The translations under genes and the position numbers were made by a program. A model generated the notes under the pieces. That model ran no database searches, was not told where the DNA came from, and was given only the letters and a program-made list of their open reading frames with translations. Shown here piece by piece: positions 1 to 64,000 of a stretch of DNA of 64,000 nucleotides. Source of the DNA: Syncephalis fuscata S228 (Eukaryota > Fungi > Zoopagomycota); NCBI GenBank assembly GCA_025786725.1, contig JAHLTZ010000027.1, positions 310,001-374,000 on the forward strand, given 5' to 3'. Numbering within the stretch: the first letter of the stretch is position 1; each line of letters opens with the position of its first letter.

Positions 1-44
1 GCAAAAATGGGCTAAGTGAAGAATTAGTAGGATTTAAATTTAAT

Positions 45-945
45 TTGCAATTATATAGAGTGTTCCATGGCTCAATTCGGTCAAGATCGTGTAAAGATTG
101 GACATGGGTCATGGAAATGGCTCGATGCACTGGACGTGTAGCACGCGTTCCAGGTGGAGAGGCTGCGGCTGCAGCTTCATCAGATCCGGATAATGTACTT
201 GTCAGTACAAGTGACGGTCTTGAATTTGTCTACGATCTAGTGCTTGAAGAAGACTTTAACGACGGTCTTTATCACGAAGAAATTGCCGACAAAGAAGACG
301 GTGTAGATGCAGGCGAAATACGTGGTCGTGAATGGCGTATTGCTGTTGAAGAAGTTGAGCGGCTTTATTACAGCTCTTCTGGACGTTTGTTAAATATCGA
401 AGGGGCCAAACACCCAGTGCTTGTATTCAAGGTTGTACGTGGTGCTGGTCGATTAAGGTCGATTGAGCCTGTTCGTCCAAGTACACCGCCGCCACGTGGA
501 TCGTCAGCCGATAATGCCGATGTCGATTGGTTTGCTATTGAGCTTTATCAAGAAGGCGATATGGTTGGCGATGTTTCCGACGAAGAGGATGAAGAGGAAG
601 AGGACGCCATAGAGGACGAAGGCAGCGAAACCATATCGTTAACCGACAAATCTCAGTCTAATAATACAGATACCGCTTCTACTAATAACAAAAAGCAAAA
701 TGATCCATCTCCTTTCTTGTTAGGCTCACCCGCCCCACTACCAATCGATGAAGCATCTAAGCCTACAGCAGCAGCCATGATTGGCACACTCAGTCTACTT
801 GAATTTGTTGTTAGATTAAGTGCACTTGAAGTATGTTTACAACGATCGCATTTAGAAGCACCCGATGAAATGATCAATCTATTCCTTAAAGACGACCAAA
901 TGTCAAAGGATAGTGTTGATATCGATGTGGCTGCGTCAAATGCCA
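45..945. repeat. Inverted repeat copy A (about 0.9 kb) of 9366-10270
   Basis: Direct comparison: the peptide WVMEMARCTG...DSVDIDVA is shared, with only scattered substitutions. Confidence 0.9.
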
Positions 946-1016
946 CATCTATCAACATTTTTACTGTTATTGCTATTGCTGTGTTTATTCTGATAATGTA
1001 CATTAAATTTAATTAA
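45..1016 (+). pseudogene. Partial, inverted duplicate of the YRB30-type Ran-binding gene (C-terminal half, new hydrophobic tail)
   Basis: About 45-945 is nearly identical to the reverse complement of about 9366-10270. It lacks the N-terminal exons and diverges after ...SNAT into an AT-rich tail. Confidence 0.7.
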
Positions 1017-3099
1017 ATACAATCAATTACATTATCAGCACGTATTAATAAAATTCTTAAATATTAAATTGTTAACCAAATGATAATGTTGATATAGTCA
1101 CATTAATATAGCTGCCTAGCTAATAAAGCATATATTACAAGCTTATTGTTAGTATATTTACTTGGTTGTTATTTGCTAGGCATTAAATTTAAATAAACTT
1201 GATTATAACTATACTAGTTTAGTTACATATGTTTAAAATAAAATTGTTCGTTTATTGCTAAAAACTTTTATAGCTGAATAAGTACAACTGAGTGTAGACT
1301 TGTTGCAGACATAACAATCCCATTGAATAAAGAATGAATAAATCAAAATATTGATTGAAAATCGATATTTAAATAAACTAGTCGGCAATTGTTGGATGAT
1401 CTTGATTTTTACCAAAGATATACCTAAAATATATTAAACTGGTAGTCAGATTACGCTAAAATCCCCGTTTTTCTTATCAAATTATCCTTTTATATTTGTA
1501 GATACATACGATAAACGTTACATAGTTAATATTCAGGTTATCAATAACTTTTTTTACTTACAATCTGTTAATATCATAGTGCACACAGTAGACAGTATAT
1601 AGTTGGTTCATGTTTGATTAATATATAATTCCACTTACCCTCTATTAATAGCAAGTTATTAAGCACGCATAACACAAAGTATATATTTACCACATAGTCA
1701 ATTAGTATACAAAGCCATTTACTCCCTATTAGCGCAAACTATTAAACATATGCAGTGTATGATGTGTGTTTAAAGTATAGTTGATTAATCTACAATTTTA
1801 CTTACAAGCTAATAGTATTAATTTATTAGTAAACACACAATTCATATTATTTAATTAGTACGTAATTAATTGATTTATAGTATTACTTACGGTCGATTAA
1901 TATTAAGCTGTTGGAACAAACAGTACATACCATTTAATTAGTGCATAATTAACTGCTTTATAATATTGTTTACCAGCTATTGAGAATAAGTTATTGCTAC
2001 ATACAGTGTATATCATGTAAGTAAGCCATAACTAATTAATAGACAGTAATACTTACTAACTATTGATACAAATTATTGATATAAATTACATGTGATTTGA
2101 TTAACATATGGTCAACTAGTATACAATATAATTTGCCAGCTACTAACACCAAATCGTTGATTATTAACAAGACTCAATTCTAGTAAGTATCCAACTTTGA
2201 TAATTATTATAAACACAACATATCATGGCGATCTAGATACAACTTAGCATCCACCGTGACTGTAATGGCGACAAGGGTAGCGAGAACGACTTAGACGGCG
2301 GCAATGAAAAGTTTTATGCTGATCTTGATTTGTTAAACAAACAAGTAGAACGAAAAGTAGAGTGTGTCTAGTATAGGGTAGGTAATATTGCTTATTAGAC
2401 GGTAAGTGGGGTGTAACTTTGATATTAATAGTTAGTTACGCAAATTATGAGCTTTATCTAAATTTTTGACTATTATTGGAATTGTTATGTGATAATGAAT
2501 AACATCTTATTTTTTCTAAATTCTTCAGCCATGATTTTCCTACCTTCTTGCAGGGTCTAGTCAGCTGCTTAAACTGCCACATAAGCTACAATGCATTTTA
2601 TAAATTATTAGGCTATTCACATCCAATGTTATTTGTCTTAAACATTTATTGCCATCATTAAAATTTGTGTGTCTTTATTGGTTAATTTCTTGTCAATGCT
2701 ATAGCTATTACAATAACTAATACGCCATTATTCTGTTATCTCATGCTCAACATTGCCATTATCTTGACTCAATTTCAGTGATTACACTAAATTATTAAGC
2801 ATAGTATACTGTATGAAATATGCCATTGGAATGCAATATAAAACAATAAAACACATAGAAAGTGAATTAAAATGATTATATGCAGAATTGCAGCGTACAT
2901 TGCACGTGTACAAATTGCTCAATCCACCATGCAATCCAAAATAAACCTATTGTCCAAAGAAGTATTAATAGTAATTTTAAACCTATTGCATCAGTGCGTA
3001 TTAAATTTATCCATGAGACATAGTATCAAGCATTTATTAGGCCATAGACTACCACCAACCAAATACTTCTTGGCCTTTGGAGTAACAAAGTTGCTTTAA

Positions 3100-3320
3100 C
3101 CATTGGATTCGGTAATTCATATAAACACCAAGTATTTCTATTTACTTTGGCATGTAGGCAGTATTTAATTTATAATATACATATACATAAGTTATAGTTT
3201 TTGGTGTGTTTTAACTGTACATCAGTGGCAAACAGCATCCACCACTAGCCATGCCTATACATCAATATGTTTATTGTGTTTTCACCAACACCAATTCCCA
3301 TTCCATTTTTTACGCAATGG
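3100..3320 (-). mobile_element. Possible highly degraded non-LTR retrotransposon RT remnant
   Basis: Minus-strand fragments GMGIGVGENTINILMY (like the LINE context before YADD) and EILGVYMNYRIQW (like KYLGVxLxxxLxW) occur in the correct order but are interrupted by stops and frameshifts. Confidence 0.3.
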
Positions 3321-4384
3321 CACATACATGCTATTAACCAAACTATAGCCGGTTTTCCCCTTCAACAATACAACTCTATTCTAATGAACATATGATACAC
3401 TGAGTTAATGGTAAAATATTATAAATTATTCAATTTTTACTGGTAGCTACGCTACTATAAAATAACATTTTTATTCATATCAATGAACACATTGTTCATT
3501 TTTAGTTAGTGTCACACAGTCTATTCAGTTTACTGTATTTGAACTGTAATAATCAATGACCAATAAAGAAGGGATTTATTAACAAGCAGCATTAACCAGC
3601 CAATAAATTACATTCTGAGCGTTTAGATAAGCGTTATTAAACATCAGAAATTAACGCTATAGGGTGACGCCAGAATAAGGTGTTGCTTGGTCATCTAAGT
3701 CGCGATTTTTAAAACTAGATTCGCAACACTATTATCAACGTTTCGTTAATCAAATCATTTATATTGTTTTTTAATTCATATTTTACTGCTTTTATTACAC
3801 AATTACATTTAAATTATTTTTTATTACTGCTGTGCTTTCATAATATTAGCACAATAATTTCGCATTCAATTTTAAATTAGCGTTTTATTGGTATTTCAAA
3901 GTATTATAATTATAAATAAAGTATTTTATTGCCATGATAACTATTAAAAGTAAAAATATTACAGTTTATGATGCTCGTATCGTTACAATTCTGGTGATAT
4001 AATTATATTGGCATAATTATGTGGCTAAAAAATACTCCATGCATTAGATAAATCTATTGAATAGCCAAATCTACATATCGCTATTGTTAACTGTTTGCAA
4101 TGTTTATTTATAACTATAGTCCGTTGCTATTTTACATCTATTCTGTTTACTAAAAGCAATAGATTAATGCAGCGTTGTCGAATACATAACATTTTAAACT
4201 TTTGTCTAAATAGTTGCCTATAACATGCTAGATTATTAGGCAAAAAATAATTAATTTTACGCTAATATTGCTACAATCAATAGTAAATTTTTTAAAACAC
4301 ATTAGACTATTTAGTTGTATCGACACTAGCAATGGCACCTTTTACATATGATCTGCCTAATATGACCCAACACTCACAAGTAAA

Positions 4385-4969
4385 TCAGTAGACTAAAGAC
4401 GATAAATTGTAACAAAATATTTTTAATGCTGATCTAACTCTAGTACTATCCATTATTCGATTTTGATTGTAAGTCGTTGTTTGTTTAGCATATTGGAAAG
4501 TCTTTGGCAAATTATGGTTAAGGCCAAAGTTTTGTGTCCAGTAAGGTACGCCATTACTGCCTATAGCCAGACCACTACCAAAATGCGTAGACTCGGCTAC
4601 TAGGTTTTCATAATGGACAGGTGAATTAATCCAAAAGTCCATGGCTAGTTCCATAGTTTGCTGTCCGTATGCAACGTTCTCCCTTATATAGTTCCACCAG
4701 GCGCCGTCGATGGAGCAGCGCTGCATTAACTCAGGCTCACCAGGGAATGAATGGCCATAATTATTATTATTGGCTTGAACTTGGCTATGGTCCTGTGCAG
4801 CTTTGTTTAGGACAGGATACATTGCAAGTGGTGGAAGCTGTTTTCCAGCGCGGAAGCTGTTGACCTGGCAAAGCATTCCTTCTGGTGTAAAGTCAAATGG
4901 ACTGGCGCTTACTTCAACGACGCTAGCGGCGAATGCGGTAAGCATAACAAGAGTAGTGAGGAATTGCAT
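4385..4969 (-). CDS. Secreted CAP/SCP (PR-1/YkwD-like) domain protein
   Basis: Signal peptide, LNKAAQDHS, ENVAYGQ, WINSPVHYENL, YWTQNFG. Intronless; the C-terminal end is uncertain. Confidence 0.85.
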   Translation of the reverse strand: MQFLTTLVMLTAFAASVVEVSASPFDFTPEGMLCQVNSFRAGKQLPPLAMYPVLNKAAQDHSQVQANNNNYGHSFPGEPELMQRCSIDGAWWNYIRENVAYGQQTMELAMDFWINSPVHYENLVAESTHFGSGLAIGSNGVPYWTQNFGLNHNLPKTFQYAKQTTTYNQNRIMDSTRVRSALKIFCYNLSSLVY

Positions 4970-6374
4970 TATGATAATGATTGCAAGCTTAAAAGTCGTG
5001 CGTAGTTGTTGGTGCGTTTAGTCGATTTATCAGACTAGCTGTAATCAATAAATGAAAATAGTGGCGTAAGTTGCTGGAGAAGCTGTAGCTTTGTTGGGAT
5101 GCTAAATCAACTATTGACCAGATAAATTGCTGTGTATTTATACTCAATCTCGTAGTAACAGCTACTAAGGGGTGTTTTATGGTTATTATGGCCAAGCGTG
5201 TCCTTATTTTTTGTCCTGAGTAGTGTAATAAACAACGCCTCCGATCACGGCATGCTAAAACATAACAGCCCTTAATAGCATAAGATTTAATGTTTCAGGT
5301 AAACAACCAGTTATCACATTTTTATCAAAGCCACACTTTTGCATATTATATTGCCACAACTTGCTAATAGTATTTATGTGTTATAATTATATCGTTTATT
5401 TTTGGTATTAATGATCTTTTGCCAACAAATATACCAACACACCAACTAATGTGCTATATTGTAAAATTGGTTTTATTAATTATTGCATATTGCACGTTTC
5501 ATATTCTTGCGGTATACAAGTTTGCACTCGTTTTATTGCGGCAAAGTTTTGACCCAACCTTCACGGTACTAATTTGAAGTTTCAGGTCTTGCTATTTACC
5601 AATTATAATCTATTGGCTTCATTAAACCAGTACCAGGACCAACTCCTATAAAATTATTCCGGTTATGTTTAGCGCAATACTACCATAGTTAGATGCTATT
5701 GATTTAAAGGTAGCTATCCTTACTATGTATGTATTGGCTCAAGGCATTGTAGTAGACCAATAAACAAATGATTAGACCAATAAACTGGTATTTTATAACT
5801 ATGAAGGTTCCACGCGCAATGCAAACACAATACAACTATTGATTGCAATAGATCCAATTGCTACAATGTGATGCTTTACATATTGCATTAACACACTTTG
5901 TTAGTGTTTTAATATTTGTTTACGATTCGCTTGTTGATAAAATCATATTGTATAATTTATTGTATTGTAGACATAAACAACATTTAGATACAAGTAGTAG
6001 AAATAAATGGTGTTTATTGATATTTGCGCCGGATAAGTAACAAAAAAATGCCTTACTTGCTGTTACCGACAGTAATACGGAAAAGGTAGCCTTGAGTCTA
6101 TCATTGATAGTGTCGCCAAGAATTTCAATCAATACGCACTTGTTATAAAAGTATCTATATTTAATGGTTGTATTGCCGATATTCTTCCTATACCATGTAC
6201 TCATTATTGCTATTAAACAGCTTCTGACAACTGATGGCCAGATTAGCAATACTCAACTATAAACAAAAATATTAGCAGCACATTTAATTGTAAATTACTG
6301 ATTTCAAATAATAATCATATTCAACATTGACTTGCATATTAAAAGGCATTATTACTATTTATTAAAGCGATTGA

Positions 6375-7627
6375 TCATTTAATGCCGTAAGCCATTGCAC
6401 AATATCTATATGTCTCCACTGTTGTGCTAAATAAATTTTCATTAGTATTAGCTTGAATACAGCGTTATTTAGATGATTTCTTACCTAAACTAAGACTTGT
6501 TCGGCCTTGTCGATCCTTCATATTTAATAGTTCTGTTAAATCAGTCTTGGATTGACTTGCTACTGCTTCACATAAATAGCGTGCCATTGATAAATTACCT
6601 TCTTTGATTGCATAATGTAACGGTGTTCAATGATCCCACGTGTCAGGTTGTAGCACCGATAGATGCCATTGCTCAATGGCCAATTTTGCCACCGCTTGAT
6701 CGCCAATCATTGCAGCTAAATGTAATGCATTCCGGCCATTATCATCAGCTACTTGTGCTATATTGCTGTCATGGTGATTGTGTAGCAGTTTAGCAGCCAG
6801 CGCAGCGTGCCCGCCAATAATGGACGCTAGCCAGGGCGTCGTGCCAGCATGATCTCTTTGAGTTAGACTATCAGGTGCGACGGCCAATAATGCTTCTACT
6901 GCCTGGGTAAAGCCTGCTTGTGCCGCCATATGTATAGCTAAACGACCGTTTTGCGATAGAAGTGGAACCAGTGAGGGTGCTGCATTGATTAAATAAAGTG
7001 TTGCCTGTTCGCTTGTGGCTGCAGCTAAATGTAGAACAGTTCTACCATCTTTAATTGCAAGTAATGGGTCGGCACCATGTTTTAATAATAGCTCAAGACT
7101 GGTCAAATCACCTTTAAGCGCTAATTGATTATTATTGTTGTTGTCAGCAATTATATTGATAACTTTCATATTAATATTTACCTGCCAAATGTAATGGTGT
7201 CCACTCGCCGTGTTTTATACCATTAGCACTAGCACCATTATCAAGTAATAGATGCATACTGGTAATATCGCCCATTGCTTCATGTAACGGCTGTCGGCCT
7301 CAATATCAGGTCAGTAAAAATAGTACCAATATCGTCGAGCTATTTACCACGTCGATTAGCTTTATCAACCGATGCATGTTGGCCTAATAGCCACTCAATG
7401 ATATGTATATGATGAGCGCGCGCCGCATGATGCAAAAGTGTGTCGCCTTGCGTATCCGCATAGTTAAGAAGCCAATCGTTTGCTGTTAGTGCTTCCTCTA
7501 ATAGTTTAAGTTCGGTAGGTTCGCAGTTATGTACTAGTCGCAATGCCAGTTTCCATACATTCTTTTGCTCATTCGTTATATTGTCATTGCAAAACTTGCC
7601 ACGACTGATGGTATTAACGTGTGACAT
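6375..7627 (-). CDS. Ankyrin-repeat protein (multi-exon, in-frame TGA at 6627-6629)
   Basis: GDTLLHHAA, GRTVLHLAA, GRLAIHMAA, GRNALHLAA and TPLHYA repeats; about 3 GT-AG introns; last exon HIDIVQWLTALK*. Confidence 0.8.
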
Positions 7628-8036
7628 TAGTACTCAGCAATAATACCTGTAGTAGACAACAATGAAAAAACGTCATAGAATAGCTATATCTTTTCATTTC
7701 ATCTATTTAAGTTTGTGGACCAGTGTTTTACTTTCCTGTTTGTTCCAGTCCTGCTGTTTTAGCCGGAGTGTTTGTGTTTCTATTGAACTAAGTTTGTACA
7801 CTTTTAGCAATTTTACATCTGGTTGTTTGGACTCTCTTCCTAGCGAGTGCCAATGTGGCTGTCGTAGCTGTGACCATAATTTCTTTATATTAGCAATTTA
7901 TTTAATTGTCTTGTCCATTATGCCAATGTTATTATGCTAATAAAAGTATACTGTACGATTTATTTCATTTAGTGTGATTTATGAGTTAAATGACAGTTTA
8001 TAACAATATTTACGTGGTTGAACTACACATCCAATC

Positions 8037-8105
8037 TATTGAACATGGTGATGGATGGTGAGTGACATCAAAGTTTAAAATACTCATCATTGTAGATTTA
8101 TTATA
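8037..8105. repeat. About 65-bp diverged dispersed repeat, copy 1 (copy 2 at about 19128-19196)
   Basis: aacatg(g/a)tgatgg(a/g)tggtgagtgacatcaa...atcattgtagatt(t/c)attat is present at both sites. Confidence 0.7.
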
Positions 8106-8219
8106 TATCAAATGTATTACTAAAACCTTTATAGTTTTAGCTGAAACGGTTAAACCATTCAAACCATTCTTGTTCCAATTAAATACAACCATTTTTCTTT
8201 CTGTTTTCTTTAGTCAGTA

Positions 8220-8913
8220 ATGGCGGAATTAAGACAAAGATCGCCGAATGACACAAAAACAGAATCACCGAATAATAGTAGCAGTAGCAGTAGTGGAGAT
8301 GTACTAAGCAATGCTACACCATCAATATCAACGAACCTGAAACAGTAACATCGAAAAGCTGGTGGAAATCCTGGGATCCATCGTTAACACTGGAAAATAA
8401 AGGCAGTGTTGCCCGTGATCATTTGGGTAAGCAATAGTAGTCATATCATTAATATTTCATTAGTACTAGTGTTATTAATAGTAACTGTATACTGAAATGT
8501 CGCTATTATTCAATTTAAATGAATAATAATTATTATGATGTGTGCTTACAGCAAATGAACGTACTTTTCTTGCCTGGATCCGTACTTCGCTTTCGTTAAT
8601 TACGGTAGGCGTGGCTATTTCACAGCTATTTCGACTACCTGCCAGTGATAAAGATGATCTAGGTAGAACAACGCCTACTGACGGATTTCGCTTACCAAAA
8701 ACGGGTAAAATTCTTGGTGGCACTTTTATTGCACTTGGTATGTGTTTTGTCTTCATGGCTGGATGGAGATACTTTCGAGCACAGTTGGCCATGACACACG
8801 GCATGTTTCCTACAAGTAGAGTACTAGTTATATTCAGTGCTCTACTCGTATTACTGCTACTTATTGGACTACTAATTGTAGTGCTACTTGAACGCAGCTC
8901 TCCAGTTGCGTAA
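8220..8913 (+). CDS. DUF202 (YidH/Vtc1-like) membrane protein
   Basis: LENKGSVARDHL, intron, then ANERTFLAWIRTSL; three hydrophobic helices. Linking the ATG at 8220 requires an apparent frameshift upstream of about 8345. Confidence 0.8.
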
Positions 8914-9079
8914 TGGCTAATAACATTAAATAATCAATTACTTTAATAAATAGCAACAGTGTCTTTAATATGCTAGTCAATATTGAAAGATAATACGGCA
9001 AGAATACATTCACACAAACACATAGAACGAGCAAGAATAAAAATGCTTATTGACATCATTTCTTTAGCATTATTTGCTC

Positions 9080-10960
9080 TTATTCGAAAGCAAGAAAGTT
9101 GGGCGGTTTTGGTGGTTTCATTAAAGGTGCAGCTGATGGACCAGCTCGATGTTGTATCGCATGTTTGCCATTAGTAGAACGAAGTGGTGTAGCAAAATTA
9201 TCCGATCCTAAAGAGGCTTGTTTAGACGATGCTGTTATAGTAGTGGCAGTGGCAATAATACGAGGTGATTTATGTGATGGCGAATCAGCTTCTCCTCCTC
9301 GTGCTCCACCTAAATGATTTGATCGTGTAGCTCGACGTGCTGATGAGTGTGGAGTGCCAATTGGCGTGGCATTTGACTCAGCCACATCGATATCAACACT
9401 ATCCTTTGACATTTGGTCGTCTTTAAGGAATAGATTGATCATTTCATCGGGTGCTTCTAAATGCGATCGTTGTAAACATACTTCAAGTGCACTTAATCTA
9501 ACAACAAATTCAAGTAGACTGAGTGTACCAATCATGGCTGCTGCCGTAGGCCTAGATGCTTCATCAATTGGTAGTGGGGCGGGTGAGCCTAACAAGAAAG
9601 GAGATGGTCATTTTGCTTTTTGTTATTAATAAAAGCTGTATCTGTATTATTAGACTGAGATTTGTCGGTTAACGATATGGTTTCGCTGCCTTCATCCTCT
9701 ATGGCGTCCTCTTCCTCTTCATCCTCTTCGTCAGAAACATCGCCAACCATATCGCCTTCTTGATAAAGCTCAATAGCAAACCAATCGACATCGGCATTAT
9801 CGGCTGACGATCCACGTGGCGGCGGTGTACTTGGACGAACAGGCTCAATCGACCTTAATCGACCAGCACCACGTACAACCTTGAATACAAGCACTGGGTG
9901 TTTGGCCCCTTCGATATTTAACAAACGTCCAGAAGAGCTGTAATAAAGCCGCTCAACTTCTTCAACAGCAATACGCCATTCACGACCACGTATTTCGCCT
10001 GCATCTACACCGTCTTCTTTGTCGGCAATTTCTTCGTGATAAAGACCGTCGTTAAAGTCTTCTTCAAGCACTAGATCGTAGACAAATTCAAGACCGTCAC
10101 TTGTACTGACAAGTACATTATCCGGATCTGATGAAGCTGCAGCCGCAGCCTCTCCACCTGGAACGCGTGCTACACGTCCAGTGCATCGAGCCATTTCCAT
10201 GACCCATGTCGAATCTTTAAGCGATTTGGGCCGAATTGAGCCACGGAACATTCGGTAGAACCGCAAATCAAATGCTGGCCATACCCATTCTTCGCGTAGC
10301 CCACCTTCATCGCGGAAACGACGTGCACAGTCAGCCAATGCCGATGAAGCTTGCATTAAACGTGATGGCGATACACTTGTAGGCAAACTTGTACCCAAAT
10401 TCGCACCAGAAGTAGTCAGTGCCAAATTAAGGAATGGCACAGCATCTTCAATACGAGCAAGTAATGCTTTAAGTTCACGCGTTACCCGTGCTACCGATGC
10501 TGCCTCTGCTTCTGCTTCTTCTTCTTCATGTTCACTCTTCTCTTCTGATGCATCTAATTTGGCAGTATCCGCAGCCAACCGTCTAGCAAATCGATCCATA
10601 TCCCGTCTTAATGCTGTAGTTAAATCAAGAACGGATTCAAGTGCTGTATTGCCACGAGCAGCAATAATCTCCACCAAATCAATGGCTGGTGTAACAATTC
10701 GTAGTTTAGTTTCAAAACGATCACGTAAACGCAATAGATCCTCGTTGGCGTCATTATTACGGCGCCCTTGAGAGCGATGTCGCTGACCATGCTGTAGATA
10801 GTTGCTAATTTGTTGCTATAGCAAATAAATCTCAATAAAAAATAGGCAGTAGTAACAAAAAATATATACTTACCACAGCGACACGGCTAGCGGCACCGAA
10901 CGCAGCCCGGCCCACTAACGACACCGTAGTAATGGCAAGCTTGGAGAACAAGTCATCCAT
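9080..10960 (-). CDS. YRB30: Ran-GTP-binding protein, Yrb30 family
   Basis: MDDLFSKLA N-terminus; KLRIVTPAIDLVEIIAARGNTALES; RIEDAVPFLNLALTTSGANL..VSPSRLMQAS; LSLLEFVVRLSALE. One intron at about 10820-10873 and a 1-bp frameshift at about 9607. Confidence 0.85.
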
Positions 10961-11838
10961 ACTGGACTTTGTTATTGTTTAGATAACTAGTTCTGCGACA
11001 ACTACAGTGGTCAGCGTACAAAAGTGCAAGTCCGTGCAATCAAAAAAACGGCGACAATAACAAACAACAAGAGAGGAAAAGATGTCAATCGATAAAACGA
11101 AACGTGTTCGATTATTTGAGTTATTTAATTATTATGATCTCATTGTAAAATAGTCATTATTAGTAATATCAATAACAATAGTATTTTTATCATAATGATT
11201 TATTAGACTCCCACATTATGATCCCCAAAGCAAATTTGTTCTAATGAAGTCATGTTGTTGTTATAGCAACATAGATATATTACTTTCTATTAAAATAATG
11301 TTAATAAATTAATTTAAATAAGTAATGTAACATATCATTTAATTTCTTTGAAACATTTGAGGTCGAGCATTATTGTTGCTGGCTATGTGTAGAAAGATTG
11401 ATCGAATATTAATAGAACCATATAATTACGATTCCATGTCATTCTGCATTTGTTGTTATTATATCTATGTACAGCATGGATTATTGCATCTGAATGGTCT
11501 GTTTTATTTTCTACTATTCTACTATTGCATTTTGGACATATTTGTAATGTAAGATCAAGATTAATATACTTATTATAAAAGTCGTTTATTAAACAGTCAT
11601 TTCCTCTATAGCCAATCTGACTAAATAAATGACAGTATATATATATTAAAGAAAATAAAATAACTAATAATTACATTATTGTATTGATAATTACATGAAT
11701 TGATTAATGTTGGATGTAATATTATACATGTTATAGTAATGAATGGGTGTTTAATTGTATTTAAAGTGTTGAGGAGTGAAATAGATAAATAAAAATGTGA
11801 GAGTCAAAGTACAGTAGCTCCAACTCTTTAACTGTAAT

Positions 11839-13854
11839 CTACATATTGCCTTTCACTTCATAAAATAAGCAGGCTCGATTGCTTGATCCTTCCCATCCAC
11901 GATTACCAGATGTCGAAATAAGGAATCGATTACATGGATCCAGATCTAATAATAATTTATTAGTATAAGTATATTAATGTATCATATACATCGTTTAATT
12001 AGCTTACAGAGATGTGAAATAATACCGCCATGGTGTCCAGGAATGATACGGAACGGTACAGTTTTTGCATCAGTTGGTGCTTCCAAGTCCCATAGTCGAA
12101 TATTATCCGTTGAGGCACTAATATTAATATCAATATTAATACAACAGTAATTTTAATAAACTTAATCTACTTGCCATAATAAATGTCGTCCATTAATCGT
12201 TGCATTGACATGACTGACTGGACCGGAATTATTTGGAAAGCGTAGTGTACGCACTGGCTTGTTCTCGGCAATGTCCCATTCATCAACTGTATAGCCATCA
12301 GATATTAAAGTAGTTAATTAGCATATTGTAAATATACAAATTAAAGCTAATTACCGGCACCATGTCGTCGTCCAGCATAGACACGTCGACCATCCGCACT
12401 CCAACATGCCTATCAGCTAATATCAGCTATCTATTGTCAAACAATATCAATATAACCTACTGATATACACCAAGGCGGACATTTATCCGAAGGAAGTAAA
12501 CGACGTGCCGGTGTAGCTTGTCGTCGATCCCATAGCAAGCAAATACCATCTATACTGCTACTTAGAACAACTGTTGGATCGGTTGTATCGATATTCATAG
12601 CACTGCTCGATCCTTGTTGGCCTAACGTGTCAAAGCTATTTGATTGTTGTGCACTTGGGAGTGGCCGTAATGATAATGAACTGATTTGTGATACATGTTC
12701 ATTAAACGAATGTACCACTGTGCCAGTATTCAAATCCCATTCCTGATAATTCATTATACGTCATTGTATATTAAACACTAATATAATAAATATAAACGTA
12801 CTTACACAAACTGACTTGTCCCAACTACCACTCCATACACCTTGTTCATCTGGTGTTATTTGGAGTGCAGATACAGGCAATGTATGTTGCTTTAACACAT
12901 GATGACAATGGCCTTCTTCATGACGTATTGAATATAAGTTAATGGCACCCGTCTACGTAGCAGCTATTAATTAATTATTTATTTATGAGAATAAAACCTA
13001 GTACTTACTTCTAGTCCAGATAATGCCCAGACTGCTTCTGAATGCACAGCTAGACTGTAGACAGGAGACAGTTGTGGCTTACATGCCGGTAACGTAGAAT
13101 TAATTAGCTTTGTAGTTACAGGTGCTTTTGTATCTGCAGCATTAGGCGTAGATACAGCTGTATCATTTGCCGTGGTAGCAACATTCGAAGTAGGTGTATT
13201 CACCTCAGTTATCATACGAGATGATTCATCTGGCTCAGGTCCTAAATACTCTAGTGTTAGTATATTTATCCTTAATACCACAATAATTACTTGCCAGCAA
13301 ATTCTTTTGTTTCATTGGGCCATTGTGAAAGCAATACACCACTCTATCAGTGCTATTAGCCATTAAAAATAAATGATTGAATTTATTTGCTTACTTTCAC
13401 TACCGAGTCAACTTGACCTTGACGCTGAACTGAAGTTAATGGCACTTTACCATTAATCGATGCAAAAAAGTCCCATTTACGAATAATGCCATCGGCACCT
13501 CCTGTCAGTACCCAGCGCATACAAGGTGTGGCCGTTATGGAAAATACGTCGGACGGGTGAATAAGTAATCCCTAAATATTATATATACATATGGTAAGTA
13601 AACTAGCACTTTAATAAACATTTAAATGTCAATATATATATATTTACCTGAGCGGAAAAATAGTAGCTGGTCGCCGAAAGAATATCTGGACGAATAGCTG
13701 GTAGTCGATTGCCTGGTAATGAAGGCGCTTTCGACATAGCAGTCAGTGCTACCGCGTAGGCATCCGGTGCGGCTGCATTCGTAGTAGCTAGCTTTGCATG
13801 GCCACCGGCCAACGCGACAGAATCGGCAGGCTGGTGATCAGCCTGAAGTGCCAT
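11839..13854 (-). CDS. SPT8: SAGA complex WD40 subunit Spt8 (multi-exon)
   Basis: VYSLAVHSEAVWALSGLE, WSGSWDKSV, PPWCISACWS, FPNNSGPVS, GHHGGIIS and TSGNRGWEG match the Spt8 pattern across several short introns. Confidence 0.85.
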
Positions 13855-13981
13855 ACTTTCAACAAGTAATTAGAATAGATTAGGCTATTAATAACGCGTA
13901 CTAGCTTTAAAGCGTAGTGGAATTCATGTACAGCTAAATAAGGCGAAAAAGAAATGAAGCTGTTTGGTTAAAATTCAAATT

Positions 13982-14537
13982 TTAATAAAAATGTATTATA
14001 TTAAGACATAACATCAATAATGTTCTCCACATTACGAATGGCTTTAGCCTTTGCAAGTAGTCTAGGTGGCATATCAACAGCGGCACCGTCAGAATCGGAT
14101 AGAATGTTAATACCTTGGCGCCTAGCTTGGTCAATTCTTGAAGAATGGCTTTAGCTTCCTTGCTTTCCTTGGGCACGGTAAAGAACACCAAGTAGCGAGT
14201 ATGGCCAGGTGATAAAGGTGGACCAGGCACTAATTGATATAATTGGTTAATACATAATAAAATAATATGATTAATATTGTATCCTACTGAAACTATTAGT
14301 TGTCGTCATATCAATACTTTCTACTTCATTGTTACTGATAGATTGATGTTCAGATACCGACAATTCTGGAATCATTGATTGTACAGTGTTTGTAATAGGA
14401 ATATCAGCAGTGTTAAGAGTAGTTGGCTGAATAGCAATAGGTGCCATCATAGCATCGTTAGTAAGAGGTACCGGCATAGCTACTGCTGCAAGCCATGGTG
14501 TAAGTAGAAAGGTAGCAAATGTAATGAAAATGCGCAT
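13982..14537 (-). CDS. Small secreted hypothetical protein (two coding segments; C-terminal part vaguely like a peptidase-inhibitor I9 domain)
   Basis: Signal peptide MRIFITFATFLLTPWLAAVA, T/S-rich linker, then RYLVFF..ELTKLGAKVLTFY. Exon junction and 3' end are uncertain. Confidence 0.45.
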
Positions 14538-15088
14538 CGTTAATAGCATAAGTAGCTGCAGTGTAAACGTAAAAAGCCGATGAAACCTGTCAATATTCAT
14601 ATATTTTTGCTTTATATAACCTTATTAGCTATTAATAGTCATTTACAAAGCATTTGAAACAGTATAGGCGTGTATACCCACGTGCTTACCAAAGCGAGTA
14701 GATGTTACATGTGGATATTGTCGCCTGATAGCGTGAATAGATAATGTGTTTGTCAGGAGAATCCCGTATTTTTTCATTTAACAATAATAACAATTTTATT
14801 TGTAACTTGTTTCAAAAAAATTAACTAATTAATAAATATAAAAATAATAAATACGTAAAAGTGTAATCTAATAAGTAAACTATAAAATTAACTATTTTGA
14901 TATTAATAAAATGGCATTATGGATTAAATCAACATTATTAGCTACAATAAAAAAGCAAAAAGAACTGTATATCTGCGTCGCTATATTTAGCAATAATACT
15001 ATTTATTTCATTATTCATTTTTCACTAACAAAGTAAAAAACCAGTTTGCGCTAGTTTGCACGCCCTACTGGAACACGCCAAACTGCGC

Positions 15089-16671
15089 TTACTCGACTGT
15101 TTGTTTCCGTGCCACCATGAAATACCAAACAGGTACGCCAATAACCATTACACCAATACCTAGCAGCTCGGCAACGTAGTACGGTGTTGTACCGAAAACG
15201 TAGTGTTCCGTTTGGAAAATGAACGTGCCTAGGCAGAGAAAAAGGCCAATAGCCAAAAATACAATTGTTAAAGGAAGCCAGACACGGAATGGTCGTTTCT
15301 TGTCTGGCTCCGTCCAACGTAGCATAATAAGACCGACGGCGACCAAACTGAAAAATGTCCAGATCTGAAAGGCGGTCATGCTGCTTAGTAGAATATAGGT
15401 GTCGCCTGGTGGTGGCGCAAAGAGCATAATAAGAATAAAGATGGCATTGAGAGCAATAACCCGAACGGGAGCTCCGGTACGCGGTGACACGACACGGAAA
15501 AACTCGGACGCTGGCAAATAACCTTGACGAGCCGCGGCGTATGCAATGCAGTTGGTTGCATAAAATCCAACAGACACTGCACCATACGTGGTCATAGCAA
15601 TAAGAATTGACAGGCCAACTTGTCCAAAAGAGCGGCCAAATAACATGGCGCTAAATTGGCTGCCGACGAGCTGCCGACTGCGAAAGATAATGTCTGACGG
15701 CATAACTGTAATATATTCGATATTGACCAGCAAGATCAATATATTGTTTAGCGTAATTGCCGTGCCCATACCAATAGGCAGGGTACGTTCTGGCTGACGT
15801 ACTTCTTCGATCGAATAGCTCACCATACGCCAACCAGTAATTGACCAGTTGACCATAAGGAAGCCTAGGACGTAATCACCTGGATTTGTTGAGCTGCCTG
15901 CAAACAGATTGCTCCAATTCTGCGGATTAGGCAGATCAACACCCTTGGCAATCATAGCAAACCAGCAAAAATAAAGATAAGCAACGAGATTAATTTAATA
16001 ATGGCCATGCCACTATGTACAGTTGCTACCCAGCGTGCGCCCATTAAATTCAATAGCACCATACTGCCGAGGAGGCCGGCACCAATGCCACGTACAGTCC
16101 AGGCATTCGACTCGCCGATAACGTCCTCGATTGGATTGCCTTGATGGGCAGTAGCTGCAGCCAATACATATTGGCCCATACTTATAAGGCCGGCGGCCGT
16201 AATTGCCGGCTGTGTAAATCTAAATGTAGCATAATAAATAAATACTTAGTATGCTATATTTCGTGTTACATTATTTTGTTAAACTTACACAATGCCACAC
16301 CATGTGTAAAGGTAGGAAAGTAATTGGCGTGGTCGCCTATAGCAGTAGTTTAGATAAACCATTTCACCACCGTTCTTGGGCAGCATGTTGCCAAGTTCGG
16401 TGTAGGAAAAAGCGCCACAATAGCAGCCTAGACCTCCGAGAATCCATAGAACAAGACTCATTCCAGGAGAGCGGACGTAGTTCCAAACGACACCGGGCAT
16501 CGTGATAATTTCACCACTAACGAGGCCATTAAAGAAAATTGGGATGCCGGTGGCTAAACCAATTGACGACTTGTGCTTGTTCGGTTCATCATTTTGGAAA
16601 CAAGTAACTTCAGTATCAGGCGTCGGTGGTATTACTATCTTGTTATCGGTTAAATCGTAATCTGTGTTCAT
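15089..16671 (-). CDS. APC-superfamily amino-acid permease (LAT/Mup1-like)
   Basis: LWILGG...YTELGNMLPKNGGEMVYL, EEVRQPERTLP, AARQGYLP, RPFRVW and many TM helices. One intron and a homopolymer frameshift at about 15958. Confidence 0.85.
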
Positions 16672-17318
16672 TTCAGGCAGTGGCTATTGTTGTTCAAGAC
16701 GGTACGAGTACTGCGCGCGGAAGAAAGTAAGAAGCAGAAGTGTTTGGCAGTGAATGATAATGATTATGCAAATTAAGTCGTCAAAAATGGCTCTATTTAT
16801 TCATATCCTGGGTCAATTATTTACCGTGGCTAATGCAACTATGGCATGTGAGTCAATCTAGAATGTGCATTGCCTTCTATGGCCTATACGCACATATTTC
16901 AATTAGTATTGTTGTTATTTTTTAAAAAAACAATTTTATTTTTAATTAGCTGAAATATCAAAAGTGGTTTAGTGTGTGTAACATCCACAAGTTTTGTGAC
17001 TGCGCTACTGATTTGAGCATCAAATAGCCAATCAATTGTTTAATTGATTGCGTATCACGAGATGCCAGTTTTTTGAGGTCGTTACATCTAAAAAATGAGC
17101 GCAATTGTCGTTGTTGGCATTTACAACCATGAGCATGGCCAAGATTAGTAGTTATTGTCGTACGTGTAAGCTGTCGTGTATTCTTTTGGATATTTCTCAG
17201 TATACCTTACTACCAAATGCCTATGCATTGCATTGCATATGTATGACTGAAAAGAGTGCAGTTAATTTTAGCAATTAGCAAGATGTGTGATTAGTAGATG
17301 GATTATCTTTGATATGCA

Positions 17319-17400
17319 TACGCACACACACACACATACACACACATACTCATACACACACACACAAGTCTATATATACACACACACATATATATATATC
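17319..17400. repeat. (CA)n/(TA)n microsatellite
   Basis: Direct inspection. Confidence 0.9.
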
Positions 17401-17480
17401 AATAAACAAATATTAATAAAACAATAATAACTCATACAAAGATTTATTTGTATAGTATTGTGGGCTTTTGATTCTTGATT

Positions 17481-18413
17481 TTACCTGTACACAAGTTTCA
17501 TCCCTTCGACTCGAATGTTAGCCCAACAAGTCGAACGATCCTTGAAAACCCCATCTTGAATGAATAGATCACGGTCGGTAAATCCAAGTGTAATGTGTGG
17601 CCAGTAAGTTGCAGCGTTAAAGTCCTTTGACTTGCCACCACGTGCATGAAACAGCTGTCCAATTTCTTCGCGAATGGCCATCAAATGAGATGACTCAACA
17701 ACCAAAAAATAGACCTCCATATACGGGTCAATAGGCGGTGAGGATGCCATTTTGGCTGTCGGCGTAACCAATGTGGCTGTCGGTGCATCTTGAAGCAACA
17801 CATCTATTGGCAGTGTTTTCATTTGTTCCACTGCTTGTTCGGCGTGAATGGTCGCCATGTCAATGCCAATGTTGTCGCTGTTGCTGTTACCCCTTTCATC
17901 TTTCCTATTGTCGGTTTCACTTTTGTAATCAAATCCCACGCCTGTATTGCCGTTGTCGCCATCGCTGCTGCTGCTGCTGTGCGAAGTGGCATTGGGTCGT
18001 AATACTCTTGCTCGGCCGACACACAGAATCCGGAAATGGTTCTGTTGGATATTGCGACGCAATGCAATTGCGTTCACTTCATCCATTGTTATGCCGACCT
18101 TCTGCAGTGCATCATCAAATTCTGGTGGTGTTATTACTGTGATGTGTGCCTCGCCTCGAGACTTTAGTGATCTAGGCACTTGTTGGCGAAGTTCTTCGAA
18201 ACTTGCTTGCAGACTTGTATAGTTGAGCGTTTGTTCGAGATAGCTTGTCATTGGCTCCGTGCCGTTATGGGGCGTAAATGGCACACGAGACGAATTGTAG
18301 ACCATTGGGTCAATGTGGAGCAAGTGCCTAGTTGTGGTTAAATCATTTTTGACCGAAATTGCCGTTGCAGCCACAATAAGCTGTGCTATTACAAGATAAA
18401 AAAGATACATCAC
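17481..18413 (-). CDS. Secreted 2H-phosphoesterase superfamily protein
   Basis: N-terminal signal peptide; two HxT motifs (AHITVITPPEF and PHITLGF) separated by a low-complexity insert; intronless. Confidence 0.8.
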   Translation of the reverse strand: MMYLFYLVIAQLIVAATAISVKNDLTTTRHLLHIDPMVYNSSRVPFTPHNGTEPMTSYLEQTLNYTSLQASFEELRQQVPRSLKSRGEAHITVITPPEFDDALQKVGITMDEVNAIALRRNIQQNHFRILCVGRARVLRPNATSHSSSSSDGDNGNTGVGFDYKSETDNRKDERGNSNSDNIGIDMATIHAEQAVEQMKTLPIDVLLQDAPTATLVTPTAKMASSPPIDPYMEVYFLVVESSHLMAIREEIGQLFHARGGKSKDFNAATYWPHITLGFTDRDLFIQDGVFKDRSTCWANIRVEGMKLVYR

Positions 18414-19127
18414 GCTATAGCAAATTTAGACAGCGCTTATTCAGCACGACGTACAAACAAACTAGAGTTAACTTAAAAAAAACAGTAAAAGAGCAAATGA
18501 AATAACGACAGCAGTAGAGTGTGGTGGTAATGATAAAGCTTCAATGTCGCCTTTTTTTGGCTTTAAAACATCCATTTTATTGCACACATGCCTACTTGTA
18601 CAAATCAATGCTGGCCCATTCTATAAAAAGCCATCTAATTTACCGAATCGCTCAGTGATTGGCGCCAAATAGGCAACCACGTTCAATTGACGCAAACGTT
18701 TTAATATTTGCATTGAAGGGATAATTTTCTGTTTTAAATCCAATGGCTTTCATTATTATGTTTTAACTTAATATAATGATTCCAGAGTATGTTTTTAGTA
18801 ATTATTACATTGTAATTATACACTGTACTACATTTTATGTTTACGTACAATGTGTAATATTATTTAATCAAACAAGCGAAGTGCAGTTTAGTGATTTACG
18901 TTTATAGTTCCAATTTGTTGACATAATAAATTTAGTAAATCCATTGGGTTCTTGGACAATTTTTAATATTATTTAGTATTACGTGGATTCGATCATATCA
19001 TAAATAGTTAGAGCTCTATAATGTGATTATGGATTATACTAGATACAAAAGAAAAGATGGCATCTTAAACAGCTGTTAACTATTTTTATAATATGTGTTC
19101 AAATGGTTATTTTTAATAACATTTACT

Positions 19128-19196
19128 TTATTAAACATGATGATGGGTGGTGAGTGACATCAATCATCAAATGCTTATCATTGTAGATTCATTATC
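19128..19196. repeat. About 65-bp diverged dispersed repeat, copy 2
   Basis: Matches 8037-8105. Confidence 0.7.
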
Positions 19197-19761
19197 CAGT
19201 ATACATATATACTCTATTCATCTATATTATTCCCAACATGTCCCACACTACCATATATCATTCTACGATATACTAGACACACTCTATTGTTTATATGTTT
19301 TAATAAACCTTATTAAGTCTACTCATTGCATCATATGCACTGTAACTTCAACATCGTTTTATATCCCTTCATACAGTACATTTATCATTCTATATATCAT
19401 TCTATACTCGTCTAGCCTTCTTCTATCCAAAATTGTTTTTACTCTTGTTCTAGCTTTATTATTAATAAATGTCGACTAATGTCAGTCGTTGATCATGCAT
19501 ATATGCTCATTAGCTCCAACATTGCTAATCGTCACTTCGATTTGTAAATTCATTATACTTTTTATTATTTAAAACTTATAGCAAATAAAACGTATCCAAT
19601 ATTACATAATGATATAGAATAGTATAACTGAAATAGGAATGATATAGCTAGAGAAGTAATGTTTGTTTTGTTTAGCCTCTACCTTACATAAATATTAGAA
19701 CCAAATAATAATTTTTTTGCTTATTCTTTTTTTCAACAATTTCTTCAAACCATAATAAGCT

Positions 19762-20267
19762 ATGGGACGCTCAGCCAAGTTTCGTAAGCGCTTTTCACGA
19801 AAGGAAAAGGAATTACGTGTGTTGGAGAATGAATGCACAACAAATATAAGTAACAAACACTATGATGGCGATTCAACTGGCACTGATGCCGTTAAAGCGC
19901 CAACTAAGCAACTAATTACGAATTCGACAACTAGTACTGATGGCGATGTATTAATGGATAGTCCCTTCGGTCGGGATATAACGACAACAACTAGCAAACA
20001 AATGAAAGCTGATTTAAAAGACACAGCTAAAAGCACATCTAGTAAAAGTATTTTCAAATTTGGAAATAAGACTAAAGCATCAATAAGCAGTGGCCGAGTA
20101 GAGAAACAAAGTGGTAAAAAAGGTAGGCAACATTATATAAATACAATTAACACAATAATAATAATACGCTAGGTGGTGTAGCTACACAATCAGTAAAACG
20201 AATAGATAAAAAGGTTGCAAATGCATTACGTAAAGATTATGTAGAATTGCTCTACGGTAAAAAATAA
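19762..20267 (+). CDS. Small basic (Lys-rich) hypothetical protein, 2 exons
   Basis: MGRSAKFRKR N-terminus; GT-AG intron about 20123-20172; ends KDYVELLYGKK*. Confidence 0.6.
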
Positions 20268-20311
20268 ACATTTAATTGCTTTGACGCTTTGCATACTAAT
20301 GTCTAAACATT

Positions 20312-23300
20312 CTACGCCAAATAATTGAGCTGGTCTTTAACTTCAGCATGACGCTCCAAATATTCCTTTTCAATAAGCATGTCGATACACTTCTTGATTG
20401 ATGGAATATTTGGCTTGAATCGTGATTTAAGCTGCTCAATGACTTCGGTAATCAAATCCAAGTGCTTTAGCGTTTTACGCGCCTTCATAATACGAACAAT
20501 AGCTGCCTAAATAGTGGTGTGGCGATAGAGTTAATATTGTATAGATTGATAGATTAACACCATCAAACTAAATCTTACCTGAATAAGCATCTTTCGATCC
20601 TCTTCAATGGTTTTTTGTGTATCTACGTTCTCTTTTTCCACTTCGGCCTTAATAGGCACGTTAAGATTGACACGTACTTTTTTGCTTTATTATCGTTAGT
20701 TATGGTGCTATAAGCATATGCCGGTGTGTAAACATTAATACTCACCTCTTATAATCCTGGTTCAACTCGTAAACTGCTTCTTCATCTGCTGGTTCACCGC
20801 TGGCAAGCTTCAATACACGTGCTTTACACAAAACACCCAGCAAACCAACGACAAACTCCTTTGTAAGCTGAGTATTGTCCATCAATTCTTGAACAGTGTA
20901 GGATGTCTTATGGTTGTACTGTAGCAAAATGCCCATTTGATACGTAGACACCTGGAAGGTGTAGCCAGAACGAGATGCCTTCAAATAGGTAGTGCGTACT
21001 TCAGCTCGCGAATGCTGGAACAGCCAGGTCAATTTACGGCCTTGGTATTTACTATCATAAAAGTCTTGGAAACGTTTAAAGATAGATTCAAGCTATAAAA
21101 AGGCAATTAATATGTATTCTAGTGTATCATTCAATAGCCAATTACCTCAGGTGGCACGGTAAATGATGTGGCCGGTGGATTAAGTGGCCAAGCAGAAGTA
21201 CCCAAAACAGATACCGAAAAGTCGACTAATATCAAATATGAGTACTAGCTATGTTTTAACTTCAATACTAACCAGATAATTCACTAGCATCGCGTGTTTG
21301 CAATAAACGATCCTTGAATGTTTCATTCAAATCCTTACTAAGATTGATATCGGTAAACATACGCTGTAATTTTGAAGTAAAGTCAAAGCCGCATGCTTCA
21401 CGTAACTTGGCAATCATACTTGCTTCCGCATCATCGGAAGCAGAAGTTTGATTGATCAAACGACGAGAAAGAGCCCGAGAATAGAACTTTTGGAAAACGT
21501 CCTTATCTTCAACGTATTTGAAAATGGTCATCTAAATTGTATGGTTAATTATCGTTATATATAATGATAGTAATTCACTCACGACGTTGGTTAATAAAGC
21601 CTCGAGTTCTCCTTCTTCTGGGTTCTTTGCACTCTTTTTCAACAGAGTATCGCAATATTTGGCCAGCAATTCTGGTGACTTGCTTGTGCCAGTGTTGCAC
21701 ACTTTGTTACGATTGATAAATTCACCGCACGCCTTATCCAATGATGCCATAAAGCCAGCATCATTAGGAAATGCATTCTGTACTAAAGAATAGTACTTTT
21801 GGTGAACAGTTAATAATCCTGTTACGTAGACACTTGGTTCCTATTAATCATTTAATTAATCACATTACAACGTTATAATACATTCATTAATAACACACAC
21901 CACGGCATCCTTATTCTCTTCAGCAATCTTATCTAACGTTGACTGGCCGATCTTGCGCACATGTGCACCAAACTTTTCACGTAACGGTGTCAAACCGTTA
22001 TCAACACGTGATAACAACGAAAAAGTACGAGCCAAATCTATATACAAGTGTTTTATTATCATTGTAGTCATGTATTTATAGCACCATATGCTTTATGCAC
22101 TTACCTTCTTCGCGATCAGCATCCAAAAGTGGTTGGAATTCTTCACGTATCTGATTCATGTGATTCTTTACTAGAACCTCTTCGCATACATTCATAAGCT
22201 ATTAAAATACGCACACATAGATATATGCATATATGCATATTGAGCGACTATTCATTTGAATCTAATCAATGCTAATTACCGGTACACGTGTATCCTGATG
22301 TAAATACTTCTTAACTCGTTCCTCCTCTTCTTTCAAACGATTCTCGGCCTATTTGGCATTATAGCCGTTGGTAAATGAGCTAATTATCATTTGCTGTGTG
22401 AAATTACCTGTTTCATGTATTCCGTAACGGGATTTTCCGAGATAAATCGATCACTTTCATTGTGATAATATTGCTTTGTAGTTTCGACGAATGGCTGCTC
22501 GAAATGCGTCATATATAATTTTAGATCTGTCTGCGTTGGATCTGCTTCTTCCAAGCCCAGAGCAACTAATAGTAGATAGTTTAATAAACAGTCGCTAGAT
22601 ACTAGCTATAATCAAGCTTACCAAATGACTCCTTAACAATATTAATTAGTTTTGTCTCTATCGTTTCTCCGTTACGCTCTCGTTCAATCAGCGCAAGCAC
22701 TGCATCCATTACAGCACGATGGACGTGCACAAACAAATGATTGCGCCACATGACCAGTGATAGCTGTACAGCGACGATAATAATTAATATTGTTGATAAA
22801 TGTTATAATTAGTATAAAATAGCTTTAGAGTGTAGATCTATACTTACAATATGCACACCGTATACAGCACGACGTCCTTCATCCATTTCGCGTCGTACCC
22901 AATGACGATTTAGATAGCGAAACAAGTGATTCATATATTCCGATGCGGTAGTATATCTTTGCCATTGGGCAGTATAATAACGTAGGAGAGCCACATCGGT
23001 AAGTGCTTCTGACTGACGTCGTAGAGCCGAAAGATGGCTTTCGAAGTATCCAGTCAGTTTCTTATATAGGCCAGCACCAACCAGTTGTGCGCCGTTATTA
23101 CCGGACATGCCGGTCATGACACCACCGCCACTACTGCTGGGCGAGGTACAATGGTTATAGATGGTGCTATACAAGCAAGTAGCAGCAACAACAAATTAGG
23201 TACAGCCAGAAGTAAAAGGCCATTATAAGCAAGATTATCGTGCATATACTTACGTGTAGATCTCCATGTATCGTGTGTAGCTAAGGCCCTCTTGTAGCGA

Positions 23301-23384
23301 CATCACCTGGTTAAGGCCATGCTCTACAAACTCCCAGGTACTACTCAGATCCGTCCGTGCTGGCGTACCGCTAAACTGCGACAT
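20312..23384 (-). CDS. CUL1: Cullin-1 (SCF scaffold), multi-exon
   Basis: [44 protein letters not shown], neddylation motif [11 protein letters not shown], and [12 protein letters not shown]. Confidence 0.95.
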
Positions 23385-24143
23385 GGTGACTGAAGTAAAG
23401 ATGACGAAAACTGCTTGATAATGAAGGAAGAAGATGGAGCAGCCGATTCGGCACTAGTACAAGATATTGTCTTTTTAATAAACTGAAATGTTAATCGAAA
23501 CGAAAGGAGGAATGCGCTAAGATGATATCAAGTAGTAAGAGGGAATAACGCTGTTTAAAGCAACGTCAGCATGAGTACAGGAAAGGGGAGCGCAAAGGTG
23601 ATTTATTTGTGCATATTTTTGGAATTGGCTCTGGAGTGCCGACTGTGGCGATGTAATATGACTGTACTGCTATTTTATTAGTTATATGATATAAAAGTCG
23701 TTTTTATCAAATTATAAATAGATTAAAGTGTTGAAAGCAATTGTTGTGTCAATTACTGTTATGTTTGATATGATCATGTTAAAGCCATGATCCATGTGGA
23801 TTGTGCATTTGATTGGTATTATGTCATGTTATTTATGTATTATTTATACAGAAAATGGCGTTATAGGCTATTTATATATGCAATAAAGTTATATTACGTT
23901 ATAGTGTATAATAGCAATATGGATTGATATAGCTATCTATTTGAACAGCATATTACTATCAATCTTGTTAATGCGTGCTAATAATATTAGCAATAATGTA
24001 ACGAATAGCACTCGTTATAATAAAGCTTGAATCAATATCAAAAGTACAGAAGCAAGTGAATAATAAATGGCATGCCAATAGTTTATTGAGGTGTATAGTT
24101 AGCCTGTATAACAATCAATTACATAGTAACCTTCTAAAATTGA

Positions 24144-24901
24144 CTAAGGTAGCGAATCTTTGGTTTTAACAGAATTGGAGTTGAATAGTTCATTCTTAAT
24201 AGATGCTATTACATTGGAGGAAGCTTTATGAAAAGCATCACCATAAGCATCTGTTAATAACTCATTCCATTCTTTCTCCGTTTCTCCATCTTCTTCTGCT
24301 TCTGCTTCTGCGTCTGCATCTACTGTTTCTTCCTCTTTGTTATTTGTAGTCTCTGTATGACGATTAGATTCAGCTACGTTGGTTGTCTCTGGTGTTAAAG
24401 AAGCTGAATTAACTATTGATGGCTGTGCAGCAGGATTTGCAATAATAATTGTTGCGCGATCCTCTACCTCTAGTCGACTGCGACCACCATGACCATCTGG
24501 AAATGAAGCGTTACCAACTGCTCTTACTGTAAATGGTCCAGCTGGCAAGTCTTGTGGCAACATCCAAGTAGTCTGTTGTTGCCAGGGACCCGCATCCGCT
24601 TGAGGTATGGCCTGATTACGCGTTGATGAAAGAATTTCACTAATAAACTGGCCCGTTGAAATGTCTTGCAAAACTAAGCGGACACTTTCCAGCATAGACA
24701 TTCCTTGAAGACGCACTCTAAATCCCACCGATAGCAGCTCGCCAGCGCGTGCTACCGTTCCATTAGCTGGTGCAGTCAATAGAACAACATCTATATTCGC
24801 GATTAGTTTAAAATAAATTATTGCCATATAACATTACCTGACACGGCTACACCAGCAAATGTGGCGAGTAATAAATTAGTTAAATAAAAGCCTACTTTCA
24901 T
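24144..24901 (-). CDS. Secreted hypothetical protein (beta-sandwich-like N-domain, acidic tail)
   Basis: Signal-peptide exon MKVGFYLTNLLLATFAGVAVS, short intron, then a long exon. Confidence 0.6.
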
Positions 24902-25986
24902 ACTGAGTAGTGGTAAATTAATAATAAAATGATTACTCGGCAGTCAATTAAAGTGTTAACATTCAAGTATTACAAACTTGCAAATCTACCGGTTGAGTTA
25001 CAATAAGTTATTTTTATAGCTACCAGTCGAGTATCCGTTTATTCATTCGTCCTGGGATCGAGGGTAGTTGACGTCACCAACGTGAACACACAACTGTAGT
25101 AGAATTGATCGTTTAATAGCTATTGTTGTTGTTTTTGCTTTTGCTGCCATTTTCAGGAGTAGTGTTAATAGTTTGTACCAATCCTTAAACAGCACATTAC
25201 TATGGCCGATGATTAAAGATATACCATGGCAACAGACATGGATCCAAGACTGGGTAACCAGCCTTGCTTATGAACAATGCCACGCATCAACATATTTAAT
25301 AAAATAACAAGCTTCGATGACTATTGATTACGTCTTCAATTTTAAACTGCGGCAATTTTCATCACTCAAATACTCATTGCAGAATACGCGTGACAGTGAC
25401 TGTTTGAGTGTCATTTGCATTTAAATTTTGGCGTGACTAGCAAGCGTGTAACCAGACAGTGTACGACCACGTTGCCATTGTTTTGTATCGGCATATACAA
25501 AACGCATGCTTATTAATGTTGAATTGTCGGATTTACTGGCGCTATTGCTCCGCTCTGGCTGTTTAGAGTTTATACATGAACAATGGCGACCTTGAACATG
25601 CGTCAAATATTATCCATTACCGTGGATCTTATGGCAATAAACCCGATAATTACAAAAATCACACGTTTCAATGGAACAAGAATAGCAACAGGAATAGATG
25701 ACACTGTGCACAGCAATGCGCGTTGATGTACCAAAATAACGCATATGCAGTAAAGGCCGAAGGAAGTTGCTCTGTACCGATGCCGTGCATCAGTTAATAG
25801 AACGAGGCAATAAGAGTTGTCACATTCTTTCATCTTATTTAGCCTGCAACTATTGGCGATGGAAGTATCCATAGTAAAATGGTTAGAAATACCAAGGCTC
25901 GGTCTACTGCTTTGTACTACGTCAATGTGCACGCGTGTGTACACCCGTATGCTTTCAACGCCATTCGGTGCGATTTGTATAGAATG

Positions 25987-25988
<2 letters not shown>

Positions 25989-26022
<34 letters not shown>
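25989..26022. repeat. (GT)n microsatellite
   Basis: Direct inspection. Confidence 0.95.
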
Positions 26023-26027
<5 letters not shown>

Positions 26028-26555
26028 TGCGTGTGTACGTGCGTACATTCGTATGCGTAGGTGGCCATATGTTGATTGCAGATAGATACACATCAATGTT
26101 GTCCCACCCACAAGTACATCAATACGAAAGAGGCAATGCCAAATGTACACGTCACGGCTAGATTTGCCCCAGAGAATGATTTTAGTAATTATAACTTCAT
26201 AAATCCACCCAGCCCTATCTGTACCCACATCGTGATAAAAGCGGCTATATATAATTGTGTGGACAGACCCATAAATGTAATGGTATAGGACATAGTATTA
26301 AAAATAGCCGCTAAAACCTTTGAATATCGATTATTACGATAACAAGGATGATCATTACCACTATTACTGTGGATACGCACACACCATAGCGTTATCTTTT
26401 TCCCTATTGGACCGGGGAGTTTCTACCACTTCCATTCTTGTCAAGCGGCAATGTTACAAGTCTACGCCGCCGCCTTATGCTGTATCCCTTTGCCACCCGT
26501 TTGACACTACACATGTGGTCGACAATAGCTTTCTATCGCTGCACACATGAACGGG

Positions 26556-26675
26556 TGGATGGACGAATGAATGAATGAGTGAATGAGTGAGTGAATGAAT
26601 GAGCGTATTCATTGGAAATACCACACACTTACACACTTACACACATACACACATACACACATACACACATACACA
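26556..26675. repeat. (GAAT/GAGT)n followed by (CACATA)n simple repeats
   Basis: Direct inspection. Confidence 0.85.
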
Positions 26676-29600
26676 TCAACTATAGCAGTGCATGCTTAAT
26701 CCCCTGAGCAAAGGTTCAGTTCTGCTTGTGGAAAGCCAGAGTGGATGCACGAATGCATTTATGTATTTGAGGTATAATCGTCTAAAATTGGCGATAAAGT
26801 CGTTTTCGCTATTTCCATTTCCTACTCGCCTATATACCCTGTCATTTCCCTAGCGTTTCTTTGTTTAATTTCCAGCGTATCATCCTTCCACCTTTAATTA
26901 TTATACTTGTTTACTGCTATCTGCTTGTAGATCTACGTGTATCCGTGCTATTAAAGGTTCTACACGTCTCTTCGCTAATTATAGATAGTAAATATATACT
27001 TGGTAAGTGCTTAAAAGTAGTATTAGTATTAGTATCAATAGTGGTAGTGGGACAGTGCGTTGAGTAGTAACAAGCAGTTCATACTACACTATTGTCTATG
27101 TTAGTGTTTGTTTTTTATTATATTTACGTTTAGCGTTTGTTTTATATATTGTAGATTGCATTTAATACCATTTGCTTATTGTTTTAAAGGGCATAGTTAT
27201 AGGTAATGCCAATAAGTATTCACTTGTTGCTGAATTCGATGTACATGATCGTTAATGTGCACACCAATGCAAATGTACTCTTTTTGAAACTGAAATGTGT
27301 GTGACGCATATTCTTTTAATAATAGCGTTAAAATTTATATTGCGGTGATTAATGGTTAATTAAATGGTAGCGGTAATAGAACTATGACACTGTAAACGAC
27401 AATAGTGCCTAGTTCTCAACTATTTGCAATTCTATTTTTAATTTGTGTTTTGTGTTCCAATATTCTACCTTCTTTTATTTCTTCTATCGTCTCCTCGTTC
27501 TTTTTACAATGATATGGCTATGTTTTAAAGTGATGCTATATTGAGGCATGTGAAAAAAAATTGGTTCTTGCCTATTTGTATCATAATCGATAGTTATTTA
27601 ATGGCTTTTGTGGTGTAGCCATATAACGGAGTGAGAGAACACAAGCGCCCATTGTGCTGCGCCATGTTTTCAAGGCTAGAAGAAGTTTCAGTTTTTATTT
27701 TCATTCATGAGCTGTACAACCTGCCTATTGCGTCGGAGTACCGTCTTGGCAATGACTTGAAGAAATTACCTGGCGATAGCCTCGAGTATTAGTAACGCAC
27801 TGGCCAATTGGTTCATGCTTTTTGTAATTATTATAATTATTATGCTATTTTTGCTACCAGCATTGTGGTTACTTTTATGCAATCATTAGCGTATTCTTAA
27901 TCAAAAAGCTGATTTCAATTTATTTTTTAATTTATGAGATTAATTTGCGTTGTATTTCGGAGGTGGCAAATAACGCAGTGCACTGGTGAGTGCAATATGT
28001 TGGAACTGTAGCGATTCCAATGCACTCCATGTTTCACGAGTCAATTCGAAAATGTGCTTTGGAGCTCTGCAATGACTGTTCATACCATGTAGAAGCAAGC
28101 GGTGGCATGGGAGGAAGAAAAAACATCAGATGGGTCTCGGCTTTGTGACGCCACGTTGTCGCGGCCCACTGGCTGGCGCCATGAATGCGTTATGTGGCAT
28201 GCTCTATTTCTACCTAATATAACTGGTTTATCTGCAACTATGGGTGCGGTGTGGGCGCGGTGTGTCCTTCAAGCATTTAGAATGGCTGTATATAGTTTCT
28301 ATTTGGTTGGCCATACAGGTTCTTTTTCGTTTGTCGCACCAAAGGCAAAAACGACACGCATTCACCTGATGAATTGGCCGCTTCTTAATGATTCCGGCCC
28401 CAATGCTCATGATAGATTGGTGCATGTTGTGTTGTCATGCTGCAGCGTCCAACGCGACTCTCAGTCCATCAGCAACACTAACTAGCTAGCTAGCTAGTTA
28501 GCCAGTTGGCTATACAAAGCACTGATTACCTTGCTAGTTGTATAAAATTACTGTGTAGACTATGTTGGTAAGGTCAATGAACTACGGGCCAGACCCTTGC
28601 CAGGTGCATGTTTTTATGGCCCGTGTTGCTTTCAGAGCTTTTATGGCTGCGCCTGCTCGTTGAGCATCCCGTTTTGGTTGGGATACCATGATCGTTGGTG
28701 CTTTTCGGTAAAGCATGATATTGCGATCCGCCTCGCATATTAACTTATCACATCAGCTAATTGATGCCTTTTCATCGTTTGCGCCCATCTTATGGGATAA
28801 ATTCCATGTGATTGCTACGCGAAAGTTACCCCCATTTGGTCGTTTGCCATTTGTAGGCTTGTACAAACGTCTTGTAAATGATTGCAAATAATTCACGTAT
28901 CATTGGTATACCATTCTTTAATATGCTGTAGCGGTAATATAATTTTCCTTACTTTTTTTCTGTAAGAACTGGTAGGTTATGGCATGGCGATCCATTGCCA
29001 TGCTTATAATCCATTAGTAAAAGTACATGCATGAATATGCGGCTAAAATACTTTTTGGCCTTTTTGCCTCTTTGTTATATCCTATCAGGCTAACTATTAG
29101 ATGAAAACAACGTTATCAAATACGTATGAACATGGATCGTTTATTGATACACGTATGTGTGTACGTGCGCACTGTTGAGCATTGATCTTTACATGTATTC
29201 ACATGATTTTTGGCTGACATTTCATTTACCTTAGTCGCCTCACTATCTACTTAGCCTATTTTAATATCGTGTATCTATAACAACTTGTAAACGTTTTGCA
29301 CGTGTGTTGTGTAATCAGCAAAATTAATTAGCCATTATCTGGCAGGTTGTTCTTAGCCAAACCTGTTGCTATTTTATGTAGGCCTTCTTAGACATTTTAA
29401 TTTCTCTACGTTTTTCTTTTTGTCATTTTCGTGTGTGGCTTGCATGCACGGTACAGCCGACTCCTACACGCGCTGGCCTTGCACTTTGTGTCGGCCTAGT
29501 ATTGTTATCTGGCGACGTGTATCGCGTAAAGTCGCACGTGTCCTTTTAAAAGGATACACCATCAGCGGCAGCATCATCGGTCTTTCGTTTTCCGTTCCTC

Positions 29601-31246
29601 TTTTTCTTTGACTTCGCTTTTAACCTTATCACCAACGCCGCTTTACCGCTCTTTGTTCTTTTCAACCACGCGACCCCTTCTATCTATACTAGTAGCTTGC
29701 AACCGACTGATATTTTGTTTTATCATCTCAGTGACCGGTACCTACTTGTGCGCTATTGCTCCGACGCAAATAGAGTGTCGGCAAGTTTTTTATTTGTTTG
29801 CTCCTATTGTATACGCCAATAGCGAGACTCTGTATTCAACGACTACTATTATTATTACATCTATCATAGTACGTTTACGTCGCGTTTGCACAAAGCCTTT
29901 ATCGGCAATAATAGCCGCAGACTTTTGTGTATTTTAGCGATTGGTTAGTGCTGACTGGGTCTGTGCGGTATAAAGCACACGCCGGCTTTGCCGCTAGTAG
30001 TTCATTTCTATTGCCCTTTGTAAGCTGTATCAATACACTGCACTTACAATTTTAATTAAGCAATTGAATCGAGCTATAATACAATTTCTTTAGCCTGGAG
30101 CTTTAGAGTATACTATTATTATTATTTCTATTTCTTTTTATTTTAAAATCCATTTACTGTTTTTATTCGCAACGGATTATTGGTATGTTTATGAATTAAT
30201 TCGCTATGATTAATATTATTACAATATTGATGATATTATTAATAATATCAATTTTATTAATAATAATTAGTGATTATTACTGATTTTATTGCTGGTATTA
30301 GTAACACTATTGCTAGTACTAATATTATTAATATCTATTATTGATGTTAGTGCTGATATTAATGATCATTATTTTTACTTTTTGGATTAATCGCGCTTTT
30401 TTAACATAATATAATCATTTATAATGTAAAATATAAACTAATGATTTGTTTAATTTGTTTAATTAGATTTAAGAAGCATTATTACACTTGCAGCTTTGAC
30501 AATTATAATTAAACTAATTGCTTGGTTCATCCTAATATAATTGAACTATCAATCACTGAATATATCGTGCTTTATCGCGGTATAATCTACTGGTCCCTTT
30601 GTGCCAGTATTTTATTAGTATTATATTCCTAATATATAATATTAATAGTTATTAGGTGAGTAGATACACGTATTAGGGGAGTCTATTAGACAATGCATGA
30701 CTATGCGCCTTTGTCTCTTTGCTTTGTTCAATGGCATAAATTCACCTTTGAACCCATACTTTATTTGCAATTGAGTTTCAGATTACAAATGCTGCTAAAC
30801 ATTTTCCCCTACTCAATCATATCATGATATGAGTCAAATGTGGGAACCTAATAGCGGAGATTTGCTAATTTAGATGCATTGATTACGTCGACATATTGCA
30901 CCCATGTGACAAAAAATTACATTTATTATTATTATTACACTGTGATTCTGGTAATTCTGGTGATTAGTATTGCTATTGTTGTGATAAATAGCACTTGATG
31001 ATCACAGCCATTGTTCTCCTTCTTTCCTATCTACCAGAATGAATTGAACCCATTGTAAGTTTCATGATATGCATTACAACCGCCGTATTGGGAATTGCTG
31101 GACAGTCATCACGCCGGTGCATCATCTATTTTTACAGCTCACATATGCAGCCTTCCAGCACACTGCATCTTTATCAACGCACCTTCTGGGCACTCATTTT
31201 CTGCCACGCTGCGCCAATACAAATCATGACACTCTCTCCTTCTACA

Positions 31247-31270
31247 TGTGTGTGTGTGTGTGTGTGTGTG
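31247..31270. repeat. (TG)n microsatellite
   Basis: Direct inspection. Confidence 0.9.
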
Positions 31271-33449
31271 GAGGGGGGGGAGGGGTATAAGCACTGTTGG
31301 TTGGTTTTAACTACAAGTTTGTATTAAGATGCACTTTATGACAACGTCGCTCGGCATTATTTATTTATTTGCCCATCCTACACAGATGACCAGCGATTAA
31401 TGATAACTGTACATTGATCGAGCGAATTACATTTAATTCTTGTACGTCATATTTATGACGATGATGATAATGATGATGGCGATGATTAGAGAATGAGTCA
31501 AAGAAAAACCAGAGATTTATAATTAGTTACGACTTGAAGCTAGTCGATAATGTGGGGAATAGCCAAGTTGAAGCAGTGGCCACCCAGTTTCTACTTTACT
31601 TGCTTGTTCACACTCCTTCTTGCTTTCTTTTGACTCCTTTCTTTCTTTCTTTGCATATTTCCTGATTTGAAAAAATCATTTGTTACATTTGTACCTCTAA
31701 CAACCAGCAACACCTTTTTGGACTGGCGGAGTCTTGCTCAAATAGCTGATTAGAGAAGTTCCATGTGTGTCGCAAGGATTGCCTTTTTTCCACCAATCAA
31801 GGCAATTACTATACACATTGGCATGGACTGCACGCACCTTCACACACATACAAAAACACACACACAGAGTGAGAGAGTGAGAGAGTGAGAGGAGAGACAG
31901 AACAAATAGAGAAAATAACGCTTACTTTGCTTCTATCTCTCGCTTACTTCTCGTCTTTATTCTCTTTATTCGTTTGTTCGTTTGTTCGTTCATACATTTG
32001 CTCGTTTCGTATTGACACACATCTACCAAATAACGAGGAATTATAGCCCACGTTTCTTTTACGGCCTCGTCGTCATCGTGGCTAGCATTACCGCTATTAC
32101 TGTGTGGCAATTGTTTTATATCTAGTCCTTATTCTACATTATTCTCTACAGCTGTATAGTGGGTGTTTTGGCTTTTTTGAGTGCTACGTCGCCTTTATTC
32201 TTTATATATACCTATAGTTTACTTGTCACGGTTGCGCTAGCACACGTGTGTTTTGTCCAAGCACCTTTCAATTACTTGGCCAGGTTTAACTTGATTTTCA
32301 CTTACTATAACACACCACAACAGATACTAATCTGCTTGACTCTACTCACTCTCACTCGTTCACACTTACTTGTCCACGCTTTACTTCCTCCCCTCCACCT
32401 ATTGCACTTGCACTTTTCTTCTCTCTTTCCTCTCTCGCTCTCTCTCGCTCTCTCCACTCACGCTTGACCTGTGCGTTTTTTGCCTTTAATATTTAACGCC
32501 TTTCCATGCTAAAAGGCACTTAATCATCAATCATCAGTTAAAGCAGTCAACGATATAGCATTTGGCTTGAGCGGCAATAGTACTCACTTAATAGGCAGGT
32601 GTTTATTATTAATATGTACTTTATGATGGGCGATGAGCTATAATGGTCATATTACCAATAGTCATATTAGTCATATATTAGTCATATATTAGTCATAACA
32701 GTATTAGAAGTACTAGTAACAGTAATGCGAGTACCATTGGTCATCGTATTTATTATAGTCTAATATATTAATACTACTATTTGCAATGGCTACTATCATG
32801 TGGGGCAAAAGTGGCCTAATATAAGAGTGTTGCTATTAATGTAGAGTTAAGGATGGGCAAATGATTTAAACGTGTCTATTTCTTAGACAGAAAGTGACTT
32901 GTTTGATAGAAATAACTAATCATAATAACACTAACCATTATAATAATGAGACTAATAACATTAATATTAATGGCTTCAATGTTATTTATTATTATGTGTA
33001 ATGATGGTTTGAATACCGGAAATACTACATAATCGAACTGGTTTTCACCGGTTATTGACTAATTGATTGGTTCATTGATTGATTTATCGGACACGAGATG
33101 CATGTACCATTTAATAGGCTATAGACTAACCGTGATTTTATATTGTATATTATCTATTATCTATTATATAGGAGTTGGCTTTCAATTAATACGATAGTTA
33201 ATTTGTCAGTTGCTTTTTACTATTGTGTAATAACCAGACAAAATACTGCGATTTATCGATTGGTTTTATTGTTGGGTAAGTGGCGTGTAAATAGTTTAAT
33301 AGTTACTAATTATAGTGTTATATATGACTATTTAACACGGAAACAATAGACGAAATATACTATTTAGTAGAATATAGTTATTTGGTTTGTTTATATAAAA
33401 CTGCGCGTATTTAGCTCGTACAGCAACGCGTCAGTTTAAAACTTACTGA

Positions 33450-36262
33450 ATGACGCAATCACGACGTGCTGCGGGCGACCCCACTAGCAGCAATTCCTAT
33501 TCATTTCCAAGCTGTGTTAATGGTGGTGTTGATAATAACGGGCCAGCAGCATACAGCCCACTTACTATTGACACACATCTAAAAGGGCATAATCAGGCAA
33601 AGATGCAGGACACACCGGCCACCTCAATGTCACCTACAGAAAATCGTCATATGTCTTCGTCGGATAAAATAGCACAGCAACGTAATTTACGGGATCAACC
33701 GCGTGCGTTGGATGACTCTGTTGTAGGTATGATGTCACCGGTTAGTCCGGCCACATTTGAGTCATTTGAAAGATATATGTCGCAAATGACAAAGCATTCA
33801 TCGGGTGATCGTGTTGAATCGGCACTGCCCACACGACAGCGTTCAATAAGTGACGCACATAATACGGCCGATAGCTTGGCGTCGATTAAGGATGCACTAG
33901 ACCAAATATTAGTAGAACGCCAGTTTGAACGCAAATCAAGCATTCGTTTGCCGGCCAATGATGCATATATTCGACGTGAATGCCAGGCAAAGTATACACG
34001 TGGTGGCGATATGGCCCCTATAACTACTCGGTTAGAGCGTGGCAAAACATTTACGCTAGGCTCTAGCAATAGTAGCACATATCCGCTATACAATAGCCAT
34101 ACGGATATGGCAAATGGCACACCTGGTTTACGTACGCAAAAGTCGCAACTTGGAGCGGGCTTAGCGAACACCAATGGTAATATAAGTCGCAGTAATCGAA
34201 ATAGCGCCAATTCAATGCATTCATTAGATTTGGACTCGGCAATGGCAGCAGCAGCAGCATTGGCAGCCGGACATGGTGTTCAGTCCCAGCCACTATCCTC
34301 GCCAACGAGCTTAAACGACAACTATAGCGTCAATAGTCCAATGATGCCCGAAGAGTTACGTCGCCAAAAGCCAGATCGCTATCGATCAGGCCAGTCTAAT
34401 GACAGCGACGCAAACCGTCATCGTCGTGGCCAACCTGGCTCAAAGAATGCATCACAGGATCATATTATGTCGCAAATGTATAATGAGCAACGACGTCCCT
34501 CTATGGGCAGTTTATTTGCACAAGATACAGATGCAAATCGAATGAGTACCATCAATACGGCATACGACTCGTTATCAGACAATGATGGCTACATTTCGAA
34601 CCAATATAATACTATAGATGCATCATTGCGTAAATCTTACGAGGAAAATAACGGCAGCTTTACTTCGCCTAATAGTAATCCTAATGCACAACGGCCCAGA
34701 ATACTGCATCGACATGCATCTTCAGGCGGTAGTGGCTCAAGCCATCCTCTGAATAGTAACAACAATATGCCACTTACCAGTTCAAATGTACCTGCCACAT
34801 TATGAATTTACCACCACCCATGGCACCTACTGTGGCCGATGTTACACCGATGGCCAGTATGAACGGATTTCTAGCCACCTTCTATCTTGGTACACGCATT
34901 TTCAATAAGAAGACGTGGAAATCACGCTACTACATACTTAGTGGGCATGTGCTCTACCGATTCAAGAATTGTGAACTTGATAGCGTTGTCACCGATATGA
35001 TGAAGTTGACGCCATCGAGCGTGGTATGTGTTAGCGATGAATTTCCTGGCAAACAGTTTTGTATTGAAATATCGGGTGCCGTCTCTCCGGTTACACTATC
35101 CGGTGGTCTAGGTATTGGTGCTGGCACTAGTGTATTCGGCATTAATAGCAATGCCAATGGCTCCAACACGGCAGTAGGCAACTATAACGCATCAAACAGC
35201 TCGGCACCTACAGTTTGGGAGGCTAAACGTTGGTGTGTGCAAGCAGCCAATCCTACCGAGCTTAGTGACTGGCTAGCCAAGTTAAAGGCAGCTGTTGTAC
35301 GAGCTAAATATGCCACTCGTGCACTGCCCAATCCACCAGGTAGTCAGCCACCGCATACAATACCCAACAGTGTGCATATACTCGGTACTAGCGCTATGAA
35401 TGGCATGACATCTGGCCGTCCTAATATTATCTCGTCAGTCTCGCAACCATTGCCTGTAGGTCATGGCAATCGTCCATTGGCCGATCCAACAATACCTACA
35501 ACAACAACACCGTTATATAGTCACAATAATAGTAATAGCACGAGTAGCAGCATTAGCAGTGGCAATCCGATTCGCCGTGCTTCAGAAACTGCCGCTATGG
35601 CCTCTAGTCATAGCAAAATACCTAATGGTACTCGTTCAACTAAGAGTAAATCAATGCTGGCTTCCATGACGGCATTGCGTATTGGTATACCGCCACCGCC
35701 ACCGCCACCACCGCCATCTGGTGCATCAACCGCCACTTTTGTAAATACTGCTGCATTGCGTCGCAGCGCAGGCTTTGCACCTTTTGAGGAGACACCCGGT
35801 GAAGAACAGCCGCCTAATAGCGCACCTCATCGACGGGCCAATGATGGCTTTTTTCCGGATGTGGGCAGTCCAACATCGATGAATTTTCCCTTTCGTCGTG
35901 CCCATTCCGACCAAAGCCAAGTAAACTATCATCCACCCGCACAGCCAGCCTATTCGAACCAACGCCCCTCCGACCCGTCAGATACACGACGTGGACCGGC
36001 ATCGGCGCCTGGCCATACGCTGACGAATAGCGGCAGTTTTACTTATGGTAGCAGTCATCATCAGCACCATCCTAGTAATGGTAGTGGTATTAGCGGCAAT
36101 GGTGGTAATGGTACCAATAGTGTACGCAACTCCAATCAATCCTCCGCATCTTCATCGCCCAAGAGCAGTGCTGTCATTTCGCCGTCGAGTCCAATTTATA
36201 ATCGCCGGCCTAGTTTAGCACCAGTACATGAAGATTCGCCGTCCAAGTCATTGTCCAACTGA
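33450..36262 (+). CDS. PH-domain protein with long disordered regions and a polyproline tract (split by a frameshift at about 34802)
   Basis: GFL...KKTWKSRYYILSGHVLYRFK...FCIEI...ELSDWLAKLKAA is a PH-fold signature; PPPPPPPPP tract. The two ORFs overlap at ATGA. Confidence 0.75.
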
Positions 36263-37161
36263 AAGCATACGGGCTTTTATTTCTATTAATGAAAAAGAAG
36301 AATATCCACGAGTAATAATAATACATTCTCTTTTCTTTTCTTTATTTCTTTAATAAGCTGCCTATTTACTCTCTCTCTCTCTATTCTATTCTATTCTATC
36401 CCATCTCTCTTTGTTCTATCGCAGTGGTTATTCTCGTTTGCCGTGGCCATCATTATTATGATACCGTAGCACTAAATGACCATTCTATTTGTACGCTCTT
36501 TAGCGTTTTCTCGTCCTGCTTTTTTTTCTTCCTATTTTCCACTCACACTCTCACCCACCACTAGTGTTTGGTTACGGTTGGGTCCTTTTTGACCATCACC
36601 ATCATAGTGACGTGTTATTTCAGCGTAATTTTTGTTGAAATACGTCGTTATGTATACACCGGTAGCCGTTTTGTCTGTTAACCAGGCGAATTATTATGTG
36701 TCATTATACTGCATCTTTGCTTTCTTTTAAAACCTTGCTTTTTAGCTTGGCGCCATCATGTATGTCTTTTGCGCGCTACAAGCAAGTTCTCTTGCATATT
36801 TAGTGCGATTTCTACACTCTCAATAAATTTGTTTAAGAATTATATAAGCTGCTAATAAATACTAATAGCAATGATAATCATAAATTAGTTATTATTGTTA
36901 AACTGCTGCAATACTTGGCGTGTTACACATACATTATTAGTTGACATATTTGCTTACATTCAATTAGCCAATCACATGGCCTAATTGCAGACAATATCGT
37001 AAATAGTACCAACATTATCTGATCTACCAATTATATAATTTAATATTAACCATCATTTTCATTTGTTTATTATTATAATATAAATACATAATGATAGTAA
37101 TAATAGCGATGATTTTTATTTTATTTTATAAAAACAATAATAATAGTAACAATAGGATTAA

Positions 37162-39232
37162 TTAATGATACTGTGTAGCTTTTAAAAATGTTAATACACG
37201 CGTATGCATTTGTTGTTCATTATGATCAGGTAAACCAGTTTCTGGTAAAGACGCTAATAAAAATGTTTGATCTCGATCACTATTGCTATTGCTATTATCA
37301 GAAATGCTAGACTTTGATTTTAACGTGGATCGATACATTTGTGCTAGCTGTTTAGCTCGTGCCGGTCGTTTGAACGGATTGACGACAAAGTAGACAAGTC
37401 GTGTTTCTAGACATTCATCAATCCAGTCGAGACACTGAGCAAGCCATTGACGTATCATAAACTTTATACTAGATGTGGGTTGCCATGGTAAAGGTTGTTG
37501 CTCGAGTCGACATTCAATGGCTGCCTTGTTAAACAAGTCGGTAAATTTGGCCAAATGCTGATACTGCACTGTTTTATCTGACTCGACCATTGACCAGCCA
37601 CCCGTAGCATAGGTCGTTAATAGTGCTTCATCGACACTCGACTGCATTACAAGCTGTGTGTATAAATCATAATTATTTAGCTGTACAATGATGGTTTGCG
37701 GCGATTCAGTTATAACATATCGACTTTCTGAATGAGGTAGGATAATAGCATCAGCTGGTGAGCATGGCGCTCGAATAGAAACGGTCCAGCGTGAATTGGA
37801 CATACGTGATATATCACTTAAGCGCGTATCTAACCATTGATGAACTGCATCCATACAATCGCTAATAATAAATCACAAAAAACTAATATTAGTAAAATAA
37901 ATATAGTATTACAAATAACCTACCGCTCAAAGCTTGAAGGGGCAGTGCTGCAACAGAAGAGACCATTGGATTAGGACGAGCATAAATGGGCAAGTAATGA
38001 CGATAGGCCAATCTCCATGCTTCGTACAAAATACGTGGCATTGTAAGGAAAATGTCCAGTGGATGCGTTATTACCAAGTAGGCAAGAACACGTTCATCCA
38101 ATAGGTAGGCAGGTCCCGCTACATCTGCGGCCAATTTAGCACTTGGCTGACTTGTTGTATTGGTCTCATTTGACGGCTCAGTATTTTTATTAGCAGCAGC
38201 GTAAACTGGACATACTGTTGCCGATCGATTCATAACAACACGTGCATTAATATAACTATTGGCACGGGTATCAATGCCATGTATTTCGTAGAATCCATTA
38301 CGTGGATTAAATGGTGAGACGTGAAATTCACGCGGCGTTTCAAAACAAAATTCAAATCTATAAAATATTAAATATTGATCGGTTAATTAGTTAATTAATC
38401 AAAGTTTACGAAAAAGAGTTATTATACAGTCACACTCGCTATCGACACCTACCCTTTTCGTTGATCGGCCAATTGGTCGCGTTCGAGGTCAAAAGCGTAT
38501 AAATGGGTTTCACCAAACGTGTTATGTACCTCAATGGCGAACACCCGGAGTCGTTCCGACAAACCGTTGGCCACTGGTGCTTCTATCGGCTCGTAGCAAT
38601 AATAGAAGGAGGCCGGATTCATCGCATAGCCAAAAAGCCGTGGCGTTGTAACCAACTCAACACGCTCAAGGCTATCAGTTTGAATGTTCTAAGAAAACCA
38701 GGTTAATTATAATGCCTGTTGATGCACGTGAAAATTAACTTACACGTTCCTGTAACCGATAAAATAGCTTTTGTTTTAGTGTGGGACGCGTTATATTTTC
38801 TATCGGCAATGCATCGCAAGGCAGTTCGCCCAAATAGTCGCGAGAGCAAAGCGATAAAGGGCGCCACCACTGTGATACGATGCTATCGTAGGCAAACCAC
38901 CAAGGCAGACGACTATGAGTAACACCGGGCCGAGCCACAGATAATTCTCGGTCCGCACGACCCATCTCGAGTGCATCAAGGTCCAATCCGAAATAGAAAA
39001 AGCGATAAGCAAACGAATGTAAAATAGGTTCAAACCGAGTATGGCGTGTCTTTACGACATAGATACGATGTGGCGATGATCCATGTGCCGTGTCTGCCGT
39101 GGCCGGTCGAAGCAAGGCCGGTGCAGTATATTGGAGTAAAGTGGATAGCAAGCAATAAACGCTACCACCCAGTAAAATGACCAGTAAAATAGTCGATATT
39201 AAACTAGATGGTGCTATTTGCTCGGTATCCAT
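37162..39232 (-). CDS. DUF1365 family protein (UfaO-like) with N-terminal TM helix and C-terminal extension, 4 exons
   Basis: HTRFEPILHSFAYRFFY, PRLFGYAMNPASFYYCY, EVHNTFGETHLY, FHVSPFN and PRILYEAWRL are DUF1365 motifs. Confidence 0.9.
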
Positions 39233-41500
39233 CCTTGCAATGAGATGAAGTGTACTTGGCCAACAATATAATGTTTTAAGCGGGTCAAATATAAGTTAAA
39301 ATAATAACAGTAATAAAAATAAAACCAATAAAAAGGAAAAAGCGAATTCGCCGTCTAATAAGCCGAGACCAAATAAACGATACAATGTCACAGAAACAGC
39401 TACCTACTCAATTCATTGGTCTTAAGTCACAGTAATGTTTTATTGGTGCGAATAAGATTGTGATGGGGGAAATGCAGTTAACGCCGTAACTCACTAAACT
39501 AATCTGCTGCATTACAGAGCAACAGCTGCCTTGTAAATATCATTGTGTAACAATATCTAACAGCCGCCGTTTCTCGTATTCGCTGTTCAACTACACTTTC
39601 CCCTATGGATGGCCCCAGTTTACCAGATAACAGCAACAGCACCATCGCCATTCGAATAGGCCTGGATCGCGGCATTAGACGGCTAATATTTTCGGCAGTT
39701 AAGCTTGCTAGAACAAGTACACTTTGGTAGTAGGACGGTCCGACGGACCAATGACTGATGGATGGAAAAAGACATACAGATTCGTAAATATACGCAGTAG
39801 TATGTGCACAAACTGTGTGCAAATGACACAGTAAACAATAAAACTGGAATTTACTAAACCAATCAATGTGTGGAATTATATTTTGCCGATTCAGAAATTC
39901 AGCGTAATAGCTGTTACAATAATAATATGTAGCAATTGTATGGCGGCATGGTTCTTTCCGGTTATACTGCATATTATTGCGGGAGAATTGCTCAAGTTGG
40001 CAAGCGTTTTGCTGCAACGGCGATAGCAATGATCATTGCTGTTGTTACTCGACCGCTATGGCTTGTGATGGAAGCAGCCTGCTGCAATGGCCGATGACTG
40101 ACAAATGACCACAAAGGGCACAGCTATGCAATGAACGAGTTTAATGCAGTATTATTTCGTAATTAATATCAATACTGTATTGCCGTCTGCCGTGAAACAA
40201 AGAAACTATTCATTTCTCAATACACAAACAATAGCAACTGCTGGTGTAACACGTCCGCATAGGAGTCAAGCAATTAATTGCACCGATACATCTTGTGATG
40301 AGCAAAAATTAACATATTGCTGACTCAGTAATAGCAATGTATATTAAAAATAGCCGATTATGTTGTTGGTTATTTTTACCGAACGTCTAGATGATCGACA
40401 AGCATCGATTAAAATGCATCAACATAATCAGATGACTTTGCACATCATTGTTTACTAATGCAAGTTTATTCATTTGTCGTATTATGTTGTACCAAGTAGC
40501 TGGTATGATGTCATTTACAACATATGATTCATTCTACCAACGCCTGATTGTTGTTGTTGCTCTTTGTTGTTGTTGTTGACGATGCATCAACAAGGATTTG
40601 CAGCTCATCTTGAACAATGGCCATCTTCTATTGCAGGATAAAGTGTAATCCCTGACTAGAAATTCACTCATGCATAAGGTACCAAAGGGGAACTAGATAG
40701 AAAATCTTTGCATATGGCGCATGTTTGTATACTTGTGTTATCAATTAAACATTGATTTCTTCGATGTAAACTGAATTTAATTCAATAAACTTTACTGTTG
40801 TAGTGTATCATCTATGCGTGTCTATGTGTATGTTATTTTCTTAAAATGTAAATGGCAATCTACATCAACGTGACGCTGTTTTGGGCAAATTCCCTTTTTT
40901 AGATTTTGAAAACAACTCGTATCTGCAATCACATTTCACAAATACCAGAAATATCATTTGCTTTATCTGAACACAATGGTCCTCGTGTGGGATGCGTTGT
41001 AGGTGCAAGCAGTCAAGTGCATAGCGTGCTCATAATTGCCAACATCGGCAGCTTAGCTTACAACATTTGTAAAGTTTGATCACAAGATCAGTACACAAGC
41101 CTTGAACTCAAAGCCATCCGGACCGTAAAGAACAGGTAGGGCGTCTTGTAGGACCGTGCTCCTTTGGAAACATCTTGTTACAGTCAGTTGTACGATTTAT
41201 TATAGCAAGCGGTGCTTGACGTATCCGGCCAAAAGCTGTCTATTCCAGGAGATGCACGCGCGCATGCACGTGCTGGGCTGTTGTTCGGCAAGTTATCGGC
41301 CTATATCGATGCTACCAGTCGGCCCGCCTCTGCATACTGGTAGTTTTAGGCTCCGCATACGCAGAGGCTCAACTACATAAGACTTGCCAAATACCCGGAC
41401 TTATTCTGATTATCCGTTTTCTAGTATAATCTCCCTCTATTAAACTGTCTTATCTACCTAAGATATTGACCATTATTATCAAAAATTCTACTTAGCCACC

Positions 41501-43306
41501 ATGCAAGTCAGTACACTAGGAGACGCGTATACATATGCTATGGCGGCCGCGTGGTCTAAAGCCGTCAATGGTGGTACGTCATAGTTGTTTATTAAATTTT
41601 AAAATACACATGTGCTAATAACAACAATTGCATTTATAATTTAATTGTAATAATGTTTATTAGCTCGTAGTTCGATCATTAGTATGATATCTCGTGCAAC
41701 TGTAGGCCATTTACACATTGTTGATGTCGACGGCACAACCTATGATATCGGCAACAAGGCTGCTCGTGAATCAAAGAGCGGTGATGATCCCGTTGTTAAA
41801 CTGTACGTCTTGAATGATCGATTTTGGTTACGATTGGCACTTTTCTCCGATGTGGTAAGTAGCAAATGTAACTAGTTACTCAGCAACATCTGATGATTAA
41901 TCTGTATATTATTTAGGGATTTGGGGAATCCTACATGTACGAGGAGATTGACATTGATAAGCCAGTGGACTTGGTCAAGGTAGGCAGTCGCTATCGGTCG
42001 GCTCTCGCGTGCTACAGTGATATTTAACCATGTATTGCAGTTTTTTTTGCGTAACCGCGAGCAAATAGGCGAGGGAGAGACATGGTTTAGTCAAGCAGTC
42101 GAGTATCTGACTCGCTTTCTTAGTTCTCGCTTCATTAACAATATTGCCAATTCGCTACGCAATATTCAAGAACACTATGACCTTGGCAACCGGTTATTCT
42201 GCTCTTTTCTCGATGCTTCACTTACTTATTCGTCGGCCGAATGGGATTGGAAACGATGGGAAGCTTCGAAACGAGGGGATGCCACTGAGGAGTCACTTGA
42301 ATCAGCGCAGATACGCAAGATTCGCAAACTTATTGACATGTGCTGCTTAAAGCCTGGAGATCGTTTGCTGGAAATTGGCAGTGGCTGGGGCGCACTAAGT
42401 ATTGAGGTAAGTACTGCAAAATGCCATAATAGACACTTGTGCAGTAATTAATACATTTTTGCTTATTTTAATTTAACGATAGGCTGTGCTTCGTACAGGC
42501 TGTACCGTCACAACACTTACGCTGTCTGAGGAACAAAAACAGATGGCTGAAGCACGTATTAAGAAAGCAGGACTTGAAGACAGTATTACTGTTCTATTGT
42601 GCGATTATCGTATGCTTGAGCCTACAGATAGGCCATTTGATGCTATTGTTGCAGTAGAAATGCTCGAGGCAGTTGGTCATGAATACTTTCCAGCATTCTT
42701 CGGCCAATGCCATCAATTGTTGCATCCACAACATGGTGTATTAGTTGCGCAAGTAATTACAATGCCGGAAAGTCGATATGATAATTATCGTCGAGGTGTC
42801 GACTTTATTAACAAGTACATTTTCCCTGGTGGCCATTGTCCGTCAGTGCACGCACTTATGAATGCTGCAACATCAGCGAGCTCTGGAAATTTAGTGCTTG
42901 ATTACGCTGAAAATCGTCCACGTGACTATGCACGCACACTAAAACAGTGGCGTTTGCGATTTGATGCTGCGGCAAGTACACTTTGTAAGGACGTCGAAAG
43001 TACTACCGATTTCGAGAAAGTTGGCGATATGGTAGTCCAAAACACACCAACTCTTAATGTAAAGGCAGCAAGACAGCATCTTCAGATGTACTTAAAAATG
43101 ACGATGCTTTGCCTGAATGGCTGTCAAAAGTGTGTGGTGAACCCGTCACATCTAAACCATCCGAGCGATATGATAAAGTATTTGAGCGTCGCTGGCGCTG
43201 GTACCTCTCCTACTGCGAAGGTGGATTTAGTGAACGTGCTATTGCGCTAATGCAACTACGTTTTACACGACCAGCCAACGATCGTCAAACTGCCGGCTAT
43301 GAATAG
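41501..43306 (+). CDS. Cyclopropane-fatty-acyl-phospholipid-synthase-family SAM methyltransferase (UfaM/Cfa-like), 5 exons
   Basis: GCCACCATG start; GFGESYM, NIQEHYDLGN, LLEIGSGWG, VEMLEAVGHEY, DFINKYIFPGG, RRWRWYLSYCEGGF. Frameshift at about 43040-43100. Confidence 0.92.
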
Positions 43307-43758
43307 TTTTATAATTATAGAGATATATACCTATATATATATTTATGGCGACTCTGAATTCTTTTGTGTTTTTTTCTAATATACCAATAAACTATATACT
43401 GCTTCTTTATTCTATATTGAGCGGCCCAATTGAAATGATATAGTGCACGTATATATGTAAGATCAATTTTATACTATACTATCATTTATTAGTAGTAATA
43501 ACTAAAAGAATACATGTATATGCGCAATATTGGTTTTATATTACTATTTATCGTTAATATCGATTAATAAAAGAATACAAAAAGTAAGCAATTAAATATG
43601 CTTTTTAGTTATTCATTATATATATATACTAGTAGTCGGTTATGATATTAGAATGTAAATTTTACAAGCATAAGAGTTTGGTGTTGAATTGTAGTTATTT
43701 ATTTGTATGCAAATAATAATTACCAAATATTCAAATAACTTCATTGGTATTAATTTGA

Positions 43759-45693
43759 TCAAACAACTTCAAACTTGTTTGAGCCCGATCTCAAAATCAA
43801 ACGTTCTCTGCATGTACCGCTTGGGCATGTAAAAACGTGACGATCTAGTGCCCAACCATTCTTGCCTTCATAGAAATTATTGCGTTCTTGGAGGTCATTT
43901 TCTAGGAAATCAACTGCTGTATCCGGTAGATTGGTCGTGTAAACCTCATTGTATATTTTTTCGTGATTCTTTAAATCAGAGTTGCCCCAATTTCCTTTGC
44001 AATAATTCGCGTTGGTCGAAGCGCATGCTGCAATCCAGAATCGTCCCGTATTAGCCAAAAGGATTTGTTGACTAAACTTAATTTGGAAATCTTTGTAATA
44101 CGCGTTTGCATTAATAGCGTATTTGCCGGCTTTAAAGTTGGCTAGTTCCTCGCGTAATTGTCCAATACGTGCCTTTTGAAACATTTCCGTAAATAGATTG
44201 AAAGCCATGTCTGAAGCAATATCAGCTTGTTCTAGCGCATAAAGATCCCATTTAGCTAGATCGGCCGATGATGGTTTTTGATTTTTACGATTTTCGGCAA
44301 CGGTATTGGCGATGTAATCGCCTACAACTTGAACACCACCTTTGATTATACTAAGGAGAGGCGGTAATGGTAAGAATGAAAAAATAATACTGATAACGTT
44401 CCAGATCTTCTCCCAAGCTGATGGCCGATCTACAGGCGTAAGTAAAATATTTACCAATTTGGACACCATGACTGTGCCGGACGCCAAATAGTCTTTGATG
44501 TTATTGGCATAGGTGCGTACATAGTCGGCTAAATCATAAGCCATTTCAAACACTTCGTTTGCGCCTGGAAGCATTGCGTTAACGTCCGCCTTCATGTCAG
44601 GAGTCAAGTCTGTAAGAATCTTATTGCGGCCTAGGCCAAGCATTGAGATATAGTCTTTGATTTGGAATGAGTTGGCATATTCAACCATAGTTGAGGTGTC
44701 GTCCAATGCCTTAATTGTTTTCTTGACATCTTCAAGTAACCATAATTGTGATTCGTCATTGTCTGCACATGGTACAAGAGTTATTGCAGCTAGACTCTTA
44801 CGTTCACTGGCGATACAGAGTTTATACTGATAAGACATAATTTGATAGTAGTTGCTAGGAAGATCCTTTCGAGTAATAAGCTTCATCTGGAACAGTTGAT
44901 TGTCACGCCCTATGCATTGTGAAAGCAACATTGGTACTCCTTTTGCTTTGACAGCAACGGCACTACCATTTGCTGTAGCATTTTTGCTGGTATTATTGAC
45001 GGGTGCAATGGGTGTTGCTATTGTTGGGCCAATTGGTGCAAGTTGTTTAGTGTCATTAGGTGCATAGTTAATACGACGTTTTAAGCTATGCTTATGAGCT
45101 GCGATATCACTATTATCACGACGACGAAGTGATATGTTGGTAGATGCCGACGTCTTTGATTCTACGCCCGGTATACGACCACCATGAAATAGATCATCGT
45201 GGAATTCCTGGATTAAGCTACGGCGCTGAATACGTGTCTGTGAAGACACGACTTGCTTGCCAGCCTTCTGCGTAGCAACTACAGCCGTCAAACATAGCTT
45301 TGGATCACTAAAACGAATCATGTAAATGTGACTTTTCTCGACCACTTCCCAATAATTGATTTGCTGATTTGCTGATGTGATGGCACATTCTTGCTCATCT
45401 ATACCAAGTATATTTTCACCAATATTCTGTGCATTTTCAGCAGACATGCACCATGCTTTGTCTTCGTTTTTCTGTGTCCACTGACGCAATTTAAAAAGAG
45501 AATACTTTTCCTCAGGCGGATTGTATATACGTTGAGCAGCATTGCTTATATCAACAGTTGTACTACTAGCTGTGCTACTGGCTGTGCTATTGGTTGTGCT
45601 ATTGGCTGCCGGAGCCGCCTGTCCCGCAACCTTGCTTGCAAAAATAGCAATTACTGCTAGCCATATACTGTTAGGTGCTGCTTTAGATATCAT
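43759..45693 (-). CDS. Secreted ricin-B-lectin (beta-trefoil) plus helical-domain protein, paralog A
   Basis: Signal peptide; three Cys-pair/QxW-like subdomains (WCMS..ECA..NYW, LCLT..SQC..NQLF, LCIA..PCA..SQLW); intronless. Confidence 0.75.
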   Translation of the reverse strand: MISKAAPNSIWLAVIAIFASKVAGQAAPAANSTTNSTASSTASSTTVDISNAAQRIYNPPEEKYSLFKLRQWTQKNEDKAWCMSAENAQNIGENILGIDEQECAITSANQQINYWEVVEKSHIYMIRFSDPKLCLTAVVATQKAGKQVVSSQTRIQRRSLIQEFHDDLFHGGRIPGVESKTSASTNISLRRRDNSDIAAHKHSLKRRINYAPNDTKQLAPIGPTIATPIAPVNNTSKNATANGSAVAVKAKGVPMLLSQCIGRDNQLFQMKLITRKDLPSNYYQIMSYQYKLCIASERKSLAAITLVPCADNDESQLWLLEDVKKTIKALDDTSTMVEYANSFQIKDYISMLGLGRNKILTDLTPDMKADVNAMLPGANEVFEMAYDLADYVRTYANNIKDYLASGTVMVSKLVNILLTPVDRPSAWEKIWNVISIIFSFLPLPPLLSIIKGGVQVVGDYIANTVAENRKNQKPSSADLAKWDLYALEQADIASDMAFNLFTEMFQKARIGQLREELANFKAGKYAINANAYYKDFQIKFSQQILLANTGRFWIAACASTNANYCKGNWGNSDLKNHEKIYNEVYTTNLPDTAVDFLENDLQERNNFYEGKNGWALDRHVFTCPSGTCRERLILRSGSNKFEVV

Positions 45694-47254
45694 TGTATAG
45701 ATGTAGAGAATAATATTGCGCCGGCGCAATTGATGTTAAAGGTGTAGTCGGAAGAATTGTAACGGTTGTAATGAAATAAAGTGGAACGTGAAAATAATCA
45801 CCTGGAATATAAGCGTAGAAAAGATAATAAAAAACGGATGTAGTGCGATTTTCATAATACGATGGCAATTTAAAAGATGACGATAGGCGCTTGGGCAATA
45901 TCCTTGGTTAGGTGGGCTGTGAAACAGTATTAAACACCGCATTGCTATTTAAGGCAAAAAATAGACATAGAAAACACTCCGTAATTATCCAAGTCAGCTA
46001 TTGGTTCTCTTTTTGGACAAAAAAGTCTAGTATAGGCATGTTTCAATTGCTATTCTTTTGCTACTTCTACGCTGTTAAAGCACAATCACTAATTGCCAAG
46101 ATTACTATCTAGCCTATAAATAAACACCGCTGCTTGATTGATATTTGTTATCTGTATTTGTCAAAGCGTTATATTACTTTACCACGTGCAAATTGCTAAA
46201 TAATCTATTATTCAAAACAGGTTCAAACAATGGGTTTAGGAGACGACGAGACAGCTGAAATATTTTGTAACATTGTAACAAATGCGCAACAATATGTTTC
46301 TAAAACCATGACGAATAATCTGTAAACATTTGCCGATTTATGACGAATTGTGTATATACGTATTAATCAAAACAATCTATATGGCAATAGAAATGGTATA
46401 GAGTTAAAATAATAAACTTTAATTAAATAAAAGTGGAATTTTGAAAAATACATCATTTTTAAATTTATTTATTTCCATTTTTATAAAATAAATACATTGA
46501 TTTTATTTTAATTAGTAAAATACATCTTTTTAAATTTTATTAATTTTATTTATTGATAAAATCGTTTTTTGTTTGCCCTACACTTCGTTTTGTAATGACG
46601 TTTATCACAAATTAACTAATTTTTAATGGCATGTTTTATTTTTTATAGCTGTTTCATTAGTATTTTGTATCTATTTTTCAATAAAAACGTTTATTTCAAC
46701 ATAACTACTGTTTTAATACTACTAGTACTAATTTTTACACGACATATTTCTTGTATTGTATTTTTTGAGTTGCATTTGCCACAAGTATATTATTGAAAGT
46801 TTATTAACAAATAAAATACGATTAATATTGCTGATAATATTGCTACAATTAACTCAATTATATAAATAAAGATTTAAATCAAAATTCGTTGCATTATTGC
46901 AATAAGCTTTTTCCCGTCAGGGATTTTTAGCTTTGTAACTTTATTGAGCTTTAACAACGTTAACAACATTATAAATACATAATACTGCTTTCAGAATAAT
47001 AATAAAAATGCCTTTTTATAATCCAATCCATTTTAACTTACAGAATTTATACAATTACAACTTTTGTTATAAATATGCTAGTTTAAGTTATTTTTACAAG
47101 CTAATGCTATTTAATACTAATACTAATAATATTTTTATTAAATTGGTGTTGAAACATCTAAACTGCATTTTTGTTTTTTTTCTTCTTTAGTTACTTGGTC
47201 AATTTTACATTATTTTATTACTGGTGTTGTGACAATGTCATTTTTTATTAAATC

Positions 47255-47676
47255 AAAAGCAGATCAAGCCTTGTAATATAAAATAATAGTATTTATTAAG
47301 CTATTACAATTGTTAGTGTATATTAAATAATTAAATATGTATCCAGTGCTTTTACTTGAACACCTTTTGGTTTTACATTTGAGAATGTAGCAACATTATT
47401 TGTAATATATTTATTAATGGATTTAATAGTATTACCGAAATCACATGGAAAACCATTAAAATGTTTAATATTGCACTGGATAATCTTTACTAGGCCAGTT
47501 TTCTGCTTTCTGGCAGTTAAAACGAACAGACATTTGTTGCTGGAACGGTCTTCATGAGAACAAATAAGCTGTAATTTTGTTAAATTACTATTTTTCCTTT
47601 TAAAATTACAACCGTTAACAAGCTTAAACGCGTCAACAGCAATCCTCAGTTCTTCAATACTGTTAAATATAGCCTT
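47255..47676 (-). mobile_element. Degraded Mutator-like (MULE/MuDR) transposase N-terminal remnant
   Basis: The open frame from 47676 reads KAIFNSIEELRIAVDAFK..F..KNS..KLQLICSHEDRSSNKCLFVLTARK..VKII..H, then KPK, then YYKA*SA. This fits the MuDR/WRKY-GCM1-like pattern FxSxxEL..C-xn-C..A..H..KPK..YxKAW. No start codon or DDE domain was seen. Confidence 0.5.
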
Positions 47677-47929
47677 TTAAATAGTTTGGTAGACATTGCG
47701 ATAGGCTTTTCAAAACGGCGTATCTTGATAAATAAAATCAAAAAACGATTTATTTTTATTTATTAAATTTATTACAATATGCTTAAAAAATAATAGTTTA
47801 TTATGGTAAAATTTAAAAACAGTGTATTTTACTAATTTTCCCTAAATAAATAAATAATAATAAACTTTAATTAATAAAAGTTACGATAATAATAAAAGTA
47901 TAAGTAATCATTTGGTTAAGTAATATTAA

Positions 47930-49869
47930 TTAGTCCGTTTTGTTTTCAGCTAATCTACTATTTCTAACTTGATAGCTATTACCAAATCCAACTAAACTTA
48001 TTAAAGTTGATGGAATAATACGCAATAAAAAGTCGAAAAGAATCCAAATCCAGCTTAAAATCACCCAAACAATGGAGGATGACCAATAGTCGTCATATTC
48101 AGCATCGTGCAAACCAAATGGCGACTTGGCACCAAGTGCTTCGGCAGCAGCCATGCCGGAACGCAAGCCATCTTCGTGAAAACCATAGCCAGACCAAGCG
48201 CCACAGAATGAAATACGGTCATAAGGAAGATTACGTAAACGTTTTTGAGCAGCAACCGACTAGAGAAATAAACGATGGTTAAACATCAGTGTTATTAAAT
48301 AAGTGTTTTTAACAGTATTATTTATCATTTATTGTCGTTATCATTATCCTTGCTATTTATTATTACTTACCTCAATTGTATAGACAGGATGTTCATAGTC
48401 CCATTCACCAGAAACTGTACCTTCGCGTGGCTCGTGCGGTGGATTAACAGTAACAAAGATTTGGCCGTGTTTTGCTGGATCAAGACTTTGTAGACGATTC
48501 ATCCAGTAAGTTCTAGATATCAATAAACATTTGGCTATTAATAATTTTTATAGACATAATAATAACAACTCACAATGACATTACAGTATCAGTTTTACCA
48601 ACATCTAAACTAAGATAGTTCCAGGCTGACCAAGCATTGACACGTGTAGGCATCAACTAATCAATCGGTCATTATGTGTGATATTTGTTAATAAAATTTT
48701 ATATTTAATTGTCAACTTACATCTTGATCACAGTGAAGAACGGCACGATTACGTTCAAAACGGAAATTTTTTAATTCTTTACGTTCAGCACCAGTGGCTG
48801 ATTCACCTAGAATACGTAGAGACTGATTTGCATGGCAGGCCATGATACATGATCATAATAAGCCTGACGTCCCTGACTATCAGTCACTAATACACGGCCA
48901 TCATCTGTCCGTTGTACCGATTCAACTGCACAGTTTAGATGTACCTCATCCAAGTCGGCACTAATACGCTGGACATACTCTCGACTAAACAGCACATACA
49001 GATGATTAGTAATGTCATTATGGTAGACATGTGTAGACGTGCACAGCTATGCATCGTATATACCTTCCGCCTGCAACAGTCATCCATTGTGGACGATCCA
49101 ATAGTTGAAGTAAACGATGGTTGTGCAGGAAACGTGCTAGAGTCCAAGCAGGAAAGTCTTTAGCACACACATCAGCTGGCGTTGACCAAACAGATGCAGT
49201 CATTGGCTAAACAAATATATATAAATAAATTATTGATATTAGTCTTTAATCATTTATTATTGCTTACCATTAAATAGTCATCTATAAATCCGTTAGAGTA
49301 GCCACGTAGGCCCAACCAATCGCCAATGCCCATCTGCTTTTCCGATTCAGGGACTCGGCTATCGGTGGCAAAGCGCGTAAATTCCCAATTGAAGCGATAA
49401 TGTCGTATAGCATTCGCCAGAATCGCCAACGGACAAGATTACGCGACTGACAGAAGACGGTGCCTGCATTGGTGCCGGACCATTCCAGCTCGCCACAATT
49501 GCGCGAGACAGCAAAGGACATGTCGGAGTTGCGTACAGGTACTTGAAGGTGCGCAAAAAGCCGAATCATATTCGGATACGTCACCCGATTGTAGACGATA
49601 AAACCAGTATCAACTGGACAGCTCTCCAGTTCACCAGCATTTTCGGGTGCATCATATGTCTTTAATGCAGCCGATGGTGGTGTATAATCAACTGTATTAG
49701 CATGTCCGCCCAGTCTATCGGCAGCTTCGTATAAAACGACTTGATGCGGTGAATGGGTTTTAAGTAGCCATGCAGCGGCCAATCCAGTAATGCCAGAACC
49801 AACTACGGCCACGCGAGCATTGGATGCCAAGCTTGTCTGAGCGCTGTCGACGTTTGTTTCAACGGTCAT
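47930..49869 (-). CDS. FAD/NAD(P)-binding oxidoreductase, COG2907/UfaD-like, multi-exon
   Basis: VAVVGSGITGLAAAW, YEAADRLGGHANT, VDTGFIVYNRVTYPN, SDMSF, WSAWNY, YEHP, GYGFHEDG; C-terminal hydrophobic helix. Apparent frameshifts at about 49390 and 48840. Confidence 0.9.
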
Positions 49870-50403
49870 ATTGATATGTGTGTGTATGTGTGTATGTGTT
49901 TGTATGTTTATCAATCTATCTGTCTATCGGTTTATTTATAACGCCGAAAGATAGAAATTAATAAAAGCTGAAAAATGTTTATTCAATCGTGTTTGTCAAC
50001 TTAAAAGCGAATAAATTCAAACAATGAAAATAAGGACCGAAGTGCACGCTAGCTATTGGTTAGCAGCAACTATATTCGGAGCGAGGTGCTATAGAAAAAA
50101 CGTGGAATCATACGTATTTGCCATACTTGTCCGTGATGTGTATATAATGGGGTGATAAGACAGAGCACGCATTGTGCAACCATAGTGTCGGTGTCTGGTG
50201 GATCCGACTGTATTACTGATTTCCATTGACCAACGGGCCGACATAGCACTGCAGATGCAGTGTAACCGGATCTACTGAAGGTGGTCTAATTGAACGTAGC
50301 ATTGTAATAAATGAAGACGTAATCCATCACATTTGTATCCAATATACCGCTACCCATTTATCTTCAACTGTTATTGTGTCTGTGCACTTGTTTATTATCA
50401 ACT

Positions 50404-52036
50404 ATGGCTGCTAAAGTGACCCATTCACTTGATTCAATGTTTCAAGCAGAGACAACATCAAATAATCATGTGCCAAACATGTCTGCCACCGGCTCCCCCT
50501 ATACGGGATGGCTCTCCGACGACTGGACCGACTTCTGGATTGATATGGGCGTTCTACCTGACTGGATTCTGCGACGCTGTTCACGCTTCCTTCTAGGACA
50601 ACGCGTCAAGCAGATTAAAAAGGCAGGCAAGTGGGAGGCGCAAACCGCTTCGGAAATGTCGTATATCGAAGCGGCAAAACGACGAGATGCAACTACCGAT
50701 ACGGATAAAGCAAACGAGCAGCACTACGAGGTAGGATAGACGAAAGATTGTGTCAATATAATGTGTGAATTAATCTACGTTATGGTTGCTACATCATGCT
50801 AGGTTCCTACTGAATTTCTAAAGCTATGCCTTGGCAAACGTATGAAGTATTCAGCCTGTCTTTTTCCTAAAGGTAAATACATAATTTACTATATTGTTCG
50901 TAATTTATAACACTATTAATAATAATAATTCATAGGTGTAACTGAATTGGATGAAGCAGAAGAGCTCATGTTCGAATCATATTGCCGTAAAGCTGGTTTA
51001 AGCAACGGCCAAATGGTTCTGGATCTCGGCTGTGGATGGGGAAGTTTAACGCTATATTTAGCTGAGGTAGGACTATATATAGGCCTATATCCATGTGTAA
51101 CCGCTAACCATGTTGTTGATTGATACTAGAAATATCCAGATTCAACAATTCATGCCTTGAGCAATAGTAGGACGCAACGGGTGTACATTGAGTCCGAAGC
51201 CAAACGTCGTGAACTTGGCAATATCAAAGTCTTTGTTGGTGACGTCGCCACATTTGATTTTCCTGAAAATATAAGGCAAGTTATTTAATGCATTTAATTA
51301 TCTTAATTTGCATGTGCTAGTTAATATTAATTTAAAATTTAGATTTGACCGAGTTTTAAGCATTGAGATGCTTGAACATGTGCGTAATCATGAATTAATT
51401 TTTAACAAAGTTTCTGGTTGGTTGGCTAACAGCGAGTCTCGTTTCTTCGTCCATGTATTCTGCAATCGCACTCGGTCCTACGACTTTGATACCGAAGAAG
51501 GTGACTCGTGGATGGCCCGTCACTTTTTCACCGGTATGTGCAGCTAACTTATTTGCTGATACATACACTAATAGTATACTGTAACACATAGGTGGCTGCA
51601 TGCCAAGTGAACAATTGTTCATGAACTATCAACAAGATTTACGTGTCATTAACCGTTGGTCAATTAATGGCAGCCATTATGGTAAGCAAAAAATAGCAAT
51701 AATTGCTTTATTTGTAGTTAAACGTTCTATATAGCTGCCACCTCGGAAGCTTGGCTAAAACGTCTTGATAAAAACATTGCCGAGGCAACTGAGGTGCTGC
51801 GCCTTGATTTAATTCAGCATCATTTGAAGAAATTGCAAGAAGAGTTGTCCGACGAAGCTGCATCGACAATATCGACGGAAAAACGTCAAAAGATCGAGGC
51901 TGAGGCAGAGAAAGAGGCACGCGTCAGAGTTAATCGTTGGCGTTTGTTCTACATTGCAGTTGCCGAGTGTTTTGCTTATAACCGAGGCGAAGAATGGGGA
52001 GTTGTTCACTACCTATTTGCTCCAAGGAATATGTAG
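50404..52036 (+). CDS. Second CFA-family SAM methyltransferase (coclaurine-N-methyltransferase-like subfamily), multi-exon
   Basis: ANEQHYEVPTEF, KYSACLF, LDLGCGWGSL, FDRVLSIEMLEH, WMARHFFTGG.MPS, RWRLF..AECFAYNRGEEWGVVHYLF. Confidence 0.9.
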
Positions 52037-53360
52037 AACACCAAATATTGATGAATTACTCATCAATGCAACAGCAATGCTTAATATGAATATATGAATA
52101 ATAATAAACACATATAATACATTGTACAAATCAATTTAATAATTTGATAATTAATTAATTAATATTTGTCGATTGAACTTTATTTTATTAATTTTTGTAA
52201 ATTAACCAATAGTTATACTGCTACAGTATTGCATAATTCGGGTTTTTTAGTTTATCAAAACAGCTATGCAAAAAGGTAATCATTGATGATTTTGCAAATA
52301 AAGATGTTTAAAAATAGACGATTATCTTAAAAAAAGAAGCTGTACGACAATGTGGCTTGTCGGCATGGATCCTTAGATCTTGGCCAACCAACTAAAGTTT
52401 TTGCTCATTCCAGTACGGTGCAATACAGGCAATTCTTGCCTTTGGTGTAACGCATTACCCAGTACCTGGAGCTAAGCTAAGGGGATTCGGTTAAATTTAA
52501 ACGAGACTTATTATGCATTGCAGTGAGCAAGTCCTTATATTCTACACTATAATACGATAAGCTGAAAAGTAGAAAAGGCAATAATGTATTGGATAAGTTG
52601 AAATAAACAAAAAAAGTACGCAATATGAGTAATCATGGTAACACTCGATGTTGGACGTAAACAAGTTACAGATCATAGCAACACAAAACAACAGATGCTG
52701 TAACAACATAGTAAAAATCCAGACATTCCAAGTTTCACAACTTCGTGGCCTGCCTATCTCCACCTTAATTTGTTTAAAGAAAATTCCATACATGTTGATA
52801 GTTTGGCTAGGCCTTTTCTACTCCGCACTAAAAATTGGTTGGTTTGAAAAAGAAACAGGCATAAACCAGCTCTCTTAACATTCTAGATTAGCATGTCCAT
52901 GAATAGTTGGCATAGTCCAGTCCCAAGAAGTGCCATAGGTAATTCCAGTACTTTTCAAGAGGCGGACTATGAACATCTATGACGGAAATAGGGCGTACTG
53001 CTAACTTTGAAAGATTTTCTCGCCTTTTAGGAAGAATGTTTCAACTGCTCGTGCAAAGCATTGGTAATGCCCCTCAATAGTACCTGAGTACTGTTTCGTC
53101 AAATAAGTTTGTAAACCACTGACGCAAAAAGTACAAATAAACGACGTTTATTGAAAACTCCTTCAATCCATCAGTCACATCCACTACTCCACTCTCACGT
53201 TTAATCTACAGTCAAAGATAGCTTGCTACGCAAACATCTTTGCAGCTTCTAAATTACATTAGCTTTATTAAGTTACGCTATAAGTTTATTTCCACTATTC
53301 AACACAAATCAATAGTTAAATACTATTTAACGAGTGGTTATCTGATCAATTACTTTTATT

Positions 53361-55216
53361 ATGCTTTCTTCGGTCACAGTCTCGGCCATCTGGATGGCCG
53401 TCTTGGCCAGTCTTGTTCAGACTACTTTTGCGCAGAATGGCGAAGTCCCTATTGGTGGCTCACGTATTTATAATCCACCATCGGATGGTATGCGCGTTTA
53501 CAAGCTTCGCCAATGGACGCAACAGCCACAGGACAAGCCGTGGTGTGTTACTGGCAAGCAGGTGATTAATATTGGCGAGGCCCAAAGAAATCTACAGGAG
53601 GAAGAGTGTACACTTACCGCCGATCGTCAGCTCATCAACCAATGGGAAGTTGTTCCGGGCTCTTTGGCATACATGCTTCGCTTCAGCGACTCTGGATTGT
53701 GTATGACCGTTGAGGATGGCCAATATGGCATGCGTGTCCGACGCGATGCCGAGAGTGCCAAACATTTTGTTGATGCATCACTATTCAATGCTCCGCTTGT
53801 TCATCTTGGAAAAGTTCCTACTCATGCTGACATAAAACGCCGTGCTATTTTAAGCCCAGTCTTTGAAGCTATTGGTGTCAAAGGTGGCAAATCTGTTGCC
53901 AAGCCAAACGAGACCGACCATATGACTCCATTGACACCGGATGCACCAAAACCAGTTGTCCCGGTTGCCGATCCAAGCAAAAATGCAAATCCAGATGGTT
54001 CCGCCATCGACATGAGCAAAAAACGAACTCCAGTTATCTTGTCACAGTGCGTCGGTAACGATAACCAAATTTTCAAGGCTAGAATTGTTACGCGTCCCAA
54101 CGCTCGCAATAATTATTATCAGCTTATGTCATACAAATACAAGACTTGTTTGGCCAGTGAGCGCAAGAACTTGGCAGATATAGCTATTGTTCCATGTACC
54201 GATAATGACGAATCGCAACTTTGGTTGTTTGAAGATATTGTACAAACGATTGCTGATGCTGGTGGCAAAACACCATCATTCAATATGCCGACACGCTTCA
54301 AATTAAAAATATCCAATCGCGTCTTGGCCTGACCCGCGACACAGGTGTATCCGACCTGACCTTTGACGAAAAGCAAGCTGTCAATCGCGTCTTGCCTGGA
54401 TCGTTGGAAGTTTTTGATATGACTTTCGAACTTGCCCGATATGTAAACACCTATGCACGCAACATTCTTCAATATCAACAGTCGGGCACTGTAGTTGTAT
54501 CAAAATTGGTTGCAATCTTTCTTAATCCTGAACAGCGCCCACAAGCCTGGGAGAAGCTCTGGGAACTTGGTAAGATGTTCATTGGCTTTATCCCACTTCC
54601 AGGACCTTTCAACATCATCAAGTCCGTTGGTGTCAAGTTGACCGATATGATTTTAGGCCAGCTTGCTCAGCATCAAAAGGACAAGCCAGCTACTCCACAA
54701 GATTTGATCCAATGGGACGTCTATGCTTTAAAACAAGCCGAGTACACTGTAGATGCTCTTCTTAACGCTTTCACCGAAGTCTTCCGTCAATCATCCATTA
54801 ATGATCTACGCACTTTATTGCAAGAATTCAAAGCAAACAAGTATCATATCGCAGCCGATAAATTCTACCACGAGTACCAGGTCCGATTCTCGCAGAAACT
54901 ACTCACTGCCAGAGCCGGCGACTTCTGGACCTCTGTCTGTGTTAGCCGTGGCAATGATATGCCTTGCAATGGTCGCTGGTCAGGCAAAAACTACCGTATG
55001 GGCGATCGCACATACGAGAACTTCTATTCCACCAACATCAACAAGGACGGCATCAGCTATCTCGAGTCGATTGGTGAGAAAGACAACTTCTACAAGGCTA
55101 ACAACGGCTGGAACCTAGACCGCTACTATTACACTTGCCCTGGCAATAATGGTGGCGTATGCGTTGCACGAATGGTACTTCGTCAAAACAAATCCAGCTT
55201 TGATGTTATTGCTTAA
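53361..55216 (+). CDS. Secreted ricin-B-lectin plus helical-domain protein, paralog B (one homopolymer frameshift at about 54270)
   Basis: Colinear with paralog A (RIYNPP, KLRQWTQ, NYYQ.MSY.YK.C.ASERK, DNDESQLWL, GTV.VSKLV, WD.YAL.QA, NGW.LDR..TCP). Adding one A in ggcaaaacacc joins the two ORFs. Confidence 0.8.
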
Positions 55217-57304
55217 GCTGACCAACCAACCAACAATACACACAACAATAAACAAGTGTCATTAACTATTTATCTCATGCATACTAAATACAAAAATAAT
55301 TTGTCAATCTATTTATTCAACTTTTCAATCTACGCTACCATGATCTTATATCATTGCAATTGATTTTAATTGCGGTAAAAATAATAAACATGATAGTAAT
55401 CACTGTACACACATATGCATCAGTACTTTAATTGTGCCAATATAACACCTTCAGTATAATAAAACAATACACGAATAATACTAAGTTGTAGTATATGTAA
55501 CTAAGTAACGTAAATGAGCGAAATAATTCGAGATCTATAACAAGTTGCAGCTAAAAATAAACAAATAGCTTTTATACCTATATGTGGCCAGTAGGCAATA
55601 TAATGATTTACAATATAATAAATAGGTAATAGGAAGAATATGTATAGCAAAGTTGAATTTACAACGTATATGGCTCAATGAGTCGAAATGAGTTGAGATT
55701 TGTACTTGGAATAGGTAGCAGCAAGCAGACAATAGTTCTGAATACAGTGTGTGGTATACGATAAGATGGTATACAAAATAAACACAGTCACACACAATGC
55801 TTTTTTTACTTTTTTCTTTGCTAGAATGTGCCATTTATTCCCCCCTCTCTCACCTTGCACTCAGAGACATACCTTTGGCACACGCAGATAAATAAATTGA
55901 TAATAATAATAGTAGTAATAATATCGGCCAGCTTTTTCAATAGCTAGTGATAGCACCAATCGTTAGTTGTCAATTCGATTTTGCTCGATTGTTTCCCGTT
56001 GTGTACTCCAAATGCCTATGAACTTTAGGATGGTCAATCACTAGTTAAGTAGGCCAGCGCGCTCTACCGCACTATGAGAAAACACCGTCTTGGTTCAATA
56101 CCTATTCTAAGCCAGCAATAGTGGCCTGTTCGCAAATGATTACTCAGGCATTTGATTGTAGTCTGCGCGGGTGATCAATACACATACTACAGCAGCCGTT
56201 TTGGCTGTTGCGTGTGCGTGTATTGATTGTTAACGCATCCAGACCATGATGAAACTTGTCTGCTACCTTTAAACGACACTTTAATGATGCGAGCATCCTT
56301 TTTGCTTCTGATCAACCGTTGTACAGTTTAAACGCTATTATTTGGGTACTTTTGTTTGTGTCACGTTTATATATATATTGAAAGTAGCACGTATAAATTA
56401 TTAAGTAAATCGAAAAATGATAACGTAGTATTTAAACTGGGATTTTGAATTTCTACGCACTTTAGGCTGAATATGCAGCGCTATTATAGTCCAAAGCATA
56501 CAACACGTTTATTGATTGCCTATAGCAACATACAAAACACTACCTTTTCTTTCAGCTACAGCACAAAATAACTACGTAAATAATCTGACTAGTTTTGTTT
56601 AATAAATGTATAACAAGCAAATAATATATAATTTGGTGCCACTTTTCTCGCCTTACTAACTGTGCAAAAATAATATTAATATTTGCTTAATCAGCTGTAA
56701 AAGTATTTACACAAATAGTTTATTTAGACGTAAACACACACACACTTTATTCGTTATTTATTTTCTATCTGTTTAATAAATGAAAGCAATAGTTTCAATT
56801 ACTACCAAGTGTACAGTCAATTTTATTGCAATTGATAAGCATAATATGTAGCACGTATATATTATCATGTCGTAAATACTATAATGATCACTAATACAGC
56901 TATCCAACATCTCAGTGTATTAAAGTAACTATTTGTTAATATTAATGCAAGTTTATAAATCTGGTGTGTTTACATCCGTTATTTAAATCAAATAGTCTGC
57001 CAGTATGTATCAAGTTGCTATACATTAGAATGTGCCATCAATAGCTGGCCCCTTGTCGCAGCCCCCTTAAACAAACCGACGTACTAAGCATGGTTAATAG
57101 ACAAGCATTATATTATCTACATGATCTCCTTTTACACGACACGCTATAGCAACCTATAACAAACACACATTGAAATAATTCACATTCATTCTAAAATTCT
57201 GTTGTCATGATACATGTTGGTCTTATACAATTGTCAATTCAATTCAGTAAATAGTTAATGATATAATATTTACTCTACTACATTTTATAACTAATTACAT
57301 CACA

Positions 57305-59521
57305 ATGTCGGCTTTCAATTCTAAAAGCCAGGAGATTGAACAGTCCATTCACAGCTTATTGCCAGAGAAACCGCAAGAACAAGATGCTTTCGCCGACCAG
57401 ATTAATGATGATGACGACGATGAAAACTCGCCGTTTGAGATTGTTCGCGCAACAGTGAGCAACAAGGATGATCCGACCATGCCTACAATGACATTTCGAT
57501 TTTGGATACTTGGGCTGTTTTTTACTGTTGTTCTTTCATTCATTAATCAGTTTTTTTGGTTTCGCGAGACGCCGTTAGTTGTTGGTATTCTTGTGGTTCA
57601 GCTACTGTCATATCCACTTGGTAAGGTAATGGCACATTTCCTGCCTTCAAAATACATTCATATTGGCCGATTAAGATTTTCAATGAATCCTGGGCCTTTT
57701 AACATCAAGGAACACGTACTTATCACTGCCTGTGCCAATGCCTCGGCCGGCACGGCATATGCAATTGATATTGTCACGATTAAACGCATATTTTACAAAC
57801 AAGATCTGGGATTTTTACAATCCTTTGTGCTTGTAGTTACCACACAGTGTCTTGGCTACGGTCTAGCTGGCGTTTGTCGCCGATTTCTAGTTAGACCGGC
57901 TGCTATGATTTGGCCAGCAAATTTGGTAAACATTGCTCTTTTTCGTACATTGCACGAAGAGACTAGTATTACACGTAATGGCGAAACATCAACACACGGA
58001 CCAACACGGATTCGCTTTTTTACAATAGCGGCAACGTGCAGCTTTGTCTACTACTTTCTTCCGGGTTTCTTGGCCCCATTTCTTACTACCGTTTCATTAA
58101 TGTGCTACATTTTTCCCAATAACAAATTACTAAGTCAAGTCGGCTCTGGTTCCCGAGGACTTGGCTTTTTGGCTTTTACTCTTGACTGGAATACAGTCGT
58201 GTCGTTTTTGCTTTCTCCACTAATCACGCCTTTCTGGGCCGAATGCAACATTATAATTGGCTTCTGTCTTATCACTTGGTGTCTAATTCCAGCAGGCTTT
58301 TTCTCGGATATTTGGGATGCCAAAACATTTCCCATTATTTCCAGTAAATTGTTTACAAGTAATGGAAGCCGCTATGATACGCTATCATTGCTCAACAAAG
58401 ACCTATCGCTTAATGAAGAAAGATACCAAGCCTACGGGCCCCCGCATCTTTCCTTTTTCTTTGCTATTACCTACGGCGTTGGATTTGCCACTTTAGCTTC
58501 AGTGATCATGCACACAGTACTTTATCATGGCCGTGATATTGTCAATAGATTGCGCGAGTCACGTATGGCCAATGACGACATTCATGCAAAGTTAATGGAT
58601 CGCTATCCTGAAGTGCCAGATGTTTGGTACATTGGCATTTTTGTACTGAATCTTATTTTGGCCATCGTTGCCTGTGAGCTTTTTGGATTGGATTTGCCAT
58701 GGTGGGGCCTATTAATGGCAGTGCTTATGTCTGCCCTGTTTATACTACCCATTGGCATTATTACAGCAATCGCCAACCAAACTCCTGGACTGAATATTAT
58801 CACCGAATTTGTCATTGGATTTATATTACCGGGCAAACCGATAGCCAATGTTACATTTAAAACGTATGGCTATATATCAATGGCGCAAGGAATAATGCTA
58901 CTTAGTGACTTAAAGCTGGGACATTATATGAAAATTCCTCCACGTCACATGCTTATTGCACAGACTGTGGGCACTATTGTGGCCGGCCTAATCAATCTTG
59001 CTACTGCCTATCTTATGTTTGATCTTATGCCAAATATTTGCCAGGAAACTGAAAAGGTCTGGACATGTTCCAATGCCAATGTCTTTTTCTCTGCGTCAGT
59101 AATTTGGGGCGTGATTGGGCCTAACAGAATGTTTGGTTCTGAGGGACACTATTCTGCGCTACTATGGTGGTTTCTTATTGGTTTGTTGCTACCAGTTCCA
59201 TTCTGGCTACTATCTCGTCGTTTTCCAAATACCTGGCTTCAATACGTACATACGCCGGTAATACTGGGTGCCACAGCCATCATGCCGCCAGCACAGCCTG
59301 TTATGTATCCAACCTGGTTTCTTATTGGATTTATATTCCAGTTTGTTATATATCGCTACCAGCATCAATGGTGGAGTAAATATAACTATGTCTTGTCTGC
59401 TGCACTGGATTCAGGCGTGGCAATTGCAGGCATTATTATATTCTTTGCTTTCCAGTATCACTCCGTTGAACTGGAATGGTGGGGCACAAAGCAAGATTGT
59501 TATAATTTTAAAGTACTTTAA
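57305..59521 (+). CDS. OPT-family oligopeptide/glutathione transporter
   Basis: SPFEIVRATVSNKDDP, NPGPFNIKEH, DLKLGHYMKIPPR, YNYVLSAALD; intronless. Confidence 0.95.
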   Translation: MSAFNSKSQEIEQSIHSLLPEKPQEQDAFADQINDDDDDENSPFEIVRATVSNKDDPTMPTMTFRFWILGLFFTVVLSFINQFFWFRETPLVVGILVVQLLSYPLGKVMAHFLPSKYIHIGRLRFSMNPGPFNIKEHVLITACANASAGTAYAIDIVTIKRIFYKQDLGFLQSFVLVVTTQCLGYGLAGVCRRFLVRPAAMIWPANLVNIALFRTLHEETSITRNGETSTHGPTRIRFFTIAATCSFVYYFLPGFLAPFLTTVSLMCYIFPNNKLLSQVGSGSRGLGFLAFTLDWNTVVSFLLSPLITPFWAECNIIIGFCLITWCLIPAGFFSDIWDAKTFPIISSKLFTSNGSRYDTLSLLNKDLSLNEERYQAYGPPHLSFFFAITYGVGFATLASVIMHTVLYHGRDIVNRLRESRMANDDIHAKLMDRYPEVPDVWYIGIFVLNLILAIVACELFGLDLPWWGLLMAVLMSALFILPIGIITAIANQTPGLNIITEFVIGFILPGKPIANVTFKTYGYISMAQGIMLLSDLKLGHYMKIPPRHMLIAQTVGTIVAGLINLATAYLMFDLMPNICQETEKVWTCSNANVFFSASVIWGVIGPNRMFGSEGHYSALLWWFLIGLLLPVPFWLLSRRFPNTWLQYVHTPVILGATAIMPPAQPVMYPTWFLIGFIFQFVIYRYQHQWWSKYNYVLSAALDSGVAIAGIIIFFAFQYHSVELEWWGTKQDCYNFKVL

Positions 59522-60309
59522 CGATCACCTTGACTGCATTTTCTTTATTGTTTTAATAAAGTTGAGAAATACAAAGTAGTTGTAATTAAACACTTTGTAT
59601 TCGCAAAAAGCTTTAAAATACAAATATTACACCAAATAGCAATTATCAATAAGTTATTTATTGCTATCTTGAGTGCCAGAAAGTAATAACTTTTAAAATA
59701 ATTATAATGTAATGATATGTAGAAACTATATTCAAATGTTTACTAGTATACCAATAATTATACGATGTAATAACAAATTATTTGTGTATTAATTAATGCA
59801 AAAACAAAAATGATAAAAAGAGGAATAAAACACAAGATTGAATTATAACATGCTAACTAATGTTAATTACTTTCATGCTATTCATTCTAAAGATATTTTC
59901 TTTAATCATCAGTCATTTTGTTTTATTCTTTATTTATCCTCCTCCTTTCATAGCAATTTTGTTTGCCTAGTGTTTTATTAGCAAGAACACATACACATAT
60001 GCTAGTCCATTCAATACATAAATTGTCAATTACTCAAGCTGAATATTACTACAATAATCAACAACTCTTTTTAGCCCAATGCAAACAAACAATTAATTAT
60101 AGTGCTGATTATTACATGTTAAATCTATTTAGTTATTAAGTGTTTGTTTTTGTTATATTTTCTTAAAGCTTTAATAATGTATTTTTATTTTATGTAAATG
60201 AATAAATAGAAATGTGTGTATAGTTTAGTCTACGGATGGCAACAAATAGCTTTTTGTGCACATATTATGTTGCTTATTAATATAACGTAATGATAGATAA
60301 GCAGGCTGT

Positions 60310-62595
60310 TTATTGAGTTGTCATACCCATAATAATTAGAATTCCTATTATCGTTCCTGTTTCAAGTGCCGCTGATAATACATAGTTGTAACGACTCCAC
60401 CAGACGTGTCGGTACCTGTATATTATATATTGAAATACGAATGCTGCTATAATCCAGCTATTGTACATGGCCGGCCGTGCCGGTGGCATCATTGCAGTAG
60501 CTGATAAAATAATTGGCGTGTGTACATAATTCCACCAGCTACGCGGGAACCTTCGAGCCAGTAGCCAAAAAGGTAGCGGCATCAATGCACCTATAAGAAA
60601 TGCCCATAACAACGTTGCATATCCGTTGTCGGGTGTTTCAAACAGTCGCTTTGGTCCTATTACGCCCCAAATGACCGAGGCTGCATAGAATACCCGTGGA
60701 CTTTCGCACGTCCATCCGACCATTTCTTTGCTGCATAGACTTGGATATACGTGAAACATCATAAACATTGTGGCCAAATTGATCGTTCCGGCCAGTAGCG
60801 TGCCAATTACTTGCGCCAAAAACAAATGACGTGGTGGGATTTTCATATAATGTCCTAGCTTCAAATCGGATAGAAATGATATTCCCTGATTCATACTAAT
60901 GTAGCCATACGTTTTAAACGTCATATTGGCCACTGGATTACCTGGAATGATGTAGCCAATGATTAGCTCTGTTAGTATATTTAGTCCGGGTGTTTGGTTG
61001 GCTACTGCTGTCATGATACCAACTGGTACAATAAAGAGTGCTGAAAGGCCCACTGCTAATATAACGCCCCACCACGGTAGTCCCAGCTGATATGCTTGGC
61101 AAATATAGATCGCCACGCCTCCGTTGATCAGCAGAACGGCAATGTACCACCAACTGGGTACCTCTTTATATTGCTTCATTAGGCGTGCGTGTACATCTTC
61201 GTGGCCGGCCCGTGCATCTTTTAAACGAGCCAATATTTCCCGGCCATGATAGAGCACCGTGTGTACTACAACGGACGATAGGGCAGCAAATCCGGCTCCA
61301 TATGTTAATGTGAAAAAGTAGGAAAAATGAGCATTGCCTCGAGCTGCATACTTGTCCAAATCTAGTGTCATTGTTTTTGGATTAAGTACTGCTGCTATAT
61401 CGTATTCGTTGCCGGCATGATCGAGTACATCGGCACTAACAATTGGAAAGCGTTGTATATCCCACACATTGGTGTAATAGGCTGCAGGTAAAATGATCCA
61501 ACAGATAACAACAAATCCCACGAATAAATTACAACTGGCCCAGAATGGCGTTACAAGTGGTGATCCCAAATAAGCAACAATATTATTCCAATCAAGGGAG
61601 AATGACAACACGCCTAATCCTGTTGTACCTGAGCCAATCTGATTCATTACTTGACTTTTTGGTGCTATTAAAGAAAGTATTGATATACTGCTTAGAATAG
61701 GAAAAAAATAGCCTGGAAGAAAATAGTATAATGCGCCAATAACAGTGGCAATAAGAAAAAAGCGCATACGGCTATTAAGTTTCCATCGGTTAACCTGTTG
61801 CTCTTGCGAACTACTATTATTGTTATTGTTGCTAGTATAATCTGTAATAGATGTGCCTGACAGTTCGGTCATTTGGCGTTCACGTTCAATATCTTCATCT
61901 TCGTGCAATGCCCGTAACACGGCAACTGATACTAGATTGGCCGGCCATATCATTGCAGCAGGCCGAATTAAAAACCGATGGCATACACCCGCTAGACCAT
62001 AACCAATACATTGAGTACTTAATATCAGTAGCAGTCCGGCAACAAACGGCAATGGCTGGTTATAAAATACGCGCCGTACAACTACAATGTCCACAGCATA
62101 CGCCACAAAAGACGCCGAGTTGGTACATGCTGCAATAAGCGTGTGTTCTTTAATGTTGAACGGTCCGGGATTTAATTGTAAACAGCAAAATCCTAAATTG
62201 ATTTTGGCATCTGGCAAACGAGCCAGCAATCTGCCAAGTGGAAATGACACAAGCTGCACTACAATTGGTGATATAAATATAACATTATCACGAAAAGCCA
62301 CGATTTGATTGATAAAAGCAAGTGTACACGTAAAGAATAGACTAATGGCCCAGAAACGAAATGTAAGCGTTGGTAGTGTTGGATCATCTTTGTTGCTAAC
62401 GGTAGCCCGTACAATTTCAAATGGCGAGTCTTCTTCATCTAATACAGCCATGGATTCAAGCGTATCGTCATGATAGGCGGCATCTGCATAATGATAAAGA
62501 TGTTCGTCTATGTCATCATTATTGCGGTTGGATGCACCGGCAGATGTTGCGTACAAGCTCGATTCACGGCTAGTTTGCCGCCGCTTGAACAGCAT
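60310..62595 (-). CDS. OPT-family oligopeptide transporter, paralog
   Basis: Same OPT motifs. Likely start MLFKRR at 62595; the C-terminus may extend to about 60226 through a frameshift. Confidence 0.93.
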   Translation of the reverse strand: MLFKRRQTSRESSLYATSAGASNRNNDDIDEHLYHYADAAYHDDTLESMAVLDEEDSPFEIVRATVSNKDDPTLPTLTFRFWAISLFFTCTLAFINQIVAFRDNVIFISPIVVQLVSFPLGRLLARLPDAKINLGFCCLQLNPGPFNIKEHTLIAACTNSASFVAYAVDIVVVRRVFYNQPLPFVAGLLLILSTQCIGYGLAGVCHRFLIRPAAMIWPANLVSVAVLRALHEDEDIERERQMTELSGTSITDYTSNNNNNSSSQEQQVNRWKLNSRMRFFLIATVIGALYYFLPGYFFPILSSISILSLIAPKSQVMNQIGSGTTGLGVLSFSLDWNNIVAYLGSPLVTPFWASCNLFVGFVVICWIILPAAYYTNVWDIQRFPIVSADVLDHAGNEYDIAAVLNPKTMTLDLDKYAARGNAHFSYFFTLTYGAGFAALSSVVVHTVLYHGREILARLKDARAGHEDVHARLMKQYKEVPSWWYIAVLLINGGVAIYICQAYQLGLPWWGVILAVGLSALFIVPVGIMTAVANQTPGLNILTELIIGYIIPGNPVANMTFKTYGYISMNQGISFLSDLKLGHYMKIPPRHLFLAQVIGTLLAGTINLATMFMMFHVYPSLCSKEMVGWTCESPRVFYAASVIWGVIGPKRLFETPDNGYATLLWAFLIGALMPLPFWLLARRFPRSWWNYVHTPIILSATAMMPPARPAMYNSWIIAAFVFQYIIYRYRHVWWSRYNYVLSAALETGTIIGILIIMGMTTQ

Positions 62596-64000
62596 GCCGA
62601 TAAACGGCCGAAATGATTTAAACAGCGTTGAGGTAGAAATGGTAGAAAACACGTACAATTAAACTCTTATTGCTATTACTGCTGTACGGTGTTGTTGCTA
62701 ATAGTTGTTGTTGTGAATAAACAAATAATTAGCTAAATATAACATTATTGATTATCCGATAAACTCCATTTGTAATATAGTGATTGACAAGTGTAAATGG
62801 CTAATTTACGTATTTACAAATGCAATAATATAATAATATAAACAATAGTAAACACAGCACTAATATAAGCCCAACAAAGACATTGGCCGTTTGTATTAAC
62901 AGATCACATGTACCACCACCGCTTAGAAAGTAATGCTTACCTTAGACAGGACGATAGATATGGTAGATTATTATGCAATGATTTAAAGTAATTATACTTT
63001 AGACATACAAAACAACAATTGGCGGTTAGAGTTAGTCGTTCTATTTGTCCTCCTGTTGCAGATTTGTACAGCTGCGTATGCACCTACGTGTAAATACTTT
63101 TGGCAACGCAATGGCTTTACACTGTTGCGGAGATAGTTGACAATTGTAATGTCAGAATTAACGGCCACTAAAAGAGAAAAGTGCCAAAAATGCAAGAATA
63201 GAAGAATAGCACGAAATATTAATAGAAATGTCACTTAAAAGTCATTAAAGTGGCCGTCCATTAATGCAAGAAGTCTGCAAGCTGTAAATGATAAAAGGAA
63301 AAGAAGATGGAAAATAATAATCTAATTGAATTGTGCCACCAGCACATTATAGAACATCTATACACACCCACACCAAACACCCACACGTAATTTCCATGGC
63401 TGTCAAGGCCATTAACTATTGATTACTGACGCAGCCTTGCACTCAAAGTGATACACGGGAGATTGTGTGTGTATGTGAGGCAGCGAACGAAAAGAGGGGA
63501 ACAAGTTATGTAGAGATGAAAAAGGCAGCACGCGTACGACCATGTTAGAATTACTCTAAGGCATCAAATGGATATGACTGTGAGTTTCATGTTCGATATT
63601 TCCTTCTCGTCAGCTGAACGTGATCGCTCGACCGATTAAGCTATAGTTGGCCTAGTAGATAATGCGTCGCAGCCTCGACCATAAACGATTAATGGCAATA
63701 AGGCTATGTTGCTGTTGCTGCCATTGTTGCTGTTGAGATATTTACGCATCAAATGGCCAATCTTGACAAAGATGCAATGTCCTATCATATGTGCTACCGT
63801 GGATTGGCTTTAAAGATTAGTACTTGGTTTGTTGTATAGAACTGCCTATTAGCATAATTAGATACATTCTAAGAATAGCAGTACCATACTAATGCCCATC
63901 TCTCCGTCTCCCCTTTTCTCTATCTATATAGTAATAGTAGTTTATGACTGCTTCTTCCGTGCATTGTAGCAGTGGACAGTTTTCATAAATGTACTGCGTG

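Follow-up and report, generated by a model that had tools for sequence, protein, structure and literature searches.

We put at roughly 55% the reading that a cluster of four intron-containing genes in the fungus Syncephalis fuscata S228, homologous to the bacterial ufaD-ufaO-methyltransferase neighbourhood, modifies the unsaturated acyl chains of membrane lipids to yield a furan or methyl-diene product. The genes lie at 37.2-52.0 kb of the window, the 64,000-nucleotide stretch of contig JAHLTZ010000027.1 (positions 310,001 to 374,000, forward strand) that was analysed, and encode a DUF1365 protein, a cyclopropane-synthase-family SAM methyltransferase (CMAS1), an FAD oxidoreductase and a second methyltransferase (MT2). 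Homology-guided models give them 2, 3, 5 and 6 introns, respectively, of 52-146 nt, with GTAAGT-like donors, TAG acceptors and one GC-AG intron. Profile searches and these models bear out the initial annotation, which had placed four spliced genes of these families within 15 kb. Its picture of the cluster needs amending in that the group is interrupted by an unrelated gene of ricin-B-lectin-like type (43759-45729) and by an AT-rich element bounded by repeats (~46.4-47.8 kb), and in that the FAD gene carries two frame breaks.

The likeness to bacteria emerges from the surroundings of the 80 closest bacterial FAD homologues (41-55% identity), which stand mostly in FAD-DUF1365-CMAS operons of the ufaD-ufaO type. 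DUF1365 adjoins in 69 of the 80; a CMAS1-like gene is present at 61, a DUF1295 gene at 26 and an MT2-like gene in the vicinity at 24 (~30%). Bacterial gene order and sizes, as at locus L026 (454, 269 and 413 aa), match RSP1091-1090-1089 as described in PMC7380195; the FAD-DUF1365-CMAS adjacency of RSP1091-1089 and RPA2571-2569 is the one seen in 61-69 of the 80 loci. HMMs built from the ORFs of these loci cover nearly the full length of the fungal exons and tell CMAS1 and MT2 apart reciprocally, so that the proposed match to the bacterial neighbourhood holds for all four genes. The same four protein families constitute the Ufa/FufM pathway of Rhodobacter/Cereibacter sphaeroides and Rhodopseudomonas palustris (PMC7380195; Lemke et al. 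2014, 2020), the likeness to UfaM (RSP2144, RPA2569), UfaD, UfaO and FufM being one of family and published description, drawn indirectly via close bacterial homologues. In contrast to the bacterial Ufa genes, those of the fungus contain 2-6 introns each and form separate, partly divergent units with unrelated DNA between them. Additionally, MT2 is part of the fungal cluster, unlike the R. palustris FufM (RPA0924), which is unlinked, and the fungal DUF1365 protein is longer than its bacterial counterparts, with an N-terminal membrane helix.

The DUF1365 (UfaO-type) gene occupies 37889..39232 on the minus strand (exons 39232-38744, 38688-38453 and 38357-37889), giving an intact frame of 397 amino acids with a hydrophobic helix at the N-terminus. 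Matches to PF07103 at 38741-39064, 38479-38688 and 37967-38356 (-), each above the curated cut-off, cover profile positions 1-235, and the bacterial DUF1365 HMM matches the same three pieces. Its introns measure 55 nt (GTAAGT..TTAG) and 95 nt (GTAGGT..ATAG), and the joined model is open. Immediately downstream, a 230-aa ORF (37162..37854, -) may be a C-terminal extension exon of this gene or a gene of its own. Many fungal DUF1365 proteins reach 500-750 aa, and the ORF weakly matches (E 0.002, 25% identity) the C-terminal extension of a 750-aa Funneliformis DUF1365 protein; it returned no Pfam match and no usable Atlas match, and the only candidate splice tried, 37923-37862, did not join the two frames.

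CMAS1 (41684..43306, +; exons ~41684-41854, 41984-42406, 42483-42984 and 43131-43306) was modelled with junctions picked by alignment to six fungal orthologues, the last junction being uncertain. PF02353 matches it at 42017-43250 (+; E 3e-20 and 8e-34), as do cyclopropane synthases in the PDB (7e-16), and it carries the SAM motif LEIGSGWG. The bacterial operon-CMAS HMM covers 99-411 of its 412 positions in CMAS1, where the main exon reaches 162.9 bits on this HMM against 50.1 on the MT2 HMM; CMAS1 belongs to the type that follows ufaD-ufaO in bacteria. The initial annotation had regarded a grouping with true cyclopropane synthases as damaging to its proposal; in our trees, all quick searches with SH-aLRT as the sole support, CMAS1 falls in a fungal clade (99), apart from E. 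coli Cfa and from the other CMAS paralogues of the genome, with support of only 88 for the split from Cfa. Cfa, which acts on lipid-bound unsaturated acyl chains, and the fungal Cfs1 belong to the same Pfam family (PF02353), but CMAS1 has S in place of the Cfa bicarbonate ligand C139 and Q in place of H266. This Q recurs in every fungal orthologue and every operon-type bacterial CMAS.

The gene for the FAD-dependent oxidoreductase (UfaD-type; amine-oxidase/Rossmann family) spans 47930..49869 (-), with exons 49869-49268, 49206-49064, 48984-48721, 48656-48580 (or -48574), 48512-48371 and 48259-47930. Its N-terminus (49282-49914, -) matches NAD_binding_8 (PF13450) and Amino_oxidase (PF01593), the GxGxxG motif reads VAVVGSGITG, and seven further pieces extend to 48101, so that eight collinear pieces cover 6-437 of the 454 positions of the bacterial UfaD-type HMM. 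Two one-base frame breaks, at ~49388-49396 and ~48846-48849, qualify the earlier description of a possibly complete pathway, which stands as regards the presence of all four components. The breaks are one-base deletions relative to the Thamnocephalis and Basidiobolus frames and the genome has no second FAD copy, so the gene could be a recent pseudogene in a decaying cluster, the pathway being broken in S. fuscata S228, as might also be suggested by the absence of breaks from several further long genes (two OPT, two HSP70). We regard this as unlikely, since breaks of the same kind occur in five or more of the assembly's essential chaperonin (PF00118) genes (C235, C306, C335, C157 and C101), where abutting or overlapping pieces have contiguous profile coordinates, at a rate of roughly one per 2-3 kb of chaperonin coding sequence. 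The two breaks in the FAD gene are therefore probably assembly or consensus errors. The gene otherwise consists of three open blocks without internal stops, its five introns are canonical, and it retains 66% identity to its nearest orthologue, Thamnocephalis P0121.

MT2 (50404..52036, +) is a coclaurine-N-methyltransferase (CNMT)-like SAM methyltransferase of the FufM/LIME type, joined from seven exons (50404-50730, 50803-50872, 50936-51066, 51130-51275, 51343-51533, 51592-51681 and 51735-52036) into an intact frame of 418 amino acids, with intron 4 being the GC-AG one. Its exons match coclaurine, pavine and tetrahydroprotoberberine N-methyltransferases in the PDB at 2e-11 and 4e-13, whereas the same exons match E. 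coli cyclopropane synthase at 0.6 and 1.6e-5, and the gene covers 25-356 of the 357 positions of the bacterial MT2-like HMM. In the tree, MT2 pairs with the clustered gene of Batrachochytrium salamandrivorans (100) inside the bacterial MT2-like clade (100). FufM likewise sits in the CNMT-like branch, with 37.9% identity to AT4G33110 (Omata et al. 2024, PMC10940516). The fourth gene had been called the weakest link of the initial proposal; given its CNMT-like placement, the MT2-like genes near 24 of the 80 bacterial loci and its co-clustering in B. salamandrivorans and Thamnocephalis, its membership of the cluster is well supported, better than was expected. MT2 and the FAD gene diverge from an intergenic region of 534 bp (49870..50403, from the gene models), presumably a shared bidirectional promoter, and in Thamnocephalis the two genes are likewise head to head, ~560 bp apart. 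No motif common to the FAD/MT2 and DUF1365/CMAS1 intergenic regions was found.

The synteny survey called for at the outset revealed that genes of the cluster are adjacent in five or more further fungi spanning three phyla. In Basidiobolus, DUF1365(-), CMAS(+) and FAD(-) are adjacent in the orientation seen in Syncephalis. The chytrid B. salamandrivorans holds DUF1365, FAD, MT2-like, DUF1295 and CMAS genes within 12 kb; the FAD/CMAS/DUF1365 trio lies within 4 kb and without introns in the chytrid Globomyces, and within 12 kb in Funneliformis; Thamnocephalis has the MT2-FAD pair. The cluster was not found around CMAS1 in Coemansia, Dispira, Entrophospora, Exophiala or Ramalina, nor in Basidiomycota, where sampling was shallow and a chytrid protein served as the DUF1365 query. 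Basidiomycota are the fungi in which furan fatty acids have been proven. Named DUF1365 matches in that same shallow, chytrid-based search came from chytrids, a blastoclad, Calcarisporiella and Ambispora.

Some intron positions, in HMM coordinates, are common across phyla, and the fungal FAD and DUF1365 sequences each fall on one side of a branch from bacteria (98 and 100, respectively), which together point to an old, single fungal origin. We are highly confident that the cluster is a conserved lipid-modifying unit in fungi, homologous throughout, and read it as ancient and vertically inherited; an old transfer into an early ancestor of the fungi would be compatible with this. That the adjacency is mere chance, or that the genes stem from bacterial contamination or recent horizontal transfer, is very improbable, even though identity between fungal and bacterial FAD N-termini reaches 55%, about the level seen among fungi, and the lectin gene and repeat element sit within the group. 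DUF1365, FAD and MT2 each occupy a single locus in the 29.4 Mb assembly searched, and their chance co-location with CMAS1 inside 15 kb has a probability of ~(15 kb / 29.4 Mb)^3, or ~1e-10, before the recurrent synteny is counted. Contamination and recent transfer are contradicted by spliceosomal introns in all four genes, a GC content matching that of the rest of the window, the single fungal groups apart from bacteria, and eukaryotic flanking genes; an OPT neighbour is shared with Thamnocephalis. Chance and contamination are thereby refuted.

The substrate of the bacterial pathway is cis-vaccenate. The substrate, catalytic steps and furan product of the fungal cluster are proposed on the model of Rhodobacter and Rhodopseudomonas (Lemke et al. 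2020): CMAS1 would methylate a cis double bond, with SAM as donor, to yield a methyl-branched trans-olefin, which the FAD enzyme would desaturate to a conjugated methyl diene. The DUF1365 protein would then insert one atom of O2 and close the furan ring, and the CNMT-like MT2 would add a second ring methyl, the products being mono- and dimethyl furan fatty acids.

A genuine lipid-modifying cluster with a different end product, in which DUF1365 and MT2 act on another intermediate, is a possible but clearly less probable reading. The product could then be a mid-chain methyl-branched, methylene, conjugated-diene or cyclopropane acyl chain, or another oxygenated lipid. R. sphaeroides can make furan fatty acids without its operon methyltransferase RSP1089, UfaM (RSP2144) being located elsewhere, hence the RSP1089 type has another role there and operon-type relatedness is no proof of UfaM function; in R. 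palustris, however, the operon-linked methyltransferase is UfaM itself (PMC7380195). Characterised DUF1365 proteins number just two (PMC7380195), the CNMT-like family methylates diverse substrates, as its PDB matches illustrate, and the fungal CFAS-like Cfs1, induced by blue light, has no known function (PMC10282164). In actinobacteria, the BfaA/BfaB pair of FAD enzyme and CFAS-family methyltransferase makes 10-methyl stearate (tuberculostearic acid) on an 18:1 acyl chain, resembling the fungal pair (PMC5660069). The published description of BfaA, however, is of a MurB-like FAD-linked reductase; the fungal enzyme belongs to the UfaD Rossmann, amine-oxidase/NAD_binding_8 type, and the Bfa system lacks the DUF1365 protein and second methyltransferase that the fungal cluster has. 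All four components together, including DUF1365, whose sole known activity is furan ring formation, best fit the complete Ufa/FufM scheme.

The literature already describes plant and algal homologues, but we came across no account there of such a cluster in fungi. The Chlamydomonas genes CFA1, CFA2/CPLD27 (CNMT-like) and Cre06.g269300 (DUF1365) all depend on SAK1 and are induced by singlet oxygen (PMC4067076), a co-regulation that suggests a role in photo-oxidative stress; these are the families of the fungal cluster, tied in the alga by co-expression and in the fungus by physical clustering. Arabidopsis UFAMD1 (AT3G23510), UFAO1 (AT1G30130) and LIME1/FUFM1 (AT4G33110) co-localise on lipid droplets (PMC10940516, PMC13247531). 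These putative furan fatty acid enzymes represent the same four activities, assigned by homology only, as in the fungus, and LIME1 and MT2 are both CNMT-like; the plant methyltransferase and FAD enzyme are fused and the genes lie on different chromosomes, whereas the fungal genes are separate and clustered. The furan fatty acids 9D5, 9M5 and 7D5 occur in fungi, as stated in a passage of PMC9883336 citing Mueller et al. 2022. The spliced four-enzyme set of this early-diverging fungus thus provides the first concrete gene candidates for the fungal synthesis of furan fatty acids, which are antioxidant lipids.

The four gene families that the initial annotation had placed at 37.2-52.0 kb of the window, a stretch of eukaryotic DNA with a GC content of about 38% from an assembly of 29.4 Mb in 371 contigs, were all recovered in Pfam scans of open pieces. 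These comprise a DUF1365 domain (PF07103) of the UfaO type at 37.9-39.2 kb on the minus strand, a CMAS-family methyltransferase (PF02353) at 42.0-43.3 kb on the plus strand, the N-terminus of a Rossmann/amine-oxidase FAD protein of the UfaD type at 49.3-49.9 kb on the minus strand, and weaker CMAS matches at 50.9-51.5 kb on the plus strand. The first methyltransferase, the UfaM candidate, is referred to here as CMAS1, and the second, the FufM candidate, as MT2. Six-frame searches of the whole assembly confined the DUF1365, FAD and MT2 genes each to this locus, and the probability that three single-copy genes would meet CMAS1 within 15 kb of a 29.4-Mb genome by chance is about 1e-10.

Gene models were homology-guided, with HMMs built from bacterial homologues run on every stop-free piece of the region and junctions of the GT-AG or GC-AG type chosen so that reading frame and profile continuity were both preserved. 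The joined models served for local frame checks, alignments and trees, the tree inputs carrying X at exon or frame breaks, and single exons, or sequences taken unaltered from fetched loci, were the queries in all database searches. The DUF1365 gene consists of three exons on the minus strand (39232-38744, 38688-38453 and 38357-37889) encoding 397 aa in an open frame, and CMAS1 of four exons on the plus strand (41684-41854, 41984-42406, 42483-42984 and 43131-43306; about 424 aa), the last junction being uncertain. MT2 has seven plus-strand exons over 50404-52036, encoding 418 aa in an open frame with one GC-AG intron, while the FAD gene has six minus-strand exons from 49869 to 47930 that form three open blocks separated by two frame breaks. 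Intron lengths in these models are 52-146 nt; the donors resemble GTAAGT and the acceptors are TAG. A shared promoter motif was not apparent in the two divergent intergenic regions, which have no 11-mers in common and share 10-mers at the level of shuffled sequence.

The DUF1365 domain is full-length, the three exons together covering profile positions 1-235 and scoring 60.9, 53.2 and 36.5 bits, all above the cut-off of 25. The first exon gave no match in a word-indexed protein search, and the third gave none by tblastn against plasmids. An open frame at 37162-37854 was considered as a fourth exon, for which weak similarity to Funneliformis is the sole backing; the one candidate splice tried did not join the frames. 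Elsewhere, the domain lies at residues ~4-250 of many proteins of ~650-690 aa (P0259, P0267, P0271, P0288 and others in the database); the few that were looked up are metagenomic sequences, and these proteins may be DUF1365-methyltransferase fusions. Fungal DUF1365 proteins often reach 500-750 aa, with an uncharacterised C-terminal extension.

The FAD protein matches PF13450 and PF01593, and an HMM from operon-linked bacterial homologues covered positions 6-437 of 454. To align with the Thamnocephalis orthologue P0121 (66% identity) and with Basidiobolus, the minus-strand frame has to move by one base twice, at ~49388-49396 between YDII and RFNWEF and at ~48846-48849 between YYDHV and IMACHANQ, both sites with too little space for an intron. 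Outside these sites the three blocks stay open, and each of the five introns is canonical. Two such breaks could mark a real pseudogene, and chaperonin genes (PF00118) were searched in the same assembly as a control for assembly errors. At least five of these essential genes (C235:7395-8431, C306:908171-909684, C335:15669-16589, C157:215043-215638 and C101:9375-9829) fall into pieces that abut or overlap but lie in different frames, their profile coordinates running on unbroken and no space being left for an intron; two HSP70 and two OPT genes are free of breaks. Because chaperonin genes are broken in the same way, scattered one-base consensus errors are present in the assembly, and the breaks in the FAD gene are most simply read as further cases. 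The comparable breaks in essential genes lower the standing of the pseudogene explanation, which is now improbable. Pseudogene calls in the Syncephalis fuscata assembly therefore need support from reads.

The two methyltransferases are distinct members of the CMAS family. CMAS1 matches PF02353 at E 8e-34, carries the SAM-binding motif LEIGSGWG, and its exons match solved cyclopropane fatty acid synthases in the PDB at 7e-16. MT2 exons instead match plant coclaurine, pavine and tetrahydroprotoberberine N-methyltransferases of the PDB at 2e-11 and 4e-13, with far poorer values against E. coli cyclopropane synthase (0.6 and 1.6e-5). HMMs from bacterial homologues tell the two apart reciprocally: a CMAS1 exon scores 162.9 versus 50.1 bits, and an MT2 exon 80.0 versus 12.6 bits. 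No Ufa-specific model was found in NCBIfam, whose matches are generic (cyclopropane synthase, oxidoreductase) and far under their cut-offs. FufM of Rhodopseudomonas palustris shares 26% identity with UfaM (PMC7380195) and 37.9% with the CNMT-like LIME1 of Arabidopsis (AT4G33110; PMC10940516), CNMT being coclaurine N-methyltransferase. Since MT2 is nearest to plant CNMT-type enzymes and FufM is itself CNMT-like, sequence similarity places MT2 in the CNMT-like branch of the family, where FufM reportedly falls. A FufM role for the fourth gene was described in the initial annotation as the weakest link; the gene is now well supported as a cluster member.

Residues C139, E239, H266, I268 and Y317 are taken here to be those with which E. 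coli Cfa binds bicarbonate. In alignment with this enzyme, the corresponding residues of CMAS1 are S, E, Q, I and Y, with C139 and H266 replaced. The glutamine at position 266 (at ~42.7 kb in CMAS1) occurs in 22 of 22 operon-type bacterial proteins and in all ten fungal CMAS1 orthologues; position 139 is mostly S or A in this set, and E239 and Y317 are retained. MT2 keeps H266, as does the MT2 clade as a whole, with A at 139 and F at 268. Judged from the alignment, the H266-to-Q signature is consistent with an outcome other than cyclopropanation. The genome holds further CMAS paralogues on contigs C200/C317 and C235, and the C200 paralogue also has Q at this position. The C200/C317 pair (C200:1791-2567 and C317:815663-816439), each within a 537-aa open frame and matching an identical stretch of the profile (137.0 and 134.2 bits), represents either a duplicated region or redundant contigs; as a guess, these paralogues are of the sphingolipid C9-methyltransferase type.

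The bacterial neighbourhood of the FAD gene was surveyed with an alignment of fungal FAD N-termini as the query and one genome per species, which yielded 80 loci at 41-55% identity, mainly from Alpha-, Beta- and Gammaproteobacteria; neither Cereibacter sphaeroides nor R. palustris is among them. Neighbours were counted by local ORF calling and BLAST. DUF1365 lay near the FAD gene at 69 of the 80 loci, a CMAS1-like methyltransferase at 61 and an MT2-like methyltransferase at 24. The usual order is FAD, DUF1365, CMAS, with sizes of, for example, 454, 269 and 413 aa. RSP1091 (ufaD), RSP1090 (ufaO, 250 aa) and RSP1089 (402 aa) of Rhodobacter sphaeroides and RPA2571-2569 of R. palustris are described as arranged in this way (PMC7380195). 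Like the FAD gene, MT2 (25-356 of 357) and CMAS1 (99-411 of 412) are spanned nearly whole by HMMs built from bacterial ORFs.

A survey of synteny across fungi, named in the initial annotation as a check, found the adjacency recurring in five further fungi. Basidiobolus meristosporus carries DUF1365 (-), CMAS (+) and FAD (-) next to one another in the orientation of the window, and Batrachochytrium salamandrivorans has DUF1365, FAD, an MT2 orthologue, DUF1295 and CMAS within 12 kb, the MT2 orthologue (360 aa) being collinear with every MT2 exon of the window at a core identity of 57-64%. In Globomyces, intronless FAD (-), CMAS (+) and DUF1365 (-) genes lie within 4 kb, and Funneliformis caledonium holds the FAD, DUF1365 and CMAS trio within 12 kb. 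Thamnocephalis sphaerospora has MT2 and FAD head to head as in the window, followed by an OPT transporter, on a contig that stops inside the FAD gene. Partner genes were not found within 10 kb of the CMAS1 orthologues of Coemansia, Dispira, Entrophospora, Exophiala and Ramalina. Nor was the cluster seen in Basidiomycota, in a shallow sampling with a chytrid DUF1365 query whose named relatives were chytrids, Sorochytrium, Calcarisporiella and Ambispora.

Trees of fungal and bacterial sequences, from quick IQ-TREE searches with support values given as SH-aLRT, paired MT2 with the B. salamandrivorans gene (100) within a clade containing 24 of 24 bacterial MT2-like proteins (100). CMAS1 fell in a clade of ten fungal orthologues (99), which was placed with methyltransferases whose genes follow those of the ufaD-ufaO type and apart from both E. 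coli Cfa (SH-aLRT 88) and the genome's own C200 and C235 paralogues. The grouping with cyclopropane synthase that had been singled out as telling against the pathway was thus not seen relative to E. coli Cfa. For FAD and for DUF1365, a single branch divides the fungal sequences from the bacterial ones (98 and 100). Additionally, intron positions are common across phyla in HMM coordinates, at ~175/176, ~221-227, ~309/310 and ~382/384 in FAD and at ~151/152, ~196-199 and ~291-294 in MT2. The fungal grouping in the trees, together with the common introns, indicates that the cluster genes had one old origin in fungi.

Other features lie within and beside the cluster. Two paralogous ricin-B lectin genes (37% identity, E 1e-77) with signal-peptide-like N-termini are located between CMAS1 and the FAD gene (43759-45729, minus strand) and just past MT2 (53361-55216, plus strand); no counterpart was found in the clusters of the other fungi. 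Inside the cluster, an AT-rich stretch (46408-47879, GC 24%) has the appearance of a degraded DNA-transposon insertion. Inverted repeats of 35 nt, 77% complementary, mark its two ends (46432-46466 and 47809-47843), with a direct repeat of 24 nt on the outside of each (46408-46431 and 47856-47879), and its 117-aa open frame (47326-47676) has no Pfam match. OPT oligopeptide transporter genes at 57305-59521 (+) and 60310-62658 (-) lie a few kb from the cluster, as they also do in Thamnocephalis (L111:1056-3323) and Globomyces (a pair, L112:8886-12650), possibly what is left of an older synteny, or else chance recurrence within a large gene family. DUF1295 adjoins the MT2-like gene in B. salamandrivorans (L013:6749-7853) and is found near the ufaD-type operon at 26 of the 80 bacterial loci; as a fifth cluster gene in the window it was ruled out, the genome's homologues being on contigs C361 and C1.

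The best reading of these data is a conserved fungal cluster that would work like the bacterial Ufa/FufM pathway. A cis double bond would first be methylated, FAD-dependent desaturation would then produce a conjugated diene, the DUF1365 protein would close the furan in an O2-dependent step, and MT2 would add the second methyl. Three independent observations from other eukaryotes fit this scheme. Singlet oxygen induces three SAK1-dependent genes of Chlamydomonas, namely CFA1, the CNMT-like CFA2/CPLD27 and one with DUF1365 (PMC4067076); the Arabidopsis proteins UFAMD1, UFAO1 and LIME1 share lipid droplets and are hypothesised to be furan fatty acid enzymes (PMC10940516, PMC13247531); and mushrooms are described, in a secondary citation, as containing the furan fatty acids 9D5, 9M5 and 7D5 (PMC9883336, citing Mueller et al. 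2022). Alternatively, the cluster could carry out a related, non-furan lipid modification. This is the main rival because R. sphaeroides can form furan fatty acids without its operon-type methyltransferase RSP1089 (PMC7380195) and because the proven furan-acid fungi are Basidiomycota, in whose shallow sampling the cluster did not appear. BfaA/BfaB, which form 10-methyl stearate in actinobacteria, offer an analogue, but their FAD enzyme is of another kind, BfaA being a MurB-like FAD-linked reductase (PMC5660069). No MurB-like partner of this kind is present, the cluster FAD protein matching only NAD_binding_8, Amino_oxidase and DAO in Pfam.

Among eukaryotes, the plant enzymes of furan fatty acid synthesis have to our knowledge been assigned by homology alone; 9D5 and 9M5 are known from fungi, and we know of no genes assigned to them. 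That DUF1365 occurs in Eukarya and that plants have homologues of the pathway is already in the literature, and none of the papers found on DUF1365 or UfaO/UfaD/UfaM has a fungal subject. What is added here is physical clustering conserved across fungal phyla and a fourth gene backed as a cluster member. With a probability of roughly 40%, the locus may represent the first eukaryotic furan fatty acid gene cluster. On this reading, an FAD desaturase, a DUF1365 oxygenase, two methyltransferases and, in chytrids, DUF1295 would form an operon-like set of at most five genes that an early fungal ancestor already had, possibly from a proteobacterial operon, and that would have stayed linked since the split of Chytridiomycota, Zoopagomycota and Glomeromycotina. 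Its products, mono- and dimethyl furan fatty acids, would shield membranes from singlet oxygen and radicals.

The H266-to-Q signature provides a concrete lead for separating methyl-olefin-forming from cyclopropane-forming enzymes, and the compact cluster offers a short, testable gene list for fungal furan fatty acid synthesis, of which the intronless 4-kb Globomyces trio is directly clonable. As a metabolic cluster of early-diverging fungi that lacks a PKS, NRPS or terpene core, it is a rare case to which standard cluster finders are probably blind; it mirrors a bacterial operon and has itself stayed linked across fungal phyla.
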